A stretch of DNA of 64,000 nt from Patescibacteria group bacterium. GTDB taxonomy: Bacteria > Patescibacteriota > Patescibacteriia > UBA9570 > JAHJKD01. This document shows, piece after piece, positions 1 to 64,000 of this stretch. Numbering within the stretch: the first letter of the stretch is position 1; each line of letters begins with the position of its first letter. The notes beneath the pieces are model-generated. The model was not told where the DNA came from, made no database searches, and worked only from the letters and a program-made list of their open reading frames with translations. The position numbers were made by a program, and so were the translations under genes. The stretch spans positions 14,025-78,024 of the forward strand of contig JBAZVM010000002.1 in assembly GCA_041660885.1 (NCBI GenBank), in the 5' to 3' direction.

Positions 1-839
1 AAAACCTTTCCGTTGCAGTAGACGCGGGCAATGGCATGGCCGGCAAAATAATTCCTTTACTTCAAGAAAAGTTGAGTATTAATGTTACCCCGCTTTACTT
101 TGAATTGGATGGCACATTCCCTAATCATGAAGCTAACCCGATAAAATTAGAAAATGTTCAAGATTTGATCAAAACTGTCAAAGAAAAAAAAGCCGATATC
201 GGCCTGGCTTTCGATGGCGACGCGGATAGAGTTTTCTTTATTGATGAAAAAGGCGCTCGTGTGTCTTCTTCTCTGGTGACAGCTATGATCGCGGAACAAA
301 TTCTCATTAAGAACCCAAAGGCCGCAATTATCTATAATGTTCCATGTTCTAAGATCGTGTCGGAAACTATAGAAAGATGCGGTGGAAAGGGAATTAAAGA
401 ACGAGTGGGGCATTCTTTTATTAAAGCCACCATGAAAAAATACGGGGCCATCTTCGGCGGAGAACATTCCGGGCATTATTATTTCAAAGATAATTACTTC
501 GCGGATAGCGGTTTGATAGCAGCCTTATTTGTATTAGAAATCATTTCGAAATTAGATAAACCTTTTTCGCAAATACTGGAAAAATTTCAAAAATATTTTG
601 CCATAGAAGAAACGAATTCCGAAGTTACAGATAAAGAAGAAAAAATTAAAGAATTAAAAGAAAAATATAAAGACGCGCGAATAGAAGAAATGGACGGCGT
701 GACTTTTATGTATCCCGATTATTGGTTTAACGTGCGGCCTTCCAACACCGAACCGGCTCTGCGCTTAAACCTGGAAGCAAATACCGAAGAATTGAAAAAT
801 AATAAAACTCAAGAAATTTTAAATATCATACGCCAATGA
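1..839 (+). CDS. phosphomannomutase/phosphoglucomutase (alpha-D-phosphohexomutase family), 5' end cut by window edge
   Basis: The frame is open from nt 3 (NLSVAVDAGNGMAGK...). It has the metal-binding loop FDGDADR and the C-terminal RPSNTEP motif of PGM/PMM domain IV. Confidence 0.85.
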   Translation, partial: NLSVAVDAGNGMAGKIIPLLQEKLSINVTPLYFELDGTFPNHEANPIKLENVQDLIKTVKEKKADIGLAFDGDADRVFFIDEKGARVSSSLVTAMIAEQILIKNPKAAIIYNVPCSKIVSETIERCGGKGIKERVGHSFIKATMKKYGAIFGGEHSGHYYFKDNYFADSGLIAALFVLEIISKLDKPFSQILEKFQKYFAIEETNSEVTDKEEKIKELKEKYKDARIEEMDGVTFMYPDYWFNVRPSNTEPALRLNLEANTEELKNNKTQEILNIIRQ

Positions 840-2344
840 AAGCTAAAAGGCCGGTGGTACTCTGCATCATCGATGGCTGGGGCATCGGTACGGACGACGC
901 GCATAACGCGATTTTTTTAGCTGACACGCCGAATATTGATAAACTGCTGAAAGAATACCCCAACGCTCCCATTGGCGCGGCCGGAGAGCATATCGGCTTA
1001 ACACCGGGGCACCAAGGATCTTCGGAAATGGGGCATATGATTATTGGAGCCGGAAGAAATGTATTACTTCCCCAAACTCAAGTGAAGAACGAGGATTACG
1101 CAAAAAATAATGTGTTGCTTGCCGCCTTGCACAAAGCCAAGCGCGTGCATTTATTGGGCTTATGCTCGGATAAAGGAGTTCATTCGTATTTGGAAACAGG
1201 GCTGGCTATTCTTAAATTGGCTAAACAGCATAAAGTGAAAGAATTATATTGGCATGTAATCGCCGATGGCCGGGATACTCCTCCGAAAAGCACGGAAAAA
1301 TATATTGCTGCTGTTGCAAAGGAAATGAAAAAAACCAAATTGGGAAAATTCGGTAGTTTAATGGGTCGCTGGTGGATAATGGATAGAGATAAAAATTGGG
1401 ACAGAATAGAAAAATCCTACAACACTCTTTTCAAAGGCGAGGCTTTGTTTAAAGCAGCTGATATCGCAGAAGCGGTAAAAATCGCTTATGAAAGAGGAGA
1501 AACCGATGAACTGATAAAGCCCACGTTAATCGATGAGCAAGCTATTATTCAAGAGGGCGATGTAGTAATTAACTTTAACTATCGCGTTGATCGGGAAATA
1601 GAGCTGACTCAAGCCATTTGCGATAAGGATTTCCAACCATTTAAACGCCCCGATCATTGGAATAAAATAAAATATCTCGCTTTAACCGAATATTACGATA
1701 ATATGCCTTGCCCCTATATTATTAAAAAGGAAAAACCAATAAAAATATTAGGCGAAATTTTGGGAGAGAGAGGATACAAGCAACTGCGCCTCGCGGAAAC
1801 GGAAAAATGGGTTTATGTTACCAAATGCTTTAACAGCATGCGGGAAGAACCGTTTGATAATGAAGACCGCATTTTAATTCCTTCTGATAAAGTAGAAACC
1901 TTTGATCAAAAACCGGCCATGAAAGCCAGGGAGATCGCCAAAACTCTCGCCGAGAATATGGCTAAAAATATTTACGATGTGATTATTCTGAATTTCGCCA
2001 ACCCCGATATGGTGGGCCACACGGGAAACCAGCCGGCTATTATCAAAGCTTGCGAAGTGGTGGACGAAGCCGTAGGCACGGTGTACGAAGCCTGTAAAAA
2101 AGCGCATGCCGTATTATTGATCACCGCGGACCATGGAGACGCGGAAATAAACTATGATCCCGTTTCCAAACAGCCGCACACCTACCATACGGATAATTTC
2201 GTGCCTTTTATATTGGTGGATGACGAACAAAAAAATAAAACGATTTCCGAAACCGGAACATTAAAAGATATCGCTCCGACTTTGCTCCACTTATTAAAAG
2301 AAGTACCCCCGCCGGAAATGACGGGGAAAAACATTATTATTTAA
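836..2344 (+). CDS. gpmI: 2,3-bisphosphoglycerate-independent phosphoglycerate mutase
   Basis: 502 aa with CIIDGWG, NFANPDMVGHTG and TADHGDAE motifs of cofactor-independent PGAM. ATGA start/stop overlap with the upstream gene. Confidence 0.9.
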   Translation: MKAKRPVVLCIIDGWGIGTDDAHNAIFLADTPNIDKLLKEYPNAPIGAAGEHIGLTPGHQGSSEMGHMIIGAGRNVLLPQTQVKNEDYAKNNVLLAALHKAKRVHLLGLCSDKGVHSYLETGLAILKLAKQHKVKELYWHVIADGRDTPPKSTEKYIAAVAKEMKKTKLGKFGSLMGRWWIMDRDKNWDRIEKSYNTLFKGEALFKAADIAEAVKIAYERGETDELIKPTLIDEQAIIQEGDVVINFNYRVDREIELTQAICDKDFQPFKRPDHWNKIKYLALTEYYDNMPCPYIIKKEKPIKILGEILGERGYKQLRLAETEKWVYVTKCFNSMREEPFDNEDRILIPSDKVETFDQKPAMKAREIAKTLAENMAKNIYDVIILNFANPDMVGHTGNQPAIIKACEVVDEAVGTVYEACKKAHAVLLITADHGDAEINYDPVSKQPHTYHTDNFVPFILVDDEQKNKTISETGTLKDIAPTLLHLLKEVPPPEMTGKNIII

Positions 2345-2843
2345 TCGCCTTGCCTATGATCATGCTGCGGTGGATGGGGCCGAATTCTCTGGAATCGCGG
2401 CTTAGCGTTCGGTTGTCCCCCAGAAGAAAATAGTAGTCTGGCGAGATGACGAATTTCGTATCCGTGGAATAAGCGGGCTTGGTGGAAACGGATTCATCCA
2501 AATAAGGTTCGTCTAATAGTTCTCCGTTTATATAAACGCGGTTATTTTTAAGAAGCATTATATCTCCGGGCAAACCTATTACGCGCTTCACCAATAATTG
2601 GTTGCTGTTGTATTGATCAACCACCTGCACCACTTCGAATCTTTCCGGCTCTCGAAATAGCAAAGCCACTTTATTAACCAAAAAAAATTCATTATTTTTA
2701 TAATTCGGTTCCATGGATGTGCCGGAAACGCGCCCCGGTTCAATTATAAAAAAACGGGTAAAAAAAGCGATCAATAAAAAATTAGCCAGGATAAAAACCG
2801 TCTTGCGCACATACGATTGAATTTTATGCCAATTTGTTTCCAT
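2337..2843 (-). CDS. lepB: signal peptidase I
   Basis: N-terminal TM helix, then the S26 boxes SGTSMEP (Ser), KRVIGLPGD (Lys) and GDNRTLSRDSR. Confidence 0.85.
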   Translation of the reverse strand: METNWHKIQSYVRKTVFILANFLLIAFFTRFFIIEPGRVSGTSMEPNYKNNEFFLVNKVALLFREPERFEVVQVVDQYNSNQLLVKRVIGLPGDIMLLKNNRVYINGELLDEPYLDESVSTKPAYSTDTKFVISPDYYFLLGDNRTLSRDSREFGPIHRSMIIGKAIK

Positions 2844-2922
2844 ACAGTATGCCTATTATACCAAACAATCGCTAAATTATAAACCGGTTGTCTTTTTTGT
2901 TTTTTTCCTATATATTATCTCT

Positions 2923-3264
2923 ATGGATAATTTTATTTTCGGCATGCAGGGTTTAGCCCGCAGTTTGAACATTTCCATAGGTTCTATCCTCAACCAAGAA
3001 ATGGTTTGGGGGTTTGCTTTGGGTTTTTGCGCGTCTACTCTTATTCACATGTTTATCGTGGCGCAGAATCCCCTTTATGTTCCCAGCATGATCATGAAAA
3101 CCGCGCCGGATTCTTTTACTAAGGTAGCACCGCGCAACAAGAGCGGCACCTACGAAATGTCTTACGCTCAATACTCTCAGGAACACAGCCGAGTGCGCTT
3201 AGCTTTCTATTTAGCCATTATGGTTTTTCTTATAGTCATCGCCGTAGCATTAATAAGATATTAA
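2923..3264 (+). CDS. hypothetical small membrane protein
   Basis: 113-aa ORF with two hydrophobic segments (one N-terminal, one C-terminal). No recognisable motif. Confidence 0.4.
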   Translation: MDNFIFGMQGLARSLNISIGSILNQEMVWGFALGFCASTLIHMFIVAQNPLYVPSMIMKTAPDSFTKVAPRNKSGTYEMSYAQYSQEHSRVRLAFYLAIMVFLIVIAVALIRY

Positions 3265-3265
3265 T

Positions 3266-3994
3266 ATGATAGGAGTATTCGATTCCGGATTGGGGGGTCT
3301 TGGCATTTTCAGGAAAATAAAATTATTTCTTCCTTACGAAGATATTGTTTATTACGCGGATAATAAAAACGCTCCTTACGGAAACAAATCAGAAGATAAA
3401 ATAAAAGAACTGACTTTAAACAGCTTAAAGTTGTTAGAAAAAAAGGGATGCGACATTATTGTCGTGGCCTGCAATACGGCTACCACTTCAGGTATCGATT
3501 ATTACCGCAAACAAATAAAGGCGCACATTATCGGCGTAGTGCCCGTGGTTAAAACAGCGGCCCAAATGACCACAAAAAAAAGAATCGCGGTGCTGGCCAC
3601 CAAGTACACCATTCAAAGCCGATATCTTGATGATTTAATTAAAAAATTCGCGCCTAAAATTAAAGTTAAAAAAATTGCTTGCGAGGGCTGGGTAAAAGCC
3701 ATTGAAAATAATACAGTCACCGATGCTTTACTTAAAAAATGCCTAAAAAATATTTCCAACGAAGATGTAGTCGTTCTTGGCTGCACGCATTTTACGCTCA
3801 TAAAAGGCCACATTCAGCGTTTACTGGGGCCGGATGCTAAAGTTGTCAGCTCCAACGATGCCGTGGCCCGCCATGTTATGCGCGTAGGCATGAAATATAG
3901 GCTGCTGAGCAATAAACCGAGGAAATCAAAATATATTTATCTTTGTTCGGATAACTCAAAAAAATACACGGATAAAATTAAGCAATACGTCTAA
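3266..3994 (+). CDS. murI: glutamate racemase
   Basis: VFDSGLGGL, VVACNTA and LGCTHF catalytic cysteine boxes. 242 aa. Confidence 0.85.
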   Translation: MIGVFDSGLGGLGIFRKIKLFLPYEDIVYYADNKNAPYGNKSEDKIKELTLNSLKLLEKKGCDIIVVACNTATTSGIDYYRKQIKAHIIGVVPVVKTAAQMTTKKRIAVLATKYTIQSRYLDDLIKKFAPKIKVKKIACEGWVKAIENNTVTDALLKKCLKNISNEDVVVLGCTHFTLIKGHIQRLLGPDAKVVSSNDAVARHVMRVGMKYRLLSNKPRKSKYIYLCSDNSKKYTDKIKQYV

Positions 3995-5273
3995 CTAATT
4001 CCGTAAAAACATCTCCGCGTTTAAATTCATTTATAGCCGGCAGCCATGTTAAGCCGGGTGAAAATAATATTACATCTCCTTTTTTAGCTAAATGCCAAGC
4101 CTTTTTTACGGCTTCTTGAATATTTTTTACGTTGATACCTTTGGGCAAGCCGCCATTGGCATTGCCGGGCACTAAAATTAAGTCCCTTGCACTTCTTTTA
4201 ATTTCTCGCGACATCTCGTTAAGAGGTAAATTCTTAGTGTTCCCGCCAGAGATTAAAATAATCTTCTTCTTTGGAAAAGCCTGCAAGGCAACAACCGTGG
4301 CTTTGGGATGAGTGGAAGTGGTGTCGTTGTAGAATTTCACGCCTTTATATTCTCGAATCAATTCCAGCCTACTTTCCACTCCCTTAAACTCCTTCACAAC
4401 TTTCTTAATAATGCCATCCGGTACTTTATAAATATTACCTACTGTCCAAGCCGCCGCGATATTGGAAAGATTATGTTTTCCCAATATTTGAATTTCCGAT
4501 AATTTAACTTTATGGCTATCCGCATAGAAAACTATTTTACTTTTTGCTTTGGCTGCTATGGCTTTAACTTTCTTATCCGCCTTATTTAAAACAAGATAAT
4601 CGCTTTCCGTTTGCGTATTAAAAATATTTTCTTTGTCTTTCTGATACTGCGCCATGTTTTTATAATAATCCAAATGATCAGGCAGAATATTCGTAATCAC
4701 CGCCGTATTAAAATGATGATTATACAAATCGTGCAATTGAAAACTGGCCACTTCCATAACTACCAAATCTCCCTCTTTTAACTTCTCCATAAAATTAAGC
4801 GGGGAATTGCCGATATTGCCGCCCAAATAAACTTTATTCTTGTATTTAGCCTTTAATATTTCATAAATTAATGTGGTAGTGGTACTTTTGCCTCTGGTGC
4901 CGGTAATGCCAATTACTTTAATATTTTTTCCATGTATATAATCAAAAAATAATCCCAAATCGGTTAGTATCAAAGCGCAGTTGTCCGTGGCCGCGTGCAG
5001 ATATGAAGAATTCGGCTTCACGGCCGGATTTTTTATCACGATATCAGCGCTGACAAAATCTTCCATTCTGTGCCGGCCTAAAACTAACTGAACATTTTTA
5101 AATTTCTTAAGTTTGGCAATGGATTCTTTATTCAATAAAGAGGAAGGGCGGGAGTCAGTAACCACAACCTTAGCTTTTGCGCGCGCAAAAAATAAAGCCG
5201 CGGAAACGCCGCTGCCTTTAGCCATGCGCCCCAAACCCATTATTACTACTTTTTTTCCAGCGTAAGGGAGCAT
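3978..5273 (-). CDS. murD: UDP-N-acetylmuramoylalanine--D-glutamate ligase
   Basis: Mur ligase with an N-terminal Rossmann-like GLGRMAKGSG and the P-loop GITGTRGKSTTT. 431 aa. Convergent with murI, overlapping it by 17 nt. Confidence 0.8.
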   Translation of the reverse strand: MLPYAGKKVVIMGLGRMAKGSGVSAALFFARAKAKVVVTDSRPSSLLNKESIAKLKKFKNVQLVLGRHRMEDFVSADIVIKNPAVKPNSSYLHAATDNCALILTDLGLFFDYIHGKNIKVIGITGTRGKSTTTTLIYEILKAKYKNKVYLGGNIGNSPLNFMEKLKEGDLVVMEVASFQLHDLYNHHFNTAVITNILPDHLDYYKNMAQYQKDKENIFNTQTESDYLVLNKADKKVKAIAAKAKSKIVFYADSHKVKLSEIQILGKHNLSNIAAAWTVGNIYKVPDGIIKKVVKEFKGVESRLELIREYKGVKFYNDTTSTHPKATVVALQAFPKKKIILISGGNTKNLPLNEMSREIKRSARDLILVPGNANGGLPKGINVKNIQEAVKKAWHLAKKGDVILFSPGLTWLPAINEFKRGDVFTELVRRIA

Positions 5274-6259
5274 TACCTTATTCCTATGGCTTTATACACT
5301 TTTATTAAAGTTTTTTCCGCTTCTTTGTCTGCTTTCTGGGCACCCTTAGATAACACGGCATCTAAATTATTTTTATTGCCGATTAATTTCTTGTATTTTT
5401 CTTGAATAGGCTCTAAAAAATTTATAACAACTTCGGCTAAATCTTTTTTAAAGTCTCCATATCCTTTTCCTTGATACTGTTTTTCCAAACGCTTCATGTT
5501 TTTACCAGTCAGAAGAGAATAAATTGTCATTAGATTGGCTAGAGCGGGCTTCTTATCCTGATTAAACACAATTCCGCTACCGGAATCGGTGACCGCTTTC
5601 ATTATTTTCTTTTTTACCAAAGACGGCTCATCGGTTAAGGCAATATAATTATATTCAGAAGAAGCGGATTTGCTCATTTTTTTAGATGAATCATCCAGCC
5701 CCATTATTCTTTTTCCTTCAATGGGCATCATGGGCTCGGGCAAGGTAAAAATTTGGCCGTATAAATTATTAAAGCGGGTGGCAATATCGCGGCATAATTC
5801 CACATGTTGTTTTTGATCCTCTCCCACGGGTACGTAATGCGTTTGGTAAAGCAAAATATCCGCGGCCATAAGCACGGGGTAGGTAAATAAACCGGCATTG
5901 ATATTATCTTTATTCTGTTTAGATTTGTCTTTAAACTGCGTCATGCGGGAAAGCTCTCCCATTTGGGTGTAGCAATTTAAAACCCAAGCCAATTCCACGT
6001 GCTTTTTTACTTCTGATTGCAGAAATAGAATGACTTTGTCGGGGTCTAGACCGCAAGCCAAATATAAAGCCGCCAATTTATAAATATTCTCTTTAAGTTC
6101 TTTGGGCTCTTGCCGCACGGTAAGCGCATGGAGATCCACCACGCAAAAATAAGATTGATAATTCTTAGAAAGATCAATCCATTGTTTGATAGCTCCGAAA
6201 TAATTACCCAGATGAATTACGCCGGAAGGCTGAATACCAGAAAAAATGATTTTCTTCAT
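5273..6259 (-). CDS. trpS: tryptophan--tRNA ligase
   Basis: Class I aaRS of 328 aa with GIQPSG..HLGNY (HIGH-type) and KMSKS motifs. Confidence 0.9.
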   Translation of the reverse strand: MKKIIFSGIQPSGVIHLGNYFGAIKQWIDLSKNYQSYFCVVDLHALTVRQEPKELKENIYKLAALYLACGLDPDKVILFLQSEVKKHVELAWVLNCYTQMGELSRMTQFKDKSKQNKDNINAGLFTYPVLMAADILLYQTHYVPVGEDQKQHVELCRDIATRFNNLYGQIFTLPEPMMPIEGKRIMGLDDSSKKMSKSASSEYNYIALTDEPSLVKKKIMKAVTDSGSGIVFNQDKKPALANLMTIYSLLTGKNMKRLEKQYQGKGYGDFKKDLAEVVINFLEPIQEKYKKLIGNKNNLDAVLSKGAQKADKEAEKTLIKVYKAIGIR

Positions 6260-6365
6260 AATGCTTTATTATTTGATTAACCTGGCAATTATAGCAAATT
6301 TTCCCAATAAAATCAAACATAATAATTATTTTGCTAAAAAAACCAAAGTGTCGTAAAATATAGCT

Positions 6366-7313
6366 ATGCCTAATCGCTTAAACCAATTGATCACTGAATA
6401 CCTGGAATATCTAGAGATAGAAAAAAATCGTTCGCAAAAAACCATCCGCAATTACGATTTTTACCTTAATCGTTTTGTGGTCTGGGCGAAGATAACCAAG
6501 CCGGAACAGATCACAGCTGAATTGGCGCGCCACTATCGCCTATATTTAAACCGTTTACCTAACGCAAAATCGGAATTTGGCTTAAAAAAGGTCACGCAGA
6601 ATTATCATGCTATTGCTTTGCGTAATTTTTTAAAATATTTATCCAAGCGCGATGTTAAAACCCTTAATCCGGAAAAAATTGAGCTGGCCAAACAAGAAGA
6701 AAGGCAAATAGAGTTTCTTGAAGGGTCTGATTTAGATAAAATCTTAGAAGCGCCCTTGCTTATTAAACCCAAAGAAGGGAACAACACAAAAAGCTTGATC
6801 CAAACAAGGGACAAAGCCATATTGGAATTATTATTTTCCACGGGTCTGCGCGTATCCGAGGGGGCGAAATTAAAAATAGAAGATGTTAATTTAAAAAAAG
6901 ACGAATTTTCAGTGAGAGGAAAAGGCAGCAAAATTAGAGTGGTCTTTTTATCGGAGCAAGCCAAATATTGGTTGGCGGAATATTTAAAAAAGAGAAGTGA
7001 TCTATCCCCTTATCTTTTTATTGCCCATGACTTTGCTTCAAAACAAACAAGCGATAAAGAAGAAAGGCCCTTAACTCCAAGAACCATAGAAAGAATCGTG
7101 GCCAAATACGCCAAGATCGCGGGCATCACGAAAAAAATAACTCCACATACTTTACGGCATTCCTTTGCCACGGATCTTCTAAAAAACGGGGCGGATATTC
7201 GTTCCGTGCAATCCATGCTCGGGCACAGTTCAATCACCACCACGCAAGTTTATACGCATATCACGGATAAACATCTTAAAGAAGTATACAAAAAATTTCA
7301 CGGGAAAACGTAA
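6366..7313 (+). CDS. tyrosine recombinase, XerC/XerD type
   Basis: N-terminal SAM-like domain, then the catalytic C-terminus HTLRHSFAT...LGHSSITTTQVYTH (R-H-R-Y family). Confidence 0.85.
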   Translation: MPNRLNQLITEYLEYLEIEKNRSQKTIRNYDFYLNRFVVWAKITKPEQITAELARHYRLYLNRLPNAKSEFGLKKVTQNYHAIALRNFLKYLSKRDVKTLNPEKIELAKQEERQIEFLEGSDLDKILEAPLLIKPKEGNNTKSLIQTRDKAILELLFSTGLRVSEGAKLKIEDVNLKKDEFSVRGKGSKIRVVFLSEQAKYWLAEYLKKRSDLSPYLFIAHDFASKQTSDKEERPLTPRTIERIVAKYAKIAGITKKITPHTLRHSFATDLLKNGADIRSVQSMLGHSSITTTQVYTHITDKHLKEVYKKFHGKT

Positions 7314-7335
7314 GGAACGCACAACGCACATATAC

Positions 7336-7368
7336 GTAAGGAACGCGCATGTGCGTTCCTTACTTTTT
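7336..7368. terminator. bidirectional hairpin terminator between convergent genes
   Basis: gtaaggaacgc-gcatgt-gcgttccttac is a perfect 11-bp stem followed by TTTTT. The stop codon of the downstream minus-strand gene lies within one arm, and the upstream xerC-type stop lies in a second, direct copy of gtaaggaacgc starting at 7310. Confidence 0.6.
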
Positions 7369-9108
7369 CACCTGCAGCCAAACAGGTTCTTGGCTTAAGG
7401 TTATGGCGAATCTATGATTCTCCGCGTTTAAAGATTCGTTACCAGCCAACGAGCGTTTCATTATTTCCGTGGCTGGATCTAAATTTAAATTATAATTGCG
7501 AGTCTGCCCCCGAGTCCAAGCTAAATAATAATTATTTTTTCCTTGAGTATAATTATACAAATACACGCCGCCTAATTTACTGCTTTGCAAATCATCAAAA
7601 TAAACAGATCCATGCTCTCGCGAGCCATCCGGATTATCATCTAGAACAAAAGACTCAAAATAAATGGGATAATCCAAATCGCCATCTTCATTGCCGTTCC
7701 AATGCCCGCTGTAATTTTTCAAATTTATGCGATAATTCACATAACTGCTCGGCAAATATCCGATATTATATTGAAATGTTTCTCCGCTTTTATCTTTAAC
7801 ACGCACTCGTAAAAAAGTGGTGCCGTTGCTGCCTTTAGCTTTAAAACTTAAAGCTTTAGTATAATTTGGCAATTTCAATTCATTATGCACGGGCAAATAA
7901 CTGTTTACCGTACCATTGAAATAATAGTTGATTTTTAACTGGCCATTATACGCTTCCTCTAAATAACCGTCGCTATTAATGGCGCCGGAAAATTCCCAAT
8001 TATTTTTTTTATCGAAATTATCAATCACCGTTGCATTAGCCAGAGAGCTTAACTGATATTTTTTATCGGTTAATTTTTCTTGCATGAATTTAAAGGCGGC
8101 CAAAGCGGGTTTGGCCGTGTAATCATTCCTGGCCAAGCCAAAGCTGGATTCTAAATAGGCAGTGTTATCCGAATCATCGCGGAAAGTATACCAAAATATT
8201 TTTCTGACTTGTGAATTGGCAAACGCGCCGGCATAACCGCGCATTAAATAATCTGTTTGCTTCTCTTCTGAAACACCGTTATCGTAAGTAGTCCAACCGA
8301 ATTCGGTAAGCCAAATAGGCATGTCTTTATCGCCGTTATCGCGCATAACTGCGCGCATACTTTCCAAATCTACCGTAAGCGTATTTAACCCATCTGTCGT
8401 CTGTTCCGGGGAGTAATTAAAATTATCATCCACCACGCGATAAGGATGCGCGGCAACGATGTCGAACGGATCCGTTTCCGGCGTTAATTCATATATTCTG
8501 TTAAGAAAATCGGTGTCAGCGCCAGACATTCCGCCCAACACCACTTTGGCATTGGGATTAGCCTGTTTTATTTTATTGGAAGCTTCTTCCAAATAAGAAA
8601 CATAGTTTTCTTCATTGCTTTTCCAAAAGCCGTCGTAATTCGGCTCGTTCCAAATTTCCCAAGTATCAACTTTACCGGCGTATCGCGCGGCGACATTAGA
8701 AACATAATCGCTCCAGGCTGTCATATCCGGCGGATAATATTCATAATCAGGATCCCCCGCGTTAGAGGATGCCCAGGAAGAACTATAAGTAATGAGCCCA
8801 AGCACTTGGATATTATTTTCTTGATATTTGGTTATGAGCGCATCGTATTGTTCCCAATTGTAATTATCATCAGTCGGTTCTATCACATCCCAATTGAATT
8901 CCTCTCTGGCCCATTCCACATTATTTTCTTCAGCTAAATTTAAAGCCGTATCCCATTCATCCGGAACTACGCGCTGCCTTAAATGCATATTCACGCCAAA
9001 ACCGCCGGAGATGGCTTCACGAGCTTGGGTTAGAACCGGTAAAAGCAAGAACAGAATCACGGAAGCACGGAGGACACGGAGAACATGAAACTTAATTGTT
9101 TTTTTCAT
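7360..9108 (-). CDS. secreted glycoside hydrolase (clan GH-A TIM barrel, GH5/GH39-like) with C-terminal beta-rich domain
   Basis: Signal peptide. WEIWNEPN (acid/base Glu) and IWLTEFGW (nucleophile Glu) motifs. The ~230-aa C-terminal region is non-catalytic. Confidence 0.65.
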   Translation of the reverse strand: MKKTIKFHVLRVLRASVILFLLLPVLTQAREAISGGFGVNMHLRQRVVPDEWDTALNLAEENNVEWAREEFNWDVIEPTDDNYNWEQYDALITKYQENNIQVLGLITYSSSWASSNAGDPDYEYYPPDMTAWSDYVSNVAARYAGKVDTWEIWNEPNYDGFWKSNEENYVSYLEEASNKIKQANPNAKVVLGGMSGADTDFLNRIYELTPETDPFDIVAAHPYRVVDDNFNYSPEQTTDGLNTLTVDLESMRAVMRDNGDKDMPIWLTEFGWTTYDNGVSEEKQTDYLMRGYAGAFANSQVRKIFWYTFRDDSDNTAYLESSFGLARNDYTAKPALAAFKFMQEKLTDKKYQLSSLANATVIDNFDKKNNWEFSGAINSDGYLEEAYNGQLKINYYFNGTVNSYLPVHNELKLPNYTKALSFKAKGSNGTTFLRVRVKDKSGETFQYNIGYLPSSYVNYRINLKNYSGHWNGNEDGDLDYPIYFESFVLDDNPDGSREHGSVYFDDLQSSKLGGVYLYNYTQGKNNYYLAWTRGQTRNYNLNLDPATEIMKRSLAGNESLNAENHRFAITLSQEPVWLQVKK

Positions 9109-10504
9109 TGTAATCTCTTAAAAATTCTCTATTTTCTTTCATTTTATTTCTCGCTTCTTTTTCCGTCATCTTTTTTATATCGGCGATTATTTTCTTGGCT
9201 TGCGCGAATAAATATTCTTCGGTATTTTTCTTGGGATCGTCTAATACTTCTTCCAACAACAGATGCATGACAATGCCGATCTTGGCGCCGGGCTTCATTT
9301 TAAATTCCTTCTGTAAAATATTGCCGTCTATTTTTAGCATACGCGTATCAATCGGGTCCTTTTGCACTTTTATCATGCGCCGCTCAAGTTCTTCCAACTT
9401 ATAGGGCTTGTCCTTTTGGCAGCCGGAACCCATTCTATCCGCGATGCGTAAGTCTATCAGGTTCTTTAAGTTCTCATTGCCCACACGGCGGATCAAACGC
9501 CGCACCCCGGCATCGGTAATCTCGCCAATGTTATAATAAAACATGTGATTCTTTACCAAATGCGCTACCATGGCGATCTCGTCATTGGAAAACTTTAGCC
9601 GGCGCATTATCTGCTTGGTAAATTTCACGCCCAAGTGCTCGTGATTGTAAAAGGTGGCGTCTGCGCCTTCTCCTCCTTTGGTTTGCGGCTTGGCAATATC
9701 GTGCAAAAAGGCGGCCAAACGCACCAAGGGATCATCAGAAGGACAAAATTGCACGGAAAGCAAGCTATGATAATAAACCGAATACATATGATGCTTATTC
9801 TGCATCACGCCTACTGTTTTTTCCAGTTCCGGCAGTATTATTTTTTGTATGCCCGATTCTTTAAGCAGCCACAACCCTCTAAAAGAGTCGTCGGCTTTAA
9901 GAATTTTCATTAATTCATCGCGCACTCTTTCGCTGGATATTTTCTTTATATTATTTTTATTTTTAATTATCGCTTGCCAGGTTTTTTTCTCTATTTGAAA
10001 GTCCAGCTGAGCCGCGAAACGAATGGCGCGCATCATTCTTAACGCGTCTTCGTTGAATCTGTCTTCGGCCTTGCCCACGCAGCGGATTATTCTGGCTTCC
10101 AAATCTTTTTGGCCTTTAAATTTATCCACGGTTTTGTTGCCATCAAAAGCCAGGGCATTAATAGTGAAATCCCTACGCTTTAAATCTTCTTCTAAACTTA
10201 CTCCAAATTTAATTTTATCCGGGTGACGCTTATCCGTGTATTTGGCTTCACTGCGATAAGTGGTGACTTCGATAGTATCACCTTCTACTATTACTCCGAC
10301 TGTACCAAAAGAGTTATTATAAAAAGAATTTAGAAATATTTTCTGAATATCTTTTGGCAAAGCATTAGTTGTTACATCCCAATCTTTCGGTTCATTGCCA
10401 ATTAGCAAGTCTCTTAAGCATCCGCCAACGATAAAAGCTTCAAAGTTGTTGGCTTTGAGCTGGTTTAAGACAAACACGATATTTTCCGGTAATTTGATAA
10501 TCAT
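9092..10504 (-). CDS. cca: CCA-adding tRNA nucleotidyltransferase with HD domain
   Basis: GGCLRDLLIG...DWD nucleotidyltransferase motif, RDFTINA, and an HD domain (FLHDIAKP). 470 aa. Confidence 0.85.
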   Translation of the reverse strand: MIIKLPENIVFVLNQLKANNFEAFIVGGCLRDLLIGNEPKDWDVTTNALPKDIQKIFLNSFYNNSFGTVGVIVEGDTIEVTTYRSEAKYTDKRHPDKIKFGVSLEEDLKRRDFTINALAFDGNKTVDKFKGQKDLEARIIRCVGKAEDRFNEDALRMMRAIRFAAQLDFQIEKKTWQAIIKNKNNIKKISSERVRDELMKILKADDSFRGLWLLKESGIQKIILPELEKTVGVMQNKHHMYSVYYHSLLSVQFCPSDDPLVRLAAFLHDIAKPQTKGGEGADATFYNHEHLGVKFTKQIMRRLKFSNDEIAMVAHLVKNHMFYYNIGEITDAGVRRLIRRVGNENLKNLIDLRIADRMGSGCQKDKPYKLEELERRMIKVQKDPIDTRMLKIDGNILQKEFKMKPGAKIGIVMHLLLEEVLDDPKKNTEEYLFAQAKKIIADIKKMTEKEARNKMKENREFLRDYNEKNN

Positions 10505-10547
10505 AAGTAAATAATAGCTTTTTGGCGCTTAAAAGACAAGATAATCG

Positions 10548-10576
10548 TTGACTAGTCAAGTAATATTTGTTAGACT
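10548..10576 (+). promoter_or_regulatory. sigma70-like promoter of the tRNA-Arg/Met/His operon
   Basis: TTGACT (10548-10553), a 17-nt spacer, then TAGACT (10571-10576). It lies about 25 nt upstream of the leader element. Confidence 0.45.
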
Positions 10577-10598
10577 AAGCCTTGCAATTTTAGTTTAC

Positions 10599-10724
10599 GC
10601 CCTCGTAGTTATCTGCTCCGCTTTCACTCGCGTTCAAGCTTCGCAGGATTAAACGGATAAGTATTTGGGTATGTTCCTTCGAAGCCTCGCAGATATGCGA
10701 GGCGAAGAAGAAGCCCTCGTAGTT
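10599..10724 (+). repeat. tRNA-5'-associated structured element, copy 1 (102 nt, 10611-10712), flanked by a 12-nt direct repeat
   Basis: gccctcgtagtt occurs at 10599-10610 and again at 10713-10724, where it forms tRNA-Arg nt 1-12. The interior is homologous to 44954-45058. Confidence 0.7.
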
Positions 10725-10787
10725 CAACGGATAGAACATCAGCCTTCTAAGCCGATGATTGAGGTCCGACTCCTCACGAGGGCACCA
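10713..10787 (+). tRNA. tRNA-Arg(TCT), CCA encoded
   Basis: Manual cloverleaf: acceptor gccctcg/cgagggc, D arm gttc..gaac, anticodon loop cTTCTAa, T arm tgagg-tccgact-cctca, then ACCA. Confidence 0.85.
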
Positions 10788-10788
10788 G

Positions 10789-10862
10789 GGCAGGGTAGCT
10801 CAGTTGGTTAGAGCACGGGACTCATAAGCCCGGTGTCGAGAGTTCGAATCTCTCCCCTGCTA
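10789..10862 (+). tRNA. tRNA with CAT anticodon (elongator Met, or Ile2 if lysidinylated)
   Basis: Acceptor ggcaggg/ccctgct (G1-U72, so not an initiator), D arm gctc..gagc, anticodon loop cTCATAa, T arm gagag-ttcgaat-ctctc. Confidence 0.8.
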
Positions 10863-10880
10863 CGGACAAACAGTCCACAT

Positions 10881-10953
10881 GGTGGCCATGGTGAAGCGGT
10901 TATCACACGACTCTGTGGCAGTCGTATCACGGGTTCAATTCCCGTTGGCCACC
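10881..10953 (+). tRNA. tRNA-His(GTG) with genome-encoded G-1
   Basis: An extra 5' G opposite discriminator C, acceptor gtggcca/tggccac, anticodon loop cTGTGgc, T arm acggg-ttcaatt-cccgt. Confidence 0.85.
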
Positions 10954-10967
10954 CCCTTTTACAAAAA

Positions 10968-10992
10968 ACAGGGGGCTAATCCCTGTTTTTTT
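10968..10992 (+). terminator. rho-independent terminator after the tRNA cluster
   Basis: caggg-ggctaat-ccctg followed by TTTTTTT. Confidence 0.55.
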
Positions 10993-11038
10993 ATTTATTT
11001 AATTCTTTTTTTCTCTGTCAATTATTTCAATAATATTT

Positions 11039-12175
11039 TTATCGCTCAAAATCTTTGTAATTGCCATTAAAACTCCAGGGTCCGCTACCGCAGCTTGGTA
11101 AATCCGTGGTACCGATCCGCAGGGTAACTTTATTTTTTAATTTAATTAAAATAACTTCATTGCCCGCTTCATAACAATAAATTTTTCCATTGTTTTTAAC
11201 TTCGCTAAATTTACGATTCACCAGTCCACTTCCTTGCGGATTAAAATAATAAGCTCCAACTTCAAGCCCAACTTCGCTGAGCGATTGACCTACAGAAAAA
11301 ACTAATTGCTCTGGATAATAATTATCCGGCACTAAAGCAAGCTGATTGTCTTCATCCCAAGTCTGGCCGGTTGTTCCTTTTTCAAACCAAGCTCCTTGCG
11401 CACGCTCCGGCACATCATACTCGACTCGGCCGCAAACTGGCTTGATCTCTCGCCAGTTATTAATCCTTCCCAGCAAAGTTTGCATTTTTGCTTTTTTTGT
11501 TGAGCCAAAATAATCAAGTGGACAGACATAGTGTAGGCGAAAATCGCCCCAGTGATCAGGATTAATATATTCAAGCGCTTTAGCCTGGGTGTCTGATAAA
11601 GTAAAGTCTAAAGCGTTTTGGCCGATCTGCCCGCCAGCTGTTCCTATTTTTGTTCCTTTGGGGATAAAAACGGAAATGTTTTTTGAGCAAAATTTATATT
11701 TCTGCTCTCCCACCCAATCGGTTTGGCACTCGCCTATTCCGGCATTATAGGCATCTTTTAACTTTTCAGTTATTGAAATAACATGGCCGAAAAGACCATC
11801 TACTTCAGTACATGGGGAAAATGATATGTTGTAGTCCGTATAAATCGGGTCTGCGGACAAATGTTTAATAGAACTTATATTAGTTATCCAAATGTCACCG
11901 GGGGCATATACATTAGTTGTCACCGGAGTGACCGTGTCATCTTCTTTATTCAAATAAAGATAGATGTGATCAGTGGGAAAAATGTGCCCGCCGGTTGGAT
12001 TTAAATTCCCTAAAGGAGCAATGTTTGAAACATTACTCATATCAACAGGATACCGAGTAAATAGTGTTTGACTATCACCGCAACTTTCTAATTCAGCAGC
12101 TTGAGCAGAACTAAAGCAAGAAAAAATAAAAATTATAATGATATTAATTGAGATTATTTTTTTTAAATTAATCAT
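11039..12175 (-). CDS. hypothetical secreted protein
   Basis: 378-aa ORF with an N-terminal signal peptide (IIIIFIFSCFSSAQA). No recognisable catalytic motif. Confidence 0.5.
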   Translation of the reverse strand: MINLKKIISINIIIIFIFSCFSSAQAAELESCGDSQTLFTRYPVDMSNVSNIAPLGNLNPTGGHIFPTDHIYLYLNKEDDTVTPVTTNVYAPGDIWITNISSIKHLSADPIYTDYNISFSPCTEVDGLFGHVISITEKLKDAYNAGIGECQTDWVGEQKYKFCSKNISVFIPKGTKIGTAGGQIGQNALDFTLSDTQAKALEYINPDHWGDFRLHYVCPLDYFGSTKKAKMQTLLGRINNWREIKPVCGRVEYDVPERAQGAWFEKGTTGQTWDEDNQLALVPDNYYPEQLVFSVGQSLSEVGLEVGAYYFNPQGSGLVNRKFSEVKNNGKIYCYEAGNEVILIKLKNKVTLRIGTTDLPSCGSGPWSFNGNYKDFER

Positions 12176-12284
12176 TTTAAAATAAAAAGTTCATTAGATT
12201 TATTAATTATAACATAGTTTAGAACTTTTAATAAAATATTCAAAACAACTAGTTTTTTCAGGTGTTTTTTGATATAATAATATT

Positions 12285-12731
12285 ATGAAAAAAAATTTTC
12301 TTCTTCTAATTATTGTTTTATTGGTTGTTTCTGGATGTACTAAAAATAAAACCATTACTAAGTCGAATGCTGATGTTGTTAATACAGAAATAAATCAAAA
12401 CCTTAACATAGCCACAACAAATAAAAAAAATGCTGATGATTTAAATGAATTTACTTTTAAGGAATTAGGAATTTCTATTAATCTACCATTCAAACAAGAA
12501 ATGGTAAACACTTCGTATGCCGAATGCGGATTGGAAACACACTGCGATAACAATGGCTATTCTTTTACAGGTACATATTATGATGAAACCTTAGGTTATC
12601 CTATTACTTTTTTAGGAAGCGTTTCGGAAAATTGGTCTCCGCCTAGAGACTCGAATTTAGCTGAAGTGTATGATTTAAAATTTATTGATGATTCTTTTTT
12701 TGTTTATCTAAACAACGAAAAAAAAAATTGA
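12285..12731 (+). CDS. hypothetical lipoprotein, apparently truncated at an A10 tract
   Basis: Lipobox LLVVSGC. The ORF ends at a TGA immediately after ten consecutive A (12718-12727). Confidence 0.5.
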   Translation: MKKNFLLLIIVLLVVSGCTKNKTITKSNADVVNTEINQNLNIATTNKKNADDLNEFTFKELGISINLPFKQEMVNTSYAECGLETHCDNNGYSFTGTYYDETLGYPITFLGSVSENWSPPRDSNLAEVYDLKFIDDSFFVYLNNEKKN

Positions 12732-12951
12732 CAGGACCGAAGAATTAATTTATCAATTTTCCTTAGATGAACAAAATGGTGCAATTTTTGATGTGAATGA
12801 ATCAACCGATTCGAACATTATTAATAAATATTTAGGAGTAGCCAAACTGAAAAGTAATAATAAATATAAGTCCATAGGTATTGCCCTAGATAAAAATAAT
12901 ATTTCTAAAGATGACTTTATTAAAATAATGGAGTCAATTAAATTTATTTAA
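12730..12951 (+). CDS. continuation of the lipoprotein ORF in the +1 frame (DRTEELIYQFSLDEQNG...ESIKFI)
   Basis: 73 stop-free codons begin right after the A10 tract. Removing one A fuses this frame to 12285..12731. Confidence 0.4.
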   Translation, partial: DRTEELIYQFSLDEQNGAIFDVNESTDSNIINKYLGVAKLKSNNKYKSIGIALDKNNISKDDFIKIMESIKFI

Positions 12952-13013
12952 TCTTGTTCCAAATTAACATCCCATTTTTTAGCCGGGACACATATCTCTT
13001 GCGAATCATCTGC

Positions 13014-13048
13014 CAATAAAAAAGGGACGCGGCTAAAAACCGCGCCCC
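13014..13048 (-). terminator. rho-independent terminator of CDS 13065..13652
   Basis: On the minus strand: ggggcgcgg-ttttta-gccgcgtccc followed by TTTTTTATT. Confidence 0.65.
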
Positions 13049-13064
13049 TTAGAATATTTTGGCT

Positions 13065-13652
13065 TTATTCGCAAATCGGAGCTGTGAAGGCGCCGGAAAT
13101 TGCAGTTTCTTCGCCGGCTTCACTATCAAAAGTAAAATCAGCCCAGCCAGTAACAGTATCAGTAGCTTCGTCTATGTTGCTGACTACCAGCTTACCAGCC
13201 CAATCCACATTTACGCTCATGGGTGTGCCGCTTTCCTGTTCATAATAATAGTAAGCGTTATAATCATCGAACGCTAACTCATCTTCCAAAGCTTTATCAA
13301 AGGTGCCAATTTGCAAATCTTTCGTAGAAAAACTGATGGCGTCATTATCCATCACTACGCCGCATTCTTCATCCGGAGCAGTATTAGAAAACTCTACGGT
13401 ATAATGGTCGTCCCAATTATGCACTTCTACATAGGTAGCTGTAAAATCCTGGCCGTTGAGCGTTCCAGACGCGGTTGTATCGGGGATGGTACCCTGATCC
13501 GTGGCATCGGTCCAAACCGAGCTTTCAGTTACCGCGGCGTTGGTATCAGCGTCGGCGGTGTTGGTGTCAGTGGTTGTGGTTTGACAGCCGGCTCCGGTGA
13601 GTATTACCACCGTAAGAAGTAAAGCGGGTGCCAAAAATAACGCTTTTTTCAT
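13065..13652 (-). CDS. hypothetical lipoprotein (Thr/Asp-rich)
   Basis: 195 aa with signal plus lipobox LTGAGC. GC is moderately elevated relative to neighbours. Confidence 0.55.
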   Translation of the reverse strand: MKKALFLAPALLLTVVILTGAGCQTTTTDTNTADADTNAAVTESSVWTDATDQGTIPDTTASGTLNGQDFTATYVEVHNWDDHYTVEFSNTAPDEECGVVMDNDAISFSTKDLQIGTFDKALEDELAFDDYNAYYYYEQESGTPMSVNVDWAGKLVVSNIDEATDTVTGWADFTFDSEAGEETAISGAFTAPICE

Positions 13653-13783
13653 TTCTTTTTTATTAATTATTATTTAGCACGTTTATTATAGCATTAATTT
13701 TCTAAAAAAAGCGAACTGAAAATTAACAGCCAGCCCGGACACCTATCTCTTGCGAAACAGGGCCGGGCTTTCCTCCTTCGAAG

Positions 13784-13990
13784 TCAGTAGGGCAGCGTCC
13801 TATCCAGGAAGCGCCCAAACCAACCGCCGGCCGCGCCCAAGAGCACAGCCAGAACGATCCCGAGCCACAGCCCGATGGCGATATAGCCAACGAGTCCACC
13901 GACAACAACCCCGATAATGGCGAAGCACGCCATGTCGAAGTTGTCGTTCACCGCTCGGAACCAGTCCCTCCAATCGCGCCAATCGTACAT
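13784..13990 (-). CDS. small Trp/Gly-rich membrane protein (68 aa), GC-rich foreign-looking gene
   Basis: A strong SD (GGAGGAGG) lies 5 nt upstream of the ATG. Two hydrophobic helices. Chosen over overlapping alternative-frame ORFs because of the SD and TM pattern. Confidence 0.5.
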   Translation of the reverse strand: MYDWRDWRDWFRAVNDNFDMACFAIIGVVVGGLVGYIAIGLWLGIVLAVLLGAAGGWFGRFLDRTLPY

Positions 13991-14205
13991 GTCTTCCTCC
14001 TCCCCGCAATTGCAGGGTTTTGCCTAATGCTGAACATACAGCGACATCTTAAACTAGTATGAAAGTTATTCTTTGTCAAAAAAGAAGTGATTTACAATTA
14101 AAGCCCATTATGCCATACTGCAGCTGAATATAGTACTTACAACTGTTCGCAAGAGCAAAATTAAGGCACGATTGCACAGCTGCAGCACACATTCATCCCT
14201 TTGGG

Positions 14206-15279
14206 GTGTTTTTTTATATGATCAAACCACTGCCTATTTTTGACATTATCATAGTATACGACGCTAACTTAGCTTTTAGTGCTGCTGATTCAACTTATCA
14301 CGAGTCTTCTCCTTTCACTATTAGCGAAGAGTCTTTTAATTGTGATGCTACCTATCGCTACTTTATTCAATATTGTAAGAAGCAAGGCCTTTCAGTCGCC
14401 TTTACAACCACAAAAGATATTAATACTTCGGGACAATTTAGTAGTGTATGGACATACAATAACCGTTGGGAACGTAATTACCACATTGCATACGCGAAAG
14501 TAATATTTGATAAATTTTTAAATCTACTTCCTCGCAATCATGAAGTTTACAAACGATTAACAACCGCTAAAAAATCGCTGCCGTTCTTTCATGATCAAAA
14601 GATAAATATATTATTCGATAATAAATTAGAAACACATTTACAACTTTCTAGCTACACTATACCCACTGTTAAAGTTGATTCTTTGACCAAGGAGAGCATT
14701 AAAAAAGCTAAAAAATCTTTGCTTTCCCTGTGTCTCCGCCATCCATTTCGTGATGACTTTAATTCTGATTTAGTACTGAAAGATCAATTTGGATGGGGCG
14801 GAAATAGTATTTTTAAAATAGCTAATGGCAATGACTTTTCTAATGTTCCTTCTGACTCTTCCATTAATTTTGTCTTGCAACCTTTCATTCAAACTTCTGG
14901 TTTTAATATTGCTCACTTTACCGGAAAATCTGATTTACGCGTTATTATTTGCAACAATGTTATTATCCAAAGTTATCTGCGTATTGCTAAAATTGGAGAT
15001 TTTCGAGCTAATGCTGAACAAGGCGCCAAAATTACTTATTTGACTTTAGATCAAATTCCTCTTGACGTGCTGGAGATGATAGCTAGTATTCAAAAACATT
15101 CACCAAATAAAAATGCGCTTTATGCACTAGATTTTATTAAAAGCATTAATAACCACTTATATTTTATTGAGGGCAACAGCAGCCCCGGATTAAATTGGTT
15201 TGACCCGGAAGACGAAAGAAGAGCGAAACAACTTATTCGTCTGATTGTTAAAAAATTGAAAAAAATAATTTTATTGTAG
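14206..15279 (+). CDS. ATP-grasp domain protein (YheC/YheD-like)
   Basis: The C-terminal half has the ATP-grasp pattern (DLRVII...FRANAEQGAK...YFIEGNSSPG). The likely true start is the ATG at 14218. Very AT-rich. Confidence 0.5.
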   Translation: MFFYMIKPLPIFDIIIVYDANLAFSAADSTYHESSPFTISEESFNCDATYRYFIQYCKKQGLSVAFTTTKDINTSGQFSSVWTYNNRWERNYHIAYAKVIFDKFLNLLPRNHEVYKRLTTAKKSLPFFHDQKINILFDNKLETHLQLSSYTIPTVKVDSLTKESIKKAKKSLLSLCLRHPFRDDFNSDLVLKDQFGWGGNSIFKIANGNDFSNVPSDSSINFVLQPFIQTSGFNIAHFTGKSDLRVIICNNVIIQSYLRIAKIGDFRANAEQGAKITYLTLDQIPLDVLEMIASIQKHSPNKNALYALDFIKSINNHLYFIEGNSSPGLNWFDPEDERRAKQLIRLIVKKLKKIILL

Positions 15280-15360
15280 CCAAGGTCTTCCTTGGTCTTA
15301 TAACTAGCTAGAAATATATATTTTTGATATTATATTATTATAATAATTCATTATAATAAT

Positions 15361-15795
15361 ATGAAAACAAAGCTGATTATATCCAGTTTGGTATTGGGCA
15401 TATTACTATGCTCCGGCACTCCGGCTATGGCCAATACCTACGATAAATACTTAGGCAGATGGAAAGGGAAAGTGGAAATTTATAATAGTACTTGCCCAAG
15501 TGTTTACCCCGACGGCGATATCGGGACTGCTATTATTAAAATCAAATCAATTCAATCAACCGGTAAATTAACCGCCTACGTAAAATACAGTACTTATGAT
15601 TATAAATATCAATTAACCGGAAAAATAAACGAAGATAGAATTAAATTCCACTATGAAATGTATGATGATGTAACTACATACGATTTATCGGGAAAATTTA
15701 AAACAGACACGAAAATGAGGCTTCATTCCTTCAACAACAGGCCGGGCACATGTGATGATGGGTTCAACCAAAGATATATTCTTAAGAAACTATAA
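15361..15795 (+). CDS. hypothetical secreted protein
   Basis: 144 aa with signal peptide LLCSGTPAMA. Confidence 0.45.
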   Translation: MKTKLIISSLVLGILLCSGTPAMANTYDKYLGRWKGKVEIYNSTCPSVYPDGDIGTAIIKIKSIQSTGKLTAYVKYSTYDYKYQLTGKINEDRIKFHYEMYDDVTTYDLSGKFKTDTKMRLHSFNNRPGTCDDGFNQRYILKKL

Positions 15796-15800
15796 ATTAT

Positions 15801-16181
15801 ATGTTACAAATATCTCATGATTTAACATTGTCCATGGTTTTTATTCTTATTTTAATGTTTATAATGGCCGGACTGATTATAGCGCTAGTTTATATCTATA
15901 AGAAAAAACCGGAGCTGAGAGATTACCTGATCAGTTTGGGCTTTGGCTTTGGTTTAACTTTAATTACCGCCTTGGCCGTCAGCTTTAAATATGAAGCCGG
16001 CACCGGGCTTGCCCGCAAATTCGGTTGGCCGCACTTTATTTATATTCTCTGGCCCAATGGCACAAAAGGCTTATACCTTGGCCCAGGCTTAAGCTATATA
16101 TTGGGTGATATTTTCTTCTATGCGTTCTTAGCGTTACTGGTAATAATGATATTTAAAATTACCGACAAAAGAAGAAGATAA
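15801..16181 (+). CDS. hypothetical membrane protein
   Basis: 126 aa with 3-4 hydrophobic helices. The start lies 5 nt after the upstream stop. Confidence 0.45.
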   Translation: MLQISHDLTLSMVFILILMFIMAGLIIALVYIYKKKPELRDYLISLGFGFGLTLITALAVSFKYEAGTGLARKFGWPHFIYILWPNGTKGLYLGPGLSYILGDIFFYAFLALLVIMIFKITDKRRR

Positions 16182-16193
16182 TTTTCTTATTTA

Positions 16194-16222
16194 CTCCGAA
16201 ATCAATTCGGGGTGTTTCTTTT
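16194..16222 (+). terminator. rho-independent terminator
   Basis: ctccgaa-atcaa-ttcgggg followed by tgtttctttt. Confidence 0.5.
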
Positions 16223-16315
16223 ATTCACAATCATTTATGAACAAAAGGAACGATGAACGATGAGACTGCAGTTGTTGGTAGCTAATCTCACTCATCGTCC
16301 GCCACGGGCGCCCCC

Positions 16316-17044
16316 TCAACGCTGTGGCCAGTCTGCCTGCCCATCTTCGGCAGCTTTTTTCAAAGCCGCCGTGATGACTTGGAATGCTGAACCAACGTCG
16401 TCTACGATGGTGAACAGCTTCAAGTCTTCTTTTTCAATGACTCCCGCCTCAACTAAAACTCGGAAGTCGATTAGGCTTCCCCAAAAATCCCTACCGTAGA
16501 GGACAATGGGAAGCGGTTTTTCGATTCGTCGAGTTTGTCTGAGGCAAAGAAGTTCGAACAGCTCATCGAGCGTTCCGAACCCTCCGGGGAATACCACGAG
16601 AGCTTTCGCTTGATAGGCAAACCAGAACTTCCGCATAAAGAAATAGCGGAAGACGAAACTAAGACCCTTGGTAATGAACTGGTTATTGCCCTGTTCTCTT
16701 GGCAGGACGATTCCGAATCCGATCGACCTTCCACGGGTTACTTCGCTTGCCCCTCTATTGGCAGCTTCCATAATCCCCGGGCCGGCACCGGTCGCAACCA
16801 AGTATCGGCCTCCCTTTTCGCTTAGAGACCAATCCGTAAGAAGCATGGACAACAGTTTAGCAGCTTCGTAATACCCATTGCCCTGCCTGACGCGAGCGGA
16901 ACCGAAAAAGACAATCGTGTCTTTTACTCCGCTCAACCAAAGGAAAAGCAAAGGCCCGAGATACTCCAGAAGAATACGCAGCGGGCGCAGGAAACGCGGA
17001 CCATTCATAATCGAAACGGGGTAAAACTTGATGGGCTTGGACAT
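16316..17044 (-). CDS. LOG family protein (TIGR00730 Rossmann fold, nucleotide/cytokinin riboside 5'-monophosphate phosphoribohydrolase-like), GC-rich copy
   Basis: GAGPGIMEAANRGA and PGGFGTLDELFE motifs. SD-like GAGGA upstream. Composition is clearly more GC-rich than the flanks. Confidence 0.8.
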   Translation of the reverse strand: MSKPIKFYPVSIMNGPRFLRPLRILLEYLGPLLFLWLSGVKDTIVFFGSARVRQGNGYYEAAKLLSMLLTDWSLSEKGGRYLVATGAGPGIMEAANRGASEVTRGRSIGFGIVLPREQGNNQFITKGLSFVFRYFFMRKFWFAYQAKALVVFPGGFGTLDELFELLCLRQTRRIEKPLPIVLYGRDFWGSLIDFRVLVEAGVIEKEDLKLFTIVDDVGSAFQVITAALKKAAEDGQADWPQR

Positions 17045-17188
17045 GGAGTCCTCACGCGGGGGTTGAAGGTTTATGTAAAGGAACGCCTCGACTTGGCATC
17101 AGTTTATAGAAAAAGCGTTGGAAAGACAATACTATTTTGCAAAACTATGAATAATATAGTATATTTAAAAAACGATTTTATTAAATAT

Positions 17189-17989
17189 ATGAAAAAAGCT
17201 TTATTAATCGCTATATTATTGCTGGCAACGACCGGATGCACTCAACAAGTAACTGTGGGTAACTTGAATATTGGCATTGAAGCCGATACGAACACGGAAA
17301 AGCAATATCAGGAAGAATGGTTGGAAATGGAAAAAGGCATAAACTTCAAAGAAATGCCGATTTACGAAAAAAGCGGACAAGAAGAGTATCTGCAAGACGT
17401 CGTTACCGTGTTTAAATTTGATCCTCAATATTTTACTTTCAGCTTAAAGCAGCAGACGCAAAATCCTTTGGTGATTTCTAAGTGGCAAGAAAAATATAAG
17501 CCGCTATTCGTTTGCAATGGCGGATATTTTATGGAAAATAATCTGCCTTCCAGCTTGCTTAAAATAAACGGCGAACAATACGGCACTAAATTGGGAGCGG
17601 ATTCAGTAGGTGAATTGGTTATAGATGATAACGGTCAACCCGATATATTAGAAAACGCCGACAACAGCCAATATAATAATCTTTTACAGTCTTATCCTCT
17701 TTTAGTTAGGCCGGATGGCGTAAAAAGCTTAAAAGATGATAGCGGCCAAGTGGCCCCTCGTTCGATAATCGCCAAAGATGCTGAGGGAAATATTCTATTT
17801 ATTTTTACCAGTAATTATTATTTCAGCTTATATAATTTGCAAGATTATCTGGCCGACTCCGACTTGAATTTAAAAATCGCACTAAACCTAGACGGCGGTC
17901 CTTCTTCAGGATACTACTTAAATTCCGAAACTATAAAAAAATCCGAATCAGATGTGGTGCCGAATGTGGTAATGGTGAATAAAAAATAA
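17189..17989 (+). CDS. phosphodiester glycosidase family lipoprotein (DUF2233/NAGPA-like)
   Basis: Lipoprotein signal LLLATTGC, NGGYF, APRSIIAKD and the terminal NLDGGPSSG motif. The ORF track starts it at 17063, but the signal peptide begins at the ATG at 17189. Confidence 0.65.
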   Translation: MKKALLIAILLLATTGCTQQVTVGNLNIGIEADTNTEKQYQEEWLEMEKGINFKEMPIYEKSGQEEYLQDVVTVFKFDPQYFTFSLKQQTQNPLVISKWQEKYKPLFVCNGGYFMENNLPSSLLKINGEQYGTKLGADSVGELVIDDNGQPDILENADNSQYNNLLQSYPLLVRPDGVKSLKDDSGQVAPRSIIAKDAEGNILFIFTSNYYFSLYNLQDYLADSDLNLKIALNLDGGPSSGYYLNSETIKKSESDVVPNVVMVNKK

Positions 17990-17991
17990 TT

Positions 17992-18888
17992 CTATTTATC
18001 TTCCTCTGGAAATTTCACGCGTAGCATGGCCATGGTACTATCATCATGATTATCACCCAAAGTGGGTTCTTGATTATCAGGATCAAAAAGCATAGTCTCC
18101 ATTTTTGTTTCTTCATTTACAATAACGAAAATAAAGTCCTCATTATCCCTGTCATTTAAAGCGTCTAAATCCACTTCTCCGTCTTTCATCGGTATAGTAT
18201 CCATATCGAATGTTTTAGATATACCATCGGTCATTAAAACAACTATATCCCCGTTCTGCAAACCATCGAATGTTCTTTTACTAATTCTGTTTTTGGGCCC
18301 TCCGATAGAGCTGGTAATAGCATTGCTTCTCTCCCCGAATTCTTGTTTCCAAGAATGCGGAACCGTGGCAAAAATAATTTTTCCACTTCTTACAACTAAA
18401 GCTATGGAATCACCCGCCCAATTCACTTCCAAATCTCTCCCTCTAATTTCCGCACAAACCATGGTAGATGCCGGATTCCTCGGTCTTGCCATGTGTTGGG
18501 TAGCGCTATCCCTTAAAACAGCCAATTCCGTATGAGCCTTTTGCATGGCCGCAGAAGCAGACCAATCCCTGCCCACTTCCTTAGCAACAATATCCACCGC
18601 CATAGCGCTAGCTTTTTCTCCACTGCTGTGCCCTCCAACACCATCAGCTACTATTAAAACTGCCCCGTCTTGAGTGTTAATAATGGCTCCGTTATCTTGA
18701 TTTTTTTTTCCATCAAATAAATGATTCGCTCCGATCTCGGTGGACAAACAAGCTTGCCCGCAAGTAGTTTCTATGATTTGGCTGAATCTTTCCTCGCTTT
18801 CGGGAATTCTAATTTCCGCTAAAACAAAACTTTTTTCTTTTTCAGTTTCTCCGGTCGCAACTATTTTTGGTTCACCGATCTCACTCAT
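17992..18888 (-). CDS. PP2C-family Ser/Thr protein phosphatase
   Basis: VADGVGGHSSGEKAS and LMTDGI motifs of PPM phosphatases. Confidence 0.75.
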   Translation of the reverse strand: MSEIGEPKIVATGETEKEKSFVLAEIRIPESEERFSQIIETTCGQACLSTEIGANHLFDGKKNQDNGAIINTQDGAVLIVADGVGGHSSGEKASAMAVDIVAKEVGRDWSASAAMQKAHTELAVLRDSATQHMARPRNPASTMVCAEIRGRDLEVNWAGDSIALVVRSGKIIFATVPHSWKQEFGERSNAITSSIGGPKNRISKRTFDGLQNGDIVVLMTDGISKTFDMDTIPMKDGEVDLDALNDRDNEDFIFVIVNEETKMETMLFDPDNQEPTLGDNHDDSTMAMLRVKFPEEDK

Positions 18889-18952
18889 AATATTATAATT
18901 GAAAATTATTTATATTCTAAGATTAAACAAGATGGACAATTCCGTCAAGAAA

Positions 18953-18978
18953 TCAAAAACCCCGCATTTCTGCGGGGC
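18953..18978 (-). terminator. rho-independent terminator of the KH-domain gene
   Basis: On the minus strand: ccccgca-gaaa-tgcgggg followed by TTTTTGATTT. Confidence 0.6.
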
Positions 18979-19006
18979 TTTGATTATAATTTAAAGAGCA
19001 AGTTGA

Positions 19007-19339
19007 TTAAATCTTTAAATTGTCCACTGCGCTCGTATCTACTACTTCTTCGGTGGCTGGCATAGCTGGGCGGGGTGCTTTCGGAGGTCTGGAACCCTCT
19101 GGTTCGTAGATCTTCAAATTCACGCGCGCTTGTCTTTTAGCGCCAACAACGCGAAGCAAAGTTCTGATAGCTTTAGCGGTTTGACCTTGGCGGCCGATTA
19201 CTTGGCCTAAGTCTTTTGAGTCGACTTTCAGGGTGATTAATACGCCCATTTCGTCGATTTTGCGTTCTGTTGAAACAGCGTCTGGATTGTCGACGATGTT
19301 CTTAACCAGATACTCCACAAACGCTTGGTCTTGTTCCAT
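19007..19339 (-). CDS. KH domain RNA-binding protein (YlqC/UPF0109 family)
   Basis: KH core LGQVIGRQGQTAKAIRTLL. Located directly downstream of rpsP, as in many bacteria. Confidence 0.8.
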   Translation of the reverse strand: MEQDQAFVEYLVKNIVDNPDAVSTERKIDEMGVLITLKVDSKDLGQVIGRQGQTAKAIRTLLRVVGAKRQARVNLKIYEPEGSRPPKAPRPAMPATEEVVDTSAVDNLKI

Positions 19340-19407
19340 AAACTCTGCTTTGAATTAATTGTTAAGCAAGTATAATTATACCTTAACGAAAATCAGTGTC
19401 AAGAATA

Positions 19408-19821
19408 TTATTTTTTCGGTTCTTCTTTCTTAGTTTCCGCCGGTTTTACTTCTTCTTTTTTCGCTTCAGCGGGCTTCTCTTCTTTAGCCGGAGCCTTGGC
19501 TGCTTTGGCAGCCTCATTCTTGGCTTTGTCGTCTGCGGCTTTTTTGCCTTTTTTAGTGGCTACCACGCGGCGCTTTTTGCCTTCTATTATTTTGGCGTTG
19601 ATGAGCATGTTATTAACAGTAGCCGTGGTTTGCGCGCCTTTGCTTATCCAATACTTAATCCTATCCGTTTTTAAATTCATGGTCGGCGGATTAGTATGGG
19701 TATTGTAGCTTCCCAATAACTCAATGGATCGGGAAGACGGGGACCAATCTTGATCCTGCAGAACCAAGCGAAAATAAGGTTGATTTTTTCGGCCGATTCT
19801 TGAAAGTCTAATTACTAGCAT
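19408..19821 (-). CDS. rpsP: 30S ribosomal protein S16 with Lys/Ala/Glu-rich C-terminal tail
   Basis: MLVIRLSRIGRKNQPYFRLV is the canonical S16 N-terminus. The ORF track extends it 13 codons upstream to 19860. Confidence 0.85.
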   Translation of the reverse strand: MLVIRLSRIGRKNQPYFRLVLQDQDWSPSSRSIELLGSYNTHTNPPTMNLKTDRIKYWISKGAQTTATVNNMLINAKIIEGKKRRVVATKKGKKAADDKAKNEAAKAAKAPAKEEKPAEAKKEEVKPAETKKEEPKK

Positions 19822-19887
19822 AATTTTTTGTAATAAAAAACTCTTAATTATTAAGAGCACTTAGTTTAGCGATAAAACTATAATACT

Positions 19888-20985
19888 TCATTTACTCTTG
19901 CTTGTCAACGCATGCTTGATGTAACCCATTTTATAGAGCAATTCCGCGTTTAAAATGTTTCCGCCCGCGGCGCCGCGCACCAAATTATGGCTTAAGCCGA
20001 CAAATTTATAATCCAACACAGGGCATTTTCTCAGCCTCCCAACGGACACGGCCATGGCTTTATCTTCGTCTCTGTCTATTAAGGGCTGGGGCCTGTTATT
20101 ATCTGAATAATATCTAATCGGCTGTTTAGGCGCCAAAGGCAGACAATATTGCTGGGGCAAAGCTTTAAAATTTTTCCATATCTGTAAAATCTGTTTTTGG
20201 CTCGGTTTTCTTTTGCCAAACAAAACGCTTACGCATGCCATATGCCCATGCACCACGGGCACGCGATTGCAGTGCGCGGAAATTTTTAATCCGGGATAAT
20301 CTTTTAATATTTTCAAAGGTTCTTGCTCTGTTTTTTCTTCTTCACCATCTATATAGGGAATAACATTTTCCGCAATGCCAAATTCTTTGATAGATGTAGC
20401 CCCGGCTCCGGAAATGGCTTGCATAGTGGTTACCATTATTTTTTTTATGTCGTATCCGGCTTTAAGCAATGCGTAAACCGGAAGCAAATAACTTTGCAAA
20501 CTGCAATTCGGCTTTACTACTATAAATCCTTTTATTTTATAGTGCTTTTGCTGACGAACAATTTCTCTGATATGGCTCGCGTTAATTTCCGGAATAAGCA
20601 ATGGCACGTCTTTGCTAAAACGATGCGCCGAGTTATTGGAAAAAACAGCCATACCGGCTTTGGAATAAGCCAACTCTAATTTTTTGATATCATTATGGCT
20701 CGGCATCTTCACGGCGGAAAAAATTACAGCGCATTTTTTAGCCGCTTCTTTGATATTATTTATATTGTCTACTTTAATACTAGTGCACTCTTTGGGAATC
20801 TGGCTTTTAATGTGCCAGCGCCCGGCCACGGCCTTTTTATAGGTCTTGCCAGCGGAATTTTTTGAAGCCGCTAAATAAACCACGGAAAACCAAGGATGAT
20901 TTCTAAGTAAATGTACATACTCTTGGCCAACCAGACCCGTGGCCCCTAAAATTCCTACTGGTATTTTTTTCTGCTTACGCGGCAT
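19888..20985 (-). CDS. asd: aspartate-semialdehyde dehydrogenase
   Basis: GILGATGLVGQ NAD(P)-binding motif and active-site Cys in KPNCSLQS. 365 aa. Confidence 0.85.
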   Translation of the reverse strand: MPRKQKKIPVGILGATGLVGQEYVHLLRNHPWFSVVYLAASKNSAGKTYKKAVAGRWHIKSQIPKECTSIKVDNINNIKEAAKKCAVIFSAVKMPSHNDIKKLELAYSKAGMAVFSNNSAHRFSKDVPLLIPEINASHIREIVRQQKHYKIKGFIVVKPNCSLQSYLLPVYALLKAGYDIKKIMVTTMQAISGAGATSIKEFGIAENVIPYIDGEEEKTEQEPLKILKDYPGLKISAHCNRVPVVHGHMACVSVLFGKRKPSQKQILQIWKNFKALPQQYCLPLAPKQPIRYYSDNNRPQPLIDRDEDKAMAVSVGRLRKCPVLDYKFVGLSHNLVRGAAGGNILNAELLYKMGYIKHALTSKSK

Positions 20986-20990
20986 ATCGG

Positions 20991-21884
20991 TTAATTACAA
21001 ATAATAGTCCCTGGTGATTGAAAATTATATGTATTTTTTATTATTATGGGTATGTTTTTCTTTTGTGCCGGAACCATGGTAAGAGGATGCAAAACTTTCG
21101 CGCCGGCTTTGGCCATTTTAATAGCCTGCGCGTAATTTATTTTTTCTATCAACTTGGCTTTTTTCTTTTTTTTGGGATCAGCGCTGTATAAACCATCAAC
21201 ATCAGTCCATATTTCTATTACCTTGGCCTGTAAAGCCGCTCCCAAAATAGCGGCCGTGTAATCCGATGTGCCGCGGCCCATGGTTGTGGTTTGCTTTTTT
21301 TTATCGGCGGCGATAAAACCGGTAACTACCGGCACTCCCTTAATATTTTTCCAATATTTTTTTATTTTATTTTCCGTAGCTTTGTAATTTACTTTAGCTT
21401 TCATATAAGCGCTATCTGTTTGTATTATGTCTCGGCCGTCTACATATTGGCTTTTTATCCCCTGACAATTCAACAACTCCATAATAATATAGGCGGAAAA
21501 TCTTTCTCCGCAGCTGGCCAGCGCGTCAATATCTTTTTTTGTATATCTTTTATTATCTTTTATTTTTTTCAGTCGCTTAAAACTATCTCGACACATTGTG
21601 CTCATGGTATTGGCTAACTTTTTTTGACGCTCCTTGGGGAAAAAATGCTTAATGATATTCATGTGTCTTTCGCGAATTACTTGCAAATTGTCCAAATATT
21701 TCTTTCCTCGAGCGGCTAACAAAACGGAATGGATCAACATATTGGTAACTCCGGAAAAAGCGGAAACTACGATAACTATATTTCTTTTTTCCGCCACTTC
21801 AATGGTGGTAATAGCCAAAACACGGCGCAAGCCGGCTTCCGAGCCAACGGATGTCCCCCCGAATTTAATGACTTTATCGATCAT
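20991..21884 (-). CDS. aspartate kinase, catalytic domain only (no ACT domains)
   Basis: VIKFGGTSVG amino-acid kinase N-terminus. The protein ends at ...NTYNFQSPGTIICN, where the ACT regulatory domains normally begin. The stop lies 5 nt upstream of asd. Confidence 0.75.
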   Translation of the reverse strand: MIDKVIKFGGTSVGSEAGLRRVLAITTIEVAEKRNIVIVVSAFSGVTNMLIHSVLLAARGKKYLDNLQVIRERHMNIIKHFFPKERQKKLANTMSTMCRDSFKRLKKIKDNKRYTKKDIDALASCGERFSAYIIMELLNCQGIKSQYVDGRDIIQTDSAYMKAKVNYKATENKIKKYWKNIKGVPVVTGFIAADKKKQTTTMGRGTSDYTAAILGAALQAKVIEIWTDVDGLYSADPKKKKKAKLIEKINYAQAIKMAKAGAKVLHPLTMVPAQKKNIPIIIKNTYNFQSPGTIICN

Positions 21885-21890
21885 AACTTT

Positions 21891-24587
21891 CTAAACGCTT
21901 ACTTCTTTCCCCTGAGTCATTTTTTGAGCTTCTTCCAGCTTCACCGATAAGATGTTGCTGGCGCCGGTTACGCCCATGGTGACGCCGTATAAAATATCGG
22001 CATGGTGCATAGTAGCGCGATTATGAGTAATCACTATAAATTGAGTTTTTTTCGCGAGCTTGCGCACAATGGCGGCGAATTTTTCCGCGTTAGCTTCGTC
22101 TAAAGCCGCTTCCACTTCATCCATTACCAAGAAGGGCGGGGTATTGGCCGCGATAATGGCGCAGATTAATGATATGGCGGTCATGGATTTTTCTCCGCCG
22201 GAAAGCGCGTGCACATTATGCACTTTCTTGCCCGGAGGCGCCGCTTCAATATCAATGCCGGATATAATGCGCTGCTTCTTTTTTAATTTACCCAAAGAAA
22301 CCGGTTCTAGTTTTTTATTTTCTTCAACCGGTTCAGGTTGTCCATTAAGGGGTTTCTCTTCTTCTTTTGCTGGCTCTTCGGTAATCAATTGCAATTTAGC
22401 GTTCCCGCCGCCGAATAACACTTTAAAATATTTTTCAAAATTCTCCGCAATGGCTTTGAAAGATTTATTAAATTGCTTTTTTATGGTTATGTCCAAATCA
22501 TCAATTATTTTATCCAGCTGTTCTATAGTTGCGCGCATGTCTTTGCTTTGCGTTTTTAAAAAGTCAAAGCGTTCTTTCGTGGTGTTATACTCGTTAACGG
22601 TTTCTTGGTCGATGCTGCCTATCAATTCCAGCTGATGCTTGAAATTCTCTATCTGCATGCTGATCTCGCTTCTATTCTTAACCTGGCCGGTCCATTTGTT
22701 AATTTCCTGCACTTTTTCCAGAGGCACTTCTTTGGCGATTTCTTTATCTAAATCTTCCAGCTTTGTTTCTATCTTGGCTAATTCAATGTCTAAAAAATTT
22801 ATCTGCGAAACCAAACCGGATAACTGGTTCTGCGCGTCTTTGCTTTGATTCTGCAATTTCAGCAATTCCTGCTTTTTAAATTCTTCTTCTTCGTTGAATT
22901 TATTAATCTTATCCGAAACCTTCATCATCTTTTCTTCCAAAGTAAGGAGGGAGGCGTTAATCTTTTTATTCTTTTCTTGGAATTGAGCCAGCTGGGCATT
23001 TTTATCGTACTTTTGCTTTTGGCTTTGTTCGATATTTTTTATTTCTTTATCCAAATCCAAAGCCGCGGCTTCTTCTTTGCGGATATTTTCCTCAAGCAAC
23101 AGAGCTTTTTCCTTTTTACCTTCTATGTTAATGCGCAAATCGCTTAACGCTTTTAAAATTTCTTCTTTCTGTTCGGCTTTTCTGCTTAATTCCCTGGTTA
23201 ATATTTCTATCCTCTTTTTCTGGGCGATAATTTCTTCGTTATTTCGGCCATGCAGCTCGTCTAATAAAGAAGCCATCTGGCCTGTGATCATTTTTGCTTC
23301 CTTTTGCACTACTTTAAAAGTATTAAGATCGGTGGTATCCAGCAAGCGCTTTAAAAAATTCTCCTGTCCCGCGAAAATATCCACTAATCTTTCTCTTATT
23401 TCCGGTACGGAAAGAACTTCCAATTTTTTCTGCAATAATTCTTTGGCTTTTAAAAGCTCGTATTCCAAATTCTTAAAATCTTTATTGATCTTTTTTTCAT
23501 CGAGAAATTTAACCTCGAGTTTTTCTTCCAATTGCTTGATAATGCTTTTTAAATGTTCCACTTCCAAATTCGTGCGCTTCACATTATGCTGCACTTCCTC
23601 GTATTTGCGTTGGAGCCATACCAAATTCAGCTCTCCTTGCTTTTCCTGTTCCACTTCCAGTTTTCCGCGAAGCACTATTTGGTCTTTTAATAATTTATTC
23701 TTCTCGTTTAAATGATCGTTGTAATCGCGCTGCATTCTTTGGTACAAAGCAGTGCGCGATTCTTGCGAAGATATTTCATCTAAGAGATTTTGAATATCTT
23801 TAATGTTTTTCTCCACGAGAGCTCTTTCTTTGTTGTATTCTTCTTTACTTTTTTGCGTTAGTTTTTGCTTTTGCGCTAATTCTTCGCGCATGGATCCGTA
23901 AAATTTTATCTGCAATTCCAAAAGCTGAACTTCTATGCTTTTTCTTTTTTCTAGTTTATGCACCTGGCGGGATAGCGAACGCAATCTTGGTTCTATTTCC
24001 AAAAGAAGGTCTTCGGCTCGGGTTAAGTTATCTTCCGTGCGGATTAATTTGTTTATGGCTTGGTCGCGCTTGATTTGAAATTCTTTCACGCCCGTTGCTT
24101 CATCAAAAAAATCTTTCCGATCTTGCGGGTTGGCGTTTAAAATATCCGTAATCATGCCCTGGCCGATAACGCCATAGCTTTTCTGGCCGAAGTTCGCTTT
24201 GGCCAATAACATTATAATATCGGAAAGGCGCGCTTTATTTTTATTAATGAAATATTCGCTTTCTCCGTTTCTGTAGCACTTACGGGTGATGACCACTTCG
24301 GGATAATCTATTTTCAAACGATTGTCGTGATTGTTCAAATGCAGATCCACTTGCGCCGCGCCTAAGCGAGCCAGCTTTTTGCTGCCCGCGAAAATGGCGT
24401 CTTCCGCCTTTTTCAAACGTAACAATTTCGGGCTTTGTTCGCCCATTACCCATCTTAACGCGTCCACCACATTGGTTTTGCCGCCGCCGTTGGGGCCCAC
24501 GATGGCCACGAAAGGATGCTTAAATTCAAAAGTAGTCTTTTTCACGAAAGACTTGAATCCGGAAATAACGAGTTTATCTAGATACAT
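21891..24587 (-). CDS. smc: SMC-like chromosome segregation ATPase (short, no recognisable hinge)
   Basis: N-terminal FKSF...GPNGGGKTN Walker A, C-terminal LSGGEK signature and MDEVEAALD Walker B. The middle is a continuous K/E-rich coiled coil. 898 aa. Confidence 0.75.
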   Translation of the reverse strand: MYLDKLVISGFKSFVKKTTFEFKHPFVAIVGPNGGGKTNVVDALRWVMGEQSPKLLRLKKAEDAIFAGSKKLARLGAAQVDLHLNNHDNRLKIDYPEVVITRKCYRNGESEYFINKNKARLSDIIMLLAKANFGQKSYGVIGQGMITDILNANPQDRKDFFDEATGVKEFQIKRDQAINKLIRTEDNLTRAEDLLLEIEPRLRSLSRQVHKLEKRKSIEVQLLELQIKFYGSMREELAQKQKLTQKSKEEYNKERALVEKNIKDIQNLLDEISSQESRTALYQRMQRDYNDHLNEKNKLLKDQIVLRGKLEVEQEKQGELNLVWLQRKYEEVQHNVKRTNLEVEHLKSIIKQLEEKLEVKFLDEKKINKDFKNLEYELLKAKELLQKKLEVLSVPEIRERLVDIFAGQENFLKRLLDTTDLNTFKVVQKEAKMITGQMASLLDELHGRNNEEIIAQKKRIEILTRELSRKAEQKEEILKALSDLRINIEGKKEKALLLEENIRKEEAAALDLDKEIKNIEQSQKQKYDKNAQLAQFQEKNKKINASLLTLEEKMMKVSDKINKFNEEEEFKKQELLKLQNQSKDAQNQLSGLVSQINFLDIELAKIETKLEDLDKEIAKEVPLEKVQEINKWTGQVKNRSEISMQIENFKHQLELIGSIDQETVNEYNTTKERFDFLKTQSKDMRATIEQLDKIIDDLDITIKKQFNKSFKAIAENFEKYFKVLFGGGNAKLQLITEEPAKEEEKPLNGQPEPVEENKKLEPVSLGKLKKKQRIISGIDIEAAPPGKKVHNVHALSGGEKSMTAISLICAIIAANTPPFLVMDEVEAALDEANAEKFAAIVRKLAKKTQFIVITHNRATMHHADILYGVTMGVTGASNILSVKLEEAQKMTQGKEVSV

Positions 24588-24604
24588 AACCTCCTATTTA
24601 TTTT

Positions 24605-25303
24605 TTACCACTTTTTTATTTCAAGCCCGGCTTTAGCCGCGTTTAACTGCGCTTCTTGTTTGGAAGCGCCTTTTCCTTCGGTTACTTTCTCATCGTTTAA
24701 AAACAAGCCCACTAAAAATTTCTTGGCGTGATCCGGGCCGGTTTCTTTCAGCACTTTGTAATGCGGGGTTACGCCCAGGGCGTCTTGCGCTTTTTCCTGA
24801 AATAAAGTTTTCGGATCGATGAATAATTTATTCTTTAATATATATTTAAGTTCCGGCACCAGCTGTTTTAAAATAAATTGGGAAGCCGCGGCGAATCCGA
24901 ATTCCAAATAAATGGCCCCGGTGATGGATTCAAAGGTGTTGGCTAAAATTTGGTCTCGCGCTTTGGTGTTTTTATCTTTGGCTTCGCCTTTGCTTAAATA
25001 AAGCAAACTTTCCACTTCCATTTCTTTGGCTACCTTGGCTAACATTTGCGAATTCACCACGGACGCGCGCCAATTAGTAAGATCTCCTTCCGGAGCTTCG
25101 TAGTTTTTATATAAATATTCCGTGATTACCAATTCCAAAACCGCGTCGCCCAAGAATTCCAGGCGTTCGTTGTGCCCCAAGGGGAAATCCCGGTGCTCGT
25201 TTAAGTAAGAGCGGTGCACCAGAGCTTGAATGAGATGTGTTTTATCTTTGAAATTAAGGCCTAATCTTTTTTCTAAGGCACTGATATCTTTAAATGGTGA
25301 CAT
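24605..25303 (-). CDS. rnc: ribonuclease III
   Basis: ERLEFLGDAVL signature plus a C-terminal dsRBD. Confidence 0.9.
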   Translation of the reverse strand: MSPFKDISALEKRLGLNFKDKTHLIQALVHRSYLNEHRDFPLGHNERLEFLGDAVLELVITEYLYKNYEAPEGDLTNWRASVVNSQMLAKVAKEMEVESLLYLSKGEAKDKNTKARDQILANTFESITGAIYLEFGFAAASQFILKQLVPELKYILKNKLFIDPKTLFQEKAQDALGVTPHYKVLKETGPDHAKKFLVGLFLNDEKVTEGKGASKQEAQLNAAKAGLEIKKW

Positions 25304-25306
25304 GCG

Positions 25307-25744
25307 TTATTTTTTAGGTTCTTCTTCTTTTTTATTTTGATCCCGATAAATGCTTCCCAGCACGCCGTTGACGAATTTGCCCGAAGATGGGCCGCCGAAA
25401 GTCTTGGCCAGCTCAATGGCTTCGTTGATGGCCACTTTCGGAGGAATCTCTTTATTGTTGAAGCATAATTCGTAGATACCGATGCGCAGAACATTTCTAT
25501 CAATGATAGTGATTTGCGCGATAGGCCATTCCGGAGCGTACTTGGTAATGAATTTATCCAGTTTATCTATGTTGGCTTTTATCTTTTCCACTAAATCGAC
25601 GCTGAAATTTTGATCATCGAAATCGGCCGCGAAATCCTTTTTATTGTGTTGCAGAATTTCTTGAAGATCTTCTTTTTTATTGTTGAAATCCCATTCAAAA
25701 AGGCTTTGCAAGGCTAAGGTTCGCGATAAGTGCCGATTAGCCAT
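25307..25744 (-). CDS. nusB: transcription antitermination factor NusB
   Basis: 145 aa with the R..ALQ.LF N-terminus and a conserved [10 protein letters not shown] helix. Confidence 0.8.
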
Positions 25745-25747
25745 AAT

Positions 25748-26008
25748 TTACTTAGTCTCTTTTTGTTCTTTATTGGCTTTTTCCGCTTCCGCTTGTTTCT
25801 GTAGCTTCTTCTTGGCTTTTTTATCTAATTTGGCTTCCAGTTTTAATACATCCCTTCCTTTGTAGAATCCGCAATTTTGGCAAACCATATGCGGTAAAAC
25901 CGATTTCTTGCATTTCGGGCAAGATAATAATGCTTTCTTTTTCAAAGCAAAATGCGATGCTCTTGTTTTTCTGCGTCTTGCTGGCAGACGTTTTGGCGGA
26001 ACTGTCAT
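25748..26008 (-). CDS. rpmF: 50S ribosomal protein L32 with Lys-rich C-terminal tail
   Basis: PKRLPARRRKTRASH plus a CPKC...CQNC zinc ribbon. Confidence 0.85.
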   Translation of the reverse strand: MTVPPKRLPARRRKTRASHFALKKKALLSCPKCKKSVLPHMVCQNCGFYKGRDVLKLEAKLDKKAKKKLQKQAEAEKANKEQKETK

Positions 26009-26090
26009 TTTTCTAAATGATTAATGATTAATTTGTAAATTTAATATCAATACTATAACTGAAACGCAAAAATTAATCAAGTGTAGGATA

Positions 26091-26131
26091 AAAAACAAAA
26101 AAATAGGGAACGCACGCGTGCGTTCCCTATT
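26091..26131 (-). terminator. rho-independent (bidirectional-looking) terminator
   Basis: aatagggaacgcac-gc-gtgcgttccctatt is a 14-bp stem flanked by an A-run and a T-run. Its core resembles the hairpin at 7336. Confidence 0.6.
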
Positions 26132-26150
26132 TTAATTCATTCGTAATTAT

Positions 26151-28112
26151 TTATTTCGAAGTTAGGCCGAAATTTACATCATCCGTATCCTTTCCCGCTT
26201 TTACCCGAATTGATGCGGATGCAGTCTCATAATATGTCGATGCGACATAAGGCTTGTATTTACCCGCGGCAATACCGTCAAAAACATAATAGCCATTACT
26301 ATCGGAAGTAGCGCTCATGCCAGATCCTTTAATGCGTACTACGTAACCGGATAGCGGCAAGTTGGTGGAATTATCATAAATATACCCGGAAAAAGAACCG
26401 GCTTCACTTAACTTAATATTTACTCTCTTTTGCTTGCCCGCTTTAATCTTTTTCGCAACTATCTTTTCCGCGTATTGCGAAGAAGAAACGCGAATATTAT
26501 ATGTTCCCTTTTTTAATTCGCTGAAACGATAATAGCCGTCGTTATCCGTCGTCGCTGAATCATATCCCTGATTAGAAATTCTTTTACCCGAGTAGGCGTA
26601 AACATACGCTCCTTTCACGGGATTGCCATTATATGTTACGCGGCCGAATATTTCCGCGCCATCGGTTAAAGTGTAATCTTTTCCCGAAACATCATCTTTT
26701 AAATTAATTTTGCTTTTTTCATAAGCCACATAACCGGTTTTGGTAATCATGATCCGATAATAATTCGGGGTAATGCCGGTAATGGTAAAAGAGCCGTCTG
26801 AACTGGTGGTTCCACTATAATTTGAAGATGATGATCTTGGCTGGCTTAAATTATACAAATACACATACGCCCCATATATGGCCGCGCCATCCGCATCTAG
26901 CACGGTGCCGCTATACTCAGAAGCGGCCGGTATGCTGGCGTTTTGGTCGGCGGTTGTGGCGCCGAGAGAAACTTCAACATTATATAATACTTGAGTAACA
27001 TAATAAGTTTTGCTGAAAGTAATGGTATAAGAAGTAGAGGGGCGCAAACTGGTTATGGAATAAAAACCATCCGCTCCTGATGTGGTGGTGTAGGTATTAC
27101 CCAAACCGTCAGTAGCGCTTATGGTTACGGTTTCTAACGGCGTAGTTCCGTTCTTCTTATATGTGTATCCCGTAATTGTACCGCCTAATTGCAAAGTATA
27201 ATTTTTCGTAGCTGCGGTGCCGTCTTCTTCTATTGTTAATGCTTTCGCGTAGCTGATATAACCGGATTTGCTGGCGGTAACCGTATAAGTGCCCACAGCA
27301 GTGCCATTATAAGGATAAGTATCAAATATCTGAGCGGTATACTGGCCGCTGCTGTCTGTTGTTCCTGTATAAGTCGTGCCGCCGCTTTTTACCGCAGTAA
27401 CAGTCGCTCCGGATATGGGGGCGCCATTGGCATCCAGCACTTGGCCGGAAATTGTACTGCCATCGGTTAAAGTGATATCCAAAGAAGTATCTTGTTCGTC
27501 TACTATTGTCGTACCCGTAGTTATTTGCTTGGTAAAGTATCCCGTTTTACTGATAGTCATGTTATATGTGCCAGCGGCGGATACGGTGTAATCGGAGGAG
27601 GAAGGATACGGTGTAAAATAATATTGGCCGATAGCTGTAGAATAAGCACCGTAAGAACCATAAGAAGAGCCGGTGGAATTGTACCCGTAGATATAAGCAT
27701 TATAAATCGGGGTAACCCCATCTCCGGCATAAACCTTGCCCAATATACGGCCTTGCGCTATCAAAGAAAAATTTATACTAGCGGTTTCGCCATCAACTAC
27801 GGTAACAGTTTGTGTGCCTCTTCTAAAAACATAATTGGGAAAATCAGCGGAAGAAATGTAACTGTCATAAACAACGTAAGTGCCGGCATCCACAGTTATG
27901 CTGTATGCGCCCGCGGCATCTGTCCAGCCGCTGGATTCTACGCCGGTTGAAGCGTTCTCGGCCAGCATATACAAATTGGGAATTGCCGCGCCATCGCTGT
28001 GGCGGGTAACCGTACCGCTAATGGTAGCCGCGGCCCAAGTGGGCTGAGCCAGCATCAAGCCCAAACCAAAAATCCCTACAAATAGGGCTATGAATCCTCC
28101 TTTTTTGAACAT
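26151..28112 (-). CDS. secreted protein made of carboxypeptidase-regulatory-like (CarboxypepD_reg) beta-sandwich repeats
   Basis: Signal peptide, then at least 6 repeats of the pattern SG.V.D..G.PI.GA.V...D..G.Y...L..G.Y, for example SGQVLDANGAPISGATVTAV. Confidence 0.65.
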   Translation of the reverse strand: MFKKGGFIALFVGIFGLGLMLAQPTWAAATISGTVTRHSDGAAIPNLYMLAENASTGVESSGWTDAAGAYSITVDAGTYVVYDSYISSADFPNYVFRRGTQTVTVVDGETASINFSLIAQGRILGKVYAGDGVTPIYNAYIYGYNSTGSSYGSYGAYSTAIGQYYFTPYPSSSDYTVSAAGTYNMTISKTGYFTKQITTGTTIVDEQDTSLDITLTDGSTISGQVLDANGAPISGATVTAVKSGGTTYTGTTDSSGQYTAQIFDTYPYNGTAVGTYTVTASKSGYISYAKALTIEEDGTAATKNYTLQLGGTITGYTYKKNGTTPLETVTISATDGLGNTYTTTSGADGFYSITSLRPSTSYTITFSKTYYVTQVLYNVEVSLGATTADQNASIPAASEYSGTVLDADGAAIYGAYVYLYNLSQPRSSSSNYSGTTSSDGSFTITGITPNYYRIMITKTGYVAYEKSKINLKDDVSGKDYTLTDGAEIFGRVTYNGNPVKGAYVYAYSGKRISNQGYDSATTDNDGYYRFSELKKGTYNIRVSSSQYAEKIVAKKIKAGKQKRVNIKLSEAGSFSGYIYDNSTNLPLSGYVVRIKGSGMSATSDSNGYYVFDGIAAGKYKPYVASTYYETASASIRVKAGKDTDDVNFGLTSK

Positions 28113-28174
28113 AATGTTTATGTTTATTAATTAACTTGATTATATTATAATATAATTCTAAGATAATTAAAAAT

Positions 28175-31100
28175 ATGACTCAACGAGAAGCAATATTAGC
28201 CAGAAGACGCAATGCGCAAAGTGACGCCGCAAACGAAGCAACTGACGGGCGCAAGCTTACACCAGCTGACGACGCTACCGGCACCGAAGATGAAGCGCGC
28301 TTAAGGCAAGAACGAGAAAATACGCCAGAAAATGCAAAAACAGCCAAGGATTTATTAACCGCCACTATTGATGGTTTGGACCAGCTGACCATGGTTTTCG
28401 GTCGCCGAAAAAAAACTGCGGAATTATGCTGCGTCATCGAAAGCCGCATTCGCCGCTATCTGGAGCAAAATAACGAACCTAGCGTTTACGCCGAAGCTTT
28501 AACGCAAGAAGAAGAAAGGGATGAAGACACTAAGCTGGCTTTAGCTGAAACAGAAGCACATATAAGAGCGGAGCTTAATCCCCTTTTATTTCAGTTGCAA
28601 ATTTCTATTGGAAAAAATAATAACCTGCTTGAATTACTGACCACCGGCCGAGTGGGCGCGCAAAAAACTCGCACTCTGTTTCATGAACTTTCCGGTTTAA
28701 GTGTAGAAAAACCCGAAGCGGAAAAAGGCAAGCTGGTTCTAATCGATCCCCTAAATACGAACGAAGACAATATCACCTATTGGAGAGAACGCGTAACCAA
28801 TGAAAAATATATCGCCGGTTTTATTGGAAACCGTTCGGCTTACGCGGCAATCATGTTGAAGGATTTAGCTAAAGAAACCAAAGATGAATCTTTGAGAAAA
28901 GCTTGCACCATTATTGTTAAATGGATAGACCAAACCCAAGCGGGAATGGGCTCAAATTTGAGCTTAGAGGGATTAAGAGAATCGGTAAGCCGTTTAGATT
29001 TTTTGCATGCCCGGGACACTAAAGAACCTTTCCGTGTTATTAATGCTTTGCAGGAAATAAAAAGCGCAGAGCCCTTGCTCTATACCAGTTTACTGGGTAC
29101 GGGGCCCAGATACGAAAGCGCTGAAGCTGGTAGAAGCGATCTGTTTGGCAACGTGGTACAGATCGCCCTGCAAAGAACTCTAGAGATATTACCGCAATGG
29201 AGAAAAACTTTCGGGGAAGACGAGGATGGTTTAACATTATTAGACCAGCAATGTCATGAATTATTGAATATGGCTGATACGACAGCCATGCCACTATTAT
29301 ATCTTGATGAAGAAAGAATGGCTGTGCTCATGGAGCACACGTCTATGCGCACTGCGGAAGAAATTCAAAGAGACCCAAAAATGGCCGGAATGCTGATGCC
29401 GATGGTAATGGGTGCTCTTTTTCATATGGATAAAAGCGCCAAGTTAAAAGCCGTAATGGAAAAAATTTCTGCAAAAGAATATAACGACACCTTGGAAAAA
29501 ATAAACTCCGGTACAATGGAAGAATTTTTTGCTGTGGTTCGCAGCATACCAACCAGCCGTCTGGAAAGTGACCGCCTTTTAAAAAAAACTGTCGAAAGAA
29601 GAACGCTAGCGTTTTTAAGCGTTGCCGCGCCCGATGAGTTTATCCGCATCATTCAGGAGACTCCTGAGGACATGCTAGCTAGCGAGGAATTTAGTGCAGT
29701 AATAGAAAGAAGATTGGCGCCGGCTTTACCTGATCCATCATTGCCGCAAGGCCACCCTCGTCGAGGCACTTATCGAATTAACATTAGCAGTTGTCATGGT
29801 GATGTGGCCAGAAAAGCATACAATGAAAAAAACTTGCCTATCGGAGGCTACGAAGCGATAGATGGTATAAGAAAAATCCCGATTACAAGAAGAGACCGTA
29901 TTATTTATAGATTATTTGATCGAAGAGGAGGCTACGTTAGAGAACAGGAAAAAGAGGAAGAACGTAATTTAAGAATGGTTCTCTGGGAAACCGCGCCGGA
30001 TGAAACGCTGTTGTGCGAGGAATTTTACAGAAACTGGTGCGATTTAATTGAGAAAATAATGGAGAACATGAGCAATTACAAAATGGCGCACAAGTTTTAC
30101 GAACCGATGGCGCGCGTGGCCGCCGCGCATCCGCAAATACCTGCGGAAAAATGGGCGCAATGGGTAGAAGCCAATAAAAGATACTTCTTAGGCATGGATG
30201 ATGCCTTTAGCCGCCGGGTCTATTTTTATCGTCAAACAACCTTTGAAGATGTCATGGAAGGTCCTTCCGCATTACATAGAATAGGATCTAAATATATACA
30301 GGAGCAACATGAAGGTCGCTGGAAGGAAGAAAAAATGACCGAAGCCGATAGAATTAACAGAGAAGTCTTTCTCTTTAGAACCAGAGATGCCGATAGCAGT
30401 GGACAAAAAATACATGATTATGTAGGACATATAGTAAACATGCTACGAGAAGGAACAAATATTATTCCGATAATAGACAAATTAACTGATCAAGAAAAAA
30501 CCGACTATTTATTAATGTTGCTAACATCATTAGTAGAAATTGACATTTATAATCACGATGAAAACGAGAGGATAATATCTTTTAGCAATTTAGCAATGAA
30601 ATGCGATAATCTTTATTCAATAGTGCACTTGCTAAGATTATGCGATCGTTATTTATCTAATAATGCAAATTATCGTAAAATATGTACCAATATCGAAGCA
30701 AAAAAACACTTAACACCTACCGACTATCCGCGCTTTCAGAAAGACGAACACGGCCGCTGGCAGGTGGATGTGTGGGACGAAAAAAAGAAGGAATGGGTGA
30801 GGCAGGTGCAGTGGCGGGATTACGAGGTGGCGGAGACTAGAGAGTATGAAGGTGGCGAAGAATTAATAAGAATCGATGACCAAAAATATCTCACTAAAGA
30901 CTCGCAATTGGTAGGTCCTATTAGTGTTCGAGATAACGCTGGCAAAGTAATTTACCGAATTGAACCGGCACCAGGTGGATTCAAAGCTATCATTGTCCAT
31001 GAAAGTAAAATCATTACCGGCAGTTGGAACGGTCGAATGAATGTTTGGGATCCCACCGACGGAGCATGCGAAGCGACCATAGATGTCGAAGACGGGATAG

Positions 31101-31768
31101 ACCGCATTATCCCGGCAAAGGACGGAACTATCTTCTTGGCAACTAAAAAACGGGTAGGAGATACGAATGTCTTTAAAACAAAAATAATTAGAGTGGATCT
31201 TGAAACAAAAGAAATTGTAACTATTACTGAAGGTGACGATATTGGTGACTTTCAATTATTGGAAAATGACAGACTATTGCTTCTTAAAAGACACGGACTG
31301 GAAATATTTGATCCTGAAAAAAAGAATAAACCGCAGTCATTAGGAGAAGATGCTCTACAGAAAATGGATACAAGTTTACCATGGCCATATGGGGACCGTG
31401 ATATAATCTCTAATGACAAATATATCATTATTTCCAGACGTCACGATGGGTCATTCATAATCCTAGACAAACAAACTTGCCAACCAATTATAACCGAAAA
31501 TGAGTTGCCCAAATTTGGTGGAAAAAATCCTTTTATCACTTCCGATGGTTTATTAGCCTTATCATTCGATGATACTATCAATTTTTATGACATGGGTAGC
31601 TGGAGATGCGTCCATCATTTACGTGTTCCTGAAGGAAAAATCCATACAATGATGGAAACAGGCGACCATAAAATATTAGCTGATGTGGGAATAACTCATC
31701 CTCCCACGCCACCAAGTGGAAATTATACGGTATCATATATACTCCAGGTACTGGAAGAAAAAAAATAA
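28175..31768 (+). CDS. large hypothetical protein (1197 aa) with C-terminal WD40/beta-propeller-like region
   Basis: Uninterrupted ORF. The body is acidic and helical with no recognised motif. The C-terminus has WD-like strands (ITGSWNGRMNVWDP). Confidence 0.6.
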   Translation: MTQREAILARRRNAQSDAANEATDGRKLTPADDATGTEDEARLRQERENTPENAKTAKDLLTATIDGLDQLTMVFGRRKKTAELCCVIESRIRRYLEQNNEPSVYAEALTQEEERDEDTKLALAETEAHIRAELNPLLFQLQISIGKNNNLLELLTTGRVGAQKTRTLFHELSGLSVEKPEAEKGKLVLIDPLNTNEDNITYWRERVTNEKYIAGFIGNRSAYAAIMLKDLAKETKDESLRKACTIIVKWIDQTQAGMGSNLSLEGLRESVSRLDFLHARDTKEPFRVINALQEIKSAEPLLYTSLLGTGPRYESAEAGRSDLFGNVVQIALQRTLEILPQWRKTFGEDEDGLTLLDQQCHELLNMADTTAMPLLYLDEERMAVLMEHTSMRTAEEIQRDPKMAGMLMPMVMGALFHMDKSAKLKAVMEKISAKEYNDTLEKINSGTMEEFFAVVRSIPTSRLESDRLLKKTVERRTLAFLSVAAPDEFIRIIQETPEDMLASEEFSAVIERRLAPALPDPSLPQGHPRRGTYRINISSCHGDVARKAYNEKNLPIGGYEAIDGIRKIPITRRDRIIYRLFDRRGGYVREQEKEEERNLRMVLWETAPDETLLCEEFYRNWCDLIEKIMENMSNYKMAHKFYEPMARVAAAHPQIPAEKWAQWVEANKRYFLGMDDAFSRRVYFYRQTTFEDVMEGPSALHRIGSKYIQEQHEGRWKEEKMTEADRINREVFLFRTRDADSSGQKIHDYVGHIVNMLREGTNIIPIIDKLTDQEKTDYLLMLLTSLVEIDIYNHDENERIISFSNLAMKCDNLYSIVHLLRLCDRYLSNNANYRKICTNIEAKKHLTPTDYPRFQKDEHGRWQVDVWDEKKKEWVRQVQWRDYEVAETREYEGGEELIRIDDQKYLTKDSQLVGPISVRDNAGKVIYRIEPAPGGFKAIIVHESKIITGSWNGRMNVWDPTDGACEATIDVEDGIDRIIPAKDGTIFLATKKRVGDTNVFKTKIIRVDLETKEIVTITEGDDIGDFQLLENDRLLLLKRHGLEIFDPEKKNKPQSLGEDALQKMDTSLPWPYGDRDIISNDKYIIISRRHDGSFIILDKQTCQPIITENELPKFGGKNPFITSDGLLALSFDDTINFYDMGSWRCVHHLRVPEGKIHTMMETGDHKILADVGITHPPTPPSGNYTVSYILQVLEEKK

Positions 31769-31808
31769 ATATATGCTATAATTCAATAACAACAATTAAT
31801 CTATAAAT

Positions 31809-32525
31809 ATGCCCAAAACCATTATCGCCGCGAATTGGAAAATGAATAAAAACAAAAGAGAAGTCACCCAGTTTTTAACTTCCTTAAAAACCGTGAAATG
31901 GAACAAAGAAAAAGAAGTAGTGCTTTGCGCGCCATATACTTTGTTGCCTTTATTGGACGAGCTGAATAAGAAAGCGCCTTGGAAAATCGGAGCGGAAAAT
32001 ATGCACGACCAAGAATCCGGGGCTTTTACTGGCGAAGTCTCCCCGCTGATGCTGAAAGATACAGGATGCGAATATGTAATTATCGGCCATTCGGAAAGAA
32101 GACAGTTTTTTGGTGAAACCAATGAATCGGTAAACAAAAAATTAAAATCGGCTTTAGCTCATAATCTCACTCCGATATTTTGCGTGGGCGAAACTTTAGA
32201 GCAAAGAGAAAAAAACGAAACTGAACAAGTAGTAACACAACAAATTCAAGAAGGTTTAAAAGATATAAAAACTTTAAACCAAATCGTTATCGCGTATGAG
32301 CCAGTCTGGGCCATTGGCACGGGCAAAGTAGCTACTCCCGAGCAAGCGCAAGAAGTGCACGCGTTAATCCGCAAACTTACCTCGCCGGAAATAAGCATCC
32401 TCTACGGCGGCAGTGTGAAGCCGGAAAACATTAAAGACTTAATGGCACAAAAAGATATAAATGGCGCCCTCGTGGGCGGTGCCAGCTTGGAAGCGGAGAG
32501 CTTTGCGAAAATCGTGAATTATTAA
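31809..32525 (+). CDS. tpiA: triosephosphate isomerase
   Basis: AANWKMN, IIGHSERR and AYEPVWAIGTG motifs. Confidence 0.9.
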   Translation: MPKTIIAANWKMNKNKREVTQFLTSLKTVKWNKEKEVVLCAPYTLLPLLDELNKKAPWKIGAENMHDQESGAFTGEVSPLMLKDTGCEYVIIGHSERRQFFGETNESVNKKLKSALAHNLTPIFCVGETLEQREKNETEQVVTQQIQEGLKDIKTLNQIVIAYEPVWAIGTGKVATPEQAQEVHALIRKLTSPEISILYGGSVKPENIKDLMAQKDINGALVGGASLEAESFAKIVNY

Positions 32526-32529
32526 AATT

Positions 32530-35500
32530 ATGCCGGAACCAACCAGAAAAACAGAAGCCAGAAGAGGGGGGCTTGATCGTTTCGTGTCCCGAAGCCGATT
32601 AATGAACTACGTATTGGCTGGCCTAATTTCTTTTGCCCAAGGAGACCATGCTAATCATAATCCGGAAACAACCTCGATCGCGGACACGGAGACAGAACCT
32701 CATGAATTCAAACCCCTGGTGCCCCTGGACCAGATACCGCAAACGAAAACTGTTGAAACGGATTTTTTTGAGGAGCCGTCTTCAGATATTACCCCAGAGA
32801 ATATAAGTTCACTGCAAAAAGAATATGAGTTAAGCTCGGATCAAAAAAGATTCGCTCGCTTAGCCCGTATCGCCGGAGCGCCGAGTGCCGTCAACAGCCC
32901 CCAAGATGTGGAGCGTTTCCTGCGTTCGGCTGAAAAATTTAAACCAGCCGATGAGGAAGAGTTACGGGACTGGGATGAAGATTTTCTTAGTCAGGTGCTA
33001 GAAGCTCATTTTGAATCCGCTCCCCGGGAAATGAAAATAGTCATTAGCGACCAAGAAGAGCTGAAGATGTATATGTATTGGGACAAAGCAGTGCAATCAC
33101 TGGGGCCTGAATACGAATTTCGCGGCCTGCCCCGCGTGGTCAACGAAAAAACACTGCCAAAAATTCATAAAATGCTAAGCGCAATCTGGGACGGGAATGA
33201 GACAGCAGAGGTGTGGACAGAATATTGCAGACAACTCGATTTCCAAGGAGAGTTTGAACCGCAGATCATTACACCGGAAACCGGGGTAAAGATAATTACC
33301 AAAGCTTACAGCAAATTAGATTATTCTTTAATACGGTTTTCGGGGTTGGCAGAGACTTATTTATCCAAATGTGAAATGAGAGACTACCCTGCTTTGGATC
33401 TAACTAATCCCGAACCTTTTTTGGAGGACTTGGAACATTTTAATTACGCACCATATGACGAAGAAGAGTATCCTTTTACCGGCGATGGCGTATCGTATTT
33501 TGCTTCCCCGGCAACGGCATATTACCACATAATGTCGGATAAAATGCAGGATATCCCGTTTCCAGAAGGCTATACGAGATACGAAGGTCTGATGACTCTA
33601 CACTATTTAATGAATGCCGATTACGGCCCGCCGCAACGACTCACTGGTGAAACGCTGGTCCGATTAGCGGATTTAACTGAAAAAACGCAATCTTATGGGG
33701 AAATTTCAGATTTTCAACAGGAACTTATGCTGGCAAAAATAATGTCGAAAATAATGGAAAGAGAAGGCTTCCAGACGATCACGCCGGATAATTTTTCCGA
33801 TTACATCAAAAGATTGACCGCGGCTTACGAATACGCCAAGACTTTGGCGCCGCGAAAAAATCAAGATGAATACGAAGAATTTATTATTTCAGGTGCACAC
33901 TTTTCCGGAGAATTAAAAATCGCATTGATCTCGGATCCGGAAAACACTTCCCTGGTTACCGTAAAGGATCTGCAAAAAATTCCTCAAGGCCGGCGCCTGG
34001 CCGCCGTTATTTTCCAGCAAGCCGAACTGGCTGTGGTTCTGCCCGAAGGAGAGGTGATAATCGAGAATGATAAAGAATTACGAGCATTATTCCGAGATTT
34101 GCTATTTCTAAAAAACGCTAATCCCGATTTTGATCCATCGACTCTCTTAGAGAAAATCCATTACGCGGGGAAGGAAATGAAAGTAACTTCCTGGGAGCAA
34201 TTTTCCGGGGTATTATCCACAGCCTATGTTTTTCCAGAGTATCCGTCGGCATGGCCGACCGGTATTGATGAATATCAAAAATTTAAAGCTGCCAACGTGG
34301 ACTTAAGCGACTTCCCTATTTTCTCCGCCGACTACCGGTCGCTCGATGAATTATATGAACAAACTACCTATCAACGGATGAGATTAATAAGCATACTGCA
34401 AACAAGGGTGCTCAGCAAAAAATTATTGGAAAGAGCGGATTTTTATAACGTGCCTTTCGCGGTAACCACGGAAACCATGCCCGAAATTGCCAAGCAGTAT
34501 TCGGAAATGCAAATATTTTTTGGAACTGAAGTCGCCGATCTCTATTTAAAGCAATTGGAGTTTCCTGGATTCCCGAGCGATATTACGGAAGCTAACTTGG
34601 TGGAAGTGGCCGCGGCGCTGCGCCTTTTGCGAAATAACGGCGGTGAAGATATGGTTCAAGAATACGCTTCCCGATTAACCCCGGGATTAACGGTGGCTTA
34701 CGCCACGGAAATCACGACTGATGATTTGGAAATGGAATTCGCCAAAAAGACTCTGGCGGACCTCGGATTAATTCGTGTTGAATCTTCGGCAAAACCCGTT
34801 GTTATCAATATTACATACGAGCCGCCGCGCTCTTTGGAAGATCTGTTTCTGACTTTAAACAGTATGGAAATGCTTAAATCCCTGCATAAGGATGAAGGTA
34901 AGGCAACGGAAGAAAAATATTTAAAAAGCGTAGACTGGGAAAGCATTATTGGAGATGCCGTCAATGTTCAAGATATTTCCAAAATAGAAGAATTGCGCCA
35001 GCGCATCAACTCAAGCATCGGCTCCACTATGGGAGACCGATTTTTGATCGCCGTGGGCAGCTCGGCCATAGAAAAAAATCCGGTGACTTGGGAAAACATG
35101 GAAGAAAAATTAACTTTTTGCGAAGCGTATTTACAAGTCAGGGAAGGGGCTAAAATTGATGAAGATGTTGTGGGATTATACCACATGATCGGCATGTTCC
35201 AGGCCAGCCAAATTTTAAAATTTTGGCAAAGCCAGGGCGTGGATTTTGAAGATAAAAAGGTGGCGCCATATGTGACTAGACTGCAAACAGCGGGAGCCGA
35301 TATTCCGGTGGATGACCCTATTTTAAGCAAAATTTGGCGTTCCGGCAGCCAGCCGAGTTATTTATTCAATAAAGGTTTAAGAAAAATCACGGACAGCGAT
35401 GAAGTGACCGCTCCCGAAACCCAAGGAACAAGATTGACCTTTAAACCCAACCCAGAGCGCATGAAACCGGGATACGAATATCAATTAGTTTATAACGGCG

Positions 35501-36207
35501 AAGAATTGGTGGCGCGCGTATTAATCGGCGATCCAAAAAGCGGCGCCAAACTGGATTACGCGGTGCGCGTGGGCGGCGGCCTAACCACAGAAGAAGTGTA
35601 CTCAATGTATCCTGAAGGAGAAATCGCGGCTCAAGCCGTGGGCAGCTACACCACCGGTCCGCAAAAACCGGCGGATTTTGCCATCGACGGCGGCCATGTA
35701 GAAAATTACCTTATTTCTACAAGAGAGGGTTTAGTAATTATTCAAAAAGATGGCACAGTGAGAATCAAGCATCGCGGCCAATTGCAAACCACGGATATCG
35801 CGCCACGAGCAGCAGTTAATCCGTTACACATTACTGAAAATTTATCAGACTTTACCACTTTTATTGAACTGGCAGAACGAGAAGGAGTTGATGTCATGAA
35901 CAGCCATTTGCTTTTATACCAAGGCGGTTTGGAAGTGGGAACAAACTCCGACCCGGCAACCGATAAAAGAAGAGCGTTGGTTACGTATCATGACGGCCGC
36001 TTCGCGCTGGTTGATTTCGAGCAGCCACTGTCGCTTTACGAGGAAGCTTATCTTTTGCAACAGGCCGGTTTTGAGAGCGCGGTCAATTTGGATACGGGGT
36101 ATTACGACTACTCCAGCATTTACCCGGCCGCCGGCGCACCAATTTCTTTGGGGCTGGAAGACAAAGACGGAATCAATAATAAATTTATATTTTTAAGCGA
36201 GCAATAG
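32530..36207 (+). CDS. large hypothetical protein (1225 aa) with C-terminal phosphodiester-glycosidase-like (DUF2233-like) domain
   Basis: Starts 4 nt after the tpiA stop. Weak N-terminal hydrophobic segment. The last ~200 aa resemble DUF2233 (…RRALVTYHDGRFALV…AVNLDTG). Confidence 0.6.
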   Translation: MPEPTRKTEARRGGLDRFVSRSRLMNYVLAGLISFAQGDHANHNPETTSIADTETEPHEFKPLVPLDQIPQTKTVETDFFEEPSSDITPENISSLQKEYELSSDQKRFARLARIAGAPSAVNSPQDVERFLRSAEKFKPADEEELRDWDEDFLSQVLEAHFESAPREMKIVISDQEELKMYMYWDKAVQSLGPEYEFRGLPRVVNEKTLPKIHKMLSAIWDGNETAEVWTEYCRQLDFQGEFEPQIITPETGVKIITKAYSKLDYSLIRFSGLAETYLSKCEMRDYPALDLTNPEPFLEDLEHFNYAPYDEEEYPFTGDGVSYFASPATAYYHIMSDKMQDIPFPEGYTRYEGLMTLHYLMNADYGPPQRLTGETLVRLADLTEKTQSYGEISDFQQELMLAKIMSKIMEREGFQTITPDNFSDYIKRLTAAYEYAKTLAPRKNQDEYEEFIISGAHFSGELKIALISDPENTSLVTVKDLQKIPQGRRLAAVIFQQAELAVVLPEGEVIIENDKELRALFRDLLFLKNANPDFDPSTLLEKIHYAGKEMKVTSWEQFSGVLSTAYVFPEYPSAWPTGIDEYQKFKAANVDLSDFPIFSADYRSLDELYEQTTYQRMRLISILQTRVLSKKLLERADFYNVPFAVTTETMPEIAKQYSEMQIFFGTEVADLYLKQLEFPGFPSDITEANLVEVAAALRLLRNNGGEDMVQEYASRLTPGLTVAYATEITTDDLEMEFAKKTLADLGLIRVESSAKPVVINITYEPPRSLEDLFLTLNSMEMLKSLHKDEGKATEEKYLKSVDWESIIGDAVNVQDISKIEELRQRINSSIGSTMGDRFLIAVGSSAIEKNPVTWENMEEKLTFCEAYLQVREGAKIDEDVVGLYHMIGMFQASQILKFWQSQGVDFEDKKVAPYVTRLQTAGADIPVDDPILSKIWRSGSQPSYLFNKGLRKITDSDEVTAPETQGTRLTFKPNPERMKPGYEYQLVYNGEELVARVLIGDPKSGAKLDYAVRVGGGLTTEEVYSMYPEGEIAAQAVGSYTTGPQKPADFAIDGGHVENYLISTREGLVIIQKDGTVRIKHRGQLQTTDIAPRAAVNPLHITENLSDFTTFIELAEREGVDVMNSHLLLYQGGLEVGTNSDPATDKRRALVTYHDGRFALVDFEQPLSLYEEAYLLQQAGFESAVNLDTGYYDYSSIYPAAGAPISLGLEDKDGINNKFIFLSEQ

Positions 36208-36288
36208 AATCACGGAAGCACGGAGAAATGCAATTCATTAATTGCATTTTTTTCGTGAACTCTGTTTTTTCCGTGTCTCCGTGATTCT
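36206..36288 (+). terminator. nested hairpin terminator with outer CACGGA-type inverted repeat
   Basis: The inner stem aaatgcaatt/aattgcattt is followed by a T-run. The outer arms are agaatcacggaagcacggag and tccgtgtctccgtgattct. Confidence 0.6.
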
Positions 36289-36300
36289 GTCTCTCTTTAA

Positions 36301-36328
36301 TTGACAAACATTGTTTATATATTAAGAT
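36301..36328 (+). promoter_or_regulatory. sigma70-like promoter of the GC-rich 78-aa gene
   Basis: TTGACA (36301-36306), a 16-nt spacer, then TAAGAT (36323-36328). An AGGAGG SD follows at 36350. Confidence 0.45.
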
Positions 36329-36357
36329 ACCGGCACTTCCCTAGCACATAGGAGGAA

Positions 36358-36594
36358 GTGATGGACGACAAGTCCAAGGTGTTATTCGATGTGTTGATCG
36401 GAAAACCCCACGCGCGCGGCACCCTGCTGCGCGTCATCTCCGAGTACCTTGCCATCTCCGATCAGGAGAACGGCAAGGACAGCGCAGAGCAGCTCTGCGC
36501 CTACATCGAGGCGAATCCCGATCGCGCAATCAACGCGTTCGGTGCGTGGGTCGAAGAAATGGAGATGGACATCGAGCCTGCCCCTCAGGACTAG
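36358..36594 (+). CDS. small acidic hypothetical protein (78 aa), GC-rich foreign-looking gene
   Basis: Has its own promoter and a canonical SD (ATAGGAGGAAGTGATG). G/C-ending codons contrast with the neighbours. Confidence 0.5.
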   Translation: MMDDKSKVLFDVLIGKPHARGTLLRVISEYLAISDQENGKDSAEQLCAYIEANPDRAINAFGAWVEEMEMDIEPAPQD

Positions 36595-36689
36595 ATGGGA
36601 AGCAAGAAGGAGGCCGGAGTGGTTCGTTCGCGCGCAAGCAGCGGACCACTCCACAGATCAAACGAAAAAAAATAGATTAAATTTACATA

Positions 36690-36722
36690 ATAAAAACCCC
36701 CTCTCCAGACATGGAGAGGGGG
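36690..36722 (-). terminator. rho-independent terminator of gyrA
   Basis: On the minus strand: ccccctctcc-atgtct-ggagaggggg followed by TTTTTATTAT. Confidence 0.65.
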
Positions 36723-36741
36723 ACGGGGGGAGAGGACGGAA

Positions 36742-39243
36742 TTACACAAACGTTACGCTGGCCACTTTATCGCTAGGCTCTTTGAAGCGCATAAGGCGCA
36801 CGCCTTGAGTAGCGCGGCCGGAAATGTTCACGGCTTTCAATGGCAAGCGGATAACCTGCCCTTTATTGGACATGATAATTAAATCTTCTTGCGCTAATTT
36901 GGCGTTCACGATAAACGAAGCGTTTATCTTGCCGGTCTTGGGCGTGATTTTAGCCGTGGTTACGCCGGATCCGCCGCGGTTCTGCACTTTATAATTGGCC
37001 ACGCCCGTTCGTTTGCCAAAGCCGTTTTCCATAACGGTTAATAATTGCTCGTCTTTTCCCGCTTTGCCTTCAAATAATAAATCCATGCCCACGACCACGC
37101 CTTCTTTCTTCAAACGAATGCCGCGCACGCCGGAAGCGGCCCGGCCCATGGCGCGCACATCTTTCTCTCTAAAGCGGATGGCTTGGCCATTATCGGCGAT
37201 CAGCATGATTTCGTCTTTTCCGCCGGACGGTTTTACCCATTGCAATTCATCACCGGGCTTTATTTTAATGGAAATTAATCCGGAGCGGCGCACTTTCTTA
37301 AAATCTTCTATGTCTGTTTTCTTGATAATGCCTTTTTTCGTAACCATTACCAAGAATTTATAAGAAGCCAGATCTCCCATGGCCAGAACCGAAGATATTT
37401 TCTCCTCGGGCCCAAGCTGCAAGAAGTTCACAATGGCTTGGCCCTTGGCTGTGCGCGAAGCCGGAGGCACTTCATAAGCCTTCAGCTGGAATACGCGGCC
37501 TTTGGTGGTAAAGAATAATATATCCGCGTGCGTATTGGTGGAAATAAGCTGGTCTACCGCGTCTTCTTCCTTGGCCGTGAGGCCGATCACGCCTTTGCCC
37601 CCGCGATGCTGCTGTTTGAAAGTGTCCGGCGGCAAACGCTTGATATAGCCGTCTTTGGTGATCATGAGCATGGCCGCTTCTTTGGGTATAAGATCTTCTT
37701 GAGAAAACTTGCCCACGGCATTGGGTACGATTTCCGTGCGACGGTCGTCGCTGTATTTGTCTTTAATTTCTTTTAACTCATTCTTAATGACTTCCAAAAT
37801 CTTTTTGCGGCTGCTTAAAGTACTTTTTAATTCTTTAATCAGCTTTTTCTTTTCCTTCAACTCTTCTTCCACTTTCACTTGTTCCAAGTTGGCCAATTGC
37901 TGCAGCTTCATTTCCAAAATGGCCACGGATTGCCTGTCGCTTAAATGGAACTTCTTTATCAAATTGGCTTTTGCTTCTTCTTTATCTTTGGATTTTTTAA
38001 TGGTCTTAATAATGGCATCAATCTTTTCCAAAGCCATTACCAAACCTTCCAAAATATGAGCGCGTTCTTCCGCTTTATTCAATTCGTATTTTAATCTTCT
38101 CACCACTACTACTTCTCGGTGCTTGATGTACTCTTCTAAAATCATTTTCAAATTAAGCACGCGTGGCTGCAAGCTATCTACCAAAGCCAGCATGTTGTAA
38201 TGGAAATTTTCCTGAAGCGGAGTTAAGGTGTATAAACGATTTAATATTTTTCTGGGGTAGGCGTCTTTTTTCAAATCCACCACCACACGCACGCCGTCTT
38301 TATCGGATTCGTCGCGCAAATCTTTAATGCCATCTATTTTCTTTTCTTTCACTAAATCGGCAATCTTTTCAACAAGTGTGGCTTTATTCACTTGGTAAGG
38401 AATTTCCGTGATCACTATTTGAAAATATCCGTTTTTATGTTCCACAATCTCCGCTTTGCCGCGCATCACCACTTTTCCCTTGCCCGTAGCATATGCTTGC
38501 TTGATATCTTGCATGTTAAATACTTGGCCGCCCGTGGGAAAATCCGGGCCTTTCACGAATTCCATTAAATCATCCACCGTGGCTTGGGGGTGATCAATAA
38601 GGTGCATTATGCCGCCGCAAAGTTCTCCGAGATTATGCGGAGGAACATTGGTGGCCATACCCACGGCAATGCCTACTGTGCCGTTTAATAAAAAATTGGG
38701 CAGCTTGGCCGGAAGCACCGTGGGCTCTTGCTGAGAACCGTCATAATTCGGCACAAAATCTACCGTGTCTTTTTCAATATCGAACATCAGCTCTTCCGCG
38801 ATGCGGGAAAGCTTGGCTTCCGTGTACCTCATGGCCGCGGCGCCGTCTCCATCCATGGAGCCGAAGTTTCCTTGGCCGTTTACCAGCGGATAGCGCAAGG
38901 AAAAGTCCTGCGCCATGCGCACCATGGAATCGTATACGGCTGTATCACCGTGCGGATGATACTTACCAAGCACTTCACCAACCACGGTGGCGGATTTTCT
39001 GAATTTGGCTCCGGCTTTCAAGCCGATAGTCCACATGGCGTATAAAATGCGGCGATGCACGGGTTTAAGGCCGTCGCGCACATCGGGCAAAGCGCGGGAC
39101 ACGATAACGCTCATGGCGTAATCTAAATAGCATTGCTCCATTTCGGAAACAATGGGCTGTATTTGAACGCGTTCTTCCGGTATGGCTTTTTCCTCGTTAT
39201 CTTTTACCGCTTCTATTTTTTTAAGAATTTTTTTCTTGGACAT
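36742..39243 (-). CDS. gyrA: DNA gyrase subunit A
   Basis: 833 aa with active-site [10 protein letters not shown], the QRDR-like region [14 protein letters not shown], and C-terminal beta-pinwheel repeats. Confidence 0.92.
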
Positions 39244-39246
39244 ATT

Positions 39247-39924
39247 TTACTTTAATTTAGGAAATACTTCGTCCTCCATCGCGTTTATTTCCTCCTCGCT
39301 TAAATTACGGGGATTTTTAATTATGGCGTTAATGTTTCGGTTACCGTTTTGGTTGGTATTTTCTTCGAGAGTGAATAATTTTCCGCTGACATCTCCAATG
39401 CTGGTTTTTAAATCATCAAAAGAGCCGGTTAAATTATCAGAGAACTCCGTCCAGGAATCATTCTCTTGTTCGCCGCCTTGCACTTTTAATGTATAAGGCC
39501 AGGCGATCATCCAAACAATGAAAATAACGGCAAAAGTGGTCAGCACCAATATCCATAAATGCAGTTTGCTGGCCTTTCTTTTTTTCTCGACAACTGGAAT
39601 CTTAATGGTTTTGGATTTTTCTTCTTCCACTTCCCTATTAAGCTCTTCTTTTTGAGAAAGGGCTGCTGTGTATCTGTCTTCCGGAACTTCCGAACGTAAA
39701 TCGTAAATGGATAATTCTTTTACGGGTGCCGGCGGTGCGTAGAAAACCGGTTTAGTCTGCTTTTTCTGTGTTAAAACTTTTTTAGCTTTTTTAACAGTCT
39801 TTTTTTTAGCAATAACTTTTTTACCCGCCGTAGCTTTAGCAGAGGCGGGCTTTTTCGTCGGCTTCTTGATGCTTTTCTTGGCAACTTTTTTAGTAACTAA
39901 TTTCTTTTTTATTTTTTTGGGCAT
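39247..39924 (-). CDS. hypothetical membrane protein with Lys-rich (histone H1-like) N-terminus
   Basis: 225 aa. The N-terminal 60 aa are KK-rich, followed by a single TM helix (LWILVLTTFAVIFIVWMIAW). Confidence 0.5.
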   Translation of the reverse strand: MPKKIKKKLVTKKVAKKSIKKPTKKPASAKATAGKKVIAKKKTVKKAKKVLTQKKQTKPVFYAPPAPVKELSIYDLRSEVPEDRYTAALSQKEELNREVEEEKSKTIKIPVVEKKRKASKLHLWILVLTTFAVIFIVWMIAWPYTLKVQGGEQENDSWTEFSDNLTGSFDDLKTSIGDVSGKLFTLEENTNQNGNRNINAIIKNPRNLSEEEINAMEDEVFPKLK

Positions 39925-39944
39925 AAATATTTAAAAGAACTTTT

Positions 39945-40565
39945 TTAATTGCTGTTTTTTAAAAAAATTACTTTTGTTTCTTCCTGGGGCAGATCTTTTT
40001 TCTTAAGAATTAATTTATCTTGCGCTTCTATATTTTTAATACCCATTTCTTTGGCGAATTTTTCTACGTTTTCCAGCTTTAACTTCAATTTGGGAATGTG
40101 ATGATACATGGGAATGACTATTCTCGGTTCTATTTGGCTGATTATTTTCGTGCGGCGCTCCGAAGTTAAGCTAGAAACGGGTAAAAATAAAACATCCACG
40201 CCTTCCATGGTTTCTAATTGCGCATCAGTAAGGGAATGGTTCAGTACGCCTAAAAATCCCAAAGAAATTTCTTCCGATTCTATGCGGAAAATAAAATTTC
40301 CGGTTTGATCCGTCTCCCCGGCTTTTAAACCGTAGATGTAATCTTCTTTTAATTCGTATTCGCCCGGGCCGTCTATTAAAAAATTATCCCCTATCAAGCG
40401 TTTGGTGTTATTCACGTTATCGTTTTTCGGATCGCTTAATAAAACCACGTCTGCTTTCTGCTTGGGCATGGTTAAACCCGTTTTATCGCCATACGGATCG
40501 GTAATGATGGTGTTGCCTTTTGTTTGAATTTTAAAACAGCTTAAACCTAGCCAATTTATATGCAT
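39945..40565 (-). CDS. MBL-fold metal-dependent hydrolase (UPF0173-like)
   Basis: N-terminus INWLGLSCFKIQ...ITDPY is typical of the UPF0173 family. 206 aa. Confidence 0.6.
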   Translation of the reverse strand: MHINWLGLSCFKIQTKGNTIITDPYGDKTGLTMPKQKADVVLLSDPKNDNVNNTKRLIGDNFLIDGPGEYELKEDYIYGLKAGETDQTGNFIFRIESEEISLGFLGVLNHSLTDAQLETMEGVDVLFLPVSSLTSERRTKIISQIEPRIVIPMYHHIPKLKLKLENVEKFAKEMGIKNIEAQDKLILKKKDLPQEETKVIFLKNSN

Positions 40566-40773
40566 ATTTTAGGTGAAAAATTATAAAAAATCTCTATCTA
40601 GAATAACATAATTTTAAGAGGGTGGCAATATACCCAGGCTTGCCATTTTTTTCCCTTTGAGCTATAGTAGCAAAGTTGCTTTTTAATTTAATTTATCCCC
40701 TAGTTAAGGCAACCTGGGGGGCCGCCAGCTTAAAAAAAAGGTCAGGTTGGGGCTAACTACTTAAACATTAATT

Positions 40774-42048
40774 ATGGCCACTAAAACGAAAAATCCTTTG
40801 TCCGACGAAAAGCAAAACAGCTTGATGGGCAAATTATTAGAAGAGCAAAAAGAGCTGAAAATTCCTGAAGTTAACGCGATTATTGAAGGAAAAGTCATTA
40901 CCGCATCTAAAAACGAAGTACACTTAGATATAGACGGCATCGCTTGCGGTGTCGTGCGCGGACCGGAACTGTTTGATGAATCCGGCGAATACACCAGTTT
41001 GAAAATCGGCGATAAAGTATCGGCGACTGTTTTGGAATTGGAAAACGAAGACGGCGAGCTGGAACTTTCCTTCCGCCAAGCCGGCCACAAAAAGGCTTGG
41101 GATGAATTGGAACGCTTAATGCGCGAAGGCGAAACCATAGACGCCGAAGTATTAGACGCCAACAAAGGCGGCTTGATTATGCGCGTCAGCCGCATCTCCG
41201 GGTTCTTGCCGGTTTCCCAATTGACTGTAGAACACTACCCCAGAGTAGAGGGCGGCAATAAAAGCAAAATATTGGAAAGATTGCAAAGCTATGCCGGCCA
41301 AAAATTCAAAGTGGCTATTATAGATGTAGACGAAGCAGACAATAAATTGATTGTTTCTGAAAAAAGCGCGTGGGAAGACCAGCACAAAGCCATCATCGCC
41401 AAATACAAAGTGGGCGATTGCGTGGAAGGAAGAATTACCGGCGTGGTGGATTTCGGCGCCTTTATAGAATTCGGCGAAGGAGACGATAAGCTGGAAGGCT
41501 TAGTGCACATTTCCGAATTAGCCTGGCAGCGTATCGACGACCCCAGAAAATTCGTGAAAGTGGGAGACCCTATAAAAGCTCAAATTATCAGCATTGATGA
41601 TTCCAAAATATCCTTAAGTATCCGCCGCTTGCAGAAAGATCCTTGGGCGGAAGTGGTAAAAAAATACACTGTCGGCCAAAAAATAAAAGGCGTGGTTTTG
41701 AAAATCAATCACTTTGGCGCATTTGTGGAATTGGATAAAGACATCCACGGCTTGGCTCACATCTCCGAACTTTCCAGCAAGAAGATCAACGATCCGAGCG
41801 AAATAGTAAAAATCGGAGACGAATACGAATTTAAAATTATTTCCATAGAACCGCAGAACCATCGTTTAGGTTTATCCATGAAAGCTTTGAAAGAAAAACC
41901 GAAAGAAGAACCCGACTCCGCCAAGGCTACGGCGGGCGAGGAAAAAGAGGAAAAGAAAGACGAAGCGGAAAAACCTGCGGTGACTGAAGAAAAAAAAGAA
42001 GAAGAAACAAAGCCGGAAGAAAAAAACGTGCCGGCCAAACAGGAATAA
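40774..42048 (+). CDS. rpsA: 30S ribosomal protein S1 (four S1 domains) with Glu/Lys-rich tail
   Basis: Four repeats of the S1 OB-fold pattern (G..V.G.V......GAFVE....GL.HISE). Confidence 0.85.
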   Translation: MATKTKNPLSDEKQNSLMGKLLEEQKELKIPEVNAIIEGKVITASKNEVHLDIDGIACGVVRGPELFDESGEYTSLKIGDKVSATVLELENEDGELELSFRQAGHKKAWDELERLMREGETIDAEVLDANKGGLIMRVSRISGFLPVSQLTVEHYPRVEGGNKSKILERLQSYAGQKFKVAIIDVDEADNKLIVSEKSAWEDQHKAIIAKYKVGDCVEGRITGVVDFGAFIEFGEGDDKLEGLVHISELAWQRIDDPRKFVKVGDPIKAQIISIDDSKISLSIRRLQKDPWAEVVKKYTVGQKIKGVVLKINHFGAFVELDKDIHGLAHISELSSKKINDPSEIVKIGDEYEFKIISIEPQNHRLGLSMKALKEKPKEEPDSAKATAGEEKEEKKDEAEKPAVTEEKKEEETKPEEKNVPAKQE

Positions 42049-42116
42049 TCTCACTTTGAGAAAATTGGCAGAATCTGTTATAATAGCTTTATAATTTATT
42101 AAGTTATAATCTTTCT

Positions 42117-43961
42117 ATGGCTATGGTTCCCAACCGTTCTTACGGCGACATCGCGAAAAAAATCCTTTACTTATTTTTAGCGTTGATTTTTATCGGCGCT
42201 TTTTTAAGTTTATACAATTCTCCCTTTGAAAAAATCGATGAAGTATCTCTGAATACTTTAGTTTCCGAAGTTAAGGAAAACAAAGTAAAAAGCTTGGAGA
42301 TTGTTGGAGAACAAACCATAAACATAGAACTTCAAGATGGCGTAAAACAAAAAACCAGGAAAGAATTAAGCCAGCCTTTGCCCGAATTATTAACCAGTTT
42401 TGGCATCAAGCCCGAACAATTGGGCAATATCGATATTAAAGTTAAAAACGATAACGGCCTGGGTTATTGGCTATCGGCTTTGCTGCCCTTTTTAATTCCT
42501 ATTATAGTTATCGGCGTATTTCTTTGGATCATGATGCGCCAAGTACAAGGCACCAACAATCGCGCCATGATGTTCGGCCAATCCAAGGCCCGGGAAACGA
42601 ACCCGAAAGATAAAAAAAGAAAGGTAACTTTCAAAGACGTAGCCGGAGTTTTAGAAGCCAAGGAAGAATTAAAAGAAGTGGTTGATTTTTTAAAGAATCC
42701 CAAAAAATTCCAAAACTTAGGAGCGCGCGTTCCCAAAGGAGCTTTGCTAGTAGGCCCTCCGGGCACGGGTAAAACATTGCTCGCCCGCGCCATTGCCGGC
42801 GAAGCTAATGTCCCCTTCTACCACATCTCCGGCTCGGAATTCGTAGAAATGTTCGTGGGCGTAGGCGCATCGAGAGTCCGCGATCTATTTAAAACCGCGA
42901 AAAAAACCGCTCCCAGCATAGTATTCGTAGATGAAATAGACGCGGTCGGCAGACAAAGAGGCACCGGTTTGGGCGGATCCCATGACGAACGCGAACAAAC
43001 CTTAAACCAAATCTTAGTGGAAATGGACGGTTTTGATAATGAAACCAATGTGATTATTATTGCGGCCACGAACAGGCCAGATGTATTGGATCCGGCTTTA
43101 TTGCGCCCCGGCCGTTTTGACCGCCGCATAGTTTTGGATATGCCGGATTATAAAGACAGAGAACAAATACTCTTGGTGCACGCGAAAAATAAGCCGCTGG
43201 CCAAAGACGTGAATCTTAAAGAACTGGCCCAGCGCACTCCTGGTTTTTCCGGCGCTGATCTTTCCAACCTTCTAAATGAAGCCGCCATTTTAGCTGCCCG
43301 CCTTAATAAAAAAGAAGTGAATCTGAACGATTGTCTGCAATCCATAGAAAAAGTGTTACTGGGCCCCGAGCGCAAAAGCTCTTTGCTCAATAAAAAAGAA
43401 AAAGAAATCACGGCTTATCATGAAGCCGGGCACGCTCTAGTAGCCAACCAACTGCCTAATGCCGATCCCGTAAAAAAAGTATCTATTATTTCCCGCGGAC
43501 GAGCAGCCGGATACACTTTAAAACTGCCCATAGAAGATAAACACATGCACACAAGATCGGAATTCTTGGAAGATATCGCGGTAATGCTGGCCGGGCACGC
43601 CACGGAAAGAGAAGTCTTCAAAGAATTAACCACCGGCGCCACCAATGATCTGGAGCAAGCCACCAAATTGGCCCGTCGCTTGGTAATGAGCTTTGGCATG
43701 AGCGATGCCATGGGCCCGCGCACATTCGGTGAACGGGAAGAAATGGTTTTCTTGGGAAAAGAAATAGCGGAACAGCGCGACTACAGTGAAAAAACCGCCC
43801 AGTTGATAGACAAAGAAATCGACCGCATTATTAAAGAAGGCTATCATCGCGCTTTGGGCATTATCCGCGATAAAAGAAAAATTCTTAACCGCATCGCGGA
43901 AGAACTATTAAAGAAAGAAACTCTGGAGCAGAAAGATTTCGAAGCTTTGGTAAAAGATTAA
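42117..43961 (+). CDS. ftsH: ATP-dependent zinc metalloprotease FtsH
   Basis: Two TM helices, Walker [12 protein letters not shown] region, and the zinc motif HEAGHA. Confidence 0.93.
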
Positions 43962-43976
43962 AAATAAAATAAATAT

Positions 43977-44954
43977 ATGAGATTATACTTTAAGGCATTG
44001 TCCGATGGCTGGAAACTGACTAGCAAACATACTTGGCTTTGGTTTTTCGGCTTGTTCGCCCTGTTTATCGTGGGCAATGGCGGAGAATTCGATTTGTATT
44101 TTAAAAACGTCGGCCGGCTTTCCGGAAACAACTCAATTTTCAGTGCCGCTTTCTGGCAGCAAGGAGAATGGGTGGAAATAATTAATCGCTTGCAATCGTT
44201 ATGGACGGAAAACTGGATAATGACATTATTCATGGCTGGCATTTTTGTTGCCGCTTTATTATTTGTTCTGTATTTTGTTGTTATTTCTCAAATTGCCTTA
44301 ATCTACGCCGCCAATCAAGGGCAAAAAAGTAGTTTATCTTTTCATCAATGCATCGTGGCGGGCAATAAATTTTTCTGGCGCGCTTTAATTATCAACATAA
44401 TCAGCAAACTGATCGTAATAGCCGTTCTTTTAATTATAGCCATACCATTATTTTTCTTATTAAGCAGCGGTACTTATGAAGCCACTTATTCCATTTTGGC
44501 CTCGATATTATTAATACCGGCCGTGATTATCGTTTCTTTTTTAAACAAATACGCGATTAACTACGCGGTGATTGATAATGAAAAAATATTTCCGGCCATA
44601 AAAAAAGCGTTTAAACTATTCGGCCAGAATTGGCTGGTCAGCTTGGAAATGGCCCTGATAATTTTCATTCTTTCCCTTTTACTCGGCTTATTTATTCTGG
44701 CGGCCACGGCCATTGTATTGGCTCCTTTCTTGGCTTCATCCATCTCCACGGCTTCGGCTTATGCCGACCCGCTAGCGAATATTTTAACCGTGTTAATGCT
44801 GGCCGCGCTGGTATTAATCGTTGGCATGGTCTTAGCTGCCTCCATATTTTCCGCTTGGCAATTAACTTCTTGGACATACCTGTTTAAGGAATTGACTGCA
44901 GGGCCGAAAGAAGGTAAGCTAATACGCGTCTTGAATGGAAAAAGGGGCATATAA
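43977..44954 (+). CDS. hypothetical polytopic membrane protein
   Basis: 325 aa with at least 6 hydrophobic helices. Its last codons and stop overlap the left direct repeat of the tRNA-associated element. Confidence 0.5.
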   Translation: MRLYFKALSDGWKLTSKHTWLWFFGLFALFIVGNGGEFDLYFKNVGRLSGNNSIFSAAFWQQGEWVEIINRLQSLWTENWIMTLFMAGIFVAALLFVLYFVVISQIALIYAANQGQKSSLSFHQCIVAGNKFFWRALIINIISKLIVIAVLLIIAIPLFFLLSSGTYEATYSILASILLIPAVIIVSFLNKYAINYAVIDNEKIFPAIKKAFKLFGQNWLVSLEMALIIFILSLLLGLFILAATAIVLAPFLASSISTASAYADPLANILTVLMLAALVLIVGMVLAASIFSAWQLTSWTYLFKELTAGPKEGKLIRVLNGKRGI

Positions 44955-45067
44955 TCTGCTTCGCTCCTTACTACGTTCGGAGCTTCGCAGGATCAAGTCT
45001 ATTTATTTAGGCCTAGCTCCTGCGAAGCCCTGATCCAAAGGATCATGGGCGAAGCAGAGGGCATATA
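44945..45067 (+). repeat. tRNA-5'-associated structured element, copy 2 (105 nt, 44954-45058), flanked by a 9-nt direct repeat
   Basis: gggcatata occurs at 44945-44953 and again at 45059-45067, where it forms tRNA-Ile nt 1-9. Perfect 9-bp terminal inverted pairing ctgcttcgc/gcgaagcag. Homologous to 10611-10712. Confidence 0.7.
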
Positions 45068-45132
45068 GCTCAGTCGGTTAGAGCACAGCCCTTATAAGGC
45101 TGGGGTCCCTGGTTCGAGTCCAGGTATGCCCA
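45059..45132 (+). tRNA. tRNA-Ile(TAT)
   Basis: Acceptor gggcata/tatgccc, D arm gctc..gagc, anticodon stem cagcc/ggctg with loop cTTATAa, T arm cctgg-ttcgagt-ccagg. No encoded CCA. Confidence 0.85.
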
Positions 45133-45241
45133 CTGAAATATAACTTAAAATAGAATATTAACCACTCTTTTATTTCTAGTTAGATGGAACACTTCTTTTT
45201 GATTTACTTGTAGTAGATTCCCTGCCAGATACTTTAAAACA

Positions 45242-45296
45242 ATCCGTTTTCGCTCTTTTGAGCTCATCAGTTCCGATACCTATCGGAAGAACGGAT
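45242..45296 (-). ncRNA. hammerhead ribozyme, type III topology
   Basis: Minus strand: AUCCGUU C / UUCCGAU-AGGU-AUCGGAA / CUGAUGA / GCUC-AAAA-GAGC / GAAA ACGGAU. All invariant core nucleotides and three helices are in canonical order. Confidence 0.8.
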
Positions 45297-45298
45297 GG

Positions 45299-45333
45299 GG
45301 GAGAGAGTGACGAGCGGGGGTCACATCTCTCCC
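45299..45333 (-). other. 13-bp GC-rich stem-loop between the stop codon and the ribozyme
   Basis: On the minus strand: U8 then gggagaga(t)gtgac-ccccgctc-gtcactctctccc. The T-run precedes the stem, so this is not a canonical intrinsic terminator. Confidence 0.5.
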
Positions 45334-45352
45334 AAAAAAAAGAACGATGTAT

Positions 45353-45898
45353 CTATTTCCAGCGGTAAAGAACCCGCTGGTCTTGGGGAGAAATGCAGAG
45401 GCGGATCTCCTTGGATCCGTCCTCGTTCTCACCCTGCATTATCACGGCCCAATCTCCGTAGAGACAGACCGCCGAACTAACCTCCTGTGCGGCCTGGAAG
45501 ACGATCGCCGCGATCTCTTCATGGGTTACCGGCGGCTGTGCCGCGAAAACCGTGAACTTGTCGTCCCTCATCCGCTTTTCAGCGGACGGCCGCCTTTCGA
45601 ATCCCGGCGCCGCGATCATGGCCATCACGCGGCCGGGCCAAGCCTGCGCCGCGATGAGCGACCCGACGATGAGAGCCTCGGGGTTCTCCTTTTCGAGGCG
45701 TTCCAGCGCCTCGGTCGAGGCGACGTCCGGTACGATTTTCGTTCGGACAAGCTCGACACCGGTCGGGTGCATTCCCGCCGGCTCATCCTCGAACCGGGCG
45801 TTCAGCACCGTCCCGGAAGGAGGGACTTCGTAGACTTCTCCCTCGACGGAGAGGAAACGAATCAGGTGGGGGGTAACATTAACCACATTCTTCCTCAT
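45353..45898 (-). CDS. hypothetical protein (N-terminal N-x-T-P-H family seen in phage/mobile contexts), GC-rich
   Basis: An AAGGAGG SD lies 8 nt upstream of the ATG at 45898 (MRKNVVNVTPH...). The ORF track starts 9 codons earlier, at 45925. GC-rich codon usage. Confidence 0.6.
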   Translation of the reverse strand: MRKNVVNVTPHLIRFLSVEGEVYEVPPSGTVLNARFEDEPAGMHPTGVELVRTKIVPDVASTEALERLEKENPEALIVGSLIAAQAWPGRVMAMIAAPGFERRPSAEKRMRDDKFTVFAAQPPVTHEEIAAIVFQAAQEVSSAVCLYGDWAVIMQGENEDGSKEIRLCISPQDQRVLYRWK

Positions 45899-46200
45899 GA
45901 CTACCGACCTCCTTGCTCTGATCAAAATGATTTTTATGTTTTGTTAAGCTTAAATGGTCTCTTTATCTTTTTAACTTAACGACGAAATATACACTAAAAA
46001 TGGCTTTATGTCAATAGTAAATGATTAAATATAGGCTAAAAATAGCAAAAAAATATTTATTTTGGCTAAAATAAACCATTTTTACTGGTACAAAATCTGA
46101 AGGCGGCTTTTCTACTATATCCATGCTACGCGCGACCTCCTATTCTAATTCTAAAATCTTTGCTAAAATAGGTTCCAGTAGCGTCGTATAAAGATACATT

Positions 46201-46274
46201 TGGGTGTATAGCTCAGTTGGTTAGAGCGTCACATTGACATTGTGAAGGTCTCTGGTTCGAGTCCAGATACACCC
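46201..46274 (+). tRNA. tRNA-Val(GAC)
   Basis: Acceptor gggtgta/tacaccc, anticodon stem tcaca/tgtga with loop tTGACAt, T arm tctgg-ttcgagt-ccaga. Confidence 0.85.
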
Positions 46275-46296
46275 ACCTATTATTAAACATACAAAA

Positions 46297-47040
46297 ATGA
46301 AAAAAGATAAAATCAGGGACATCATTGCCCAAAGCCACCGAGGAAAGCAAGAAGAGCTAGCCCAATTGCGCGGAGAAATCATCAAGCCAAAAGATATAGC
46401 GGAAAAAGCCGGCTGGATAACTTGGAGAATTTTACGCATTATGGCGGAGTTCACGGATGGGTATGACTTCTTGGGAAAATTAGAGCAAGATGTCACTGTC
46501 TTCGGTTCTGCCAGAACAAAACCGGGATCAAGATACTACGAAGAAGCATATAAATTAGGCAGGTTGCTCGGCCAGCATAAATATACTGTTGTTACCGGCG
46601 GAGGCCCGGGTATTATGGAAGCGGCCAACAAAGGCGCTTTCGAAGTCGGCGCCAAATCTTTGGGCTTGAACATTAAATTGCCCATGGAACAAAGGTTAAA
46701 CCCGTATGTCACCGGCAGCATCGGCTTTCATTTTTTCTTCACCAGAAAAGTAATGCTTACCTCCCCTTCGGCCGCGTTCGCCTTTTTCCCCGGAGGATTC
46801 GGTACCATGGATGAATTCTTTGAAGTGGTAACTTTAATCCAAACCAGAAAAATGGATAGAGTGCCTTGCGTACTTGTAGGCAAAGAATTCTGGAGCCCTT
46901 TAAATCATTTTATTAAATATGGCATGTTGGACAACGAACATACCATTAATAAAGAGGATATGAATTTATATACCATCGTGGATACGGCCGAAGAAGCTTA
47001 TTCGTTTATAAAAAAATACAAGATTAAAAGAACTTTCTAA
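46297..47040 (+). CDS. LOG family protein (TIGR00730), native-composition copy
   Basis: GGGPGIMEAANKGA and PGGFGTMDEFFE motifs. 247 aa. Confidence 0.8.
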   Translation: MKKDKIRDIIAQSHRGKQEELAQLRGEIIKPKDIAEKAGWITWRILRIMAEFTDGYDFLGKLEQDVTVFGSARTKPGSRYYEEAYKLGRLLGQHKYTVVTGGGPGIMEAANKGAFEVGAKSLGLNIKLPMEQRLNPYVTGSIGFHFFFTRKVMLTSPSAAFAFFPGGFGTMDEFFEVVTLIQTRKMDRVPCVLVGKEFWSPLNHFIKYGMLDNEHTINKEDMNLYTIVDTAEEAYSFIKKYKIKRTF

Positions 47041-47969
47041 TGGATTATAAAGTTAAACCGGAGTTTATTGATGAACGTTTAGATAAATTTTTAGTTAAAA
47101 AATTTCCCAATTTATCAAGAGCGCAAATTCAAAAAGCCATCACCGATGGCCATGTTTTGGTTAACAACCAAAAGCCTTCCAAACACCGTTTTCTAAAAGC
47201 AGACGATCTCGTTAATATTGATTTCAATGCTGAAGAACTGGAAAAAAAATCACCGGCAGCTTTGCAGCCCAATGCCGACATTAAGCTAAATATTCTTTTT
47301 GAAGACGAAAACTATATAATAGTTAATAAACCGGCTAATCAAATCGTGCACCCGGCCGAGCATTATAAAAATAACGATACTCTGGCTCATGGTTTGCTGG
47401 CTCACTTTCCCGGCATCGCTTTGGTGGGAGAAGACAAAACGCGCCCAGGCATAGTGCACCGCTTAGACAAAGAAGTTTCCGGCGTGTTGGCTGTTCCCAA
47501 AACTCAAGAAGCATTTTTGCATCTTAAAAAGCAATTTCAAGATAGGAGCATCTACAAAGAATATATTGCCTTGGTGTACGGAAAAATGCCTCAGAATCAT
47601 GATTATATAACCTTTAATATTGAAAGGTCCAAAACCAGAGGCCACAAAATGGCGGCCAAACCGGATAATTCCGGAAAAGAAGCAGTGACAGAATATGAAG
47701 TCACCAAAGAATATGCTTTATATTCTTTATTAAAGGTAATCATCCATACCGGACGCACGCATCAGATCAGGGTTCATCTTAACGCCCTTTCCCATCCCAT
47801 TATAGGGGATGAATTATACTGTCCGAAAAACTTAAAGAACAAAGCGAAAATTAATAGAATTTTCTTGCACGCGCACATCCTGAAATTTAAAAATATGCAG
47901 GGCGAAGAGCTTTCATTCAAAGCGGCTTTACCCGATGATTTAAAGGTTTTTCTTGAAAAAATAAAATAA
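47040..47969 (+). CDS. RluA-family 23S rRNA pseudouridine synthase (RluD-like)
   Basis: N-terminal S4 domain (RLDKFL), catalytic HRLDKEVSG, and GRTHQIRVH. TAATG overlap with the upstream gene. Confidence 0.8.
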   Translation: MDYKVKPEFIDERLDKFLVKKFPNLSRAQIQKAITDGHVLVNNQKPSKHRFLKADDLVNIDFNAEELEKKSPAALQPNADIKLNILFEDENYIIVNKPANQIVHPAEHYKNNDTLAHGLLAHFPGIALVGEDKTRPGIVHRLDKEVSGVLAVPKTQEAFLHLKKQFQDRSIYKEYIALVYGKMPQNHDYITFNIERSKTRGHKMAAKPDNSGKEAVTEYEVTKEYALYSLLKVIIHTGRTHQIRVHLNALSHPIIGDELYCPKNLKNKAKINRIFLHAHILKFKNMQGEELSFKAALPDDLKVFLEKIK

Positions 47970-47978
47970 TAAGCAGGC

Positions 47979-48007
47979 TTGACGAAACAAGCCTATTTAT
48001 TTATACT
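47979..48007 (+). promoter_or_regulatory. sigma70-like promoter of rplS, overlapping the upstream terminator hairpin
   Basis: TTGACG (47979-84), a 17-nt spacer, then TATACT (48002-07). The hairpin aggcttg-acgaaa-caagcct precedes it. Confidence 0.4.
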
Positions 48008-48061
48008 ATAAAAGTCTTGGATTATTCCAAGATTTTAATTACTTTAATTTATCATTTTACT

Positions 48062-48400
48062 ATGGAAGAAGCAGCAAAACCGCAGGAACAAAAGGTGAAA
48101 AAAGCCGAATTGCCCAAATTAAAACCGGGTAATAAAGTTAGAGTCCACCAGAGAATCAAAGAGGGGAAAAAAGAAAGAACGCAAATATTCGAAGGCATGA
48201 TCATAGCCATAAAAGGCGCGACGCCGGAAACAAAAACCATTACCGTGCGTAAAATGTCCGAAGGCGTTTCCGTGGAAAAAATCTTCCCTCTGGCCTTGCC
48301 AACTATTGAAAAAATAGAAGTTACCGGAACAATAACCGTACGCCGCGCGAAACTATATTATCTTCGCGATTACAAGAAAAAGGTTAAAGATAAGAAATAA
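48062..48400 (+). CDS. rplS: 50S ribosomal protein L19
   Basis: KPGNKVRVHQRIKEG.KERTQIFEGMIIA is the L19 core. The likely start is the ATG at 48062 (ORF track: 48017). Confidence 0.85.
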   Translation: MEEAAKPQEQKVKKAELPKLKPGNKVRVHQRIKEGKKERTQIFEGMIIAIKGATPETKTITVRKMSEGVSVEKIFPLALPTIEKIEVTGTITVRRAKLYYLRDYKKKVKDKK

Positions 48401-48411
48401 TTCTAATTCTG

Positions 48412-48496
48412 GCCGGGGTGGTGTAATTGGTAGACACGCTACTTTGAGGTGGTAGTGGCTGTATAAGCCGTGGAGGTTCAAGTCCTCTCCCCGGCA
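48412..48496 (+). tRNA. tRNA-Leu(GAG), long variable arm
   Basis: Acceptor gccgggg/ccccggc, anticodon stem ctact/ggtag with loop tTGAGgt, a 16-nt variable arm, and T arm ggagg-ttcaagt-cctct. Confidence 0.85.
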
Positions 48497-48502
48497 CACT
48501 CG

Positions 48503-48576
48503 GGGTGCTTAGCTCAGTTGGTTAGAGCGTCTCGTTTACACCGAGAAGGCCAGGGGTTCGAGTCCCTTAGCACCCA
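48503..48576 (+). tRNA. tRNA-Val(TAC)
   Basis: Acceptor gggtgct/agcaccc, anticodon stem tctcg/cgaga with loop tTTACAc. Confidence 0.85.
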
Positions 48577-48580
48577 CATT

Positions 48581-48814
48581 ATGGCAAAATACATTATTGG
48601 CATCATTATGATCGGCGTGGCTATTGCCATGGTCATTAAAACGGAATGGTTCATCAACTTTTCCGGGCGCATCCAATGGGCGGAAGATAAACTGGGCGGA
48701 GACGGCACGCGCACATTTTATAAACTGCTAGGAATAATTATTATTTTTCTTTCCGTACTGGTTATGAGCGGAAGAATTTTCGCGATATTCGATTGGATTT
48801 TCAGTAAAGGCTAA
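48581..48814 (+). CDS. small membrane protein (77 aa) embedded in the tRNA cluster
   Basis: MAKYIIGIIMIGVAIAMVIK... has two TM helices. The longer ORF-track version (48470) runs through two tRNAs and was trimmed. Confidence 0.5.
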   Translation: MAKYIIGIIMIGVAIAMVIKTEWFINFSGRIQWAEDKLGGDGTRTFYKLLGIIIIFLSVLVMSGRIFAIFDWIFSKG

Positions 48815-48819
48815 AAAAA

Positions 48820-48893
48820 GGGCCCGTAGCTCAGTTGGCTAGAGCGCCGCATTTGCATTGCGGAGGTCAGGAGTTCGACTCTCCTCGGGTCCA
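48820..48893 (+). tRNA. tRNA-Ala(TGC)
   Basis: Acceptor gggcccg/cgggtcc with the G3:U70 identity pair. Anticodon loop tTTGCAt. Confidence 0.9.
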
Positions 48894-48898
48894 CTAAT

Positions 48899-50122
48899 TT
48901 ATTTCTTCTTCGTGCTATGTTTCTTCTTTTGCTTTTTCAGCATCTTTTCTAATTTATAGAGATGGTAAATGGTAACCGAGCTTAAGATAGTCAGCAAGCC
49001 AATGGCTATGCCAAACACATAAAATGGCCAATAACTTTTTTCCTCAGTATAAACAGTCTGGGCTTTTTTTCCCGTTACATTTAAAACTAAATAATCGGAA
49101 ACGGCATTACCCGCTTTATCCACGGCTTGCATGGATATCTGATAACTTCCCGCTTGTAAAAAAGGCAAAAAATATTTTTCCGCTTCTTTTGGGGTAATTT
49201 TTCCTAATATTTTGTTATTTATAAAAACAGAAAAATAATCAATTCCGGAATTGTCATCGTAAGCGGCCAAATTTAAGTATGGAGATTTTTTATTTTTATG
49301 TATGTCAAAAATAAAAGATCGGGGAGGTTGCGTGTCAATTTTAAATTGATAGTGGCTGGTTTCGCTCCAGTCTGCACTATTTTTCGCGCGCAAATGAAAA
49401 TACCAAATGCCATCCGCAAGATCGTATTTCTCCAGCGTTGTCTCTTGTGTGTCTTCTTCTGTATCGGGCATGGTATCCGCAGTTTGGTTTAAATCATAAC
49501 TAAAATCCGTCACTCCTTCGTCTTTATTCCAAGATAATTTAATATTTTTATTAGCATACCAAAAATCACTTAGGGGATGCGTTTCAGAAATAATATTTGG
49601 TGTAACTGGTTTCTGTTTATTTTTTTCATTATCATCATCTATTTTATCCTCAGTGCTTTCTTTAATATTATAATTGGTTTGGCCAAGGCCGGTTAATATG
49701 TTCTGCGAAGTATTGGAAATTAAATATAATTTCCCGCTTAATACTTTCACTTGAGCCGTACCCAATGCTTTAGCATGAAACACCATGGAAATAAGAGAAC
49801 CGTTTCCGGAAAAACCGGGATTCGGCCTACCACCGGAAAAAGCTATCAAGCCTCCGGAACCGGAAGGTCCTTGGTTCCAAAATGTAAAAGCCGATCCTTT
49901 AGAAATACTTATCAGCTCCAAAGTGTCCGTAGAATAAGAAATGCTTCCATCTCCGGCGCCAATGGCGTCTCCTCCGGTGCCAACTACTAAACTCACCGTA
50001 ATATTTGAATCTAAATCATATTCTCCGCTGGTTGGAGATAAATAATAAGAACCGGACGCCCAAGAAGCGCAAAAAGGGAAAAACAAGAAAAAAATTATTA
50101 AAACTACACACTCCTTTTTCAT
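48899..50122 (-). CDS. membrane-anchored cohesin-like surface protein
   Basis: Signal peptide, a cohesin-like beta-sandwich (YYLSPTSGEYDL...ISYSTDTLELISI), an Ig-like module (THP..WY....L.W...DFSY...DG.WYFH), and a C-terminal TM helix with a KKQKKKH tail. Confidence 0.55.
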   Translation of the reverse strand: MKKECVVLIIFFLFFPFCASWASGSYYLSPTSGEYDLDSNITVSLVVGTGGDAIGAGDGSISYSTDTLELISISKGSAFTFWNQGPSGSGGLIAFSGGRPNPGFSGNGSLISMVFHAKALGTAQVKVLSGKLYLISNTSQNILTGLGQTNYNIKESTEDKIDDDNEKNKQKPVTPNIISETHPLSDFWYANKNIKLSWNKDEGVTDFSYDLNQTADTMPDTEEDTQETTLEKYDLADGIWYFHLRAKNSADWSETSHYQFKIDTQPPRSFIFDIHKNKKSPYLNLAAYDDNSGIDYFSVFINNKILGKITPKEAEKYFLPFLQAGSYQISMQAVDKAGNAVSDYLVLNVTGKKAQTVYTEEKSYWPFYVFGIAIGLLTILSSVTIYHLYKLEKMLKKQKKKHSTKKK

Positions 50123-50124
50123 AT

Positions 50125-51255
50125 TTATTTTATTTTTCTTCTTCTTTTTGAGAGCACGAAAAAGGCGATAACTATCACAACTAAAATAACAATAAATAGA
50201 ATACTTTTTTTATAGCTACGACCCTGCCCGTTATATTGCACTTCAGTTTGCGTTTCGTTGCCGGCTTTATCAAAAGCCGTAATGGTAATTATCTGCTTTT
50301 TATCTTGATCTTGAATGGTATAAGGGCTGGATAAATTTTCATAAATATGTTTTCCTTCTTGCACGGTATAAGAAGTCACCCCGGAAACGCTATCTTGGGC
50401 GGAAAAACTAACAAAAAATTGCCCGTCCAAACCTTCCGGCGTTTGGCCGATTAACGCCTGCAAATTATCCGGCGGGGTAGTGTCTATTAAAAATTTTTGA
50501 AAAGTTGTTTGTCCCCAATCGTCGTCAGACACTTTTTGCTTGATGCCGAAATAATAAACGCCATCTGTTAAATTTTCATATGTTTTACTGCCTGTTTCTT
50601 GTTCCGGAGCGGAATCTGGTTCTTTTGTTTCATTTTTATTTAATATATAGCTGTAATCAAGCGCTCCTGAATTTTCCCACTGCACGGAAAGTTTATTATT
50701 GCCGTACCAAATATTTTCTTCCGGATGCGTTGTTGATGTAATATTTATTTTATAAGGATCGCTTGGATTAATAACATAGGCAGATGGCTTAACTTTTATC
50801 TCAACCGGCTCTGGTTTTTCATCGCCATAAGCTAAAACTTGGCTTTTTTCTACATCAAGATTTATTTCAGTTTCTCCGGTTTTTGTTCCTGTAAAAACTA
50901 TCGTGAATAATTTCGCGTTTATTACGTATCCCCCTTCGGTAACTCCGCCAGTGAACATGATCTTTCCTCCTTCAACCGTAACTTGCGGTTCCACCATCCA
51001 TACATCCAAAGCGGATCCTCCGGTTATAATATCCTCAACCCGTAAATAATCTTTGGGATACGTTATTTCCCCTTGCACCGTATTAATGATTTCTAATTCG
51101 CTGTCCAACCAAACAGAAACTTCCACTGTTTCGTTCTGTTGCATGATTTTTTCACGCGGAGAAAAAGAAACAATGGCCGCATGGGAAATAATCGGCAGAC
51201 ACCAGAATAAAATGGTCATTAATAATAATTTGCGCATATTTTTCAACCCGTCCAA
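50125..51255 (-). CDS. membrane-anchored cohesin-like surface protein (paralog of 48899..50122)
   Basis: Same architecture: signal peptide, cohesin-like domain (VEVSVWLDS...GEITYPKDYLRVEDI), a THPEENIWY..DYSY..DGVYYFG module, and a C-terminal TM helix with an RRRK tail. Confidence 0.55.
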   Translation of the reverse strand: MDGLKNMRKLLLMTILFWCLPIISHAAIVSFSPREKIMQQNETVEVSVWLDSELEIINTVQGEITYPKDYLRVEDIITGGSALDVWMVEPQVTVEGGKIMFTGGVTEGGYVINAKLFTIVFTGTKTGETEINLDVEKSQVLAYGDEKPEPVEIKVKPSAYVINPSDPYKINITSTTHPEENIWYGNNKLSVQWENSGALDYSYILNKNETKEPDSAPEQETGSKTYENLTDGVYYFGIKQKVSDDDWGQTTFQKFLIDTTPPDNLQALIGQTPEGLDGQFFVSFSAQDSVSGVTSYTVQEGKHIYENLSSPYTIQDQDKKQIITITAFDKAGNETQTEVQYNGQGRSYKKSILFIVILVVIVIAFFVLSKRRRKIK

Positions 51256-52124
51256 TAAGACATTAATTCGCTAAAATCCAAAATATCCACTTTGCCGTCT
51301 TTATTAATATCCGCGCGTACGGAAGAAGATACTGTCTGACCCCAATACATCTGCATTATGCTTAAATCCAAAGCATTTACCAAGCCATCGCAATTAATAT
51401 CGGCGTCTAACGCTAAATCGCACGCGCCAAGCGCCGGATTTTTAGTGACTTTAAATTTAATTTTCTTGGAAAAAATCGAAGTGACGCCATTTTTCTTTTT
51501 GGCTTTTACTTTCGCGGTATGTTTGCCTAATGACAGCGTCGTAGCCAGCAACCGTCTGGACCAGCGGCCGCGCCTGTTGCTTAAAGCGTGTACGGATAAA
51601 ACTTCAGCGGAGTGTATTTTTATCAATATTTTTTTTCTTGGCGCTGTGGTACCGAAAAATTTTATCCTTTTGCCTTTCGGGACCGTACGTTTATTAGCTT
51701 TCACGGTCGGCGGTAAAAAAATGCCGGAAAGCGTAGCCGAGGTTCCTTCGGTTATCGTCATGATATATTTCGTGGCTCTGCCGTTTAAACCTAAAAGGTC
51801 TCGGCCGTAAATTTTAAAAGTATAAGTGCTTGGCAATACTTGCTTTGTTACGGAAAATTTAGCTTGAGAACTGGCTGTCAACGAATAAATTAATTCCTGC
51901 CCGCTTTTTACATAAACCGAAGAACGAGGATAAGCTAAACCTTTAAAAGTAACGAATGATTCCAGCTCTTCCGGAGTGGTAGTTCCGGTTGTGGGCACTT
52001 CAGCGGAAATACTAACCTCCAAAGCGCTGGTTGAATATGAAAACCCCATAATCAAAATGATTATGGGGAGAAAAGTGAAGAAAAAAAGCAGTTTATTTTT
52101 TAGCGCGTTTAATAATCCAGGCAT
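51243..52124 (-). CDS. secreted dockerin-containing protein
   Basis: Signal peptide, Ig-like region, and a C-terminal duplicated EF-hand-like dockerin repeat (DADINCDGLVNALDLSIMQMYW ... ADINKDGKVDILDFSELMSYW). Confidence 0.65.
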   Translation of the reverse strand: MPGLLNALKNKLLFFFTFLPIIILIMGFSYSTSALEVSISAEVPTTGTTTPEELESFVTFKGLAYPRSSVYVKSGQELIYSLTASSQAKFSVTKQVLPSTYTFKIYGRDLLGLNGRATKYIMTITEGTSATLSGIFLPPTVKANKRTVPKGKRIKFFGTTAPRKKILIKIHSAEVLSVHALSNRRGRWSRRLLATTLSLGKHTAKVKAKKKNGVTSIFSKKIKFKVTKNPALGACDLALDADINCDGLVNALDLSIMQMYWGQTVSSSVRADINKDGKVDILDFSELMSYWTG

Positions 52125-53076
52125 TGTAGCGTTTGATCAAGATTATGAATAAAACCACCAACACTACTAGAATTATCGTAATGAGAGTAAGCAACCTCCA
52201 AGGAATCACCCAGAAAGAAACCGTGGCCGTATCCTGCAAATTATCCTCAACGCCGAAAGTCACGGCTAAATCGGCCGTGTATTTACCAAAAGCGAAATTT
52301 TTATACTCATTGCTTAGTTCCGTAAAAAAATTGGCAAAGGCATTGCTATTGGCTTCCACTACTTCTCCCTTTTCCCAAAGCATATCGTATTTTCTGGTTT
52401 GTTTCGGCAGAGTGGCTCCTTTGCTGGAATTTACCGCGATTTTCTCTTTCACGGAGTTAAACATATTAGTTATCGTGGCTGTTCCTTGCGGTCGCAGATG
52501 GACAGAACCCGTATTTTCAAAGCGCATGGTTAAATCTGTAGGCAAACGATTATAAATTTTCTTGGTGGTAGTGAAATCCTTTATATTTCCTGATTCGACA
52601 ACATCACCATCTACAGTGACTAAAAATAAAGTACCAATTTTTGTACCAATGGCAATTTTACCTGATCCTTCCGGTACCGGGGGTTGGTTAGTAAAAAATA
52701 AAGCCGCATAATGCCCACCCGCATCGACATCGGCCGGTACTTTAATTTTTACATTTAAAGCTTTTCTTTCCCCGGGATTAACAGTAAAAGGCCCTTTTTC
52801 CACTTCAATCCATGAGCTAAGATCGGTTAATTCATCTTCAAAAGTGAAAGAAGGTTGGCCGGTTTCACCCATGGCGGAAAAATTCGCCACTTCCGTATAC
52901 AATTCTTCGGCTTTTTGGGTTTCATTGAATATTTTAATTTCAATCTCCGATTCTTGCCCCGGTTCTATTTGTAATTCAAACGATGGCGGTATCAATGTCA
53001 TGGCTGAAGCCGGATGCAAGGAACATATAAGCAATAATGCTAGTGAAGTTGCCAATGAGGCAATTATGCGTTTCAT
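52093..53076 (-). CDS. CscA-like (DUF916/DUF3324-like) cell-surface protein with C-terminal membrane anchor
   Basis: Signal peptide, two beta-sandwich-like halves (LQIEPGQESEIEIKIFN..., WIEV..FTVNPGERKALNVKIKVP...GGHY) and a C-terminal TM helix with a basic tail. This is the architecture of WxL-locus CscA proteins. Confidence 0.45.
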   Translation of the reverse strand: MKRIIASLATSLALLLICSLHPASAMTLIPPSFELQIEPGQESEIEIKIFNETQKAEELYTEVANFSAMGETGQPSFTFEDELTDLSSWIEVEKGPFTVNPGERKALNVKIKVPADVDAGGHYAALFFTNQPPVPEGSGKIAIGTKIGTLFLVTVDGDVVESGNIKDFTTTKKIYNRLPTDLTMRFENTGSVHLRPQGTATITNMFNSVKEKIAVNSSKGATLPKQTRKYDMLWEKGEVVEANSNAFANFFTELSNEYKNFAFGKYTADLAVTFGVEDNLQDTATVSFWVIPWRLLTLITIILVVLVVLFIILIKRYNAWIIKRAKK

Positions 53077-53096
53077 TTTGTTAAATATTTTAAAGA

Positions 53097-54173
53097 TTAA
53101 AAAGTACCGGTAGCAATGTACGTAACATTGGTGGTGTAGGTACCCGGTTGCGTTGTGCCAGCAATGTTAGCTAAGTAATAAGCCGAAATGGTTTCCGCAT
53201 CTGTTGGCCCTAGTTCTGAAACAACGGTTGTGGTTGTGCTGGCAACATAATTCCAATCGCGATTGGCTGGCGTGGCATTATGATCATATCCGGAAGCTAT
53301 GGTGGCATCACCGCTAGTAGAAAAACCCATGGCAAATTGTTCTGTTCCAGCAGAGCCATTTTCATCATTAGTAATGGTAGCTACGGAAATGGTATTGCCT
53401 CCGTCTGTTAAAGTCGCGCCATTATATGTAATAACATAACCGCTTCCTGCATTTGTGGCCACTTGCATAGTATGAGCGGCTGCGGAATCAGTATCTGAAC
53501 CAGTAGTGCCGGTGGCAAAACGGGCGTTAGCTGTAGCTAATGTACCAAAACCTATAGTGGTGTCATCGATAGAAAAAGTAATGGAAGGATCAACAGTAGA
53601 AGTAATGTAAACGCTGTCATCGTCAACCAACGCCACGGCAACAGAACCGCTGTCTGTCATTGTGCCGCCAATTTCTATTTCTTTGGAGCCTGAAGTGGAA
53701 GCATTGTCAATTTGATTAGCACCGGTACCATCGTGCGTTGCTCCCGTACCGATTTTAACAGTAACGGTTGCGGCCGCGGCTATTGAACCGCCGTCGCCGG
53801 TGCAAAAATTAAAAGTAATAACTTGGCCGGCAATACCTACGCCAACTGCGTCCGCTCCAGTACAATCAGCGGCTGTTTCTTCGTCCGTACCTTCTTCTTC
53901 AATATCGATATCATCTTCTGTCACCCCGGTTAAATCAAAATCCGAAGGAAATGTTAATGTAATTGTTTCCGCATTAGCCACTCCTGTAGCAGTATCAAAT
54001 ACGATAGTATGGTTGGAATTAACATCTTTTGTAGCCGTAGATAATGTGTCGCTGACATTTGATAATCCATCCGCGCGCACAGCAGTTTGCGGTACAAATA
54101 ATACCATTGCCATAGCAAAAATCACAAAAATAGATGTGATTCTATGCATAGACATCATTGATAACTTTTTCAT
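53097..54173 (-). CDS. secreted surface subunit sharing the C-terminal domain of the giant protein
   Basis: Signal peptide ending VRADG. The last ~160 aa align with the C-terminus of 54266..61198 (DTTIGFG.L..ANAR.ATGT.GSD...ISAYY..NI...T.PG.YTT..TYI.T..F). Confidence 0.6.
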   Translation of the reverse strand: MKKLSMMSMHRITSIFVIFAMAMVLFVPQTAVRADGLSNVSDTLSTATKDVNSNHTIVFDTATGVANAETITLTFPSDFDLTGVTEDDIDIEEEGTDEETAADCTGADAVGVGIAGQVITFNFCTGDGGSIAAAATVTVKIGTGATHDGTGANQIDNASTSGSKEIEIGGTMTDSGSVAVALVDDDSVYITSTVDPSITFSIDDTTIGFGTLATANARFATGTTGSDTDSAAAHTMQVATNAGSGYVITYNGATLTDGGNTISVATITNDENGSAGTEQFAMGFSTSGDATIASGYDHNATPANRDWNYVASTTTTVVSELGPTDAETISAYYLANIAGTTQPGTYTTNVTYIATGTF

Positions 54174-54235
54174 AATTTTGTTTTTTATTTTATATTTATT
54201 GATTAAAATATGATATTTTTTAACCAGTTATATGT

Positions 54236-54264
54236 ATTATAGCATACTTTTTAATGTCGGTCAA
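54236..54264 (-). promoter_or_regulatory. strong sigma70-like promoter for the 358-aa subunit gene
   Basis: On the minus strand: TTGACC (54264-54259), a 17-nt spacer, then TATAAT (54241-54236). The -35 abuts the stop codon of the giant gene. Confidence 0.55.
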
Positions 54265-54265
54265 T

Positions 54266-57200
54266 CTAAAAACTGGCAGTCATGATATAAGTTATACTTG
54301 TGGTATACTCTCCGGCTGGAGTTGTATCTTCAATATTACTTATATAATACGCTGATATTTCTTCCGAGTCTGTAGCCGCTGCTTCGGAAAACAGCGTGGT
54401 AAGGTTATTTACCTCAAATTTATAATCGGCCGGAGTTGCCGCGTCATAGCCTGAAGCTATAGTTGCGTCTCCCGCGGTAGTAATGCCTAAAGCGAATTGA
54501 GATTGTCCAAAGTCGCCATTATCGTCTCCGGTAATAGTAGCCGCGGAAATAGATCCAGCTGAGCTTGTTAAAGTATCGCCATAGTAAGTAACATTGTATC
54601 CATTTTCCGCGCTGGTATACACGGTTAAAGTATGAGCCGGTGTTTTACTGTCTGAACCACTAGTACCAGTAGCGTATCTGGCATTAGCCGCGGTTAATGA
54701 GCCAAAGCCGATGGTGGTGTCTGATATATCAAAAGAGAGGAAAGCAAAATTCCAGCAATCGTTTCCCGTCGAATCTAAATTGCTAATGTGCGTGGCATCA
54801 ATATCCGGCGCCACGGCGCAAGCATATGAATCTTTAGCATCGGTATAATATACGCTTCTGGTGCCGGCGACATTTAAATTCCAGACAGAGCCGGCAGATG
54901 AACTTCTTAAGCTCACGAGAGAATCAATATCTTGTCCGTTTAAATTGATATTTTGGAAAGTAAAATCACCTGCGGCTAAAAAGCGTAATTTTGAATTAGG
55001 GGTTATATCAGTAAAATTCCTTGTCACTGCCGTACTGTCTGAAAAAATCACAGAGGGATCAGTTTGCGGATTTGTACCGAAACTATTAGTAACAGTTAAA
55101 TCATAGAATGCATTTATTCCGGTTAAAGTACCTGATACGGTTTGTTGGCTATCGCCATCGAGAGTGACCAGGCTAGAATTGGCTACAAATTTATCACCGG
55201 TTATCCAATTACCCGCTACATTAATACTATTGCTTTCTCCAGCTAAGGTGTCGAGCGTTCCGGAAGATATATTCAAAGTTCCATTAACATCCAAAGCATC
55301 TTCCACTTCAACTGTTAAGTAATGATAAATTGTTAAATTGTATAGAGAAAAACTGCCATCTGTAATAATTTGGTCGTTGTCTTCGTCTCTCCCGTCCATA
55401 ATTATCGTGGATTGATCGGCATTAAATGTGGCGCCGGAATTAATAGTCAAGTCTCCGGCATTATTGATTTGCGTCTCATTTGTTTCCACATCATCCGTGG
55501 CATCTAGTGTTCCAGAAACACTAATGCCACCAATATCAACATCTATATCAAAGCCATTTGTATATAAAGCGTTAGTGCTATTAACGGTAAGAGATTTAGC
55601 AGTAATATCCGTGCCTAAATCAACGGTATCTGAAGATCCGCCAATTTGTAAATAACCCATATTAGTAGCTCCATGGTTATCGAGATATGTTAAATTTCCA
55701 TCAAATATCGTCGCGGTACTATTGGCATAATTATATATGCCATCTATGGTGATATCGCCGCCTATATTAGTATTGTAAGCTCCCATAGCCGCAAACAAAC
55801 CGTCGGTTTCCACATGAAAAACGCCGTCCACATTCACAGAATCATACGCATAAAAAGACTGATCTGATACCGTGAAATCATTACTAACTATAAATGGATC
55901 ATAACAAGAAACGCCTCCCGCGGCTAGTTGAAAATTATAAAAGGTTTGGCTGTTTGTATTTAAACTTGCCGACAAACCATTATACATTATAAAAGTATTG
56001 CCCGTTGTGGCCGTATAAGTGCCGTTGCTGAAATTTACATCTCCTTCTACGGTCCAAACATTATTGCCGGATACGATAATTTCCGAAGCGGAACCTGTTC
56101 CTACAAAATCCAGATTTCCAGTGATATTCACCACGGGATTATTGGCAGCTCCCGTAACAGCAAGGTCGCCGGGCGCAGCGCCGTCGTCGTCAATGTAAAA
56201 CGCACCGCCAAAATCATAGGTGCCGCTCGCAAAGGTAACAGACCGAGCCGTCGAAGAGCTGGAAAAAAATCTTACCTGGTCGCCATACAATCGCGCATCA
56301 AAAGTAGTGTCGGCAATATCGCCGTCAGTGGCGTCATAATACACATAAGAACTTAAAGTGCCAGTGGCGCCAGGTCCGGATGAAGTATCAGTAAATCGTA
56401 ATATGCCGGTGGTTTCATGTTCAATAGTGCCATTTAGAGTTAATGTGCCGGGGGCATCAATTATAACTCCATTATTAATATAAAAATGATCATTAGCTTC
56501 AACGGTTAATACATTGGAAACTGTTAAGTCTTCTCGGCCGTAAATGGTTCCGGGAGAAGAGGGATTAATTACCAAATTATATAAAGTACCTCCTCCTCCA
56601 TAAATATTCCCGTTGGTACTGGTCATGATAACGTTGTAAGTGCCTGCCACCAAATCACTGGTCATATCCAAATTTTTTGCAATCACAATATTAGAAGCAA
56701 GAGTCGGTACGCCGCTCAAGTTCAATATATAAAAAGTGATCGACGGAGAGGTTCCACCTCCAATATTACCGGTGCCAGAAACAGTTACCGTAGGCGTGCC
56801 GGTATAGGTGACGGTGCAATTAGTGCCCACGGTACCAATAGTGCCTCCGGCTACTGATAAATTTTCCCCTATACTTAGAGTTGTATTTGTTCCTCCACCG
56901 ATAATGGCGATATCATTACCAATGGCAGAGCTGCCTTCATCTATGTATGCGGTTGAATCTTGATCAAGAACCAAATCTCCTGATGTGCTACCTGTAGTGG
57001 TGACAGTGCCATTGGGATCAAAAATATCTCCTTGCCAGACATTTAATTTTTTATCGGAATTAACGGTTATTGTATCGGTCGTATCATCAACTGCGTCAAA
57101 CAACATGTCCGTTGCATTAGTCGTATCATCGTAAGCATCTAAATCTGTGATATTAACAGTGCCGTCATTTTCATCGCCAATTATAACGCGATCAATTATC

Positions 57201-60200
57201 ATTCTCATATCCGAATCAATTGTTCCGTCGGAAACATAAACGCGATTAGCTTTATCCGTAGAATTAGAGTTTAAATATATCGCGATAGTTTGACCGGCCG
57301 TGGCCGTTACCGCGTCAAAAGTAAAAGTGGCATCGGTATCGGAACAACTGGTTGTCGTCTCCGCCCCTCCATCGACTCTCAAAGAAAGGACAGCGGTTGC
57401 ACCATCGCAAGGACCGCCATTAGCATCCGTAGCGTCCGTTTCATTATCGGCTAACCAAACTTTTCCAGTTAACGGCCATGCGGAATCGTCCCATCTTATA
57501 TAGCCGGGATTAGCTTCGTTGACTCCTTCAAAGCCGTCATAAGCTTCTCCGTCAAAACTTCCTGAAGAAGAATTAAAATCCCAATAACCCACATCAGCAT
57601 GATCCTCTAAGTTAACATTAAAATCCGCTTCGGAATTAGTATTATCAAATATTACCCCGGTCCATGTTTTTTCGTCGCTACCGATTGCGTTTTTTAAATA
57701 GATCAAAGAATTATCAGTGGCCGCGGTACTATCCAAATTATCAAAAGAACAATAATCCATATTCATAACTGAAACTCCTTGTTCAATGTATAAACCGCGC
57801 GGTCCATCCATGTGGTCAAAGTCCGTATAACTAAATTCTATGGCAGAACCACCATAAGCAAACATGCCATAACCGTCGGTTCCGCTAATATTATCTACGG
57901 TCGTGCGATGGTCGCTTGTACCAGTAGCCATTATTTCTTCCCCTGACCCAACTTTTACACTGCCAGCCGAATCAACGCGCACATCCACTTGCCGCTCGCT
58001 GCCGCCAGATAAATCCGTACCGTCAAAATCCGTGGCATAACTCCAATTATCGGTTGTTGCTACGTTATAATCACCATATATATATACGTCCCCATTTGTA
58101 TTGGCATGATCTTGCGAATATAAAGACCCGGTAGCATCAACGGTAAATGTTGAGGCCGTAGAATTCCATGAGCGAATATCCGTATTCGCGCCTATTTGCA
58201 GTGTTCCATATGTTTCCGGATCATTATTTTTACTGCCGACTGTATATGCTGTTCCTGAATTTAAATATAGTGTTCCGTCAGCCAAATCAGTAGCTCCTGT
58301 TTCTGCATCTTCAATAGCGTAAGCACCACCAACTTGTAATGTTCTGCCAGTATCTATATAAAAATCGGAAACATCGGTAATAGTCAGATCACTAGCCGTC
58401 TTCATATCGCTAGTTTGAATTGTCCAGCCGCCGGAACCGTTGTTGAATATAACTTTATAAAATGCGTGGTCCGTATCCGTTCCTCCCGCGTCTATCGTAT
58501 TGGCAGCATCACCGGCATCAAAAGTAATAGTACCGCTATTATGAGTAAGTATGCCGGCATTCGACCAGTTACCACCTACTGTAAAAGTACTGCTATTCGA
58601 TGCTAATAAAGTGCCGGTGGCTAAAATGGAAACATTTCCATCCACATTTAAAGTGGGATCATAAGTAGTACCATCCACGGAAACATCGTAAGTATCTCCT
58701 CCCATAGTTAAATTTCCGCTGACATTTATAGTTTGCGAAACATCCGAACCTAAAGTAAAAGTAGGGCTGCCTACGCCAGATGGAGCCAACTCCAAATCAT
58801 GATAAGTTTCATTTTCTATTTCCGTGGCCGCGGTACCGGTATAGGCCACTAAAGAATCGGAACCTTCAGTTAACGACCCTTCCACTAAAAACGGCATGCT
58901 GGCCGCTGTACCGGAACCGGTTACGCGCAAGGCATATCCGGAAGAACCTAAATCTAAAGTCTGCCCGGTGCGCACTCTTACTTTAGTCGCTTTAATTGAA
59001 GAACCAAGGGCTACTGTTTCTGAAGAACCGTAAATATCCACCGTGCCCATATTGGATTTCGTACTATTGCTGTCCGTCCAATTATTCGTACCCGTGCCGT
59101 CGAAAGTAAATACACCGGCAGTAGTGGTATAACTGCCGCTAGCGCCTAAGCTTAAATCATTACCCAAAGTTACATCGCTATTAATGGCGGAAAGCTCTCC
59201 GTAGGCGACGGTAAGATTATTATCCACATCCAGAGACGGATTAAAAGTCCAAGTCGCTGTTCCCGATCCCTCGCCACCGGTTAAATCGTAGAAAGAAGCA
59301 ACGGTCGCTCCGGTGGAATTTATAGTTTCGCTGCCGGAAGTGGCGGTCATTATTACGCTGGAAGTGCCTGCGGTAAAGACGGAGTTGTTGTCCCATGAAC
59401 CGGCCAATTTAAAAGTGTTGGCGTTGGCAGTAATTGTCCCGTTATTTTCCAAATCATGAGTAATTAAAGTTTCTCCGTCTGATGCGTCGGGTTGATAGGT
59501 ATTGCCGGTTAAAATATATAATTCTTCTTGCGTGGAATTGCCCGCGGGAGAATCTATAGTAAGAGTTGAAGTGCCGCCATCATATTCAAAAATAATATCT
59601 TCATCATTAGTGGAGGCGGAATAATCGTAGTTGGAAATATTGGCATTGGTAATGGTTTGGTAATCATTACTGCCCAGAGTGACATGTTCTTCCATTAGTT
59701 TATAGCCATAGCTGTTTCCGGAATTATCATATTTAGAAATAGCGCTAGCTTCATTGGCATCAGCTACGCCATCAATAAAAATGGTTATCACATCTCCGGA
59801 AGAGGGCGCGGTTAAACCGGGAACAGTGAAAGTGCCATCTTTGGTTAAGCCTGTTTGCGCTTGTAAATTAGCGTTATAAGCCACTTTAACCGTTTGCGAA
59901 TCCGGACAAGCTGCAGACTGGTCGTAATCCAAACACTCCCCAGCCACATGAAAAACTGTACCAGCTTTATTAAAAGCAAAATCATAAGGCTTGGTAGGCA
60001 AAGCCGCGGTCGGTAAAACACCGGTGGAAAGATCGGTTTCAAACGCTCCCATGGTAGCAGATTGAGTCCATGTGCCATTGGCTACTCCATCCCATAGTTT
60101 CATTTCCGGCGCCATATCTAAAGTAGTTTCATTTTCAGCTATTAGCATAATTTTTGTTGACGATGGGTCAGGACGTAAGATTACGCCGGAGGTATTGCCT

Positions 60201-61198
60201 TTTAAAAAAGCTGTTGATAAACATGGGCCGGCGTTATCTTCAGCCAAATCCAAACCTGTCACCACTTCTATAGTTCCGGCTCCGCCTTCGGTTAAGGTGC
60301 ATTCCGTACCTCCATCGCTAATCGCTTGAAACTGGTTCGCGGATATATCGTAAACCATATAAGAAACAGTGGTATCACTAGCCACGGTCGCGCGTACGCC
60401 ATCACGCCAGGCGAATAACACTCGATCTGAAGAAGACCCCACTTCCCACGCTACATCCACGGCTTGCGCATAACCATTATTATTAATATCCGCATCTTCC
60501 GTAGGCGTGGCCACAGTAGTCCAATCCGATCCATTCCACATATCTACATTAACATCAGCTGAACTAGTAGAAACTGTATCAACGGTTATTAAACCAATAT
60601 AATCATTATTGGGGCTGCCTGCCGCCTGCAACCAAACCACAGCGGCACCTGGATTAACCGAGCCAGAGCCATTTGTCCATGTTCCTCCTGAATAAACAGA
60701 ATAATCCGTTGTCGTACTAATTCCCCATATTGTAAAGCCATCTCCGGAAGTTCCTTCCCAAGCGCTATCCGATGTTTGTTTAACCGTTGTCGCGGCAACA
60801 CCAGCGGCATCATGTAAAACAATATCATCCCAAGCCGAACCGGTCCAAACTGCGCCATACACTCCGTAATAAGTATAATTTTTCCAAGTCAAAATAATGC
60901 TGTCGCTGCCGTAATCAGAAGTTAATTCTATCCAAAGAGAAACATCGTTATTACCACCTTCAGCTACGCCTGAATAATCCAAGGATTGTTCATCGGACCA
61001 TTTCGCGCCATTCCAAGTACGATATTTTAAAGTTTGATTTGCGGTGGAAGTATCTTCATAAACTACTAACGCGTCTCCGGATGAATCTTCATACGCAACA
61101 TCAAATTCTCTATATACTCCGTAAGTCCACCAATATTGGTGGTAAAATCTCCGTTGGTTGGCGCGTTGGCTCCATCTATCCATGTGCTGCCATCCCAA
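54266..61198 (-). CDS. giant surface adhesin-like protein (2310 aa as called), probably the 3' part of a single frameshifted gene
   Basis: Uninterrupted ORF. The N-terminal ~410 aa repeat a module from the upstream ORF. The long Thr/Gly/Asn/Asp-rich beta-helix-like middle is followed by a C-terminal domain shared with 53097..54173. Confidence 0.7.
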   Translation of the reverse strand: MGWQHMDRWSQRANQRRFYHQYWWTYGVYREFDVAYEDSSGDALVVYEDTSTANQTLKYRTWNGAKWSDEQSLDYSGVAEGGNNDVSLWIELTSDYGSDSIILTWKNYTYYGVYGAVWTGSAWDDIVLHDAAGVAATTVKQTSDSAWEGTSGDGFTIWGISTTTDYSVYSGGTWTNGSGSVNPGAAVVWLQAAGSPNNDYIGLITVDTVSTSSADVNVDMWNGSDWTTVATPTEDADINNNGYAQAVDVAWEVGSSSDRVLFAWRDGVRATVASDTTVSYMVYDISANQFQAISDGGTECTLTEGGAGTIEVVTGLDLAEDNAGPCLSTAFLKGNTSGVILRPDPSSTKIMLIAENETTLDMAPEMKLWDGVANGTWTQSATMGAFETDLSTGVLPTAALPTKPYDFAFNKAGTVFHVAGECLDYDQSAACPDSQTVKVAYNANLQAQTGLTKDGTFTVPGLTAPSSGDVITIFIDGVADANEASAISKYDNSGNSYGYKLMEEHVTLGSNDYQTITNANISNYDYSASTNDEDIIFEYDGGTSTLTIDSPAGNSTQEELYILTGNTYQPDASDGETLITHDLENNGTITANANTFKLAGSWDNNSVFTAGTSSVIMTATSGSETINSTGATVASFYDLTGGEGSGTATWTFNPSLDVDNNLTVAYGELSAINSDVTLGNDLSLGASGSYTTTAGVFTFDGTGTNNWTDSNSTKSNMGTVDIYGSSETVALGSSIKATKVRVRTGQTLDLGSSGYALRVTGSGTAASMPFLVEGSLTEGSDSLVAYTGTAATEIENETYHDLELAPSGVGSPTFTLGSDVSQTINVSGNLTMGGDTYDVSVDGTTYDPTLNVDGNVSILATGTLLASNSSTFTVGGNWSNAGILTHNSGTITFDAGDAANTIDAGGTDTDHAFYKVIFNNGSGGWTIQTSDMKTASDLTITDVSDFYIDTGRTLQVGGAYAIEDAETGATDLADGTLYLNSGTAYTVGSKNNDPETYGTLQIGANTDIRSWNSTASTFTVDATGSLYSQDHANTNGDVYIYGDYNVATTDNWSYATDFDGTDLSGGSERQVDVRVDSAGSVKVGSGEEIMATGTSDHRTTVDNISGTDGYGMFAYGGSAIEFSYTDFDHMDGPRGLYIEQGVSVMNMDYCSFDNLDSTAATDNSLIYLKNAIGSDEKTWTGVIFDNTNSEADFNVNLEDHADVGYWDFNSSSGSFDGEAYDGFEGVNEANPGYIRWDDSAWPLTGKVWLADNETDATDANGGPCDGATAVLSLRVDGGAETTTSCSDTDATFTFDAVTATAGQTIAIYLNSNSTDKANRVYVSDGTIDSDMRMIIDRVIIGDENDGTVNITDLDAYDDTTNATDMLFDAVDDTTDTITVNSDKKLNVWQGDIFDPNGTVTTTGSTSGDLVLDQDSTAYIDEGSSAIGNDIAIIGGGTNTTLSIGENLSVAGGTIGTVGTNCTVTYTGTPTVTVSGTGNIGGGTSPSITFYILNLSGVPTLASNIVIAKNLDMTSDLVAGTYNVIMTSTNGNIYGGGGTLYNLVINPSSPGTIYGREDLTVSNVLTVEANDHFYINNGVIIDAPGTLTLNGTIEHETTGILRFTDTSSGPGATGTLSSYVYYDATDGDIADTTFDARLYGDQVRFFSSSSTARSVTFASGTYDFGGAFYIDDDGAAPGDLAVTGAANNPVVNITGNLDFVGTGSASEIIVSGNNVWTVEGDVNFSNGTYTATTGNTFIMYNGLSASLNTNSQTFYNFQLAAGGVSCYDPFIVSNDFTVSDQSFYAYDSVNVDGVFHVETDGLFAAMGAYNTNIGGDITIDGIYNYANSTATIFDGNLTYLDNHGATNMGYLQIGGSSDTVDLGTDITAKSLTVNSTNALYTNGFDIDVDIGGISVSGTLDATDDVETNETQINNAGDLTINSGATFNADQSTIIMDGRDEDNDQIITDGSFSLYNLTIYHYLTVEVEDALDVNGTLNISSGTLDTLAGESNSINVAGNWITGDKFVANSSLVTLDGDSQQTVSGTLTGINAFYDLTVTNSFGTNPQTDPSVIFSDSTAVTRNFTDITPNSKLRFLAAGDFTFQNINLNGQDIDSLVSLRSSSAGSVWNLNVAGTRSVYYTDAKDSYACAVAPDIDATHISNLDSTGNDCWNFAFLSFDISDTTIGFGSLTAANARYATGTSGSDSKTPAHTLTVYTSAENGYNVTYYGDTLTSSAGSISAATITGDDNGDFGQSQFALGITTAGDATIASGYDAATPADYKFEVNNLTTLFSEAAATDSEEISAYYISNIEDTTPAGEYTTSITYIMTASF

Positions 61199-62890
61199 AC
61201 TTGCAAATCCAAATGCCCCAAGCTGGTTTGAGAACCGCTGATATATTCTTCTCTGGTCGGGCAGGCTTCTATAATTTTATGAGTCGCTTCTTCATATCCG
61301 GTAACAGTCCCGGTGCCGGCATCTCCTTCGGCGCTATAATCCGTTCCCGCTGTCCAAGTTCTATAATGAGGATTAACCAAATTGGCGCCGTCCTCATGAT
61401 AAGCCAACAAACCCGTGCCATCAGCGGAATATTTTTTAAAAGCATGCGAGTAAGGCATAATAGCTATGGCGGCCGTGGCTAAAGTACCCGGAGAAGCATC
61501 AGTTTCTATGGCGCCCATAGTACCGGTTTGCGCAAGCCAAGTGGCATTATCCTCGCCTTGCCAATACATAGCCTCGGGCCGGACATCTAAAGTCAGTTCA
61601 TTCTGAGTTAAAACCATTAAACCGCGGCCGCTATAATCTTGAGTAATCTCCACGCCAGATGTATTTCCCACCATATAAGCTGATGTCAAACAAGGACCGC
61701 CGTTATCTTCGGCCAGATCCAAGCTGGTTACTGTTTCCGCATATCCCGCGTCTCCTTCGGTTATGGCGCATTCCGTGCCGCCATCGTCTATGGCTTGAAA
61801 AGCATTTGCGGAAATATCATAAACCATATAGGACAAAGCTGTTTCGCTGGCCACGGCCGCGCGTATGCCATCGCGCCAGGCAAATAATGCCCGATCGCTA
61901 GAACCGCCATATTCCCACTCTACATCCACGGCTTGTGCATAACCATTATTATTAATATCACCATCATCAGTCGGTGTAGTAACTGTGGTCCAATCCGAAC
62001 CATTCCACATATCTACGCCAACATCGGCAGTACTTGTGCTAACCACATCCGCATGTATCATGGCAATATAATTGTTATTCGGGCTGCCTGCCGCTTGCAA
62101 CCAAACCACGGCGCCGGCGGGATTTTTAGAGCCTGAGCCATTAGCCCATTCGCCAGCAATGTAAGTAGAATAATCCGTGGTCGTACCCGTGCCCCAAACA
62201 GCCATACCGTCTCCTGAAGTTCCTTCCCACGCGCAATCTATGGATTGTTTTGTGGAAGTGGGCACGCCGGCAGCGTCGTGCAACACAATATCATCCCAAG
62301 ATGACCCGTTCCAAACCGCCCCGTATATACCATATAAAGCATAATTTTTCCAAATTAACATGATGTTATCACTGCCATAATCAGGAACCAATTCTACCCA
62401 TATAGAGACATCATCAGTACCCGATTCAGCGACGCCGCTGAAATCTATAGTACCCTCAGCCGACCAAGTGCTGCCATTCCAAGTACGATACTTCAGCGTC
62501 TTATTAGCTGTTGCGCTGTCTTCATAAACAACTAAAGCGTCTCCCGTGGAATCCTCATAAGCAACATCAAAATTACGATAGTTGGCATAAGTAATATTTA
62601 AACCGGTGCCATTAAGCGAACCATTCGTGGCTGCTCCACTACCAATGGACCAGCTGCCGCCAGTAAACATTTGAGCTTGGATATTGCCGGTTTCATATTG
62701 TTCCACGCGCATATACTCATCGCGAGTAGGCGCGGCTTCCACTTGAACAAACCTTAAATCCGATCCGTTGCCGCCATCGTATGCTTGCATATTACTTTCC
62801 GAACTGACATCGCTGGGCGTCCAAGTTCTATAATGAGGGTTGGGCAAAGTATTGCTCATGTCTTCATCATAAACCAGCATGCCATTGCCA
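59960..62890 (-). repeat. tandem duplication of a ~1.47-kb (489-codon) module inside the giant gene
   Basis: ccaagttctataatgagg occurs at 61354 and 62821 (offset 1467). ccattattattaatatc occurs at 60474 and 61943 (offset 1469). The protein modules align (PHYRTWT...FDVAYEDS.GDALVVYED...). Confidence 0.75.
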
Positions 62891-64000
62891 TTAGCCGCGT
62901 CCGAGGCAATCTGCCATTGGCGCGCTTCGGTAAAAATTTCAGGAGCTTCTGCCGGGCCGAGCAAGAAAATATCCGGCGATCTATCCGGCGCGTCGTATTG
63001 GTAAGATAAAGTATAAGCCTGCCCCGCTTTCCACTCCACAAACCAATCAATGATTTTTCTGTCATTATTCATGGATTCTTGCCCGTCTTGGTCTATGCGC
63101 TTTAGCGTAAAATCCGTTGGCATGCTTTCCCTGAATAAGCCGGAATAATCTTGCGCGGGCACTACTTCTAAAAAAACTTCGTAATCGGCAATAGGCCAAA
63201 TACGGGAAGAGGTAATGCGGGAGATATCAAAGGGAATATTATCAAGCACGGGTAAATCTTCTTCAATAGTATGAATCCCGGCCTCGGTTGTGGCAATAAG
63301 TTTTAAATGATAATCGCCATTATGCTTAATATCAAAGGTGGCGCTGTAATCCGGTAAATTAGTTACTGTAATCGGTCCGCAGGCGTTAGAACGAGAGACG
63401 GAATTATCTTGAGTGGATAATATTTGTTTTTCTCCGGTAGGTGCAGTTATTTCCAACTGCATGTCCGCATTGCAAATAGTGTGGCCTTGATTATCCAGTA
63501 CACCCATGCCCAAATTGACGGTCTCACCCATATGGTACATGGATTTTGTCGGGTTCATTACCAGCACTCCCCAAGAAAATCTTTCTATCAATTCAATATC
63601 TCTACCGCCTTGTTGCACCAGCACTTTTAATTTATATTCTCCGGGAATGGTAAAATCCCCGGGCGTTATTTCCAGTTCTTTAACATTATGTTTTCTGTTG
63701 TTTTTGGTATTCTCTGGTATGGGTAAATCTTTATTTTCTCCTTGCGGATTAACCAAAGTAATGGATTCTATTTCCCTTTCATCTCCGCCGATACCTAAGA
63801 AACTTAGCATGGAATTATCAGAAACATTGATATCGGCCTGGGGCAATTCATCCATTTGATAATCGCTTTTTTCCAGATTAACAATATTTTGAGATAAATC
63901 CGGAGGAGGAGAAAGTGCTTCCAAAGTTAATTTCAAGCTTACGCCGTCTACATAAGCCGTGGCGATTTTTTCCCGCGCGTCATCGGCGTAATAAGTGAAT
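61066..64000 (-). CDS. N-terminal part of the giant surface protein (5' end beyond the window)
   Basis: The reading frame stays open to the window edge (…FTYYADDAREKIATAYVDGVS-LKLTLEAL…). It overlaps the next ORF by 133 nt in a different frame, across a homologous module. Confidence 0.65.
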   Translation of the reverse strand, partial: FTYYADDAREKIATAYVDGVSLKLTLEALSPPPDLSQNIVNLEKSDYQMDELPQADINVSDNSMLSFLGIGGDEREIESITLVNPQGENKDLPIPENTKNNRKHNVKELEITPGDFTIPGEYKLKVLVQQGGRDIELIERFSWGVLVMNPTKSMYHMGETVNLGMGVLDNQGHTICNADMQLEITAPTGEKQILSTQDNSVSRSNACGPITVTNLPDYSATFDIKHNGDYHLKLIATTEAGIHTIEEDLPVLDNIPFDISRITSSRIWPIADYEVFLEVVPAQDYSGLFRESMPTDFTLKRIDQDGQESMNNDRKIIDWFVEWKAGQAYTLSYQYDAPDRSPDIFLLGPAEAPEIFTEARQWQIASDAANGNGMLVYDEDMSNTLPNPHYRTWTPSDVSSESNMQAYDGGNGSDLRFVQVEAAPTRDEYMRVEQYETGNIQAQMFTGGSWSIGSGAATNGSLNGTGLNITYANYRNFDVAYEDSTGDALVVYEDSATANKTLKYRTWNGSTWSAEGTIDFSGVAESGTDDVSIWVELVPDYGSDNIMLIWKNYALYGIYGAVWNGSSWDDIVLHDAAGVPTSTKQSIDCAWEGTSGDGMAVWGTGTTTDYSTYIAGEWANGSGSKNPAGAVVWLQAAGSPNNNYIAMIHADVVSTSTADVGVDMWNGSDWTTVTTPTDDGDINNNGYAQAVDVEWEYGGSSDRALFAWRDGIRAAVASETALSYMVYDISANAFQAIDDGGTECAITEGDAGYAETVTSLDLAEDNGGPCLTSAYMVGNTSGVEITQDYSGRGLMVLTQNELTLDVRPEAMYWQGEDNATWLAQTGTMGAIETDASPGTLATAAIAIMPYSHAFKKYSADGTGLLAYHEDGANLVNPHYRTWTAGTDYSAEGDAGTGTVTGYEEATHKIIEACPTREEYISGSQTSLGHLDLQVWDGSTWIDGANAPTNGDFTTNIGGLTEYIENLMLRMKIHPETR

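Follow-up and report, generated by a model that had tools for sequence, protein, structure and literature searches.

A palindromic element at tRNA gene ends in a Patescibacteria contig, probably a miniature member of a GIY-YIG-associated mobile DNA family

Introduction

In front of a tRNA-Arg gene of a Patescibacteria group bacterium the first 12 nt of that gene occur a second time, and a structured segment of 102 nt lies between the two occurrences. What this segment is, and how it came to stand exactly at the boundary of the tRNA, are the questions addressed here for the stretch of 64,000 nt that was analysed (the window), which belongs to a contig of 154 kb. A preliminary description had considered a functional structured RNA, a MITE targeting tRNA 5' ends, and a self-cleaving or intron-like RNA. 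These readings are weighed below against orthologous sites, related loci (designated by L numbers) and the folding properties of the element.

Results

Two related segments precede tRNA genes

The features of the tRNA-Arg locus are the following.

10548..10576, + strand: sigma-70-like promoter TTGACT-17-TAGACT of the tRNA-Arg/Met/His operon, with copy 1 within its transcribed leader
10599..10610, + strand: left target-site duplication of 12 nt, GCCCTCGTAGTT, equal to tRNA-Arg nt 1-12 and missing from orthologous empty sites
10611..10712, no strand given: element copy 1, 102 nt, ORF-free, defined by block parsing, folds and ortholog comparison
10612-10621: block u1 TCTGCTCCGC, preceded by a single A
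10622-10637: hairpin 1
10638-10648: block u2 GCTTCGCAGGA
10649-10674: central loop
10675-10685: block u4 TCCTTCGAAGC
10686-10701: hairpin 2 CTCGCAGATATGCGAG
10702-10712: block u5 GCGAAGAAGAA
10713..10787, + strand: tRNA-Arg(TCT), intact, 63.2 bits, its first 12 nt being the right copy of the duplication
10789..10956, + strand: tRNA-Met(CAT) and tRNA-His(GTG), downstream and co-transcribed
10963-10991: terminator-like hairpin 3' of tRNA-His

The bracketing repeat described earlier is exact at 10599-10610 and 10713-10724, with a start-to-start spacing of 114 and 102 nt in between, and only about 1e-5 occurrences of an exact 12-mer repeated within ~130 nt would be expected. As dozens of unrelated genomes also have family members at their tRNA ends, this repeat is far beyond chance. 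A promoter-like site was likewise found where one had been proposed, and its hexamers TTGACT and TAGACT do not vary among the orthologous loci L127, L128 and L130.

The second segment lies directly before a tRNA-Ile gene.

44945..44953, + strand: left copy of a 9-nt duplication, GGGCATATA, equal to tRNA-Ile nt 1-9
44954..45058, no strand given: element copy 2, 105 nt, ORF-free
44955-44964: block u1 TCTGCTTCGC
44965-44981: hairpin 1
44982-44992: block u2
44993-45017: central loop
45018-45028: block u4 TCCTGCGAAGC
45029-45048: hairpin 2
45049-45058: block u5 GCGAAGCAGA
45059..45133, + strand: tRNA-Ile(TAT), intact, 75.3 bits, its first 9 nt being the right copy of the duplication

The homology noticed between the two segments was confirmed. 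The 9-nt repeat recurs at 45059-45067, again with a spacing of 114, and the copies share 77% column identity over the aligned regions and 75% over the element alone. Their terminal inverted repeats (TCTGCTTCGC/GCGAAGCAGA) agree at 10/10 positions in copy 2 and 8/10 in copy 1. The shared blocks listed earlier were recovered by alignment in both copies, as were the internal pairing of GCTTCGCAGGA with TCCT(T/G)CGAAGC and a hairpin whose sequence is unrelated between the two. Since the mutual identity is only 75% the window copies are old, and a recent segmental duplication, which had been named as a way to refute the element, does not apply. Within the 64 kb of the window no third copy, no solo block, no GIY-YIG homolog (tblastn) and no terminal inverted repeats of the L115 type described below were found, and none of the remaining tRNAs among the eight present is flanked by a duplicate of its own end.

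Orthologous sites are empty or differently filled

Three orthologs of the tRNA-Arg locus, set by the identity of their CCA-adding enzymes (88% in L127, 82% in L128 and 75% in L130), have the same promoter and leader and then pass directly to tRNA-Arg +1, with no element. Aligned with them, the window is longer by 114 nt, of which the repeat makes up 12 and the element 102. The copy 1 segment is a genuine insertion with flanking duplication. The site formed by FtsH, a 325-aa ORF and tRNA-Ile is empty in L112 and carries in L111 a related copy of 100 nt with a 13/14-nt repeat. The same site is occupied in L115 by an element of 460 bp with perfect TIRs of 10 bp, an 86-aa GIY-YIG ORF and an 11-nt repeat; when its ends are joined, the L115 element folds to the family layout of closing stem, central stem and hairpin. 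Empty sites were located through protein orthologs; when metagenomes were scanned with the 5' sequence of tRNA-Arg, the contig of the window and an unrelated tRNA-Arg(CCG) were the only matches.

A family of elements at tRNA ends

The search for more copies that had been suggested was productive, with 107 loci in GTDB representative genomes matching the strict core pattern. The family is built of four conserved blocks of 10-12 nt, (T)TCT-N-CTTCGC, GCTTCG-N'-AGGA, TCCT-N-CGAAGC and GCGAAG-N'-AGAA, placed around a central loop and two hairpins whose sequence is free, and the element termini are conserved across the whole family. The hosts of the four-block elements are Patescibacteria (the window), Omnitrophota, Planctomycetota, Elusimicrobiota, Verrucomicrobiota and Alphaproteobacteria. 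The persistence of the blocks across phyla implies constraint, unlike what a purely dead relic would display.

The expectation that every copy abuts position +1 of a tRNA held in part: 20 of the 46 complete four-block elements adjoin a tRNA end within ~1 nt, against 0.2% expected by chance, but 18 of those 20 do so at the 3' end, and about half of the family copies lie away from tRNAs. Insertion at the 5' end has so far been seen only in Patescibacteria loci (the window and L111, and also the GIY-YIG elements L115 and L121). Besides tRNA genes, one tmRNA gene is among the targets. Relative to the tRNA both orientations and either side are used, and non-tRNA intergenic sites are also occupied; a subfamily of Planctomycetota and Omnitrophota, located away from tRNAs, has TA on both flanks. 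Dispersed copies with 74-95% identity number at least five in MAG JADHYM01 and four in MHGR01.

In L008, L039, L085, L094 and L018 the element stands between repeats that reproduce 12-15 nt from the 3' end of the tRNA. Across more than 15 tRNA species the repeat always matches the local tRNA, and it is therefore not borne by the element. Its length varies from 2-4 nt at many CCA-ending tRNAs to 9-18 nt elsewhere, and L121 and L073 reach 33-35 nt. Duplications of one fixed length would be expected from a classical transposase, and a non-fixed length is atypical for a MITE; the insertion chemistry may involve homing or repair.

A GIY-YIG nuclease gene accompanies full-length relatives

Full-length relatives carry a stand-alone GIY-YIG ORF of ~80-90 aa, of the SLX1/UPF0213 type, in the central loop or just past the last block. 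An element core lies no more than 130 nt upstream of 17 of the 19 GIY-YIG ORFs in family loci, and at 13 GIY-YIG ORFs the order is tRNA, element, ORF. Both this ORF and a position at tRNA ends are strongly associated with the family. The associated ORF matches Pfam PF01541 (E = 4.5e-14), its nearest solved relatives are PDB 1zg2 (UPF0213 BH0048, E = 4.6e-6) and SLX1 7wme (E = 5.8e-5), and on sequence comparison it is a GIY-YIG domain nearest the Slx1-like branch. SLX1 cleaves branched and four-way DNA.

In L024:1416-1794, from an Omnitrophota MAG, the order is u1-hp1-u2-[80-aa GIY-YIG]-u3-u4-hp2-u5 within a 16-nt flanking repeat. This MAG also has four miniatures that match the copy at its two ends and lack the ORF; judged by these alignments, they are ORF-deletion derivatives of a putative autonomous copy in their own genome. 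The ORF stands within the element's own inverted repeats both in L024 and in L115. Other CPR GIY-YIG genes (L121/L123) are found at tRNA 5' ends, with partial tRNA copies of 18-33 nt as flanks. A scan for family termini around larger ORFs gave either GIY-YIG ORFs or pairs of separate elements with unrelated ORFs between them, and no transposase bounded by family termini was identified in the family loci scanned.

Folding is equal on both strands

The folding energy is equal on both strands; copy 2 folds with -53.8 kcal/mol (z = -7.2) on either one. Over the family, G·U pairs number 37 on one strand and 38 on the other among ~790 pairs (92 hairpin arms), and in the variable hairpins Watson-Crick pairing is preserved as well on the one as on the other. 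This hairpin symmetry is a DNA-level signature. RNAfold and RNAalifold favour a cloverleaf (four-way) fold, but the variable base N favours two side-by-side hairpins instead, as it covaries in 48/51 cases for u1:u2 and 46/51 for u4:u5, against 4/51 and 3/51 for the cloverleaf pairing. Covariation of this kind indicates that some single-stranded hairpin form, of DNA or RNA, is under selection.

A guide-like central loop or hairpin 2, taken from the neighbouring tRNA, was also considered, but over 23 elements the mean z is 0.3 and such a derivation does not hold in general. In the central-loop comparison window copy 1 and L039 alone stand out; hairpin 2 was compared by eye.

Discussion

Nature of the segment

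The window segment is probably a non-autonomous, MITE-like copy of a family of small palindromic mobile DNA elements that is associated with a GIY-YIG gene and targets tRNA ends. The window copies have several of the defining traits of a MITE, being shorter than ~600 bp and without a gene, bounded by TIRs, flanked by a duplication at sites that are empty elsewhere, and multiple and dispersed. The suggestion of a tRNA-targeting MITE with TIRs of ~10 bp and duplications of 9-12 bp was therefore essentially right, given the empty sites, the further copies and the autonomous relatives. Its choice of tRNA ends as the target stood as well, although the 5' end is not the preference of the family, and the expected partner was replaced: instead of a known IS transposase there is a small GIY-YIG nuclease gene. 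A known IS-derived MITE, which had been foreseen as a simpler account, does not apply since none matches. The family is apparently undescribed so far; the literature searched held no description of such GIY-YIG-linked elements at tRNA ends, and a search of it for the exact word GCTTCGCAGGA returned unrelated primers only.

On the best reading, the segment is neither a functional RNA in its own right nor a ribozyme. The former, acting in cis or trans in the guise of a processed leader or trailer sRNA, a regulator of tRNA maturation, or a module stabilising or processing the GIY-YIG mRNA, is unlikely, in spite of the element's place in a transcribed leader behind a conserved promoter. As it adjoins mature tRNA ends exactly, its own ends would be well defined on release by RNase P or RNase Z, the hairpins vary with compensatory changes, the apical loops are on one strand often GAAA or otherwise GNRA-like, and the blocks are conserved across phyla. 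Against it, close relatives lack the element at both window sites with the operon otherwise unchanged, the symmetry of G·U pairs and folding energy is not the restriction of G·U to the transcribed strand that a strand-specific RNA would exhibit, and insertions occur in both orientations, on either side of the tRNA and at intergenic sites of other kinds. Searches of Rfam left the element unmatched in the window at gathering score, at the locus at E<=10 and in 15 related loci, with only tRNA, tmRNA and RNase P obtained; the segment had rightly been called unrecognised by Rfam, and the RNA-type covariation then proposed for it gives way before strand-equal complementarity and orthologs that do without it. 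Nor is the upstream repeat predicted to compete for the acceptor 3' strand, as had been proposed, for in the predicted precursor fold that strand is paired with the genuine 5' end of the tRNA, which is the proximal copy. A ribozyme or intron-like RNA that excises itself and one repeat copy from the tRNA precursor is far less probable still. A compact multi-stem fold beside a tRNA and flanking direct repeats are all that recommend it, whereas the ribozyme and intron models of Rfam were unmatched at E<=10, the conserved nucleotides are those of paired blocks with no conserved single-stranded catalytic core, the element is strand-symmetric, and those of its relatives that have the ORF, flanked as they are by duplications, are clearly DNA elements. 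Moreover, the element is outside the mature tRNA, so that splicing would be unnecessary.

Proposed mode of insertion

Mobilisation by the GIY-YIG nuclease would proceed as follows. Acting in trans, the enzyme would nick the tRNA acceptor-stem region at its base with a stagger, the element ends would be offered to it by the nested inverted repeats, and gap repair would produce the duplication; since the duplicated stretch, 9-18 nt in most of the clear cases, is that of the tRNA, an intact tRNA gene is regenerated beside the element. One copy would have landed in this way at tRNA-Arg +1 and another at tRNA-Ile +1. The tRNA ends may constitute a safe and highly transcribed harbour in which processing of RNase P/Z type trims off the element RNA, and in the window RNase P would cut the element away together with the 5' leader that contains it. 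Points against this scheme are that the 64-kb window itself has no GIY-YIG gene, that such nucleases are not known to transfer strands, that the repeat length is not fixed and that about half of the copies lie away from tRNAs.

A bolder version, which we hold tentatively and at somewhat less than even chances, is that the family represents a new class of mobile DNA in prokaryotes. It would be moved by a stand-alone GIY-YIG nuclease, minimal and SLX1-like, that recognises structure. The targets of the nuclease would be the acceptor-stem base of the extruded tRNA-gene cloverleaf and the cloverleaf-like or twin-hairpin fold of the element, and nicking with a variable stagger would account for insertion at one or the other end of a tRNA or tmRNA gene.

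Two other accounts of the insertion have to be weighed. The family might be a conventional MITE moved by an ordinary transposase encoded elsewhere (for instance DDE, IS630/Tc1-like), with the GIY-YIG gene as a passenger or as an independent homing gene that shares its sites. The TA-flanked subfamily does resemble the TA-duplicating IS630/mariner MITEs, and GIY-YIG enzymes are hydrolytic nucleases for which we know of no strand-transfer or transposase activity. Nevertheless, we consider such an origin improbable, as no transposase was identified between family termini, the ORFs of L024 and L115 are inside the inverted repeats, nearly all GIY-YIG ORFs are linked to an element, and duplications of variable length are unlike those of DDE elements. 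Hardest of all to credit is an immobile relic, palindromic by chance, that an integrase att site or a local event of duplication or recombination left behind at tRNA genes. Integration at tRNA genes is indeed classical, and integrated islands do lie between direct repeats of tRNA ends, but here the repeat follows the local tRNA through all its species (in the window its 5' end), integrase is absent, the element measures only ~100 nt, some genomes hold several dispersed and similar copies, and presence or absence at orthologous sites is clean.

Relation to known systems

The bacterial MITEs (Correia/NEMIS, ERIC, RUP, MITEAba12) are likewise small, non-coding elements with TIRs and target duplication, present in many dispersed copies, originated by internal deletion and frequently co-transcribed with their neighbours. 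The present family differs from them in its partner, a stand-alone GIY-YIG gene and not a DDE, serine or HUH transposase, in its targeting of tRNA boundaries with a variable duplication (2-4, 9-18 and up to ~35 nt), and in having nested inverted repeats with two internal hairpins instead of simple TIRs. REP/REPIN sequences with their RAYT (IS200/IS605-like HUH) offer another parallel, as doublets of inverted hairpins in extragenic space with compensatory hairpin changes and a small, single-copy, nuclease-type gene flanked by repeats. Yet RAYTs have the HUH Y1 fold and not GIY-YIG, REPINs show neither target duplication nor preference for tRNA ends, there is no sequence similarity, and the blocks differ from the 5' GTAG-type tetranucleotide, which places the elements outside that group.

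Free-standing GIY-YIG homing genes (T4 Seg, I-TevI family) share the nuclease gene as selfish core, the spread between genomes and the insertion beside conserved genes, including T4 tRNA regions. Homing enzymes, however, have added DNA-binding domains and spread by recombination without target duplication or inverted repeats, whereas the present family has minimal domains of ~80 aa, structured ends, flanking duplications and derivatives without the ORF; the window copies, being ORF-free, and the 9-18-nt duplications at many tRNA species are not those of a homing cassette. Among eukaryotes, Dictyostelium TRE and yeast Ty3 are elements that target tRNA genes. The Dada DNA transposons do so too (PMC3706591), and in the eukaryotic Penelope-like elements a GIY-YIG endonuclease opens the target (PMC8557442). 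The use of multicopy small-RNA genes as safe harbours is a point of resemblance to the present family; the eukaryotic elements differ from it in relying on DDE transposases or reverse transcriptases, neither of which is present here.

The closest sequence relatives of the ORF are those of SLX1, UPF0213 and COG2827, and the element and a tRNA gene could extrude DNA of the branched or four-way kind that SLX1 cuts. Prokaryotic Slx1-like GIY-YIG proteins (UPF0213, COG2827) have been viewed as vertically inherited repair proteins (PMC1564403, PMC1839093), and no report of a mobile-element context for them was found in the literature searched. Through the family, this widespread orphan group of stand-alone proteins, which had until now been taken for repair enzymes, is connected to a mobile element of tRNA-boundary precision. 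If the nuclease does mobilise the element, a mode of transposition or homing without a known transposase would be at hand, together with a bacterial form of safe-harbour targeting at tRNA ends; and if the reading as a new class is true, the orphan UPF0213/COG2827 family would gain a selfish, tRNA-boundary-targeting function in at least six phyla. The arrangement of tRNA, element and GIY-YIG gene also occurs in the cultured alphaproteobacteria Brevundimonas lenta DSM 23960, Mesorhizobium shonense DSM 29846 and Bradyrhizobium hipponense, hosts that make it testable.

The segments also bear on annotation: they lengthen tRNA leaders or trailers, yield pseudo-tRNA fragments and may give neighbouring genes their stop codons. 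In the window, the last codons of the ORF at 43977-44954 come from the left 9-nt duplication copy at tRNA-Ile, and its stop codon, at 44952-44954, was supplied by the insertion of copy 2.

Two insertions at tRNA 5′ ends

The two elements of the window, one in front of tRNA-Arg (copy 1) and the other in front of tRNA-Ile (copy 2), have the same block order, u1, hairpin 1, u2, central loop, u4, hairpin 2 and u5, and show 77% column identity in alignment A1 (75% for the element only).

Features of the two window copies
10599-10610 and 10713-10724: flanking repeat of copy 1, GCCCTCGTAGTT, exact, 102 nt between
10713-10787: tRNA-Arg(TCT), by ARAGORN and Rfam
44945-44953 and 45059-45067: flanking repeat of copy 2, GGGCATATA, exact, 105 nt between
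45059-45133: tRNA-Ile(TAT), by ARAGORN and Rfam
u1, both copies: (A)TCTGCT(C/T)CGC
u2, both copies: GCTTCGCAGGA
Central loop, both copies: 25-26 nt
u4, both copies: TCCT(T/G)CGAAGC
Hairpin 2: sequence unrelated between the copies
u5, both copies: GCGAAG(A/C)AGA(A)

The preliminary description of a pair of copies at tRNA 5′ ends was borne out, the repeats being exact and the listed blocks common to both. No further element copy, solo block or flanking tRNA-end duplicate was found elsewhere in the 64-kb window. Pairing of u1 with u5 and of u2 with u4 generates a cloverleaf-like four-way fold, with a folding energy of −53.8 kcal/mol for copy 2 (z = −7.2) that is equalled by its reverse complement (−53.7). 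Copy 1 lies within the 129-nt leader of the promoter at 10548-10576. The upstream repeat had been proposed to compete for the acceptor 3′ strand, but in the predicted fold of the precursor the tRNA acceptor stem still pairs with the proximal strand.

Empty and filled orthologous sites

The tRNA-Arg site was compared with three loci from other genomes (L127, L128 and L130), whose CCA-adding-enzyme orthologs are 88%, 82% and 75% identical. There the divergent promoter TTGACT...TAGACT is invariant and a short leader is followed directly by tRNA-Arg +1; the window holds exactly 114 nt extra, that is, the 12-nt repeat plus the element (alignment A4). In L128 an element of the same family is placed between tRNA-Arg and tRNA-Met, to all appearance inserted independently in a sister lineage. 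The tRNA-Ile site, where tRNA-Ile follows FtsH and a 325-aa ORF, is empty in locus L112, carries a 100-nt copy of the family flanked by GGGCGCATAGCTC(A) in L111, and in L115 contains a 460-bp element with perfect 10-bp terminal inverted repeats (TIRs), an 86-aa GIY-YIG ORF and GGGCATATAGC flanks. Once joined, the ends of the L115 element fold like the miniatures, with closing stem, long central stem and hairpin, its ORF occupying the position of their central loop. The window segment is a real feature and an insertion.

Other differences were seen at the tRNA-Arg operon. L128 (840-1060) also has a 32-nt palindrome between tRNA-Met and tRNA-His, and L130 (405-1060) a 195-aa ORF without Pfam match between tRNA-Arg and tRNA-Met. 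In the 88%-identity relative (L127:1-27, minus strand view) the tRNA-Arg CCA is followed by TTCGACTCGTCGCTTCGCTCC... in place of tRNA-Met, where the contig ends; it could be the start of another insertion.

Distribution and target of the family

With each GTDB species represented by a single genome, the strict pattern GCTTCGCAGGA-N15-45-TCCTNCGAAGC was found at 107 loci, some of them chance palindromes and many with the full four-block architecture. Hosts of the latter are Omnitrophota, Planctomycetota, Elusimicrobiota, Verrucomicrobiota and Alphaproteobacteria, the last including cultured Brevundimonas, Mesorhizobium, Bradyrhizobium and Phenylobacterium. A tRNA end lies within about 1 nt of 20 of the 46 distinct complete elements, the chance expectation being 0.2% per element; 18 of these adjoin the 3′ end, and the 5′ cases are the window's two. 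Past the element, 12-14 nt of the 3′ end are repeated where the tRNA lacks an encoded CCA (L008, L039, L085, L094); where CCA is encoded, the element directly adjoins it, and CCA, CA or CTA comes next on the far side. Insertion duplicates the tRNA end, with a strong preference for tRNA boundaries. Copies within a genome are 74-95% identical, and elements are found in both orientations relative to the tRNA, on either side of it and also away from tRNAs.

The junction of tRNA-CCA and element occurs in isolates such as Brevundimonas lenta DSM 23960, Mesorhizobium shonense DSM 29846 and Bradyrhizobium hipponense (cultured alphaproteobacterial loci: L030, L036, L041, L046, L105); the isolates are tractable experimental hosts. 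The alphaproteobacterial MAG loci L021, L037, L043, L082, L095 and L100 add a GIY-YIG ORF, and no clear flanking repeat was found at them; the alphaproteobacterial copies may be old or domesticated. A subfamily of Planctomycetota and Omnitrophota WOR_2, with TA on both sides of TTCT...AGAA, lies away from tRNAs (L023, L042, L047, L052, L054, L058, L064, L072, L074, L075, L086). Because TA is its own reverse complement, these flanks could be a TA duplication or merely a longer inverted repeat. Directly behind GGCGAAGC, which is similar to the last block of the element, stands an unrelated metagenomic tRNA-Arg(CCG) (L110:625-640); this could be a footprint or chance.

Association with a minimal GIY-YIG gene

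In 19 loci a protein of about 80 aa (MFYVYLIES...YLKSGSGHAFAKKRLW) is encoded, with a Pfam GIY-YIG match (E = 4.5e-14) and UPF0213 BH0048 (1zg2) and SLX1 as nearest solved relatives. The element core lies at most 130 nt upstream of this ORF in 17 of the 19, and the order is tRNA, element, ORF in 13. No GIY-YIG homolog was found within the 64-kb window. The clearest case, L024:1416-1794, reads u1-hp1-u2-(80-aa GIY-YIG ORF)-u3-u4-hp2-u5, hp1 and hp2 being the hairpins of free sequence, between 16-nt repeats CCCGTCGTCCCCGCCA. In alignment A3, four ORF-less copies from that Omnitrophota MAG match it at either end and lack about 270 nt containing the ORF, by all appearances the classical relation of autonomous element and MITE. 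The element is linked physically and evolutionarily to the nuclease gene and has ORF-less derivatives.

Units of element and ORF also adjoin other genes. A 15-nt repeat of the 3′ end of tRNA-His encloses the L018 unit, behind which lies a second copy of the element. In L073 (5640-6554) it lies upstream of the tmRNA gene (Rfam RF00023, 6141-6554), with a further mini-hairpin unit upstream; a 35-nt repeat of internal tmRNA sequence flanks it, so that tmRNA counts among the targets too. In other Patescibacteria the GIY-YIG genes homologous to the L115 ORF show similar behaviour: one lies between two tRNA-Ser genes (L117), 19-bp perfect TIRs are present in L124 and L126, and in Portnoybacteria (L121, L123) the 5′ end of tRNA-Cys adjoins two ORFs in tandem that follow partial copies of this tRNA. 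At L121:1434-2168 (Candidatus Portnoybacteria, GCA_016208745.1) each ORF is preceded by a tRNA-Cys 5′ copy, near-exact over 18-24 nt or diverged over about 33 nt. Of the two, the inner copy, presumed to be younger, has diverged further, a hint that it came in together with the element, through homing, from a different genome.

DNA element or RNA

The covariation of the hairpins had been read as the mark of a functional structured RNA. The hairpins themselves are real, with on average 4.2 uninterrupted pairs counted from the base, as opposed to 0.64 after shuffling, but the step to a functional RNA does not follow from complementarity that is strand-symmetric: over 92 distinct arms (about 790 pairs), G·U pairs number 37 when one strand is folded and 38 when its complement is. 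Rfam searches of the window, the locus and related loci gave no match on the element, in agreement with the preliminary description. Because of this symmetry, the missing Rfam family, the occurrence in both orientations and on either side, and the sites off tRNAs, the signature is that of a DNA-level palindromic element rather than a strand-specific functional RNA. With orthologous sites also empty, a functional RNA is improbable and a ribozyme barely credible. The alternative of a MITE, offered in second place by the first reading, gained instead from the empty sites, the further copies and the ORF-bearing relative with miniatures in one MAG. The segment is probably a non-autonomous member of a GIY-YIG-associated mobile family targeting tRNA boundaries.

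The variable block base N (46 family elements, L005-L103 plus the window) bears on the fold. It is Watson-Crick between u1 and u2 in 48/51 cases and between u4 and u5 in 46/51, with all four pair types, and only in 4/51 between u1 and u5 and 3/51 between u2 and u4, below the chance level of about 25%. The N base thus points to two side-by-side hairpins, not the energy-preferred cloverleaf, and does show selection on a single-stranded fold; its mismatch in the cloverleaf pairing is as if the two arms were kept distinguishable. Judged by eye, the contrast of outer TTCT/AGAA with inner TCCT/AGGA favours the cloverleaf, and both folds may be used. The conserved GCGAAGC heptamer and the frequent hairpin apex GCGAAAGC, present across the family (e.g. 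window 45021-45027 and 45049-45055; L024:7419-7426; L117:1462-1468), are known as the classic, extraordinarily stable mini-hairpins of single-stranded DNA. A GCGAAGC-tipped hairpin precedes the otherwise unrelated GIY-YIG gene of L117, and the complement GCTTCGC tips one ahead of the first such ORF in L121.

Relation to known systems and proposed mechanism

In descriptive terms the element behaves like a MITE, though one whose partner enzyme is no known transposase. With REPIN/RAYT it shares a doublet of hairpins associated with a gene for a small nuclease, and differs in lacking the HUH enzyme and in its duplications; flanking duplications, inverted repeats and ORF-less copies separate it from a homing-endonuclease cassette in the strict sense. 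Prokaryotic stand-alone Slx1-like proteins have been reviewed as vertically inherited repair factors (PMC1564403), and three such small genes, role unknown, were listed in a Caulobacter survey (PMC1839093). The full-text literature, most subscription journals being outside its scope, yielded no description of tRNA-end-targeting GIY-YIG elements or miniatures. As a MITE-like element it stands out by its partner enzyme and its target, both of them unusual.

In the proposed mechanism the nuclease, acting in trans for miniatures, would nick both strands, with cuts at the tRNA boundary and within the gene at a distance of 9-16 nt (2-4 nt at CCA ends); the element would be joined in, and gap repair would leave the repeat and restore an intact tRNA. 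Nested inverted repeats and hairpins would be the recognition structure of the nuclease. SLX1 relatives cleave branched DNA, and the two positions targeted (nt 0/+1 and nt 73/74) mark the foot of the acceptor stem; that an extruded cloverleaf might be recognised by its structure is therefore an attractive idea. The tRNA end would offer an insertion-tolerant site, strong transcription and RNase P/Z processing that frees element RNA from the tRNA. Because repeat length is very variable and GIY-YIG enzymes are not known to have strand-transfer activity, several chemistries are conceivable: nick-and-repair, homing by way of the tRNA stretch that is duplicated, or an assisting role of host factors. 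That the GIY-YIG nuclease itself drives insertion has about even chances.

Neighbouring sequences in the window

The central loop of copy 1 holds TTAAACGGATA (10649-10659), which matches tRNA-Arg nt 11-21 (TTCAACGGATA, 10723-10733) directly at 10 of 11 positions, the stretch after the 12-nt duplication (z = 3.6 against control tRNAs); the match is not general, the mean z being 0.3 over 23 elements. The 325-aa ORF after FtsH (43977-44954, +) ends ...GKRGI*, its final codons crossing the duplicated tRNA-Ile fragment. Its TAA stop (44952-44954) is made up of the 9-nt repeat's two final bases and the element's first A; without the insertion the frame would end at a TAG within tRNA-Ile (nt 8-10). 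The genome uses a tRNA-Ile with anticodon TAT. Encoded CCA is absent from 7 of the 8 window tRNA genes (10713-10956, 45059-45133, 46202-48894) and present in tRNA-Arg, and the CCA-adding enzyme gene (9092-10504, −) is divergent from the adjoining Arg-Met-His operon.

What the first reader, a model, noticed from the sequence alone, without database searches (positions are those of the whole stretch)
28175..36207. Two ~1200-aa orphan proteins bracketing tpiA
ORFs of 1197 and 1225 aa flank the 238-aa triosephosphate isomerase gene on the same strand, with gaps of 40 nt and 4 nt. tpiA is thus probably co-transcribed with both.

Neither large protein has a classical signal peptide, and no motif is recognisable over most of their length. 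The first ends in WD40-like repeats. The second ends in a DUF2233-like domain.

A secreted CarboxypepD_reg-repeat protein (26151..28112) is transcribed divergently from a 62-nt intergenic region. For a streamlined genome, spending about 7.3 kb on two unknown proteins wired to a glycolytic gene is striking. They may be effectors or host-interaction factors.
Basis: partly seen in the sequence, partly recalled or inferred. Interest (0 to 1): 0.55.

Follow-up and report, generated by a model that had tools for sequence, protein, structure and literature searches.

The report
Variable gene slot around tpiA
The two big "orphan" genes flanking the glycolysis gene tpiA in this ultra-small (Patescibacteria) bacterium are real but not orphans: one belongs to a fast-evolving family that sits next to tpiA in close relatives, and the other is a probably exported protein with a divergent sugar-phosphate-cleaving type domain dropped into a spot that holds different cargo in every relative.

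Summary
ORFs of 1197 aa (A), 238 aa (canonical TPI) and 1225 aa (B) lie on the + strand with gaps of 40 and 4 nt, and a secreted CarboxypepD_reg protein diverges 62 nt upstream.

The "orphan" label fails for both. A is 26-30% identical, collinearly, to large ORFs beside tpiA in four related genomes; seven distinct members are known. It is all-helical (about 850 aa) plus a WD40-like C-terminus, with no export signal.

B has six full-length homologues (28-40% identity) and 193 relatives of its C-terminal module. A confident AlphaFold model puts a DUF2233/NAGPA fold at the C-terminus. The family's invariant DGGGS loop reads DTGYY there. B homologues are never next to tpiA.

In nine relatives the backbone SMC-rnc-nusB-L32 | tpiA | gyrA is conserved, and the cargo beside tpiA varies (A-family, Fic, beta-helix protein, B, small unknowns). 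The full sandwich occurs only here.

Best reading: a variable slot at a housekeeping boundary. Co-transcription is plausible, since there is no internal terminator and a strong hairpin follows B. That link looks positional, not metabolic. Interest is modest. The best lead is B's module in large proteins of MAGs labelled CPR, DPANN and Omnitrophota.

The parts
26151..28112 (-). Secreted CarboxypepD_reg-repeat surface protein (C, 653 aa), divergent from A. It is a partly conserved neighbour of tpiA.
   Evidence: Pfam CarboxypepD_reg 248.8 bits in 7 stretches. Classical signal peptide MFKKGGFIALFVGIFGLGLMLAQPTWA (KD 2.75). Homologues 48-49% identical sit divergently next to tpiA in L094 and L098. 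A terminator hairpin follows its 3' end at 26133-26100.
28113..28174 (.). 62-nt AT-rich divergent intergenic region with promoter-like boxes for both C and A.
   Evidence: Sequence. A promoter-like site on the - strand spans 28183-28155. On the + strand, TTGATT-17-TAAGAT and TATAAT boxes were read by eye. These are consensus matches only.
28175..30724 (+). Protein A, residues 1-850: an all-alpha region with no Pfam, PDB, PADLOC or PHROGs match. It is the conserved core of a fast-evolving, clade-restricted family.
   Evidence: Secondary structure from the model (low confidence). Collinear alignment A1 with L088, L086 and L084 ORFs shows invariant motifs NAxxxxK, RSDL, LWxT, HxxIxxxxW. BLASTP E 2e-31, 2e-17 and 2e-9. 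More distant members are L095/L096 and L097. No family hits.
30725..31768 (+). Protein A, residues 851-1197: a beta-rich, WD40/beta-propeller-like C-terminal domain.
   Evidence: About 25 strands in the model, pLDDT 50-70. Foldseek hits to DCAF1, BamB and Fbw7 propellers at E about 1e-7 but TMt about 0.3. Sub-threshold DUF5074 and WD40 hits in A and in the L086 and L088 homologues. The domain is absent from the 909-aa and 987-aa distant members.
31774..31782 (+). Extended -10-like box TGCTATAAT inside the 40-nt gap between A and tpiA; a possible own promoter for tpiA.
   Evidence: TGnTAnAAT boxes also lie upstream of tpiA in L090, L091, L092 and L094. This is a consensus match only.
31809..32525 (+). 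tpiA, canonical triosephosphate isomerase (238 aa), the conserved resident of the slot.
   Evidence: Pfam TIM 6.5e-95. TIGR00419 182.5 bits against a cut-off of 130.6. NWKMN, GHSERR and YEPVWAIGTG motifs are visible. Relatives are 60-79% identical on the same backbone.
32599..32643 (+). Protein B, residues 24-38 (LMNYVLAGLISFAQG): a conserved hydrophobic segment after a basic N-terminus. It is a putative weak Sec signal or anchor.
   Evidence: Present at the same place in all 8 aligned family members. KD 1.4-2.2 over 11 residues, against 2.75 for C's classical signal. A function in export is inferred, not shown.
32530..34821 (+). Protein B, residues 1-764: a family-specific alpha/beta region with internally duplicated modules. 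No significant structural neighbour was found in the PDB.
   Evidence: Model pLDDT mostly 75-90. Only weak solenoid-type hits. hhalign of residues 191-271 against 632-709 gives probability 96%, E 3e-9. Collinear with P0123-P0128.
34822..36207 (+). Protein B, residues 765-1225: a widespread C-terminal module. It combines a helical domain (about 769-954) with a divergent DUF2233/NAGPA-fold domain (about 969-1225) carrying NLDTGYYD (1186-1193).
   Evidence: Most of the longer matches among the 193 HMMER hits begin at trimmed-query residues 740-810, that is B 765-835. Foldseek 3ohg 1.5e-8 and NAGPA 6pky/6pku about 1e-7. Phage phosphodiester-glycosidase domains. Motif table and alignment to 5h3k NLDGG.
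36204..36290 (+). Long hairpin with a nested stem plus U-tract directly after B's stop codon; the likely terminator of the A-tpiA-B unit.
   Evidence: MFE -39.4 kcal/mol, z -7.67, with 0 of 200 shuffles folding as well. Sequence.

Best explanation
The region is a variable gene slot at the junction of two conserved housekeeping blocks in a clade of Patescibacteria. The blocks are S16-SMC-rnc-nusB-L32 on the minus strand, and gyrA-x-MBL followed by S1-FtsH. tpiA is the fixed resident of the junction. Lineage-specific cargo genes accumulate on either side of it.

In this genome the cargo is A upstream and B downstream. Intergenic DNA is minimal, so the three genes most likely form one transcription unit. 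That unit would start in the 62-nt divergent region and end at the hairpin after B. tpiA probably retains its own extended -10 promoter, and B, 4 nt after tpiA, would ride on tpiA's transcription. The link to glycolysis is positional rather than metabolic.

A is a member of a rapidly diverging, clade-restricted family. It is most likely a cytoplasmic helical scaffold with a propeller-type protein-binding domain. Its adjacency to tpiA was probably inherited from an insertion in the common ancestor of the closest relatives.

B is most likely an exported or surface-tethered enzyme. It has a weak N-terminal signal or anchor, a long repeat-containing stalk, and a C-terminal helical plus NAGPA-fold catalytic module. 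That module retains the conserved Asp but has a remodelled sugar-phosphate loop (DTGYY in place of DGGGS). It plausibly cleaves a glycosyl-phosphate-type linkage in a cell-envelope polymer, either its own or a host's.

Shown: the ORFs, the homologies, the synteny pattern, B's fold, the motif change and the hairpin. Inferred: co-transcription, export of B, enzymatic activity and substrate, and the scaffold role of A.
For: - **Synteny.** Nine related loci share the backbone but differ beside tpiA. L084 and L086: A-like, Fic, tpiA, gyrA. L088: L32, A-like, tpiA, RNase J. L090: L32, tpiA, a 1298-aa NosD/beta-helix protein, gyrA. L091 and L093: L32, tpiA, small unknown genes. L092: L32, a 177-aa unknown gene on the minus strand, then tpiA; the contig ends about 430 nt after tpiA. 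L094 and L098: C homologue, then tpiA; in L098 an A-like ORF lies downstream of tpiA.
- **A homology and rate.** BLASTP and collinear alignment A1. A-family identity is 26-30% where TPI identity is 61-79%.
- **B homology and contexts.** HMMER hits. Homologues sit in unrelated places: a tandem pair in a Fic/RhuM/helicase island, after uvrD near pilus genes, and among pyrimidine genes.
- **B fold.** Model pLDDT 81.7; DUF2233/NAGPA hits; phage phosphodiester-glycosidase domains, some in proteins labelled endolysin, CHAP or autolysin.
- **Active-site loop.** NLDTG aligns with NLDGG of 5h3k. The motif is conserved across about 70 relatives. DGGGS and D286 are described as hallmarks in PMC13474241.
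- **N-terminus of B.** A conserved hydrophobic segment; only 3 Cys in 1225 residues.
- **Transcription signals.** No internal + strand terminator, a hairpin after B, and TGCTATAAT before tpiA.
- **Not recent transfer.** Codon usage and GC of A and B are typical for the window.
- **Other giant unknown ORFs** occur in the same window.
Against: - The A-family stays next to tpiA in the window and four other genomes despite a change in gene order (upstream in the window, L084, L086 and L088; downstream in L098). This could mean selection for linkage rather than inheritance alone.
- A distant member (L095) lies 4 kb from gapA, another lower-glycolysis gene.
- B's hydrophobic segment is short and only moderately hydrophobic, so export is uncertain.
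- The DGGGS loop, reported as strictly invariant in active phosphodiester glycosidases, is not kept. The domain may have a different activity or only bind a ligand.
- B's Pfam NAGPA score is below threshold (17.7 against 25 bits).
- A's structure model is poor (pLDDT 40.8), so the scaffold-plus-propeller picture is weak.
- No RNA data were available to test co-transcription.
- Only nine related loci were seen, several on short contigs.
Confidence: 0.55

Rival explanations
1. There is a functional A-tpiA module. The A-family protein works with triosephosphate isomerase or lower glycolysis, for example as a scaffold or regulator that localises or controls TPI. On this view the adjacency is kept by selection, and B is an unrelated later insertion.
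For: A-family genes are adjacent to tpiA, or one Fic gene away, in the window and four of the six other distinct members. The pairing survives a switch of order: tpiA is followed by A-like in L098 and preceded by it elsewhere. A distant member lies 4 kb from gapA. The gaps are tight: 40 nt here and 16 nt in L088.
Against: Closely related genomes lack A at tpiA. L094 has the C homologue directly before tpiA. L090, L091 and L093 have L32 directly before tpiA, and L092 has only a 177-aa unknown gene between them. A Fic gene can sit between A-like and tpiA. L095/L096 and L097 members show no tpiA in the visible flanks. A diverges about three times faster than TPI, which is unusual for a partner of a conserved enzyme. 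All adjacent cases are within one subclade, so shared ancestry suffices.
Confidence: 0.15
2. A and B form a contact-dependent host-interaction or effector pair expressed from a constitutive housekeeping promoter. A would be delivered into host cells by a non-classical route, and B would open the host envelope.
For: Both evolve fast and are restricted to ultra-small, presumably host-dependent lineages. B has an envelope-type enzyme fold, also found in phage proteins labelled as lysis proteins. B's C-terminal module occurs in large proteins of MAGs labelled Micrarchaeota, Peregrinibacteria and Omnitrophota. A secreted surface protein is the divergent neighbour. Fic genes, a class that includes many effectors and toxins, recur next to both families.
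Against: A and B never co-occur in any related locus. A has no export signal or known secretion-system partner nearby. There are no hits in defence or phage libraries. The host is unknown. Nothing tested here distinguishes host-directed from self-directed envelope remodelling.
Confidence: 0.2
3. B is a cytoplasmic, non-catalytic protein, and the NAGPA-like domain is a degenerate ligand-binding remnant. On this view the N-terminal hydrophobic patch is structural, not a signal.
For: The DGGGS loop is not conserved. The Pfam score is below threshold. The hydrophobic segment is weak (KD 1.4-2.2).
Against: The replacement motif N[LCM]DTG[YM]YD is itself nearly invariant across about 70 relatives down to 15% overall identity. 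The same holds for RR, K87, G96 and D234 (domain numbering of alignment A4, which starts at B residue 960). That is the pattern of a working site, not decay. The hydrophobic segment is positionally conserved in an otherwise variable N-terminus.
Confidence: 0.1

Closest known systems
DUF2233 / NAGPA phosphodiester glycosidase family (Pfam PF09992; Bacteroides ovatus BACOVA_00430, PDB 3ohg; vertebrate uncovering enzyme, PDB 6pku/6pky)
   Same: B residues about 969-1225 adopt this fold (Foldseek E 1.5e-8 to 1e-6, probability 1.00, TMt 0.5-0.62). The Asp of the signature loop and an upstream Arg are retained and align with NLDGG and R..R of 5h3k. Like many bacterial and phage members, it is one module of a larger, probably extracytoplasmic protein.
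   Different: The loop DGGGS, reported as strictly invariant and as the GlcNAc-1-phosphate recognition element (PMC13474241), reads DTGYY in B and DTG[YM]YD in nearly all relatives. The Pfam score is below gathering threshold. The domain is always preceded by a roughly 200-aa helical domain and sits at the end of 1000-4600-aa proteins. Substrate and activity are unknown.
Giant or large proteins of unknown function in ultra-small lineages (CPR/Patescibacteria, Omnitrophota, DPANN), for example those discussed in bioRxiv 10.1101/2023.11.21.568195. That paper is cited from its title and abstract only.
   Same: These are long, fast-evolving, lineage-restricted ORFs without Pfam coverage, often proposed to act on other cells' envelopes. 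The same window has further 2310-aa and 956-aa examples. Relatives of B's module are annotated in Omnitrophota, Peregrinibacteria and Micrarchaeota MAGs.
   Different: A and B are about 1200 aa, not giants in the sense used for Omnitrophota. No cell-wall-degrading domain other than the NAGPA-like one was identified. A has no export signal.
Helical-repeat plus WD40 beta-propeller scaffold proteins (generic architecture, for example the DCAF1/VprBP-type ARM plus WD40 layout seen among the Foldseek hits)
   Same: A has about 850 aa of helices followed by about 300 aa of four-stranded-blade-like beta structure. WD40 hits are weak.
   Different: No sequence homology to any such protein. A has no NTPase or other enzymatic motif. 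The model is of low confidence. Distant family members lack the propeller. This is an architectural resemblance only.
Genomic 'variable regions' or integration hot spots flanked by conserved core genes in bacterial genomes (general concept, from background knowledge)
   Same: Conserved housekeeping flanks enclose different, often large and surface- or conflict-related cargo (Fic, beta-helix, CarboxypepD_reg, A, B) in each relative.
   Different: No integrase, tRNA attachment site, repeats or atypical composition mark A or B. Cargo appears to turn over on evolutionary rather than recent timescales. A housekeeping gene (tpiA) sits inside the slot.

Membership tests
Triosephosphate isomerase (tpiA) | Match to the family model above the curated cut-off | tested here: met
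   Pfam TIM 317.7 bits (cut-off 20.1); TIGR00419 182.5 bits (cut-off 130.6).
Triosephosphate isomerase (tpiA) | Catalytic Lys, His and Glu motifs (NWK, GHSERR, YEPVWAIGTG) | tested here: met
   Read directly in the translation. The identity of the catalytic residues comes from background knowledge of TPI.
NAGPA/DUF2233 phosphodiester glycosidase (B C-terminus) | Family fold | tested here: met
   Foldseek 3ohg E 1.5e-8, TMt 0.62; 6pku and 6pky about 1e-7; probability 1.00. The model has pLDDT above 90 in this region.
NAGPA/DUF2233 phosphodiester glycosidase (B C-terminus) | Pfam PF09992 score at or above the gathering threshold | tested here: not met
   17.7 bits against a cut-off of 25, E 0.0043. 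The PDB profile search gave only E 0.35 to NAGPA itself.
NAGPA/DUF2233 phosphodiester glycosidase (B C-terminus) | Invariant DGGGS sugar-phosphate loop | tested here: not met
   B has D1188-T-G-Y-Y. About 70 relatives have DTG[YM]YD. The register is fixed by alignment to NLDGG of 5h3k. The motif definition comes from PMC13474241.
NAGPA/DUF2233 phosphodiester glycosidase (B C-terminus) | Conserved Asp of the loop (human D286) | tested here: met
   D1188 is invariant in alignment A4 (D229 in domain numbering) and nearly invariant in A2.
NAGPA/DUF2233 phosphodiester glycosidase (B C-terminus) | Hydrolysis of a GlcNAc-1-phosphodiester | not testable with these tools
   Needs a biochemical assay.
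WD40-type beta-propeller (A C-terminus) | Repeat or family model above threshold | tested here: not met
   DUF5074 22.1 bits against 27.2. WD40 18.8 bits against 27 in the L086 homologue. Prp19 and THOC3 propeller hits are far below cut-off.
WD40-type beta-propeller (A C-terminus) | Propeller fold | tested here: inconclusive
   692 PDB hits at E <= 0.001; all of the top 50 listed are beta-propeller proteins (WD40 or BamB type). TMt is only about 0.3, and the model has pLDDT 50-70 in this region and 40.8 overall.
Operon (A-tpiA-B co-transcription) | Same strand, short gaps, no internal terminator, terminator at the end | tested here: met
   Gaps of 40 and 4 nt. No + strand terminator-like site between the genes. 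Hairpin of -39.4 kcal/mol after B.
Operon (A-tpiA-B co-transcription) | A single transcript observed | not testable with these tools
   No transcriptome data are available. An internal promoter-like TGCTATAAT before tpiA means more than one transcript is possible.
Sec-type signal peptide (B N-terminus) | Basic n-region, hydrophobic h-region, small residues at -3 and -1 | tested here: inconclusive
   The pattern is present and conserved in 8 of 8 family members. The h-region is only 11-13 residues with KD 1.4-2.2, against 2.75 for the classical signal of the neighbouring protein C. No dedicated predictor was available.
Orphan (taxonomically unique) gene | No detectable homologue in any other genome | tested here: not met
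   A has homologues in L084, L086, L088, L098, L095/L096 and L097. B has 193 HMMER hits, 20 of them at E <= 1e-30.

The most novel reading that the evidence does not exclude
B's C-terminal module is a helical domain plus an NAGPA-fold domain with the remodelled DTG[YM]YD loop. It could define a new enzyme subfamily that ultra-small, host-dependent lineages of both domains carry at the end of very large surface proteins. Those lineages are CPR bacteria, Omnitrophota and DPANN archaea. The enzyme would cut glycosyl-phosphate-linked polymers in the envelope of the cells they attach to. In parallel, the A-family could be a TPI-linked factor specific to one Patescibacteria clade.
Probability: 0.2. 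Interest if true: 0.6.

Novelty: new variant of a known kind. Interest (0 to 1): 0.33.

Why it matters
The main value is corrective. Two apparent orphans wired to glycolysis turn out to be members of under-detected, fast-evolving families sitting in a variable slot. The case also shows that word-indexed searches miss such relatives, while exhaustive HMMER and synteny recover them.

If B's module is a real envelope-active enzyme shared by large proteins of CPR, DPANN and Omnitrophota, it would give a concrete and assayable candidate for how ultra-small episymbionts engage host surfaces.

The persistent pairing of the A-family with tpiA is a small, testable hint of a clade-specific partner of a core metabolic enzyme. 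Neither lead is established here.

Tried and rejected
- **Word-indexed protein search of A and B:** self hits only. This was a sensitivity artefact, later overturned.
- **A and B as paralogues:** rejected. BLASTP best E 3.4; profile-profile probability 0.1%.
- **Species-representative genome scan with TPI:** it returned no Patescibacteria among the 80 loci kept (one is labelled Woesearchaeota, several only 'bacterium'), at 48-59% identity.
- **Sequence searches of solved structures:** with A, B and profiles A1, A2 and A4, nothing significant except 5h3k at E 0.0015.
- **NCBIfam, PADLOC and PHROGs:** no hits for A or B. A JetD hit in L096 (E 1.3e-4, 19 bits) was treated as chance.
- **Structure prediction of A with its family alignment:** The single-sequence model was poor, so its fold search is only indicative.
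- **IMG/VR scans with A1, A3 and A4:** no viral relatives.
- **Recent horizontal transfer of A or B:** rejected on composition and codon usage.
- **Rfam on the B-gyrA spacer and the GC-rich stretch at 45.3-46.0 kb:** only chance-level hits.
- **Double-glycine leader or Tat motif in B's N-terminus:** considered by eye and rejected, because neither is conserved across the family.

Full report
**1. Observation**

The ORF map matches the finding exactly. A is 28175..31768 (+), 1197 aa. tpiA is 31809..32525 (+), 238 aa. B is 32530..36207 (+), 1225 aa. A 653-aa gene at 26151..28112 (-) is divergent from A. The gaps are 62, 40 and 4 nt.

tpiA is a textbook triosephosphate isomerase (Pfam TIM 317.7 bits; TIGR00419 above cut-off; catalytic motifs present). 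The divergent gene has seven CarboxypepD_reg repeats and a classical signal peptide.

The surroundings are housekeeping genes. SMC, rnc, nusB and rpmF (L32) lie upstream on the minus strand. gyrA, an MBL-fold protein, S1 and FtsH lie downstream.

Exact-match look-ups place the sequence in an NCBI MAG named "Patescibacteria group bacterium" (tags WC752_01105 and WC752_01115, contig 153.8 kb). It also occurs in JGI, ENA and Logan assemblies.

**2. Neither protein is an orphan**

The word-indexed search of 5.8 billion clusters returned only self hits. That is probably what a standard annotation would see. Two other routes overturned it.

*Route 1: relatives of the organism.* I took the closest TPI sequences (60-79% identity) and read their contigs. 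Large unannotated ORFs next to tpiA in three of them match A. The matches are 28.5% over 340 aa (E 2e-31) in L086, 22% over 686 aa (E 2e-17) in L088, and E 2e-9 in L084. The four proteins align collinearly over their whole length, including the beta-rich C-terminus. Small invariant motifs include RSDL, LWxT and HxxIxxxxW.

A degenerate-pattern scan of metagenome contigs with that alignment added L098, L095/L096 and L097.

*Route 2: exhaustive HMMER.* A search with B residues 26-1225 against 1.84 billion representatives gave 193 hits at E <= 1e-3. Six were full length (P0123-P0128, 32-40% identity by phmmer). They align end to end.

A and B are unrelated to each other.

**3. Synteny: a variable slot with tpiA as resident**

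All relatives share the backbone S16-SMC-rnc-nusB-L32 (-), then tpiA (+), and, where visible, gyrA-x-MBL (-) and S1-FtsH (+). What lies beside tpiA differs in each.

| Locus | Arrangement around tpiA |
|---|---|
| Window | L32, C, then A, tpiA, B, then gyrA |
| L084, L086 | A-like, Fic, tpiA, gyrA |
| L088 | L32, A-like, tpiA, RNase J |
| L090 | L32, tpiA, 1298-aa NosD/beta-helix protein, gyrA |
| L091, L093 | L32, tpiA, unknown genes of 359-440 aa |
| L092 | L32, a 177-aa unknown gene (-), tpiA; contig ends about 430 nt after tpiA |
| L094 | C homologue (49% identical), tpiA, contig end |
| L098 | C homologue, tpiA, then an A-like ORF downstream |

L098 comes from the same metagenome as the window but from another organism.

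The complete "sandwich" exists only in the window. A-family/tpiA adjacency recurs in five genomes, counting the window, with variable order and with Fic able to intervene.

B-family genes are elsewhere. One case is a tandem pair in an island with two Fic, two RhuM, an SLFN-type helicase, NYN and MazG-like genes (L099). One overlaps the end of uvrD near type IV pilus genes (L100). One lies among pyrimidine genes (L101).

A-family proteins are 26-30% identical where the adjacent TPIs are 61-79% identical, so A evolves much faster than TPI. A and B have the GC content and codon usage of the rest of the window, so neither is a recent import.

**4. What A is**

A has no hydrophobic N-terminus. It has no match in Pfam, NCBIfam, PADLOC, PHROGs or the PDB.

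The model is poor (pLDDT 40.8). It predicts helices for residues 1-850 and about 25 strands for 850-1150. Foldseek on that model returns WD40 and BamB propellers at E about 1e-7 with low TM-scores. Sub-threshold WD40 and DUF5074 hits recur in A and its homologues.

The two most distant members (909 and 987 aa) lack the propeller. The helical region is therefore the family core.

My working interpretation is a cytoplasmic helical scaffold with a propeller-type binding domain. This is an inference with low confidence.

**5. What B is**

The 75-sequence alignment gave a good model (pLDDT 81.7, pTM 0.62).

- **C-terminal fold.** Residues about 969-1225 match the DUF2233 structure 3ohg (E 1.5e-8, TMt 0.62) and vertebrate NAGPA catalytic domains (about 1e-7). 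They also match phage "phosphodiester glycosidase" domains, several of them in proteins labelled endolysin, CHAP or autolysin.
- **Active-site loop.** A 2026 structural paper describes a strictly invariant DGGGS loop, with catalytic D286, as the GlcNAc-1-phosphate recognition element of this family (PMC13474241). B reads NLDTGYYD at that place. The register is fixed by a profile alignment to NLDGG of 5h3k. About 70 relatives carry N[LCM]DTG[YM]YD, together with invariant RR, K and G positions. The fold and the Asp are kept, and the glycine loop is replaced by a different, equally conserved motif. This looks like a distinct subfamily, not a decayed domain.
- **Helical domain.** A roughly 200-aa helical domain always precedes the NAGPA-like domain in the longer relatives. 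The combined module ends proteins of 1000-4600 aa.
- **Taxonomic names.** The few relatives with names are from Micrarchaeota/Micrarchaeia, Peregrinibacteria and Omnitrophota MAGs. Short relatives are annotated as phosphodiester glycosidase family proteins.
- **N-terminal region.** Residues about 60-760 have confident alpha/beta structure but no significant PDB neighbour. They contain at least one internal duplication: residues 191-271 against 632-709, probability 96%.
- **N-terminus.** All eight family members start with a basic stretch, then an 11-13 residue moderately hydrophobic segment, then a small-residue site. In B this reads RSRLMNYVLAGLISFAQG|DH. It resembles a weak signal peptide with a long n-region. 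B has only 3 cysteines. I infer that B is exported or surface-tethered, but this is not shown.

**6. Transcription**

No terminator-like site lies between the three genes on the + strand. A 87-nt hairpin with a nested stem plus U-tract follows B's stop codon directly (36204-36290; -39.4 kcal/mol; z -7.7). This fits one A-tpiA-B unit.

The 40-nt gap before tpiA contains a perfect extended -10 (TGCTATAAT, 31774-31782). Similar boxes precede tpiA in relatives where it stands alone. tpiA therefore probably keeps its own promoter, and B, 4 nt downstream, would be expressed from it. All promoter statements rest on consensus matches only.

**7. Interpretation and comparison with known families**

The simplest account is a variable slot at a conserved housekeeping junction. 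tpiA is the resident gene and cargo turns over on both sides. In a compact genome this creates operon-like spacing without implying a shared function.

The rival that A is functionally tied to TPI or lower glycolysis keeps some weight. The pairing survives an order change, and a distant member lies 4 kb from gapA. However, absence of A in close relatives, an intervening Fic gene and very fast divergence argue against it.

B's C-terminus is best filed as a new variant of the NAGPA/DUF2233 fold family, not as a confirmed phosphodiester glycosidase. A is an uncharacterised clade-specific family.

The same window has two further giant ORFs with no Pfam match. Spending coding capacity on large unknown proteins is therefore normal for this genome.

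**8. Verdict**

"Orphan" is refuted. Co-transcription is plausible. The glycolysis link is probably positional.

Interest is modest (0.33). The most promising lead is the DTGxYD NAGPA-like module shared by large proteins of MAGs labelled as ultra-small symbiotic lineages.

Noticed in passing
window 36301-36594 (+): A 77-aa ORF (36361-36594) has GC 0.59 and GC3 0.81 in a genome of about 0.42 GC. It is preceded by the best sigma-70-like match of the region (TTGACA-16-TAAGAT, 36301-36328) and a GGAGG ribosome-binding site. It sits between B's terminator hairpin and gyrA's terminator. It has no Pfam or Rfam match and looks foreign.
   Followed up: partly
window 45347-45979: A GC-rich stretch (0.567) has open frames on both strands (210 and 190 aa). 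It has no Pfam hit and no significant Rfam hit. It lies between tRNA-Ile(UAU) at 45059-45133 and tRNA-Val at 46202-46277. Whether it is coding or a structured RNA is unresolved.
   Followed up: partly
window 45059-45133 (+): A tRNA-Ile gene carries a TAT anticodon, which would read AUA directly, without a lysidine-modified CAU tRNA. This is uncommon in bacteria (from background knowledge).
   Followed up: no
window 54266-61198 (-) and 61066-63936 (-): Two more very large ORFs (2310 and 956 aa, both with TTG as the first possible start) overlap by 133 nt in different frames. Neither has any Pfam match or similarity to A or B. Large unknown proteins make up roughly a quarter of this window.
   Followed up: partly
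L084 3531-4592, L086 3430-4638, L099 1742-2614 and 3952-4986: Fic/DOC-domain genes recur next to both families. One sits between the A-like gene and tpiA in two relatives. Two lie in the island that holds the tandem B paralogues, together with RhuM, an SLFN-type helicase, NYN and MazG-like genes.
   Followed up: no
L095 722-1741 (+); L097 3152-4972 (+): Distant A-family members have other neighbours. A GAPDH gene lies about 4 kb upstream in L095. A Ser/Thr protein kinase gene lies immediately upstream in L097. L097's A-like protein has a different, unassigned C-terminal domain in place of the propeller.
   Followed up: partly
L004-L083 (species-representative genomes): The best TPI matches among 185,579 species representatives are only 48-59% identical. 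They come mostly from other phyla: one MAG labelled Woesearchaeota, plus Omnitrophota, Thermodesulfobacteriota and others. The window's own clade seems absent from that collection. Whether TPI was exchanged between ultra-small lineages was not examined.
   Followed up: no
proteins P0135, P0274, P0154, P0142 (relatives of B residues about 765-1225): The helical plus NAGPA-like module with the DTGxYD motif occurs in 1100-2550-aa proteins of MAGs labelled Micrarchaeota/Micrarchaeia (DPANN archaea), Peregrinibacteria (CPR) and Omnitrophota. This hints at a cross-domain distribution among host-dependent nano-organisms. The binning of those contigs was not checked.
   Followed up: partly
window 16316-17044 (-): A 242-aa ORF with GC 0.509 and GC3 0.551 is compositionally atypical for the window.
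   Followed up: no

Follow-up and report, generated by a model that had tools for sequence, protein, structure and literature searches.

How does a short GC-rich gene, furnished with its own promoter and a perfect Shine-Dalgarno (SD) sequence, come to lie beside gyrA in a Patescibacteria genome whose own genes are preceded by leaders of a different kind, and is it a functional gene at all? We addressed this question in a window of 64,000 nucleotides (the whole stretch of DNA analysed, to which all positions refer; GC content 41.7%), which belongs to a Patescibacteria MAG with NCBI locus tags WC752_. The gyrA of this MAG is approximately 72% identical to gyrA of Komeilibacteria and Kerfeldbacteria.

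Setting and composition of the islet

The segment in question, here named islet B, is a GC-rich stretch of 325 nt (36331-36655, plus strand) with 59.4% GC and sharp edges. It is flanked by a convergent pair, a gene for a 1225-aa protein (32530-36207, plus strand) and gyrA (36742-39243, minus strand); GC in the flanking genes is 0.45-0.46 and GC at third codon positions (GC3) is 0.46-0.54. The open reading frame (ORF) of the islet, 36361-36594, has a GC of 0.59 which is distributed as 0.62, 0.35 and 0.81 over the three codon positions, while GC3 in the 46 other genes of the window ranges from 0.20 to 0.55. The strongly G/C-biased codon usage claimed in the original prediction is therefore real, and the same holds for its claim that native genes lack SD sequences: leaders of the 46 window genes are A/T-rich and carry no SD motif, the one clear exception being at 24588-24600.

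Among the neighbors of islet B are genes for TIM, GyrA, a metallo-beta-lactamase-fold protein, S1 and FtsH, and a Pfam search found no phage or integrase domains in them. No integrase, transposase or tyrosine recombinase was detected in the 36 window proteins scanned against Pfam. Direct repeats in the region 36100-36800 are short (8-14 nt), scattered and chance-like, and there is no tRNA within 8 kb. A classical tRNA-linked island was rejected on account of the missing tRNA and integrase and of these repeats. The product of the 1225-aa gene has no significant Pfam domain and a scan of genome contigs gave no relatives of it, so synteny was approached through gyrA homologues.

Expression signals and flanking terminators

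All the parts originally listed for this locus, i.e. a promoter, an SD, an acidic ORF, a GC hairpin and two flanking terminators, are present. On the left side a nested hairpin of 86 nt composed of inverted repeats (36205-36290, plus strand; -37.9 kcal/mol, z -8.75) begins where the 1225-aa gene ends, at its stop codon, and the inner AT-rich stem of the hairpin with a run of seven T is likely the terminator of that gene. The hairpin opens with TAGAATCACGGAAG at the stop codon and, because a related TAGAATCACGAAGA element is found at the gyrA stop of one relative (L012), we consider it native and the left border of the foreign DNA. It is followed by a sigma-70-type promoter, TTGACA-16 nt-TAAGAT (36301-36328, plus strand), which matches the consensus at 10 of 12 positions and lies in AT-rich DNA. 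Sites of the form TTGACA-N15-19-TAnnnT number seven in the window versus 2.8 +/- 1.5 in shuffles. Judging from the position of the -10 box, transcription would start near 36335.

The SD, AGGAGG (36350-36355, plus strand), leaves a spacing of 5 nt to ATG 36361 and of 2 nt to the in-frame GTG 36358. The ORF finder started at the GTG, which gives 78 aa, and the NCBI annotation has 77 aa; the ATG is the likelier start, so of the 78-aa ORF first described the end at 36594 stands and the length is better given as 77 aa. A 5' hairpin (36334-36360, plus strand; -10.9 kcal/mol, and -17.8 kcal/mol with z -3.5 when taken together with the next hairpin) draws four of the SD's five G residues into base pairs and stops 1 nt short of the AUG, and the second hairpin covers codons 1-6.

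A second SD-like motif, GAAGGAGG (36606-36613, plus strand), lies 11 nt past the stop codon and is followed by a GTG at 36619, about 12 codons after which the GC-rich DNA ends. Read in this order, the motif and the GTG may be what is left of the donor's next gene, namely its ribosome-binding site and initial codons. The same region forms a GC-rich 3' hairpin (36616-36652, plus strand), an inverted repeat of GGAGTGGTTCG and CGGACCACTCC with 11-nt arms of which 10 nt are complementary; the predicted fold extends its helix into the spacer, and the surrounding segment reaches -26.5 kcal/mol (z -3.6). With an A-run after it in place of a U-tract, the hairpin does not qualify as a canonical intrinsic terminator. 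On the right the intergenic space is bounded by the intrinsic terminator of gyrA (36697-36722, minus strand), with an 11-bp stem, a T-run and -23 kcal/mol. An inverted repeat of 28 nt and 71% identity (36238-36265 and 36653-36680) was considered as a pair of transposon-like ends and rejected, both arms being the T/A tracts of terminators.

The reading frame and its product

ORF length alone is not significant in DNA of 59% GC, where an antisense ORF of 90 codons is also present. We nevertheless take the ORF as coding because the codon-position evidence is strong. GC is uneven between codon positions (chi-square 34.7, p = 3e-8), and a GC-rich codon model, trained on an unrelated plasmid of 71% GC, gives the annotated frame +22.5 bits and the other five frames -15 to -131 bits. 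These statistics indicate that the ORF is, or recently was, protein-coding. The product of the coding sequence at 36361-36594 (plus strand) is an acidic protein of 77 aa with a pI of 4.3, 16 D+E residues versus 7 K+R, and a GRAVY of -0.36, for which AlphaFold, run on the single sequence, predicts four helices at a mean pLDDT of 69.6.

Searches for relatives of this protein were extensive. When 5.8 billion proteins were searched by word index, the query alone came back, and exhaustive phmmer against 1.84 billion representatives added to the query no more than a 20-residue stretch matching a repeat protein. Scanning viral, metagenome and genome contigs by back-translation yielded the JGI contig described below and nothing further. 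No significant match was obtained by tblastn against plasmids and phages, by phmmer against PDB sequences, or in Pfam, PHROGs, NCBIfam and PADLOC, and a fold search with the AlphaFold model in PDB and BFVD gave no match at E < 0.001. Comparison of the islet proteins with all ORFs of 14 mobile-element loci by phmmer likewise gave nothing for the 77-aa protein or for the 68-aa protein of a second islet. By these searches the 77-aa protein is a strict orphan with no detectable relatives. The minus strand has no promoter-like site within 36300-36700, and this, together with the acidic and soluble character of the protein, led us to reject a type I toxin-antitoxin pair.

Junctions and related genomes

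A chimeric contig had been named from the start as one danger to the claim of foreign DNA. The sequence of islet B and of both its junctions recurs, however, at 100% identity in three contigs from different pipelines, one from Logan (11.8 kb), one from JGI and one MEGAHIT contig from ENA, although some of these may share a site or even a run. All available copies of the islet B gene are identical. An assembly chimera at islet B is very unlikely, because the join comes out the same with different assemblers and the insert lies inside a long contig of native DNA.

The closest relatives have gyrA proteins 82-85% identical to the one examined here. In L012 and L027 the TIM gene (74-79% identical to the TIM of the window) is directly convergent with gyrA, while in the window genome the 1225-aa gene and islet B intervene between the two. 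An unrelated gene abuts gyrA in L026, a 1276-aa gene follows gyrA in tandem in L010, and the contig of L011 ends at gyrA. Searches of these five gyrA loci by tblastn and blastn gave no match to islet B. The comparison with relatives that the original prediction had called for thus showed the 77-aa gene to be absent from all four informative ones. Since the contexts differ among relatives with no match to the islet, we regard the gyrA 3' junction as plastic and the 1225-aa gene and islet B as lineage-specific. The foreignness of islet B rests on its composition and on its absence from relatives only 82-85% identical in gyrA.

Sister islets in the same window

Four inserts of this kind had been proposed in the window, and three of them stand: islet B, 13784-13990 and 45353-45898. 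Islet A (13722-14079, minus strand) has TTGACA at 14079, then GGAGGAGG, an ORF (13784-13990, GC3 0.77) for a hydrophobic protein of 68 aa with a GRAVY of +0.74, and finally GAAGGAGG and a hairpin. The octamer is the same as in islet B and lies 4 nt past the stop codon. No homologues of the 68-aa protein were found in viral contigs, plasmids and phages. Islet C (45290-46014, minus strand) has TTGACA-17-TATATT at 46014, AAGGAGG, an ORF for 181 aa (45353-45898, GC3 0.75) and a 3' hairpin. It sits between tRNA-Ile(UAU) and tRNA-Val(GAC), and no integrase was found with it. In the relative L010 the interval between these tRNAs is occupied by an MFS gene, and in L011 and L012 NusA comes directly after tRNA-Ile. 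The fourth candidate, 16316-17044, was rejected: it is a LOG/TIGR00730 gene whose GC3 is 0.55 and which has neither a clear SD nor RNA structure in excess. A paralogue of this LOG-family gene with lower GC is present at 46297-47040.

Composition, SD use and codon bias separate the three islets from all 46 native genes. A perfect TTGACA is found 60-116 nt upstream of the start codon in all three. This hexamer occurs 17 times in the window, versus 25.6 +/- 4.6 in shuffles, and its presence within 130 nt upstream at three of three islets has a chance probability of about 5e-6. Three of the seven TTGACA-N15-19-TAnnnT sites serve the islets and two serve the native genes rpsP and khpA. The repeated capture of foreign inserts suggested originally is thus supported for three islets, by composition and SDs in all of them and by the gene content of relatives at the sites of islets B and C. 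These are not cassettes of a single system: no common flanks, repeats or recombination sites were found and alignments of the 5' and 3' flanks gave only generic motifs, and because the flanks share nothing we consider the islets independent captures.

Origin of the captured DNA

Homology of the small proteins had been proposed as a way to assign their origin. The 77-aa protein remained an orphan, and the 181-aa protein proved to belong to a family whose members are carried by phages, plasmids and integrative elements. The family is defined by the N-terminal 116 residues, comprises at least 56 proteins, has no Pfam match and conserves the motifs N..T.H and GS.IAAQ. Seven Clostridium plasmids carry members, as do eleven viral contigs of IMG/VR, the longest measuring 266 kb. 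One member (L007) lies in an element with an integrase, FtsK/SpoIIIE, an excisionase-type HTH protein and a CI-like repressor, and another (L008) in a locus with Csf3, a RecD2-like helicase and DUF6094. In L004, a genome with few SD motifs, a member is situated in a 3-kb GC-rich island with a perfect TTGACA-17-TATAAT ahead of it.

Since viral contigs, Clostridium plasmids and an integrative element all carry members of the islet C family, the donor pool that can be traced is the mobilome, which by these sequence relationships is the demonstrated source for islet C. A GC-rich host or partner organism, the donor originally proposed, was not demonstrated, since the relatives of islet C are in the mobilome and the loci carrying them range from 24% to 56% GC. 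For islets A and B a GC-rich host chromosome is conceivable as donor. The codon bias of islet B was shown to be that of an SD-using organism of roughly 60% GC. If GAAGGAGG after the stop codons is the ribosome-binding site of a next gene, these islets would be fragments cut from operons of an SD-using donor.

Excess RNA structure

The inferred transcript of islet B (36329-36690, 362 nt) folds to -149 kcal/mol versus -113 +/- 5 kcal/mol in dinucleotide shuffles (z -7.0), and bins over 36201-36800 rank first, third and fifth for structure among the 320 bins of the window. Coding sequences were compared with codon shuffles which keep amino-acid content and GC3. By this measure islet B gives z -4.2 to -4.7, islet A about -3.1 and islet C -1.9 to -4.5 depending on the segment, while the controls gave +1.4 to -1.9 (11 native gene segments of the window), a mean of -0.05 with sd 1.2 (18 genes of a Methylobacterium plasmid of 71% GC) and +1.8 to -2.5 with one at -4.6 (31 further genes of related loci). 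In most cases, not in all, the sense strand is more structured than the antisense strand.

The excess extends to the 181-aa family. When 12 further homologues from loci of 24% to 56% GC were tested, ten genes of the family were at z -3.3 to -4.4 and the remaining three at -1.4, -1.7 and -2.3. GC of the family gene is well above that of the locus in most loci. Neighboring blocks of small genes in L004, L007 and L015 are likewise over-structured. Hyper-structure as a phage-wide property was rejected, as most genes in L017, L018 and L020 are at z near -0.5. RNAalifold on 13 coding sequences of the family found essentially no conserved consensus structure. The excess might stem from selection for stable mRNA or from a single-stranded phase in the life of the carriers.

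These observations allow a broader and rather improbable reading, in which the islets, the 181-aa family and its neighbors in mobile loci would form an unrecognized class of self-expressing mini-genes whose selected trait is an extreme, non-conserved self-complementarity of the nucleic acid. Such self-complementarity might, by analogy, be comparable to genome-scale ordered RNA structure. If true, it might aid persistence or action of these genes as RNA or single-stranded DNA on their way from phage and plasmid pools to SD-less Patescibacteria, and the SD and the ORF would be just a part of the story.

Comparison with known systems

Several known systems resemble islet B in part. One of them is the phage moron, described for HK97 and HK022 (reviewed in PMC3594210), a small single gene which is transcribed as an independent unit, with GC content unlike its flanks and often an orphan accessory product, inserted between genes which are adjacent in relatives, as is the case for TIM and gyrA, a directly convergent pair in L012 and L027. 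Unlike morons, islet B lies outside any phage or prophage, with gyrA, TIM and a large surface-type protein around it. Its promoter scores 10 of 12, and its 3' hairpin, without a U-tract, is not a canonical terminator. PeSL cassettes of T4-type phages also consist of a stop codon, AT-rich DNA, a strong sigma-70-like promoter between stem-loops, an SD and an ORFan, and also reside in a plastic region of the genome (PMC2839356). At 36205-36360 the order is similar, a stop codon being followed by the 86-nt hairpin, the -35 and -10 boxes, the 5' hairpin and the SD. PeSLs, however, are homologous repeats which recombine inside one phage genome, whereas the islets share no flanks and are located in a bacterial chromosome.

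Integron cassettes are also small orphan ORFs followed by an imperfect inverted repeat, in several copies per genome, but they are promoterless, lie beside intI and end in attC sites with RYYYAAC/GTTRRRY cores, whereas islet B has its own promoter. An attC site was rejected on reading 36595-36690, where no RYYYAAC...GTTRRRY cores are present and the hairpin consists of the GGAGTGGTTCG/CGGACCACTCC arms. A survey of horizontal transfer in Patescibacteria describes compositionally deviant acquired genes in the same phylum, with competence, phages and conjugation as possible routes, but its islands and genes have identifiable donors, while two of the three islets here are strict orphans (PMC12455944). 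The islets also differ from the genes of that survey in being units of 0.3-0.7 kb with their own promoter and SD in an SD-less genome.

How the islet probably arose and what it may do

Taken together, we consider islet B a horizontally captured, lineage-specific, moron-like single-gene expression unit at the rearrangement-prone 3' end of gyrA, a reading to which we give a probability of roughly 65%. Illegitimate recombination of DNA that was taken up or carried by a phage or plasmid is the most likely route of entry, and a donor operon as the source of the fragment is suggested by the second SD and GTG past the stop codon. Transcription would proceed from the sigma-70 promoter, with a start near 36335, and the RNA would open with the SD-sequestering hairpin and continue as a chain of approximately eight hairpins, the last being the stem at 36616-36652. 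The resulting mRNA would be stable and long-lived and at the same time translationally restrained. Weak translation is to be expected all the more because genes of the host rely on unstructured A/U-rich leaders. About half of Parcubacteria have no anti-SD motif (PMC9297842), and since the SD of islet B is buried, native genes are SD-less and the anti-SD is often absent, the 77-aa protein may be made poorly or not at all. If made, it is conceivable, though doubtful, by analogy with products of mobile elements, that it binds or inhibits proteins of the host or of its rivals. Islets A and C probably arrived by the same route within the same 64 kb.

The strongest competing explanation, which we consider unlikely but not negligible, is that islet B is an inert passenger, a recently captured fragment of a donor operon which landed by chance near a promoter-like sequence and has no function but to await decay. 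The second GAAGGAGG and GTG past the stop, with the GC-rich DNA ending about 12 codons on, and the similar arrangement in islet A are what such a fragment would look like; the SD is sequestered, host genes do not use SDs, and there are no homologues from which conservation could be read. On the other hand, the ORF is intact in three of three islets, each with a perfect TTGACA 60-116 nt upstream (p about 5e-6), and useless DNA would be expected to vanish fast from a streamlined genome. GC-rich islands within AT-rich genomes are often RNA genes, and the ORF could be incidental to a structured non-coding RNA. The folding of the transcript 36329-36690 (z -7.0) and the rank of its bins agree with this, as does the fact that an ORF of 78 codons is not rare at 59% GC and that the antisense ORF of 90 codons is also present. 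We find an RNA gene improbable in view of the strong three-base periodicity, the preference of the codon model for one frame only and the SD at canonical spacing. Rfam gave no family at the gathering threshold and only chance-level matches below it, and islet C, which is equally over-structured, encodes a conserved protein with 56 homologues.

It is more improbable still that islet B is a native gene of the lineage with unusual composition, selected for example for mRNA stability. A promoter of the same type is found at the native genes rpsP and khpA, but a GC3 of 0.81 is far beyond the native range, the gene is missing in four informative relatives and the searches made gave no homologue. As for reads of a GC-rich organism joined into a Patescibacteria contig, which we hold the least credible of all, the abrupt change of composition speaks for this and nothing further; against it are the identity of the Logan, JGI and ENA contigs across both junctions, native DNA on both sides of the insert and the occurrence of the same signature three times in one contig.

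The capture of islet B is in itself an ordinary event, as acquisitions of this kind, both of single genes and of islands, are already documented in Patescibacteria (PMC12455944). What goes above routine are the SD in an SD-less genome, a consensus promoter that recurs at the islets, and the puzzling excess of RNA structure. As a moron-like acquisition, islet B offers a junction-supported example of the gain of an orphan gene by the streamlined, symbiotic Patescibacteria, and the three islets point to a pattern in which captures of less than a kilobase take place at convergent-gene and tRNA junctions, each with a consensus promoter. The contrast between SD-bearing foreign and SD-less native genes could serve as a simple marker of recent acquisitions in such genomes, and it raises the testable question whether these ribosomes are able to use an SD at all. 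Should larger data sets bear out the excess of RNA structure, this would be a property new to accessory genes.

Results and Discussion

Compared with codon-shuffled versions of themselves, the coding sequences of the GC-rich islets form much more stable folds, with z of about -2 to -10. This holds for all three single-gene inserts in the window (islet A, 13784-13990; islet B, 36361-36594; islet C, 45353-45898), for most of the 181-aa family of islet C homologues (13 loci), and for blocks of small neighbouring genes at two loci carrying that family, L004 (5395-7767) and L007 (5404-7630), and at a further locus, L015 (5134-11452). In the same comparison z was centred on 0 for native genes and for a high-GC control set. 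A consensus RNA structure conserved in the 181-aa family was looked for and none was found.

Islets A and B also share the octamer GAAGGAGG, which is present in four copies in the window (1.2 expected) and lies 3' of their stop codons, at a distance of 4 nt in islet A (13772-13779) and 11 nt in islet B (36606-36613); in each it is followed by a GC hairpin with CGCAAG in the loop region. In L004 (4600-7950), a GC-rich island is preceded by a perfect TTGACA-17-TATAAT at 5113-5141. There, repeated hairpins of 75-160 nt (CCCACCAAA...TTTGGTGGGAG; 5795-5870, 7215-7375 and 7505-7575), two of the three with palindromic loops containing TATAAT, separate SD-bearing ORFs. The minus-strand 177-aa gene call at 5395-5928 is probably spurious; the plus-strand ORF 5441-5791 has the ribosome-binding site AAGGAGG.

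A long nested hairpin begins exactly at a stop codon both in the window (36205-36290, opening with TAGAATCACGGAAG) and, after gyrA, at the related locus L012 (10487-10601, opening with TAGAATCACGAAGA). It appears to be a native intergenic element conserved in the lineage and may serve as a bidirectional terminator. Motifs of the CACGGAG type were seen again at 9055-9080.

When gene order is compared in four genomes, the interval 3' of tRNA-Ile(UAU), whose anticodon of a rare type is kept in all four, is an insertion hotspot. Between this tRNA and tRNA-Val(GAC) lies islet C in the window (45059-46277) and an MFS transporter gene in the relative's locus L010 (111-1472); in L011 (2498-2573) and L012 (1945-2020) NusA follows tRNA-Ile(UAU) directly. 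We also observed a 20-nt GC-rich blip, AGGAGGTCGCGCGTAGCATGG (46125-46145, minus strand), within AT-rich DNA between tRNA-Val and the islet C promoter, which may be what is left of a previous insertion into this hotspot.

Two LOG/TIGR00730-family paralogues are found within the 64 kb, at 16316-17044 (GC 0.51) and 46297-47040 (GC 0.43). The former may be an older acquisition; its start region overlaps, on the opposite strand, the position where the adjacent NAGPA-domain gene putatively begins with TTG. At L010, two small ORFs (5936-6660), GC-richer (0.49-0.52) than their 36% GC locus, sit between the S1 and metallo-beta-lactamase-fold genes, and there is no insert between these genes in the window, which indicates that, within this lineage, small composition-deviant inserts have arisen repeatedly and at differing sites.
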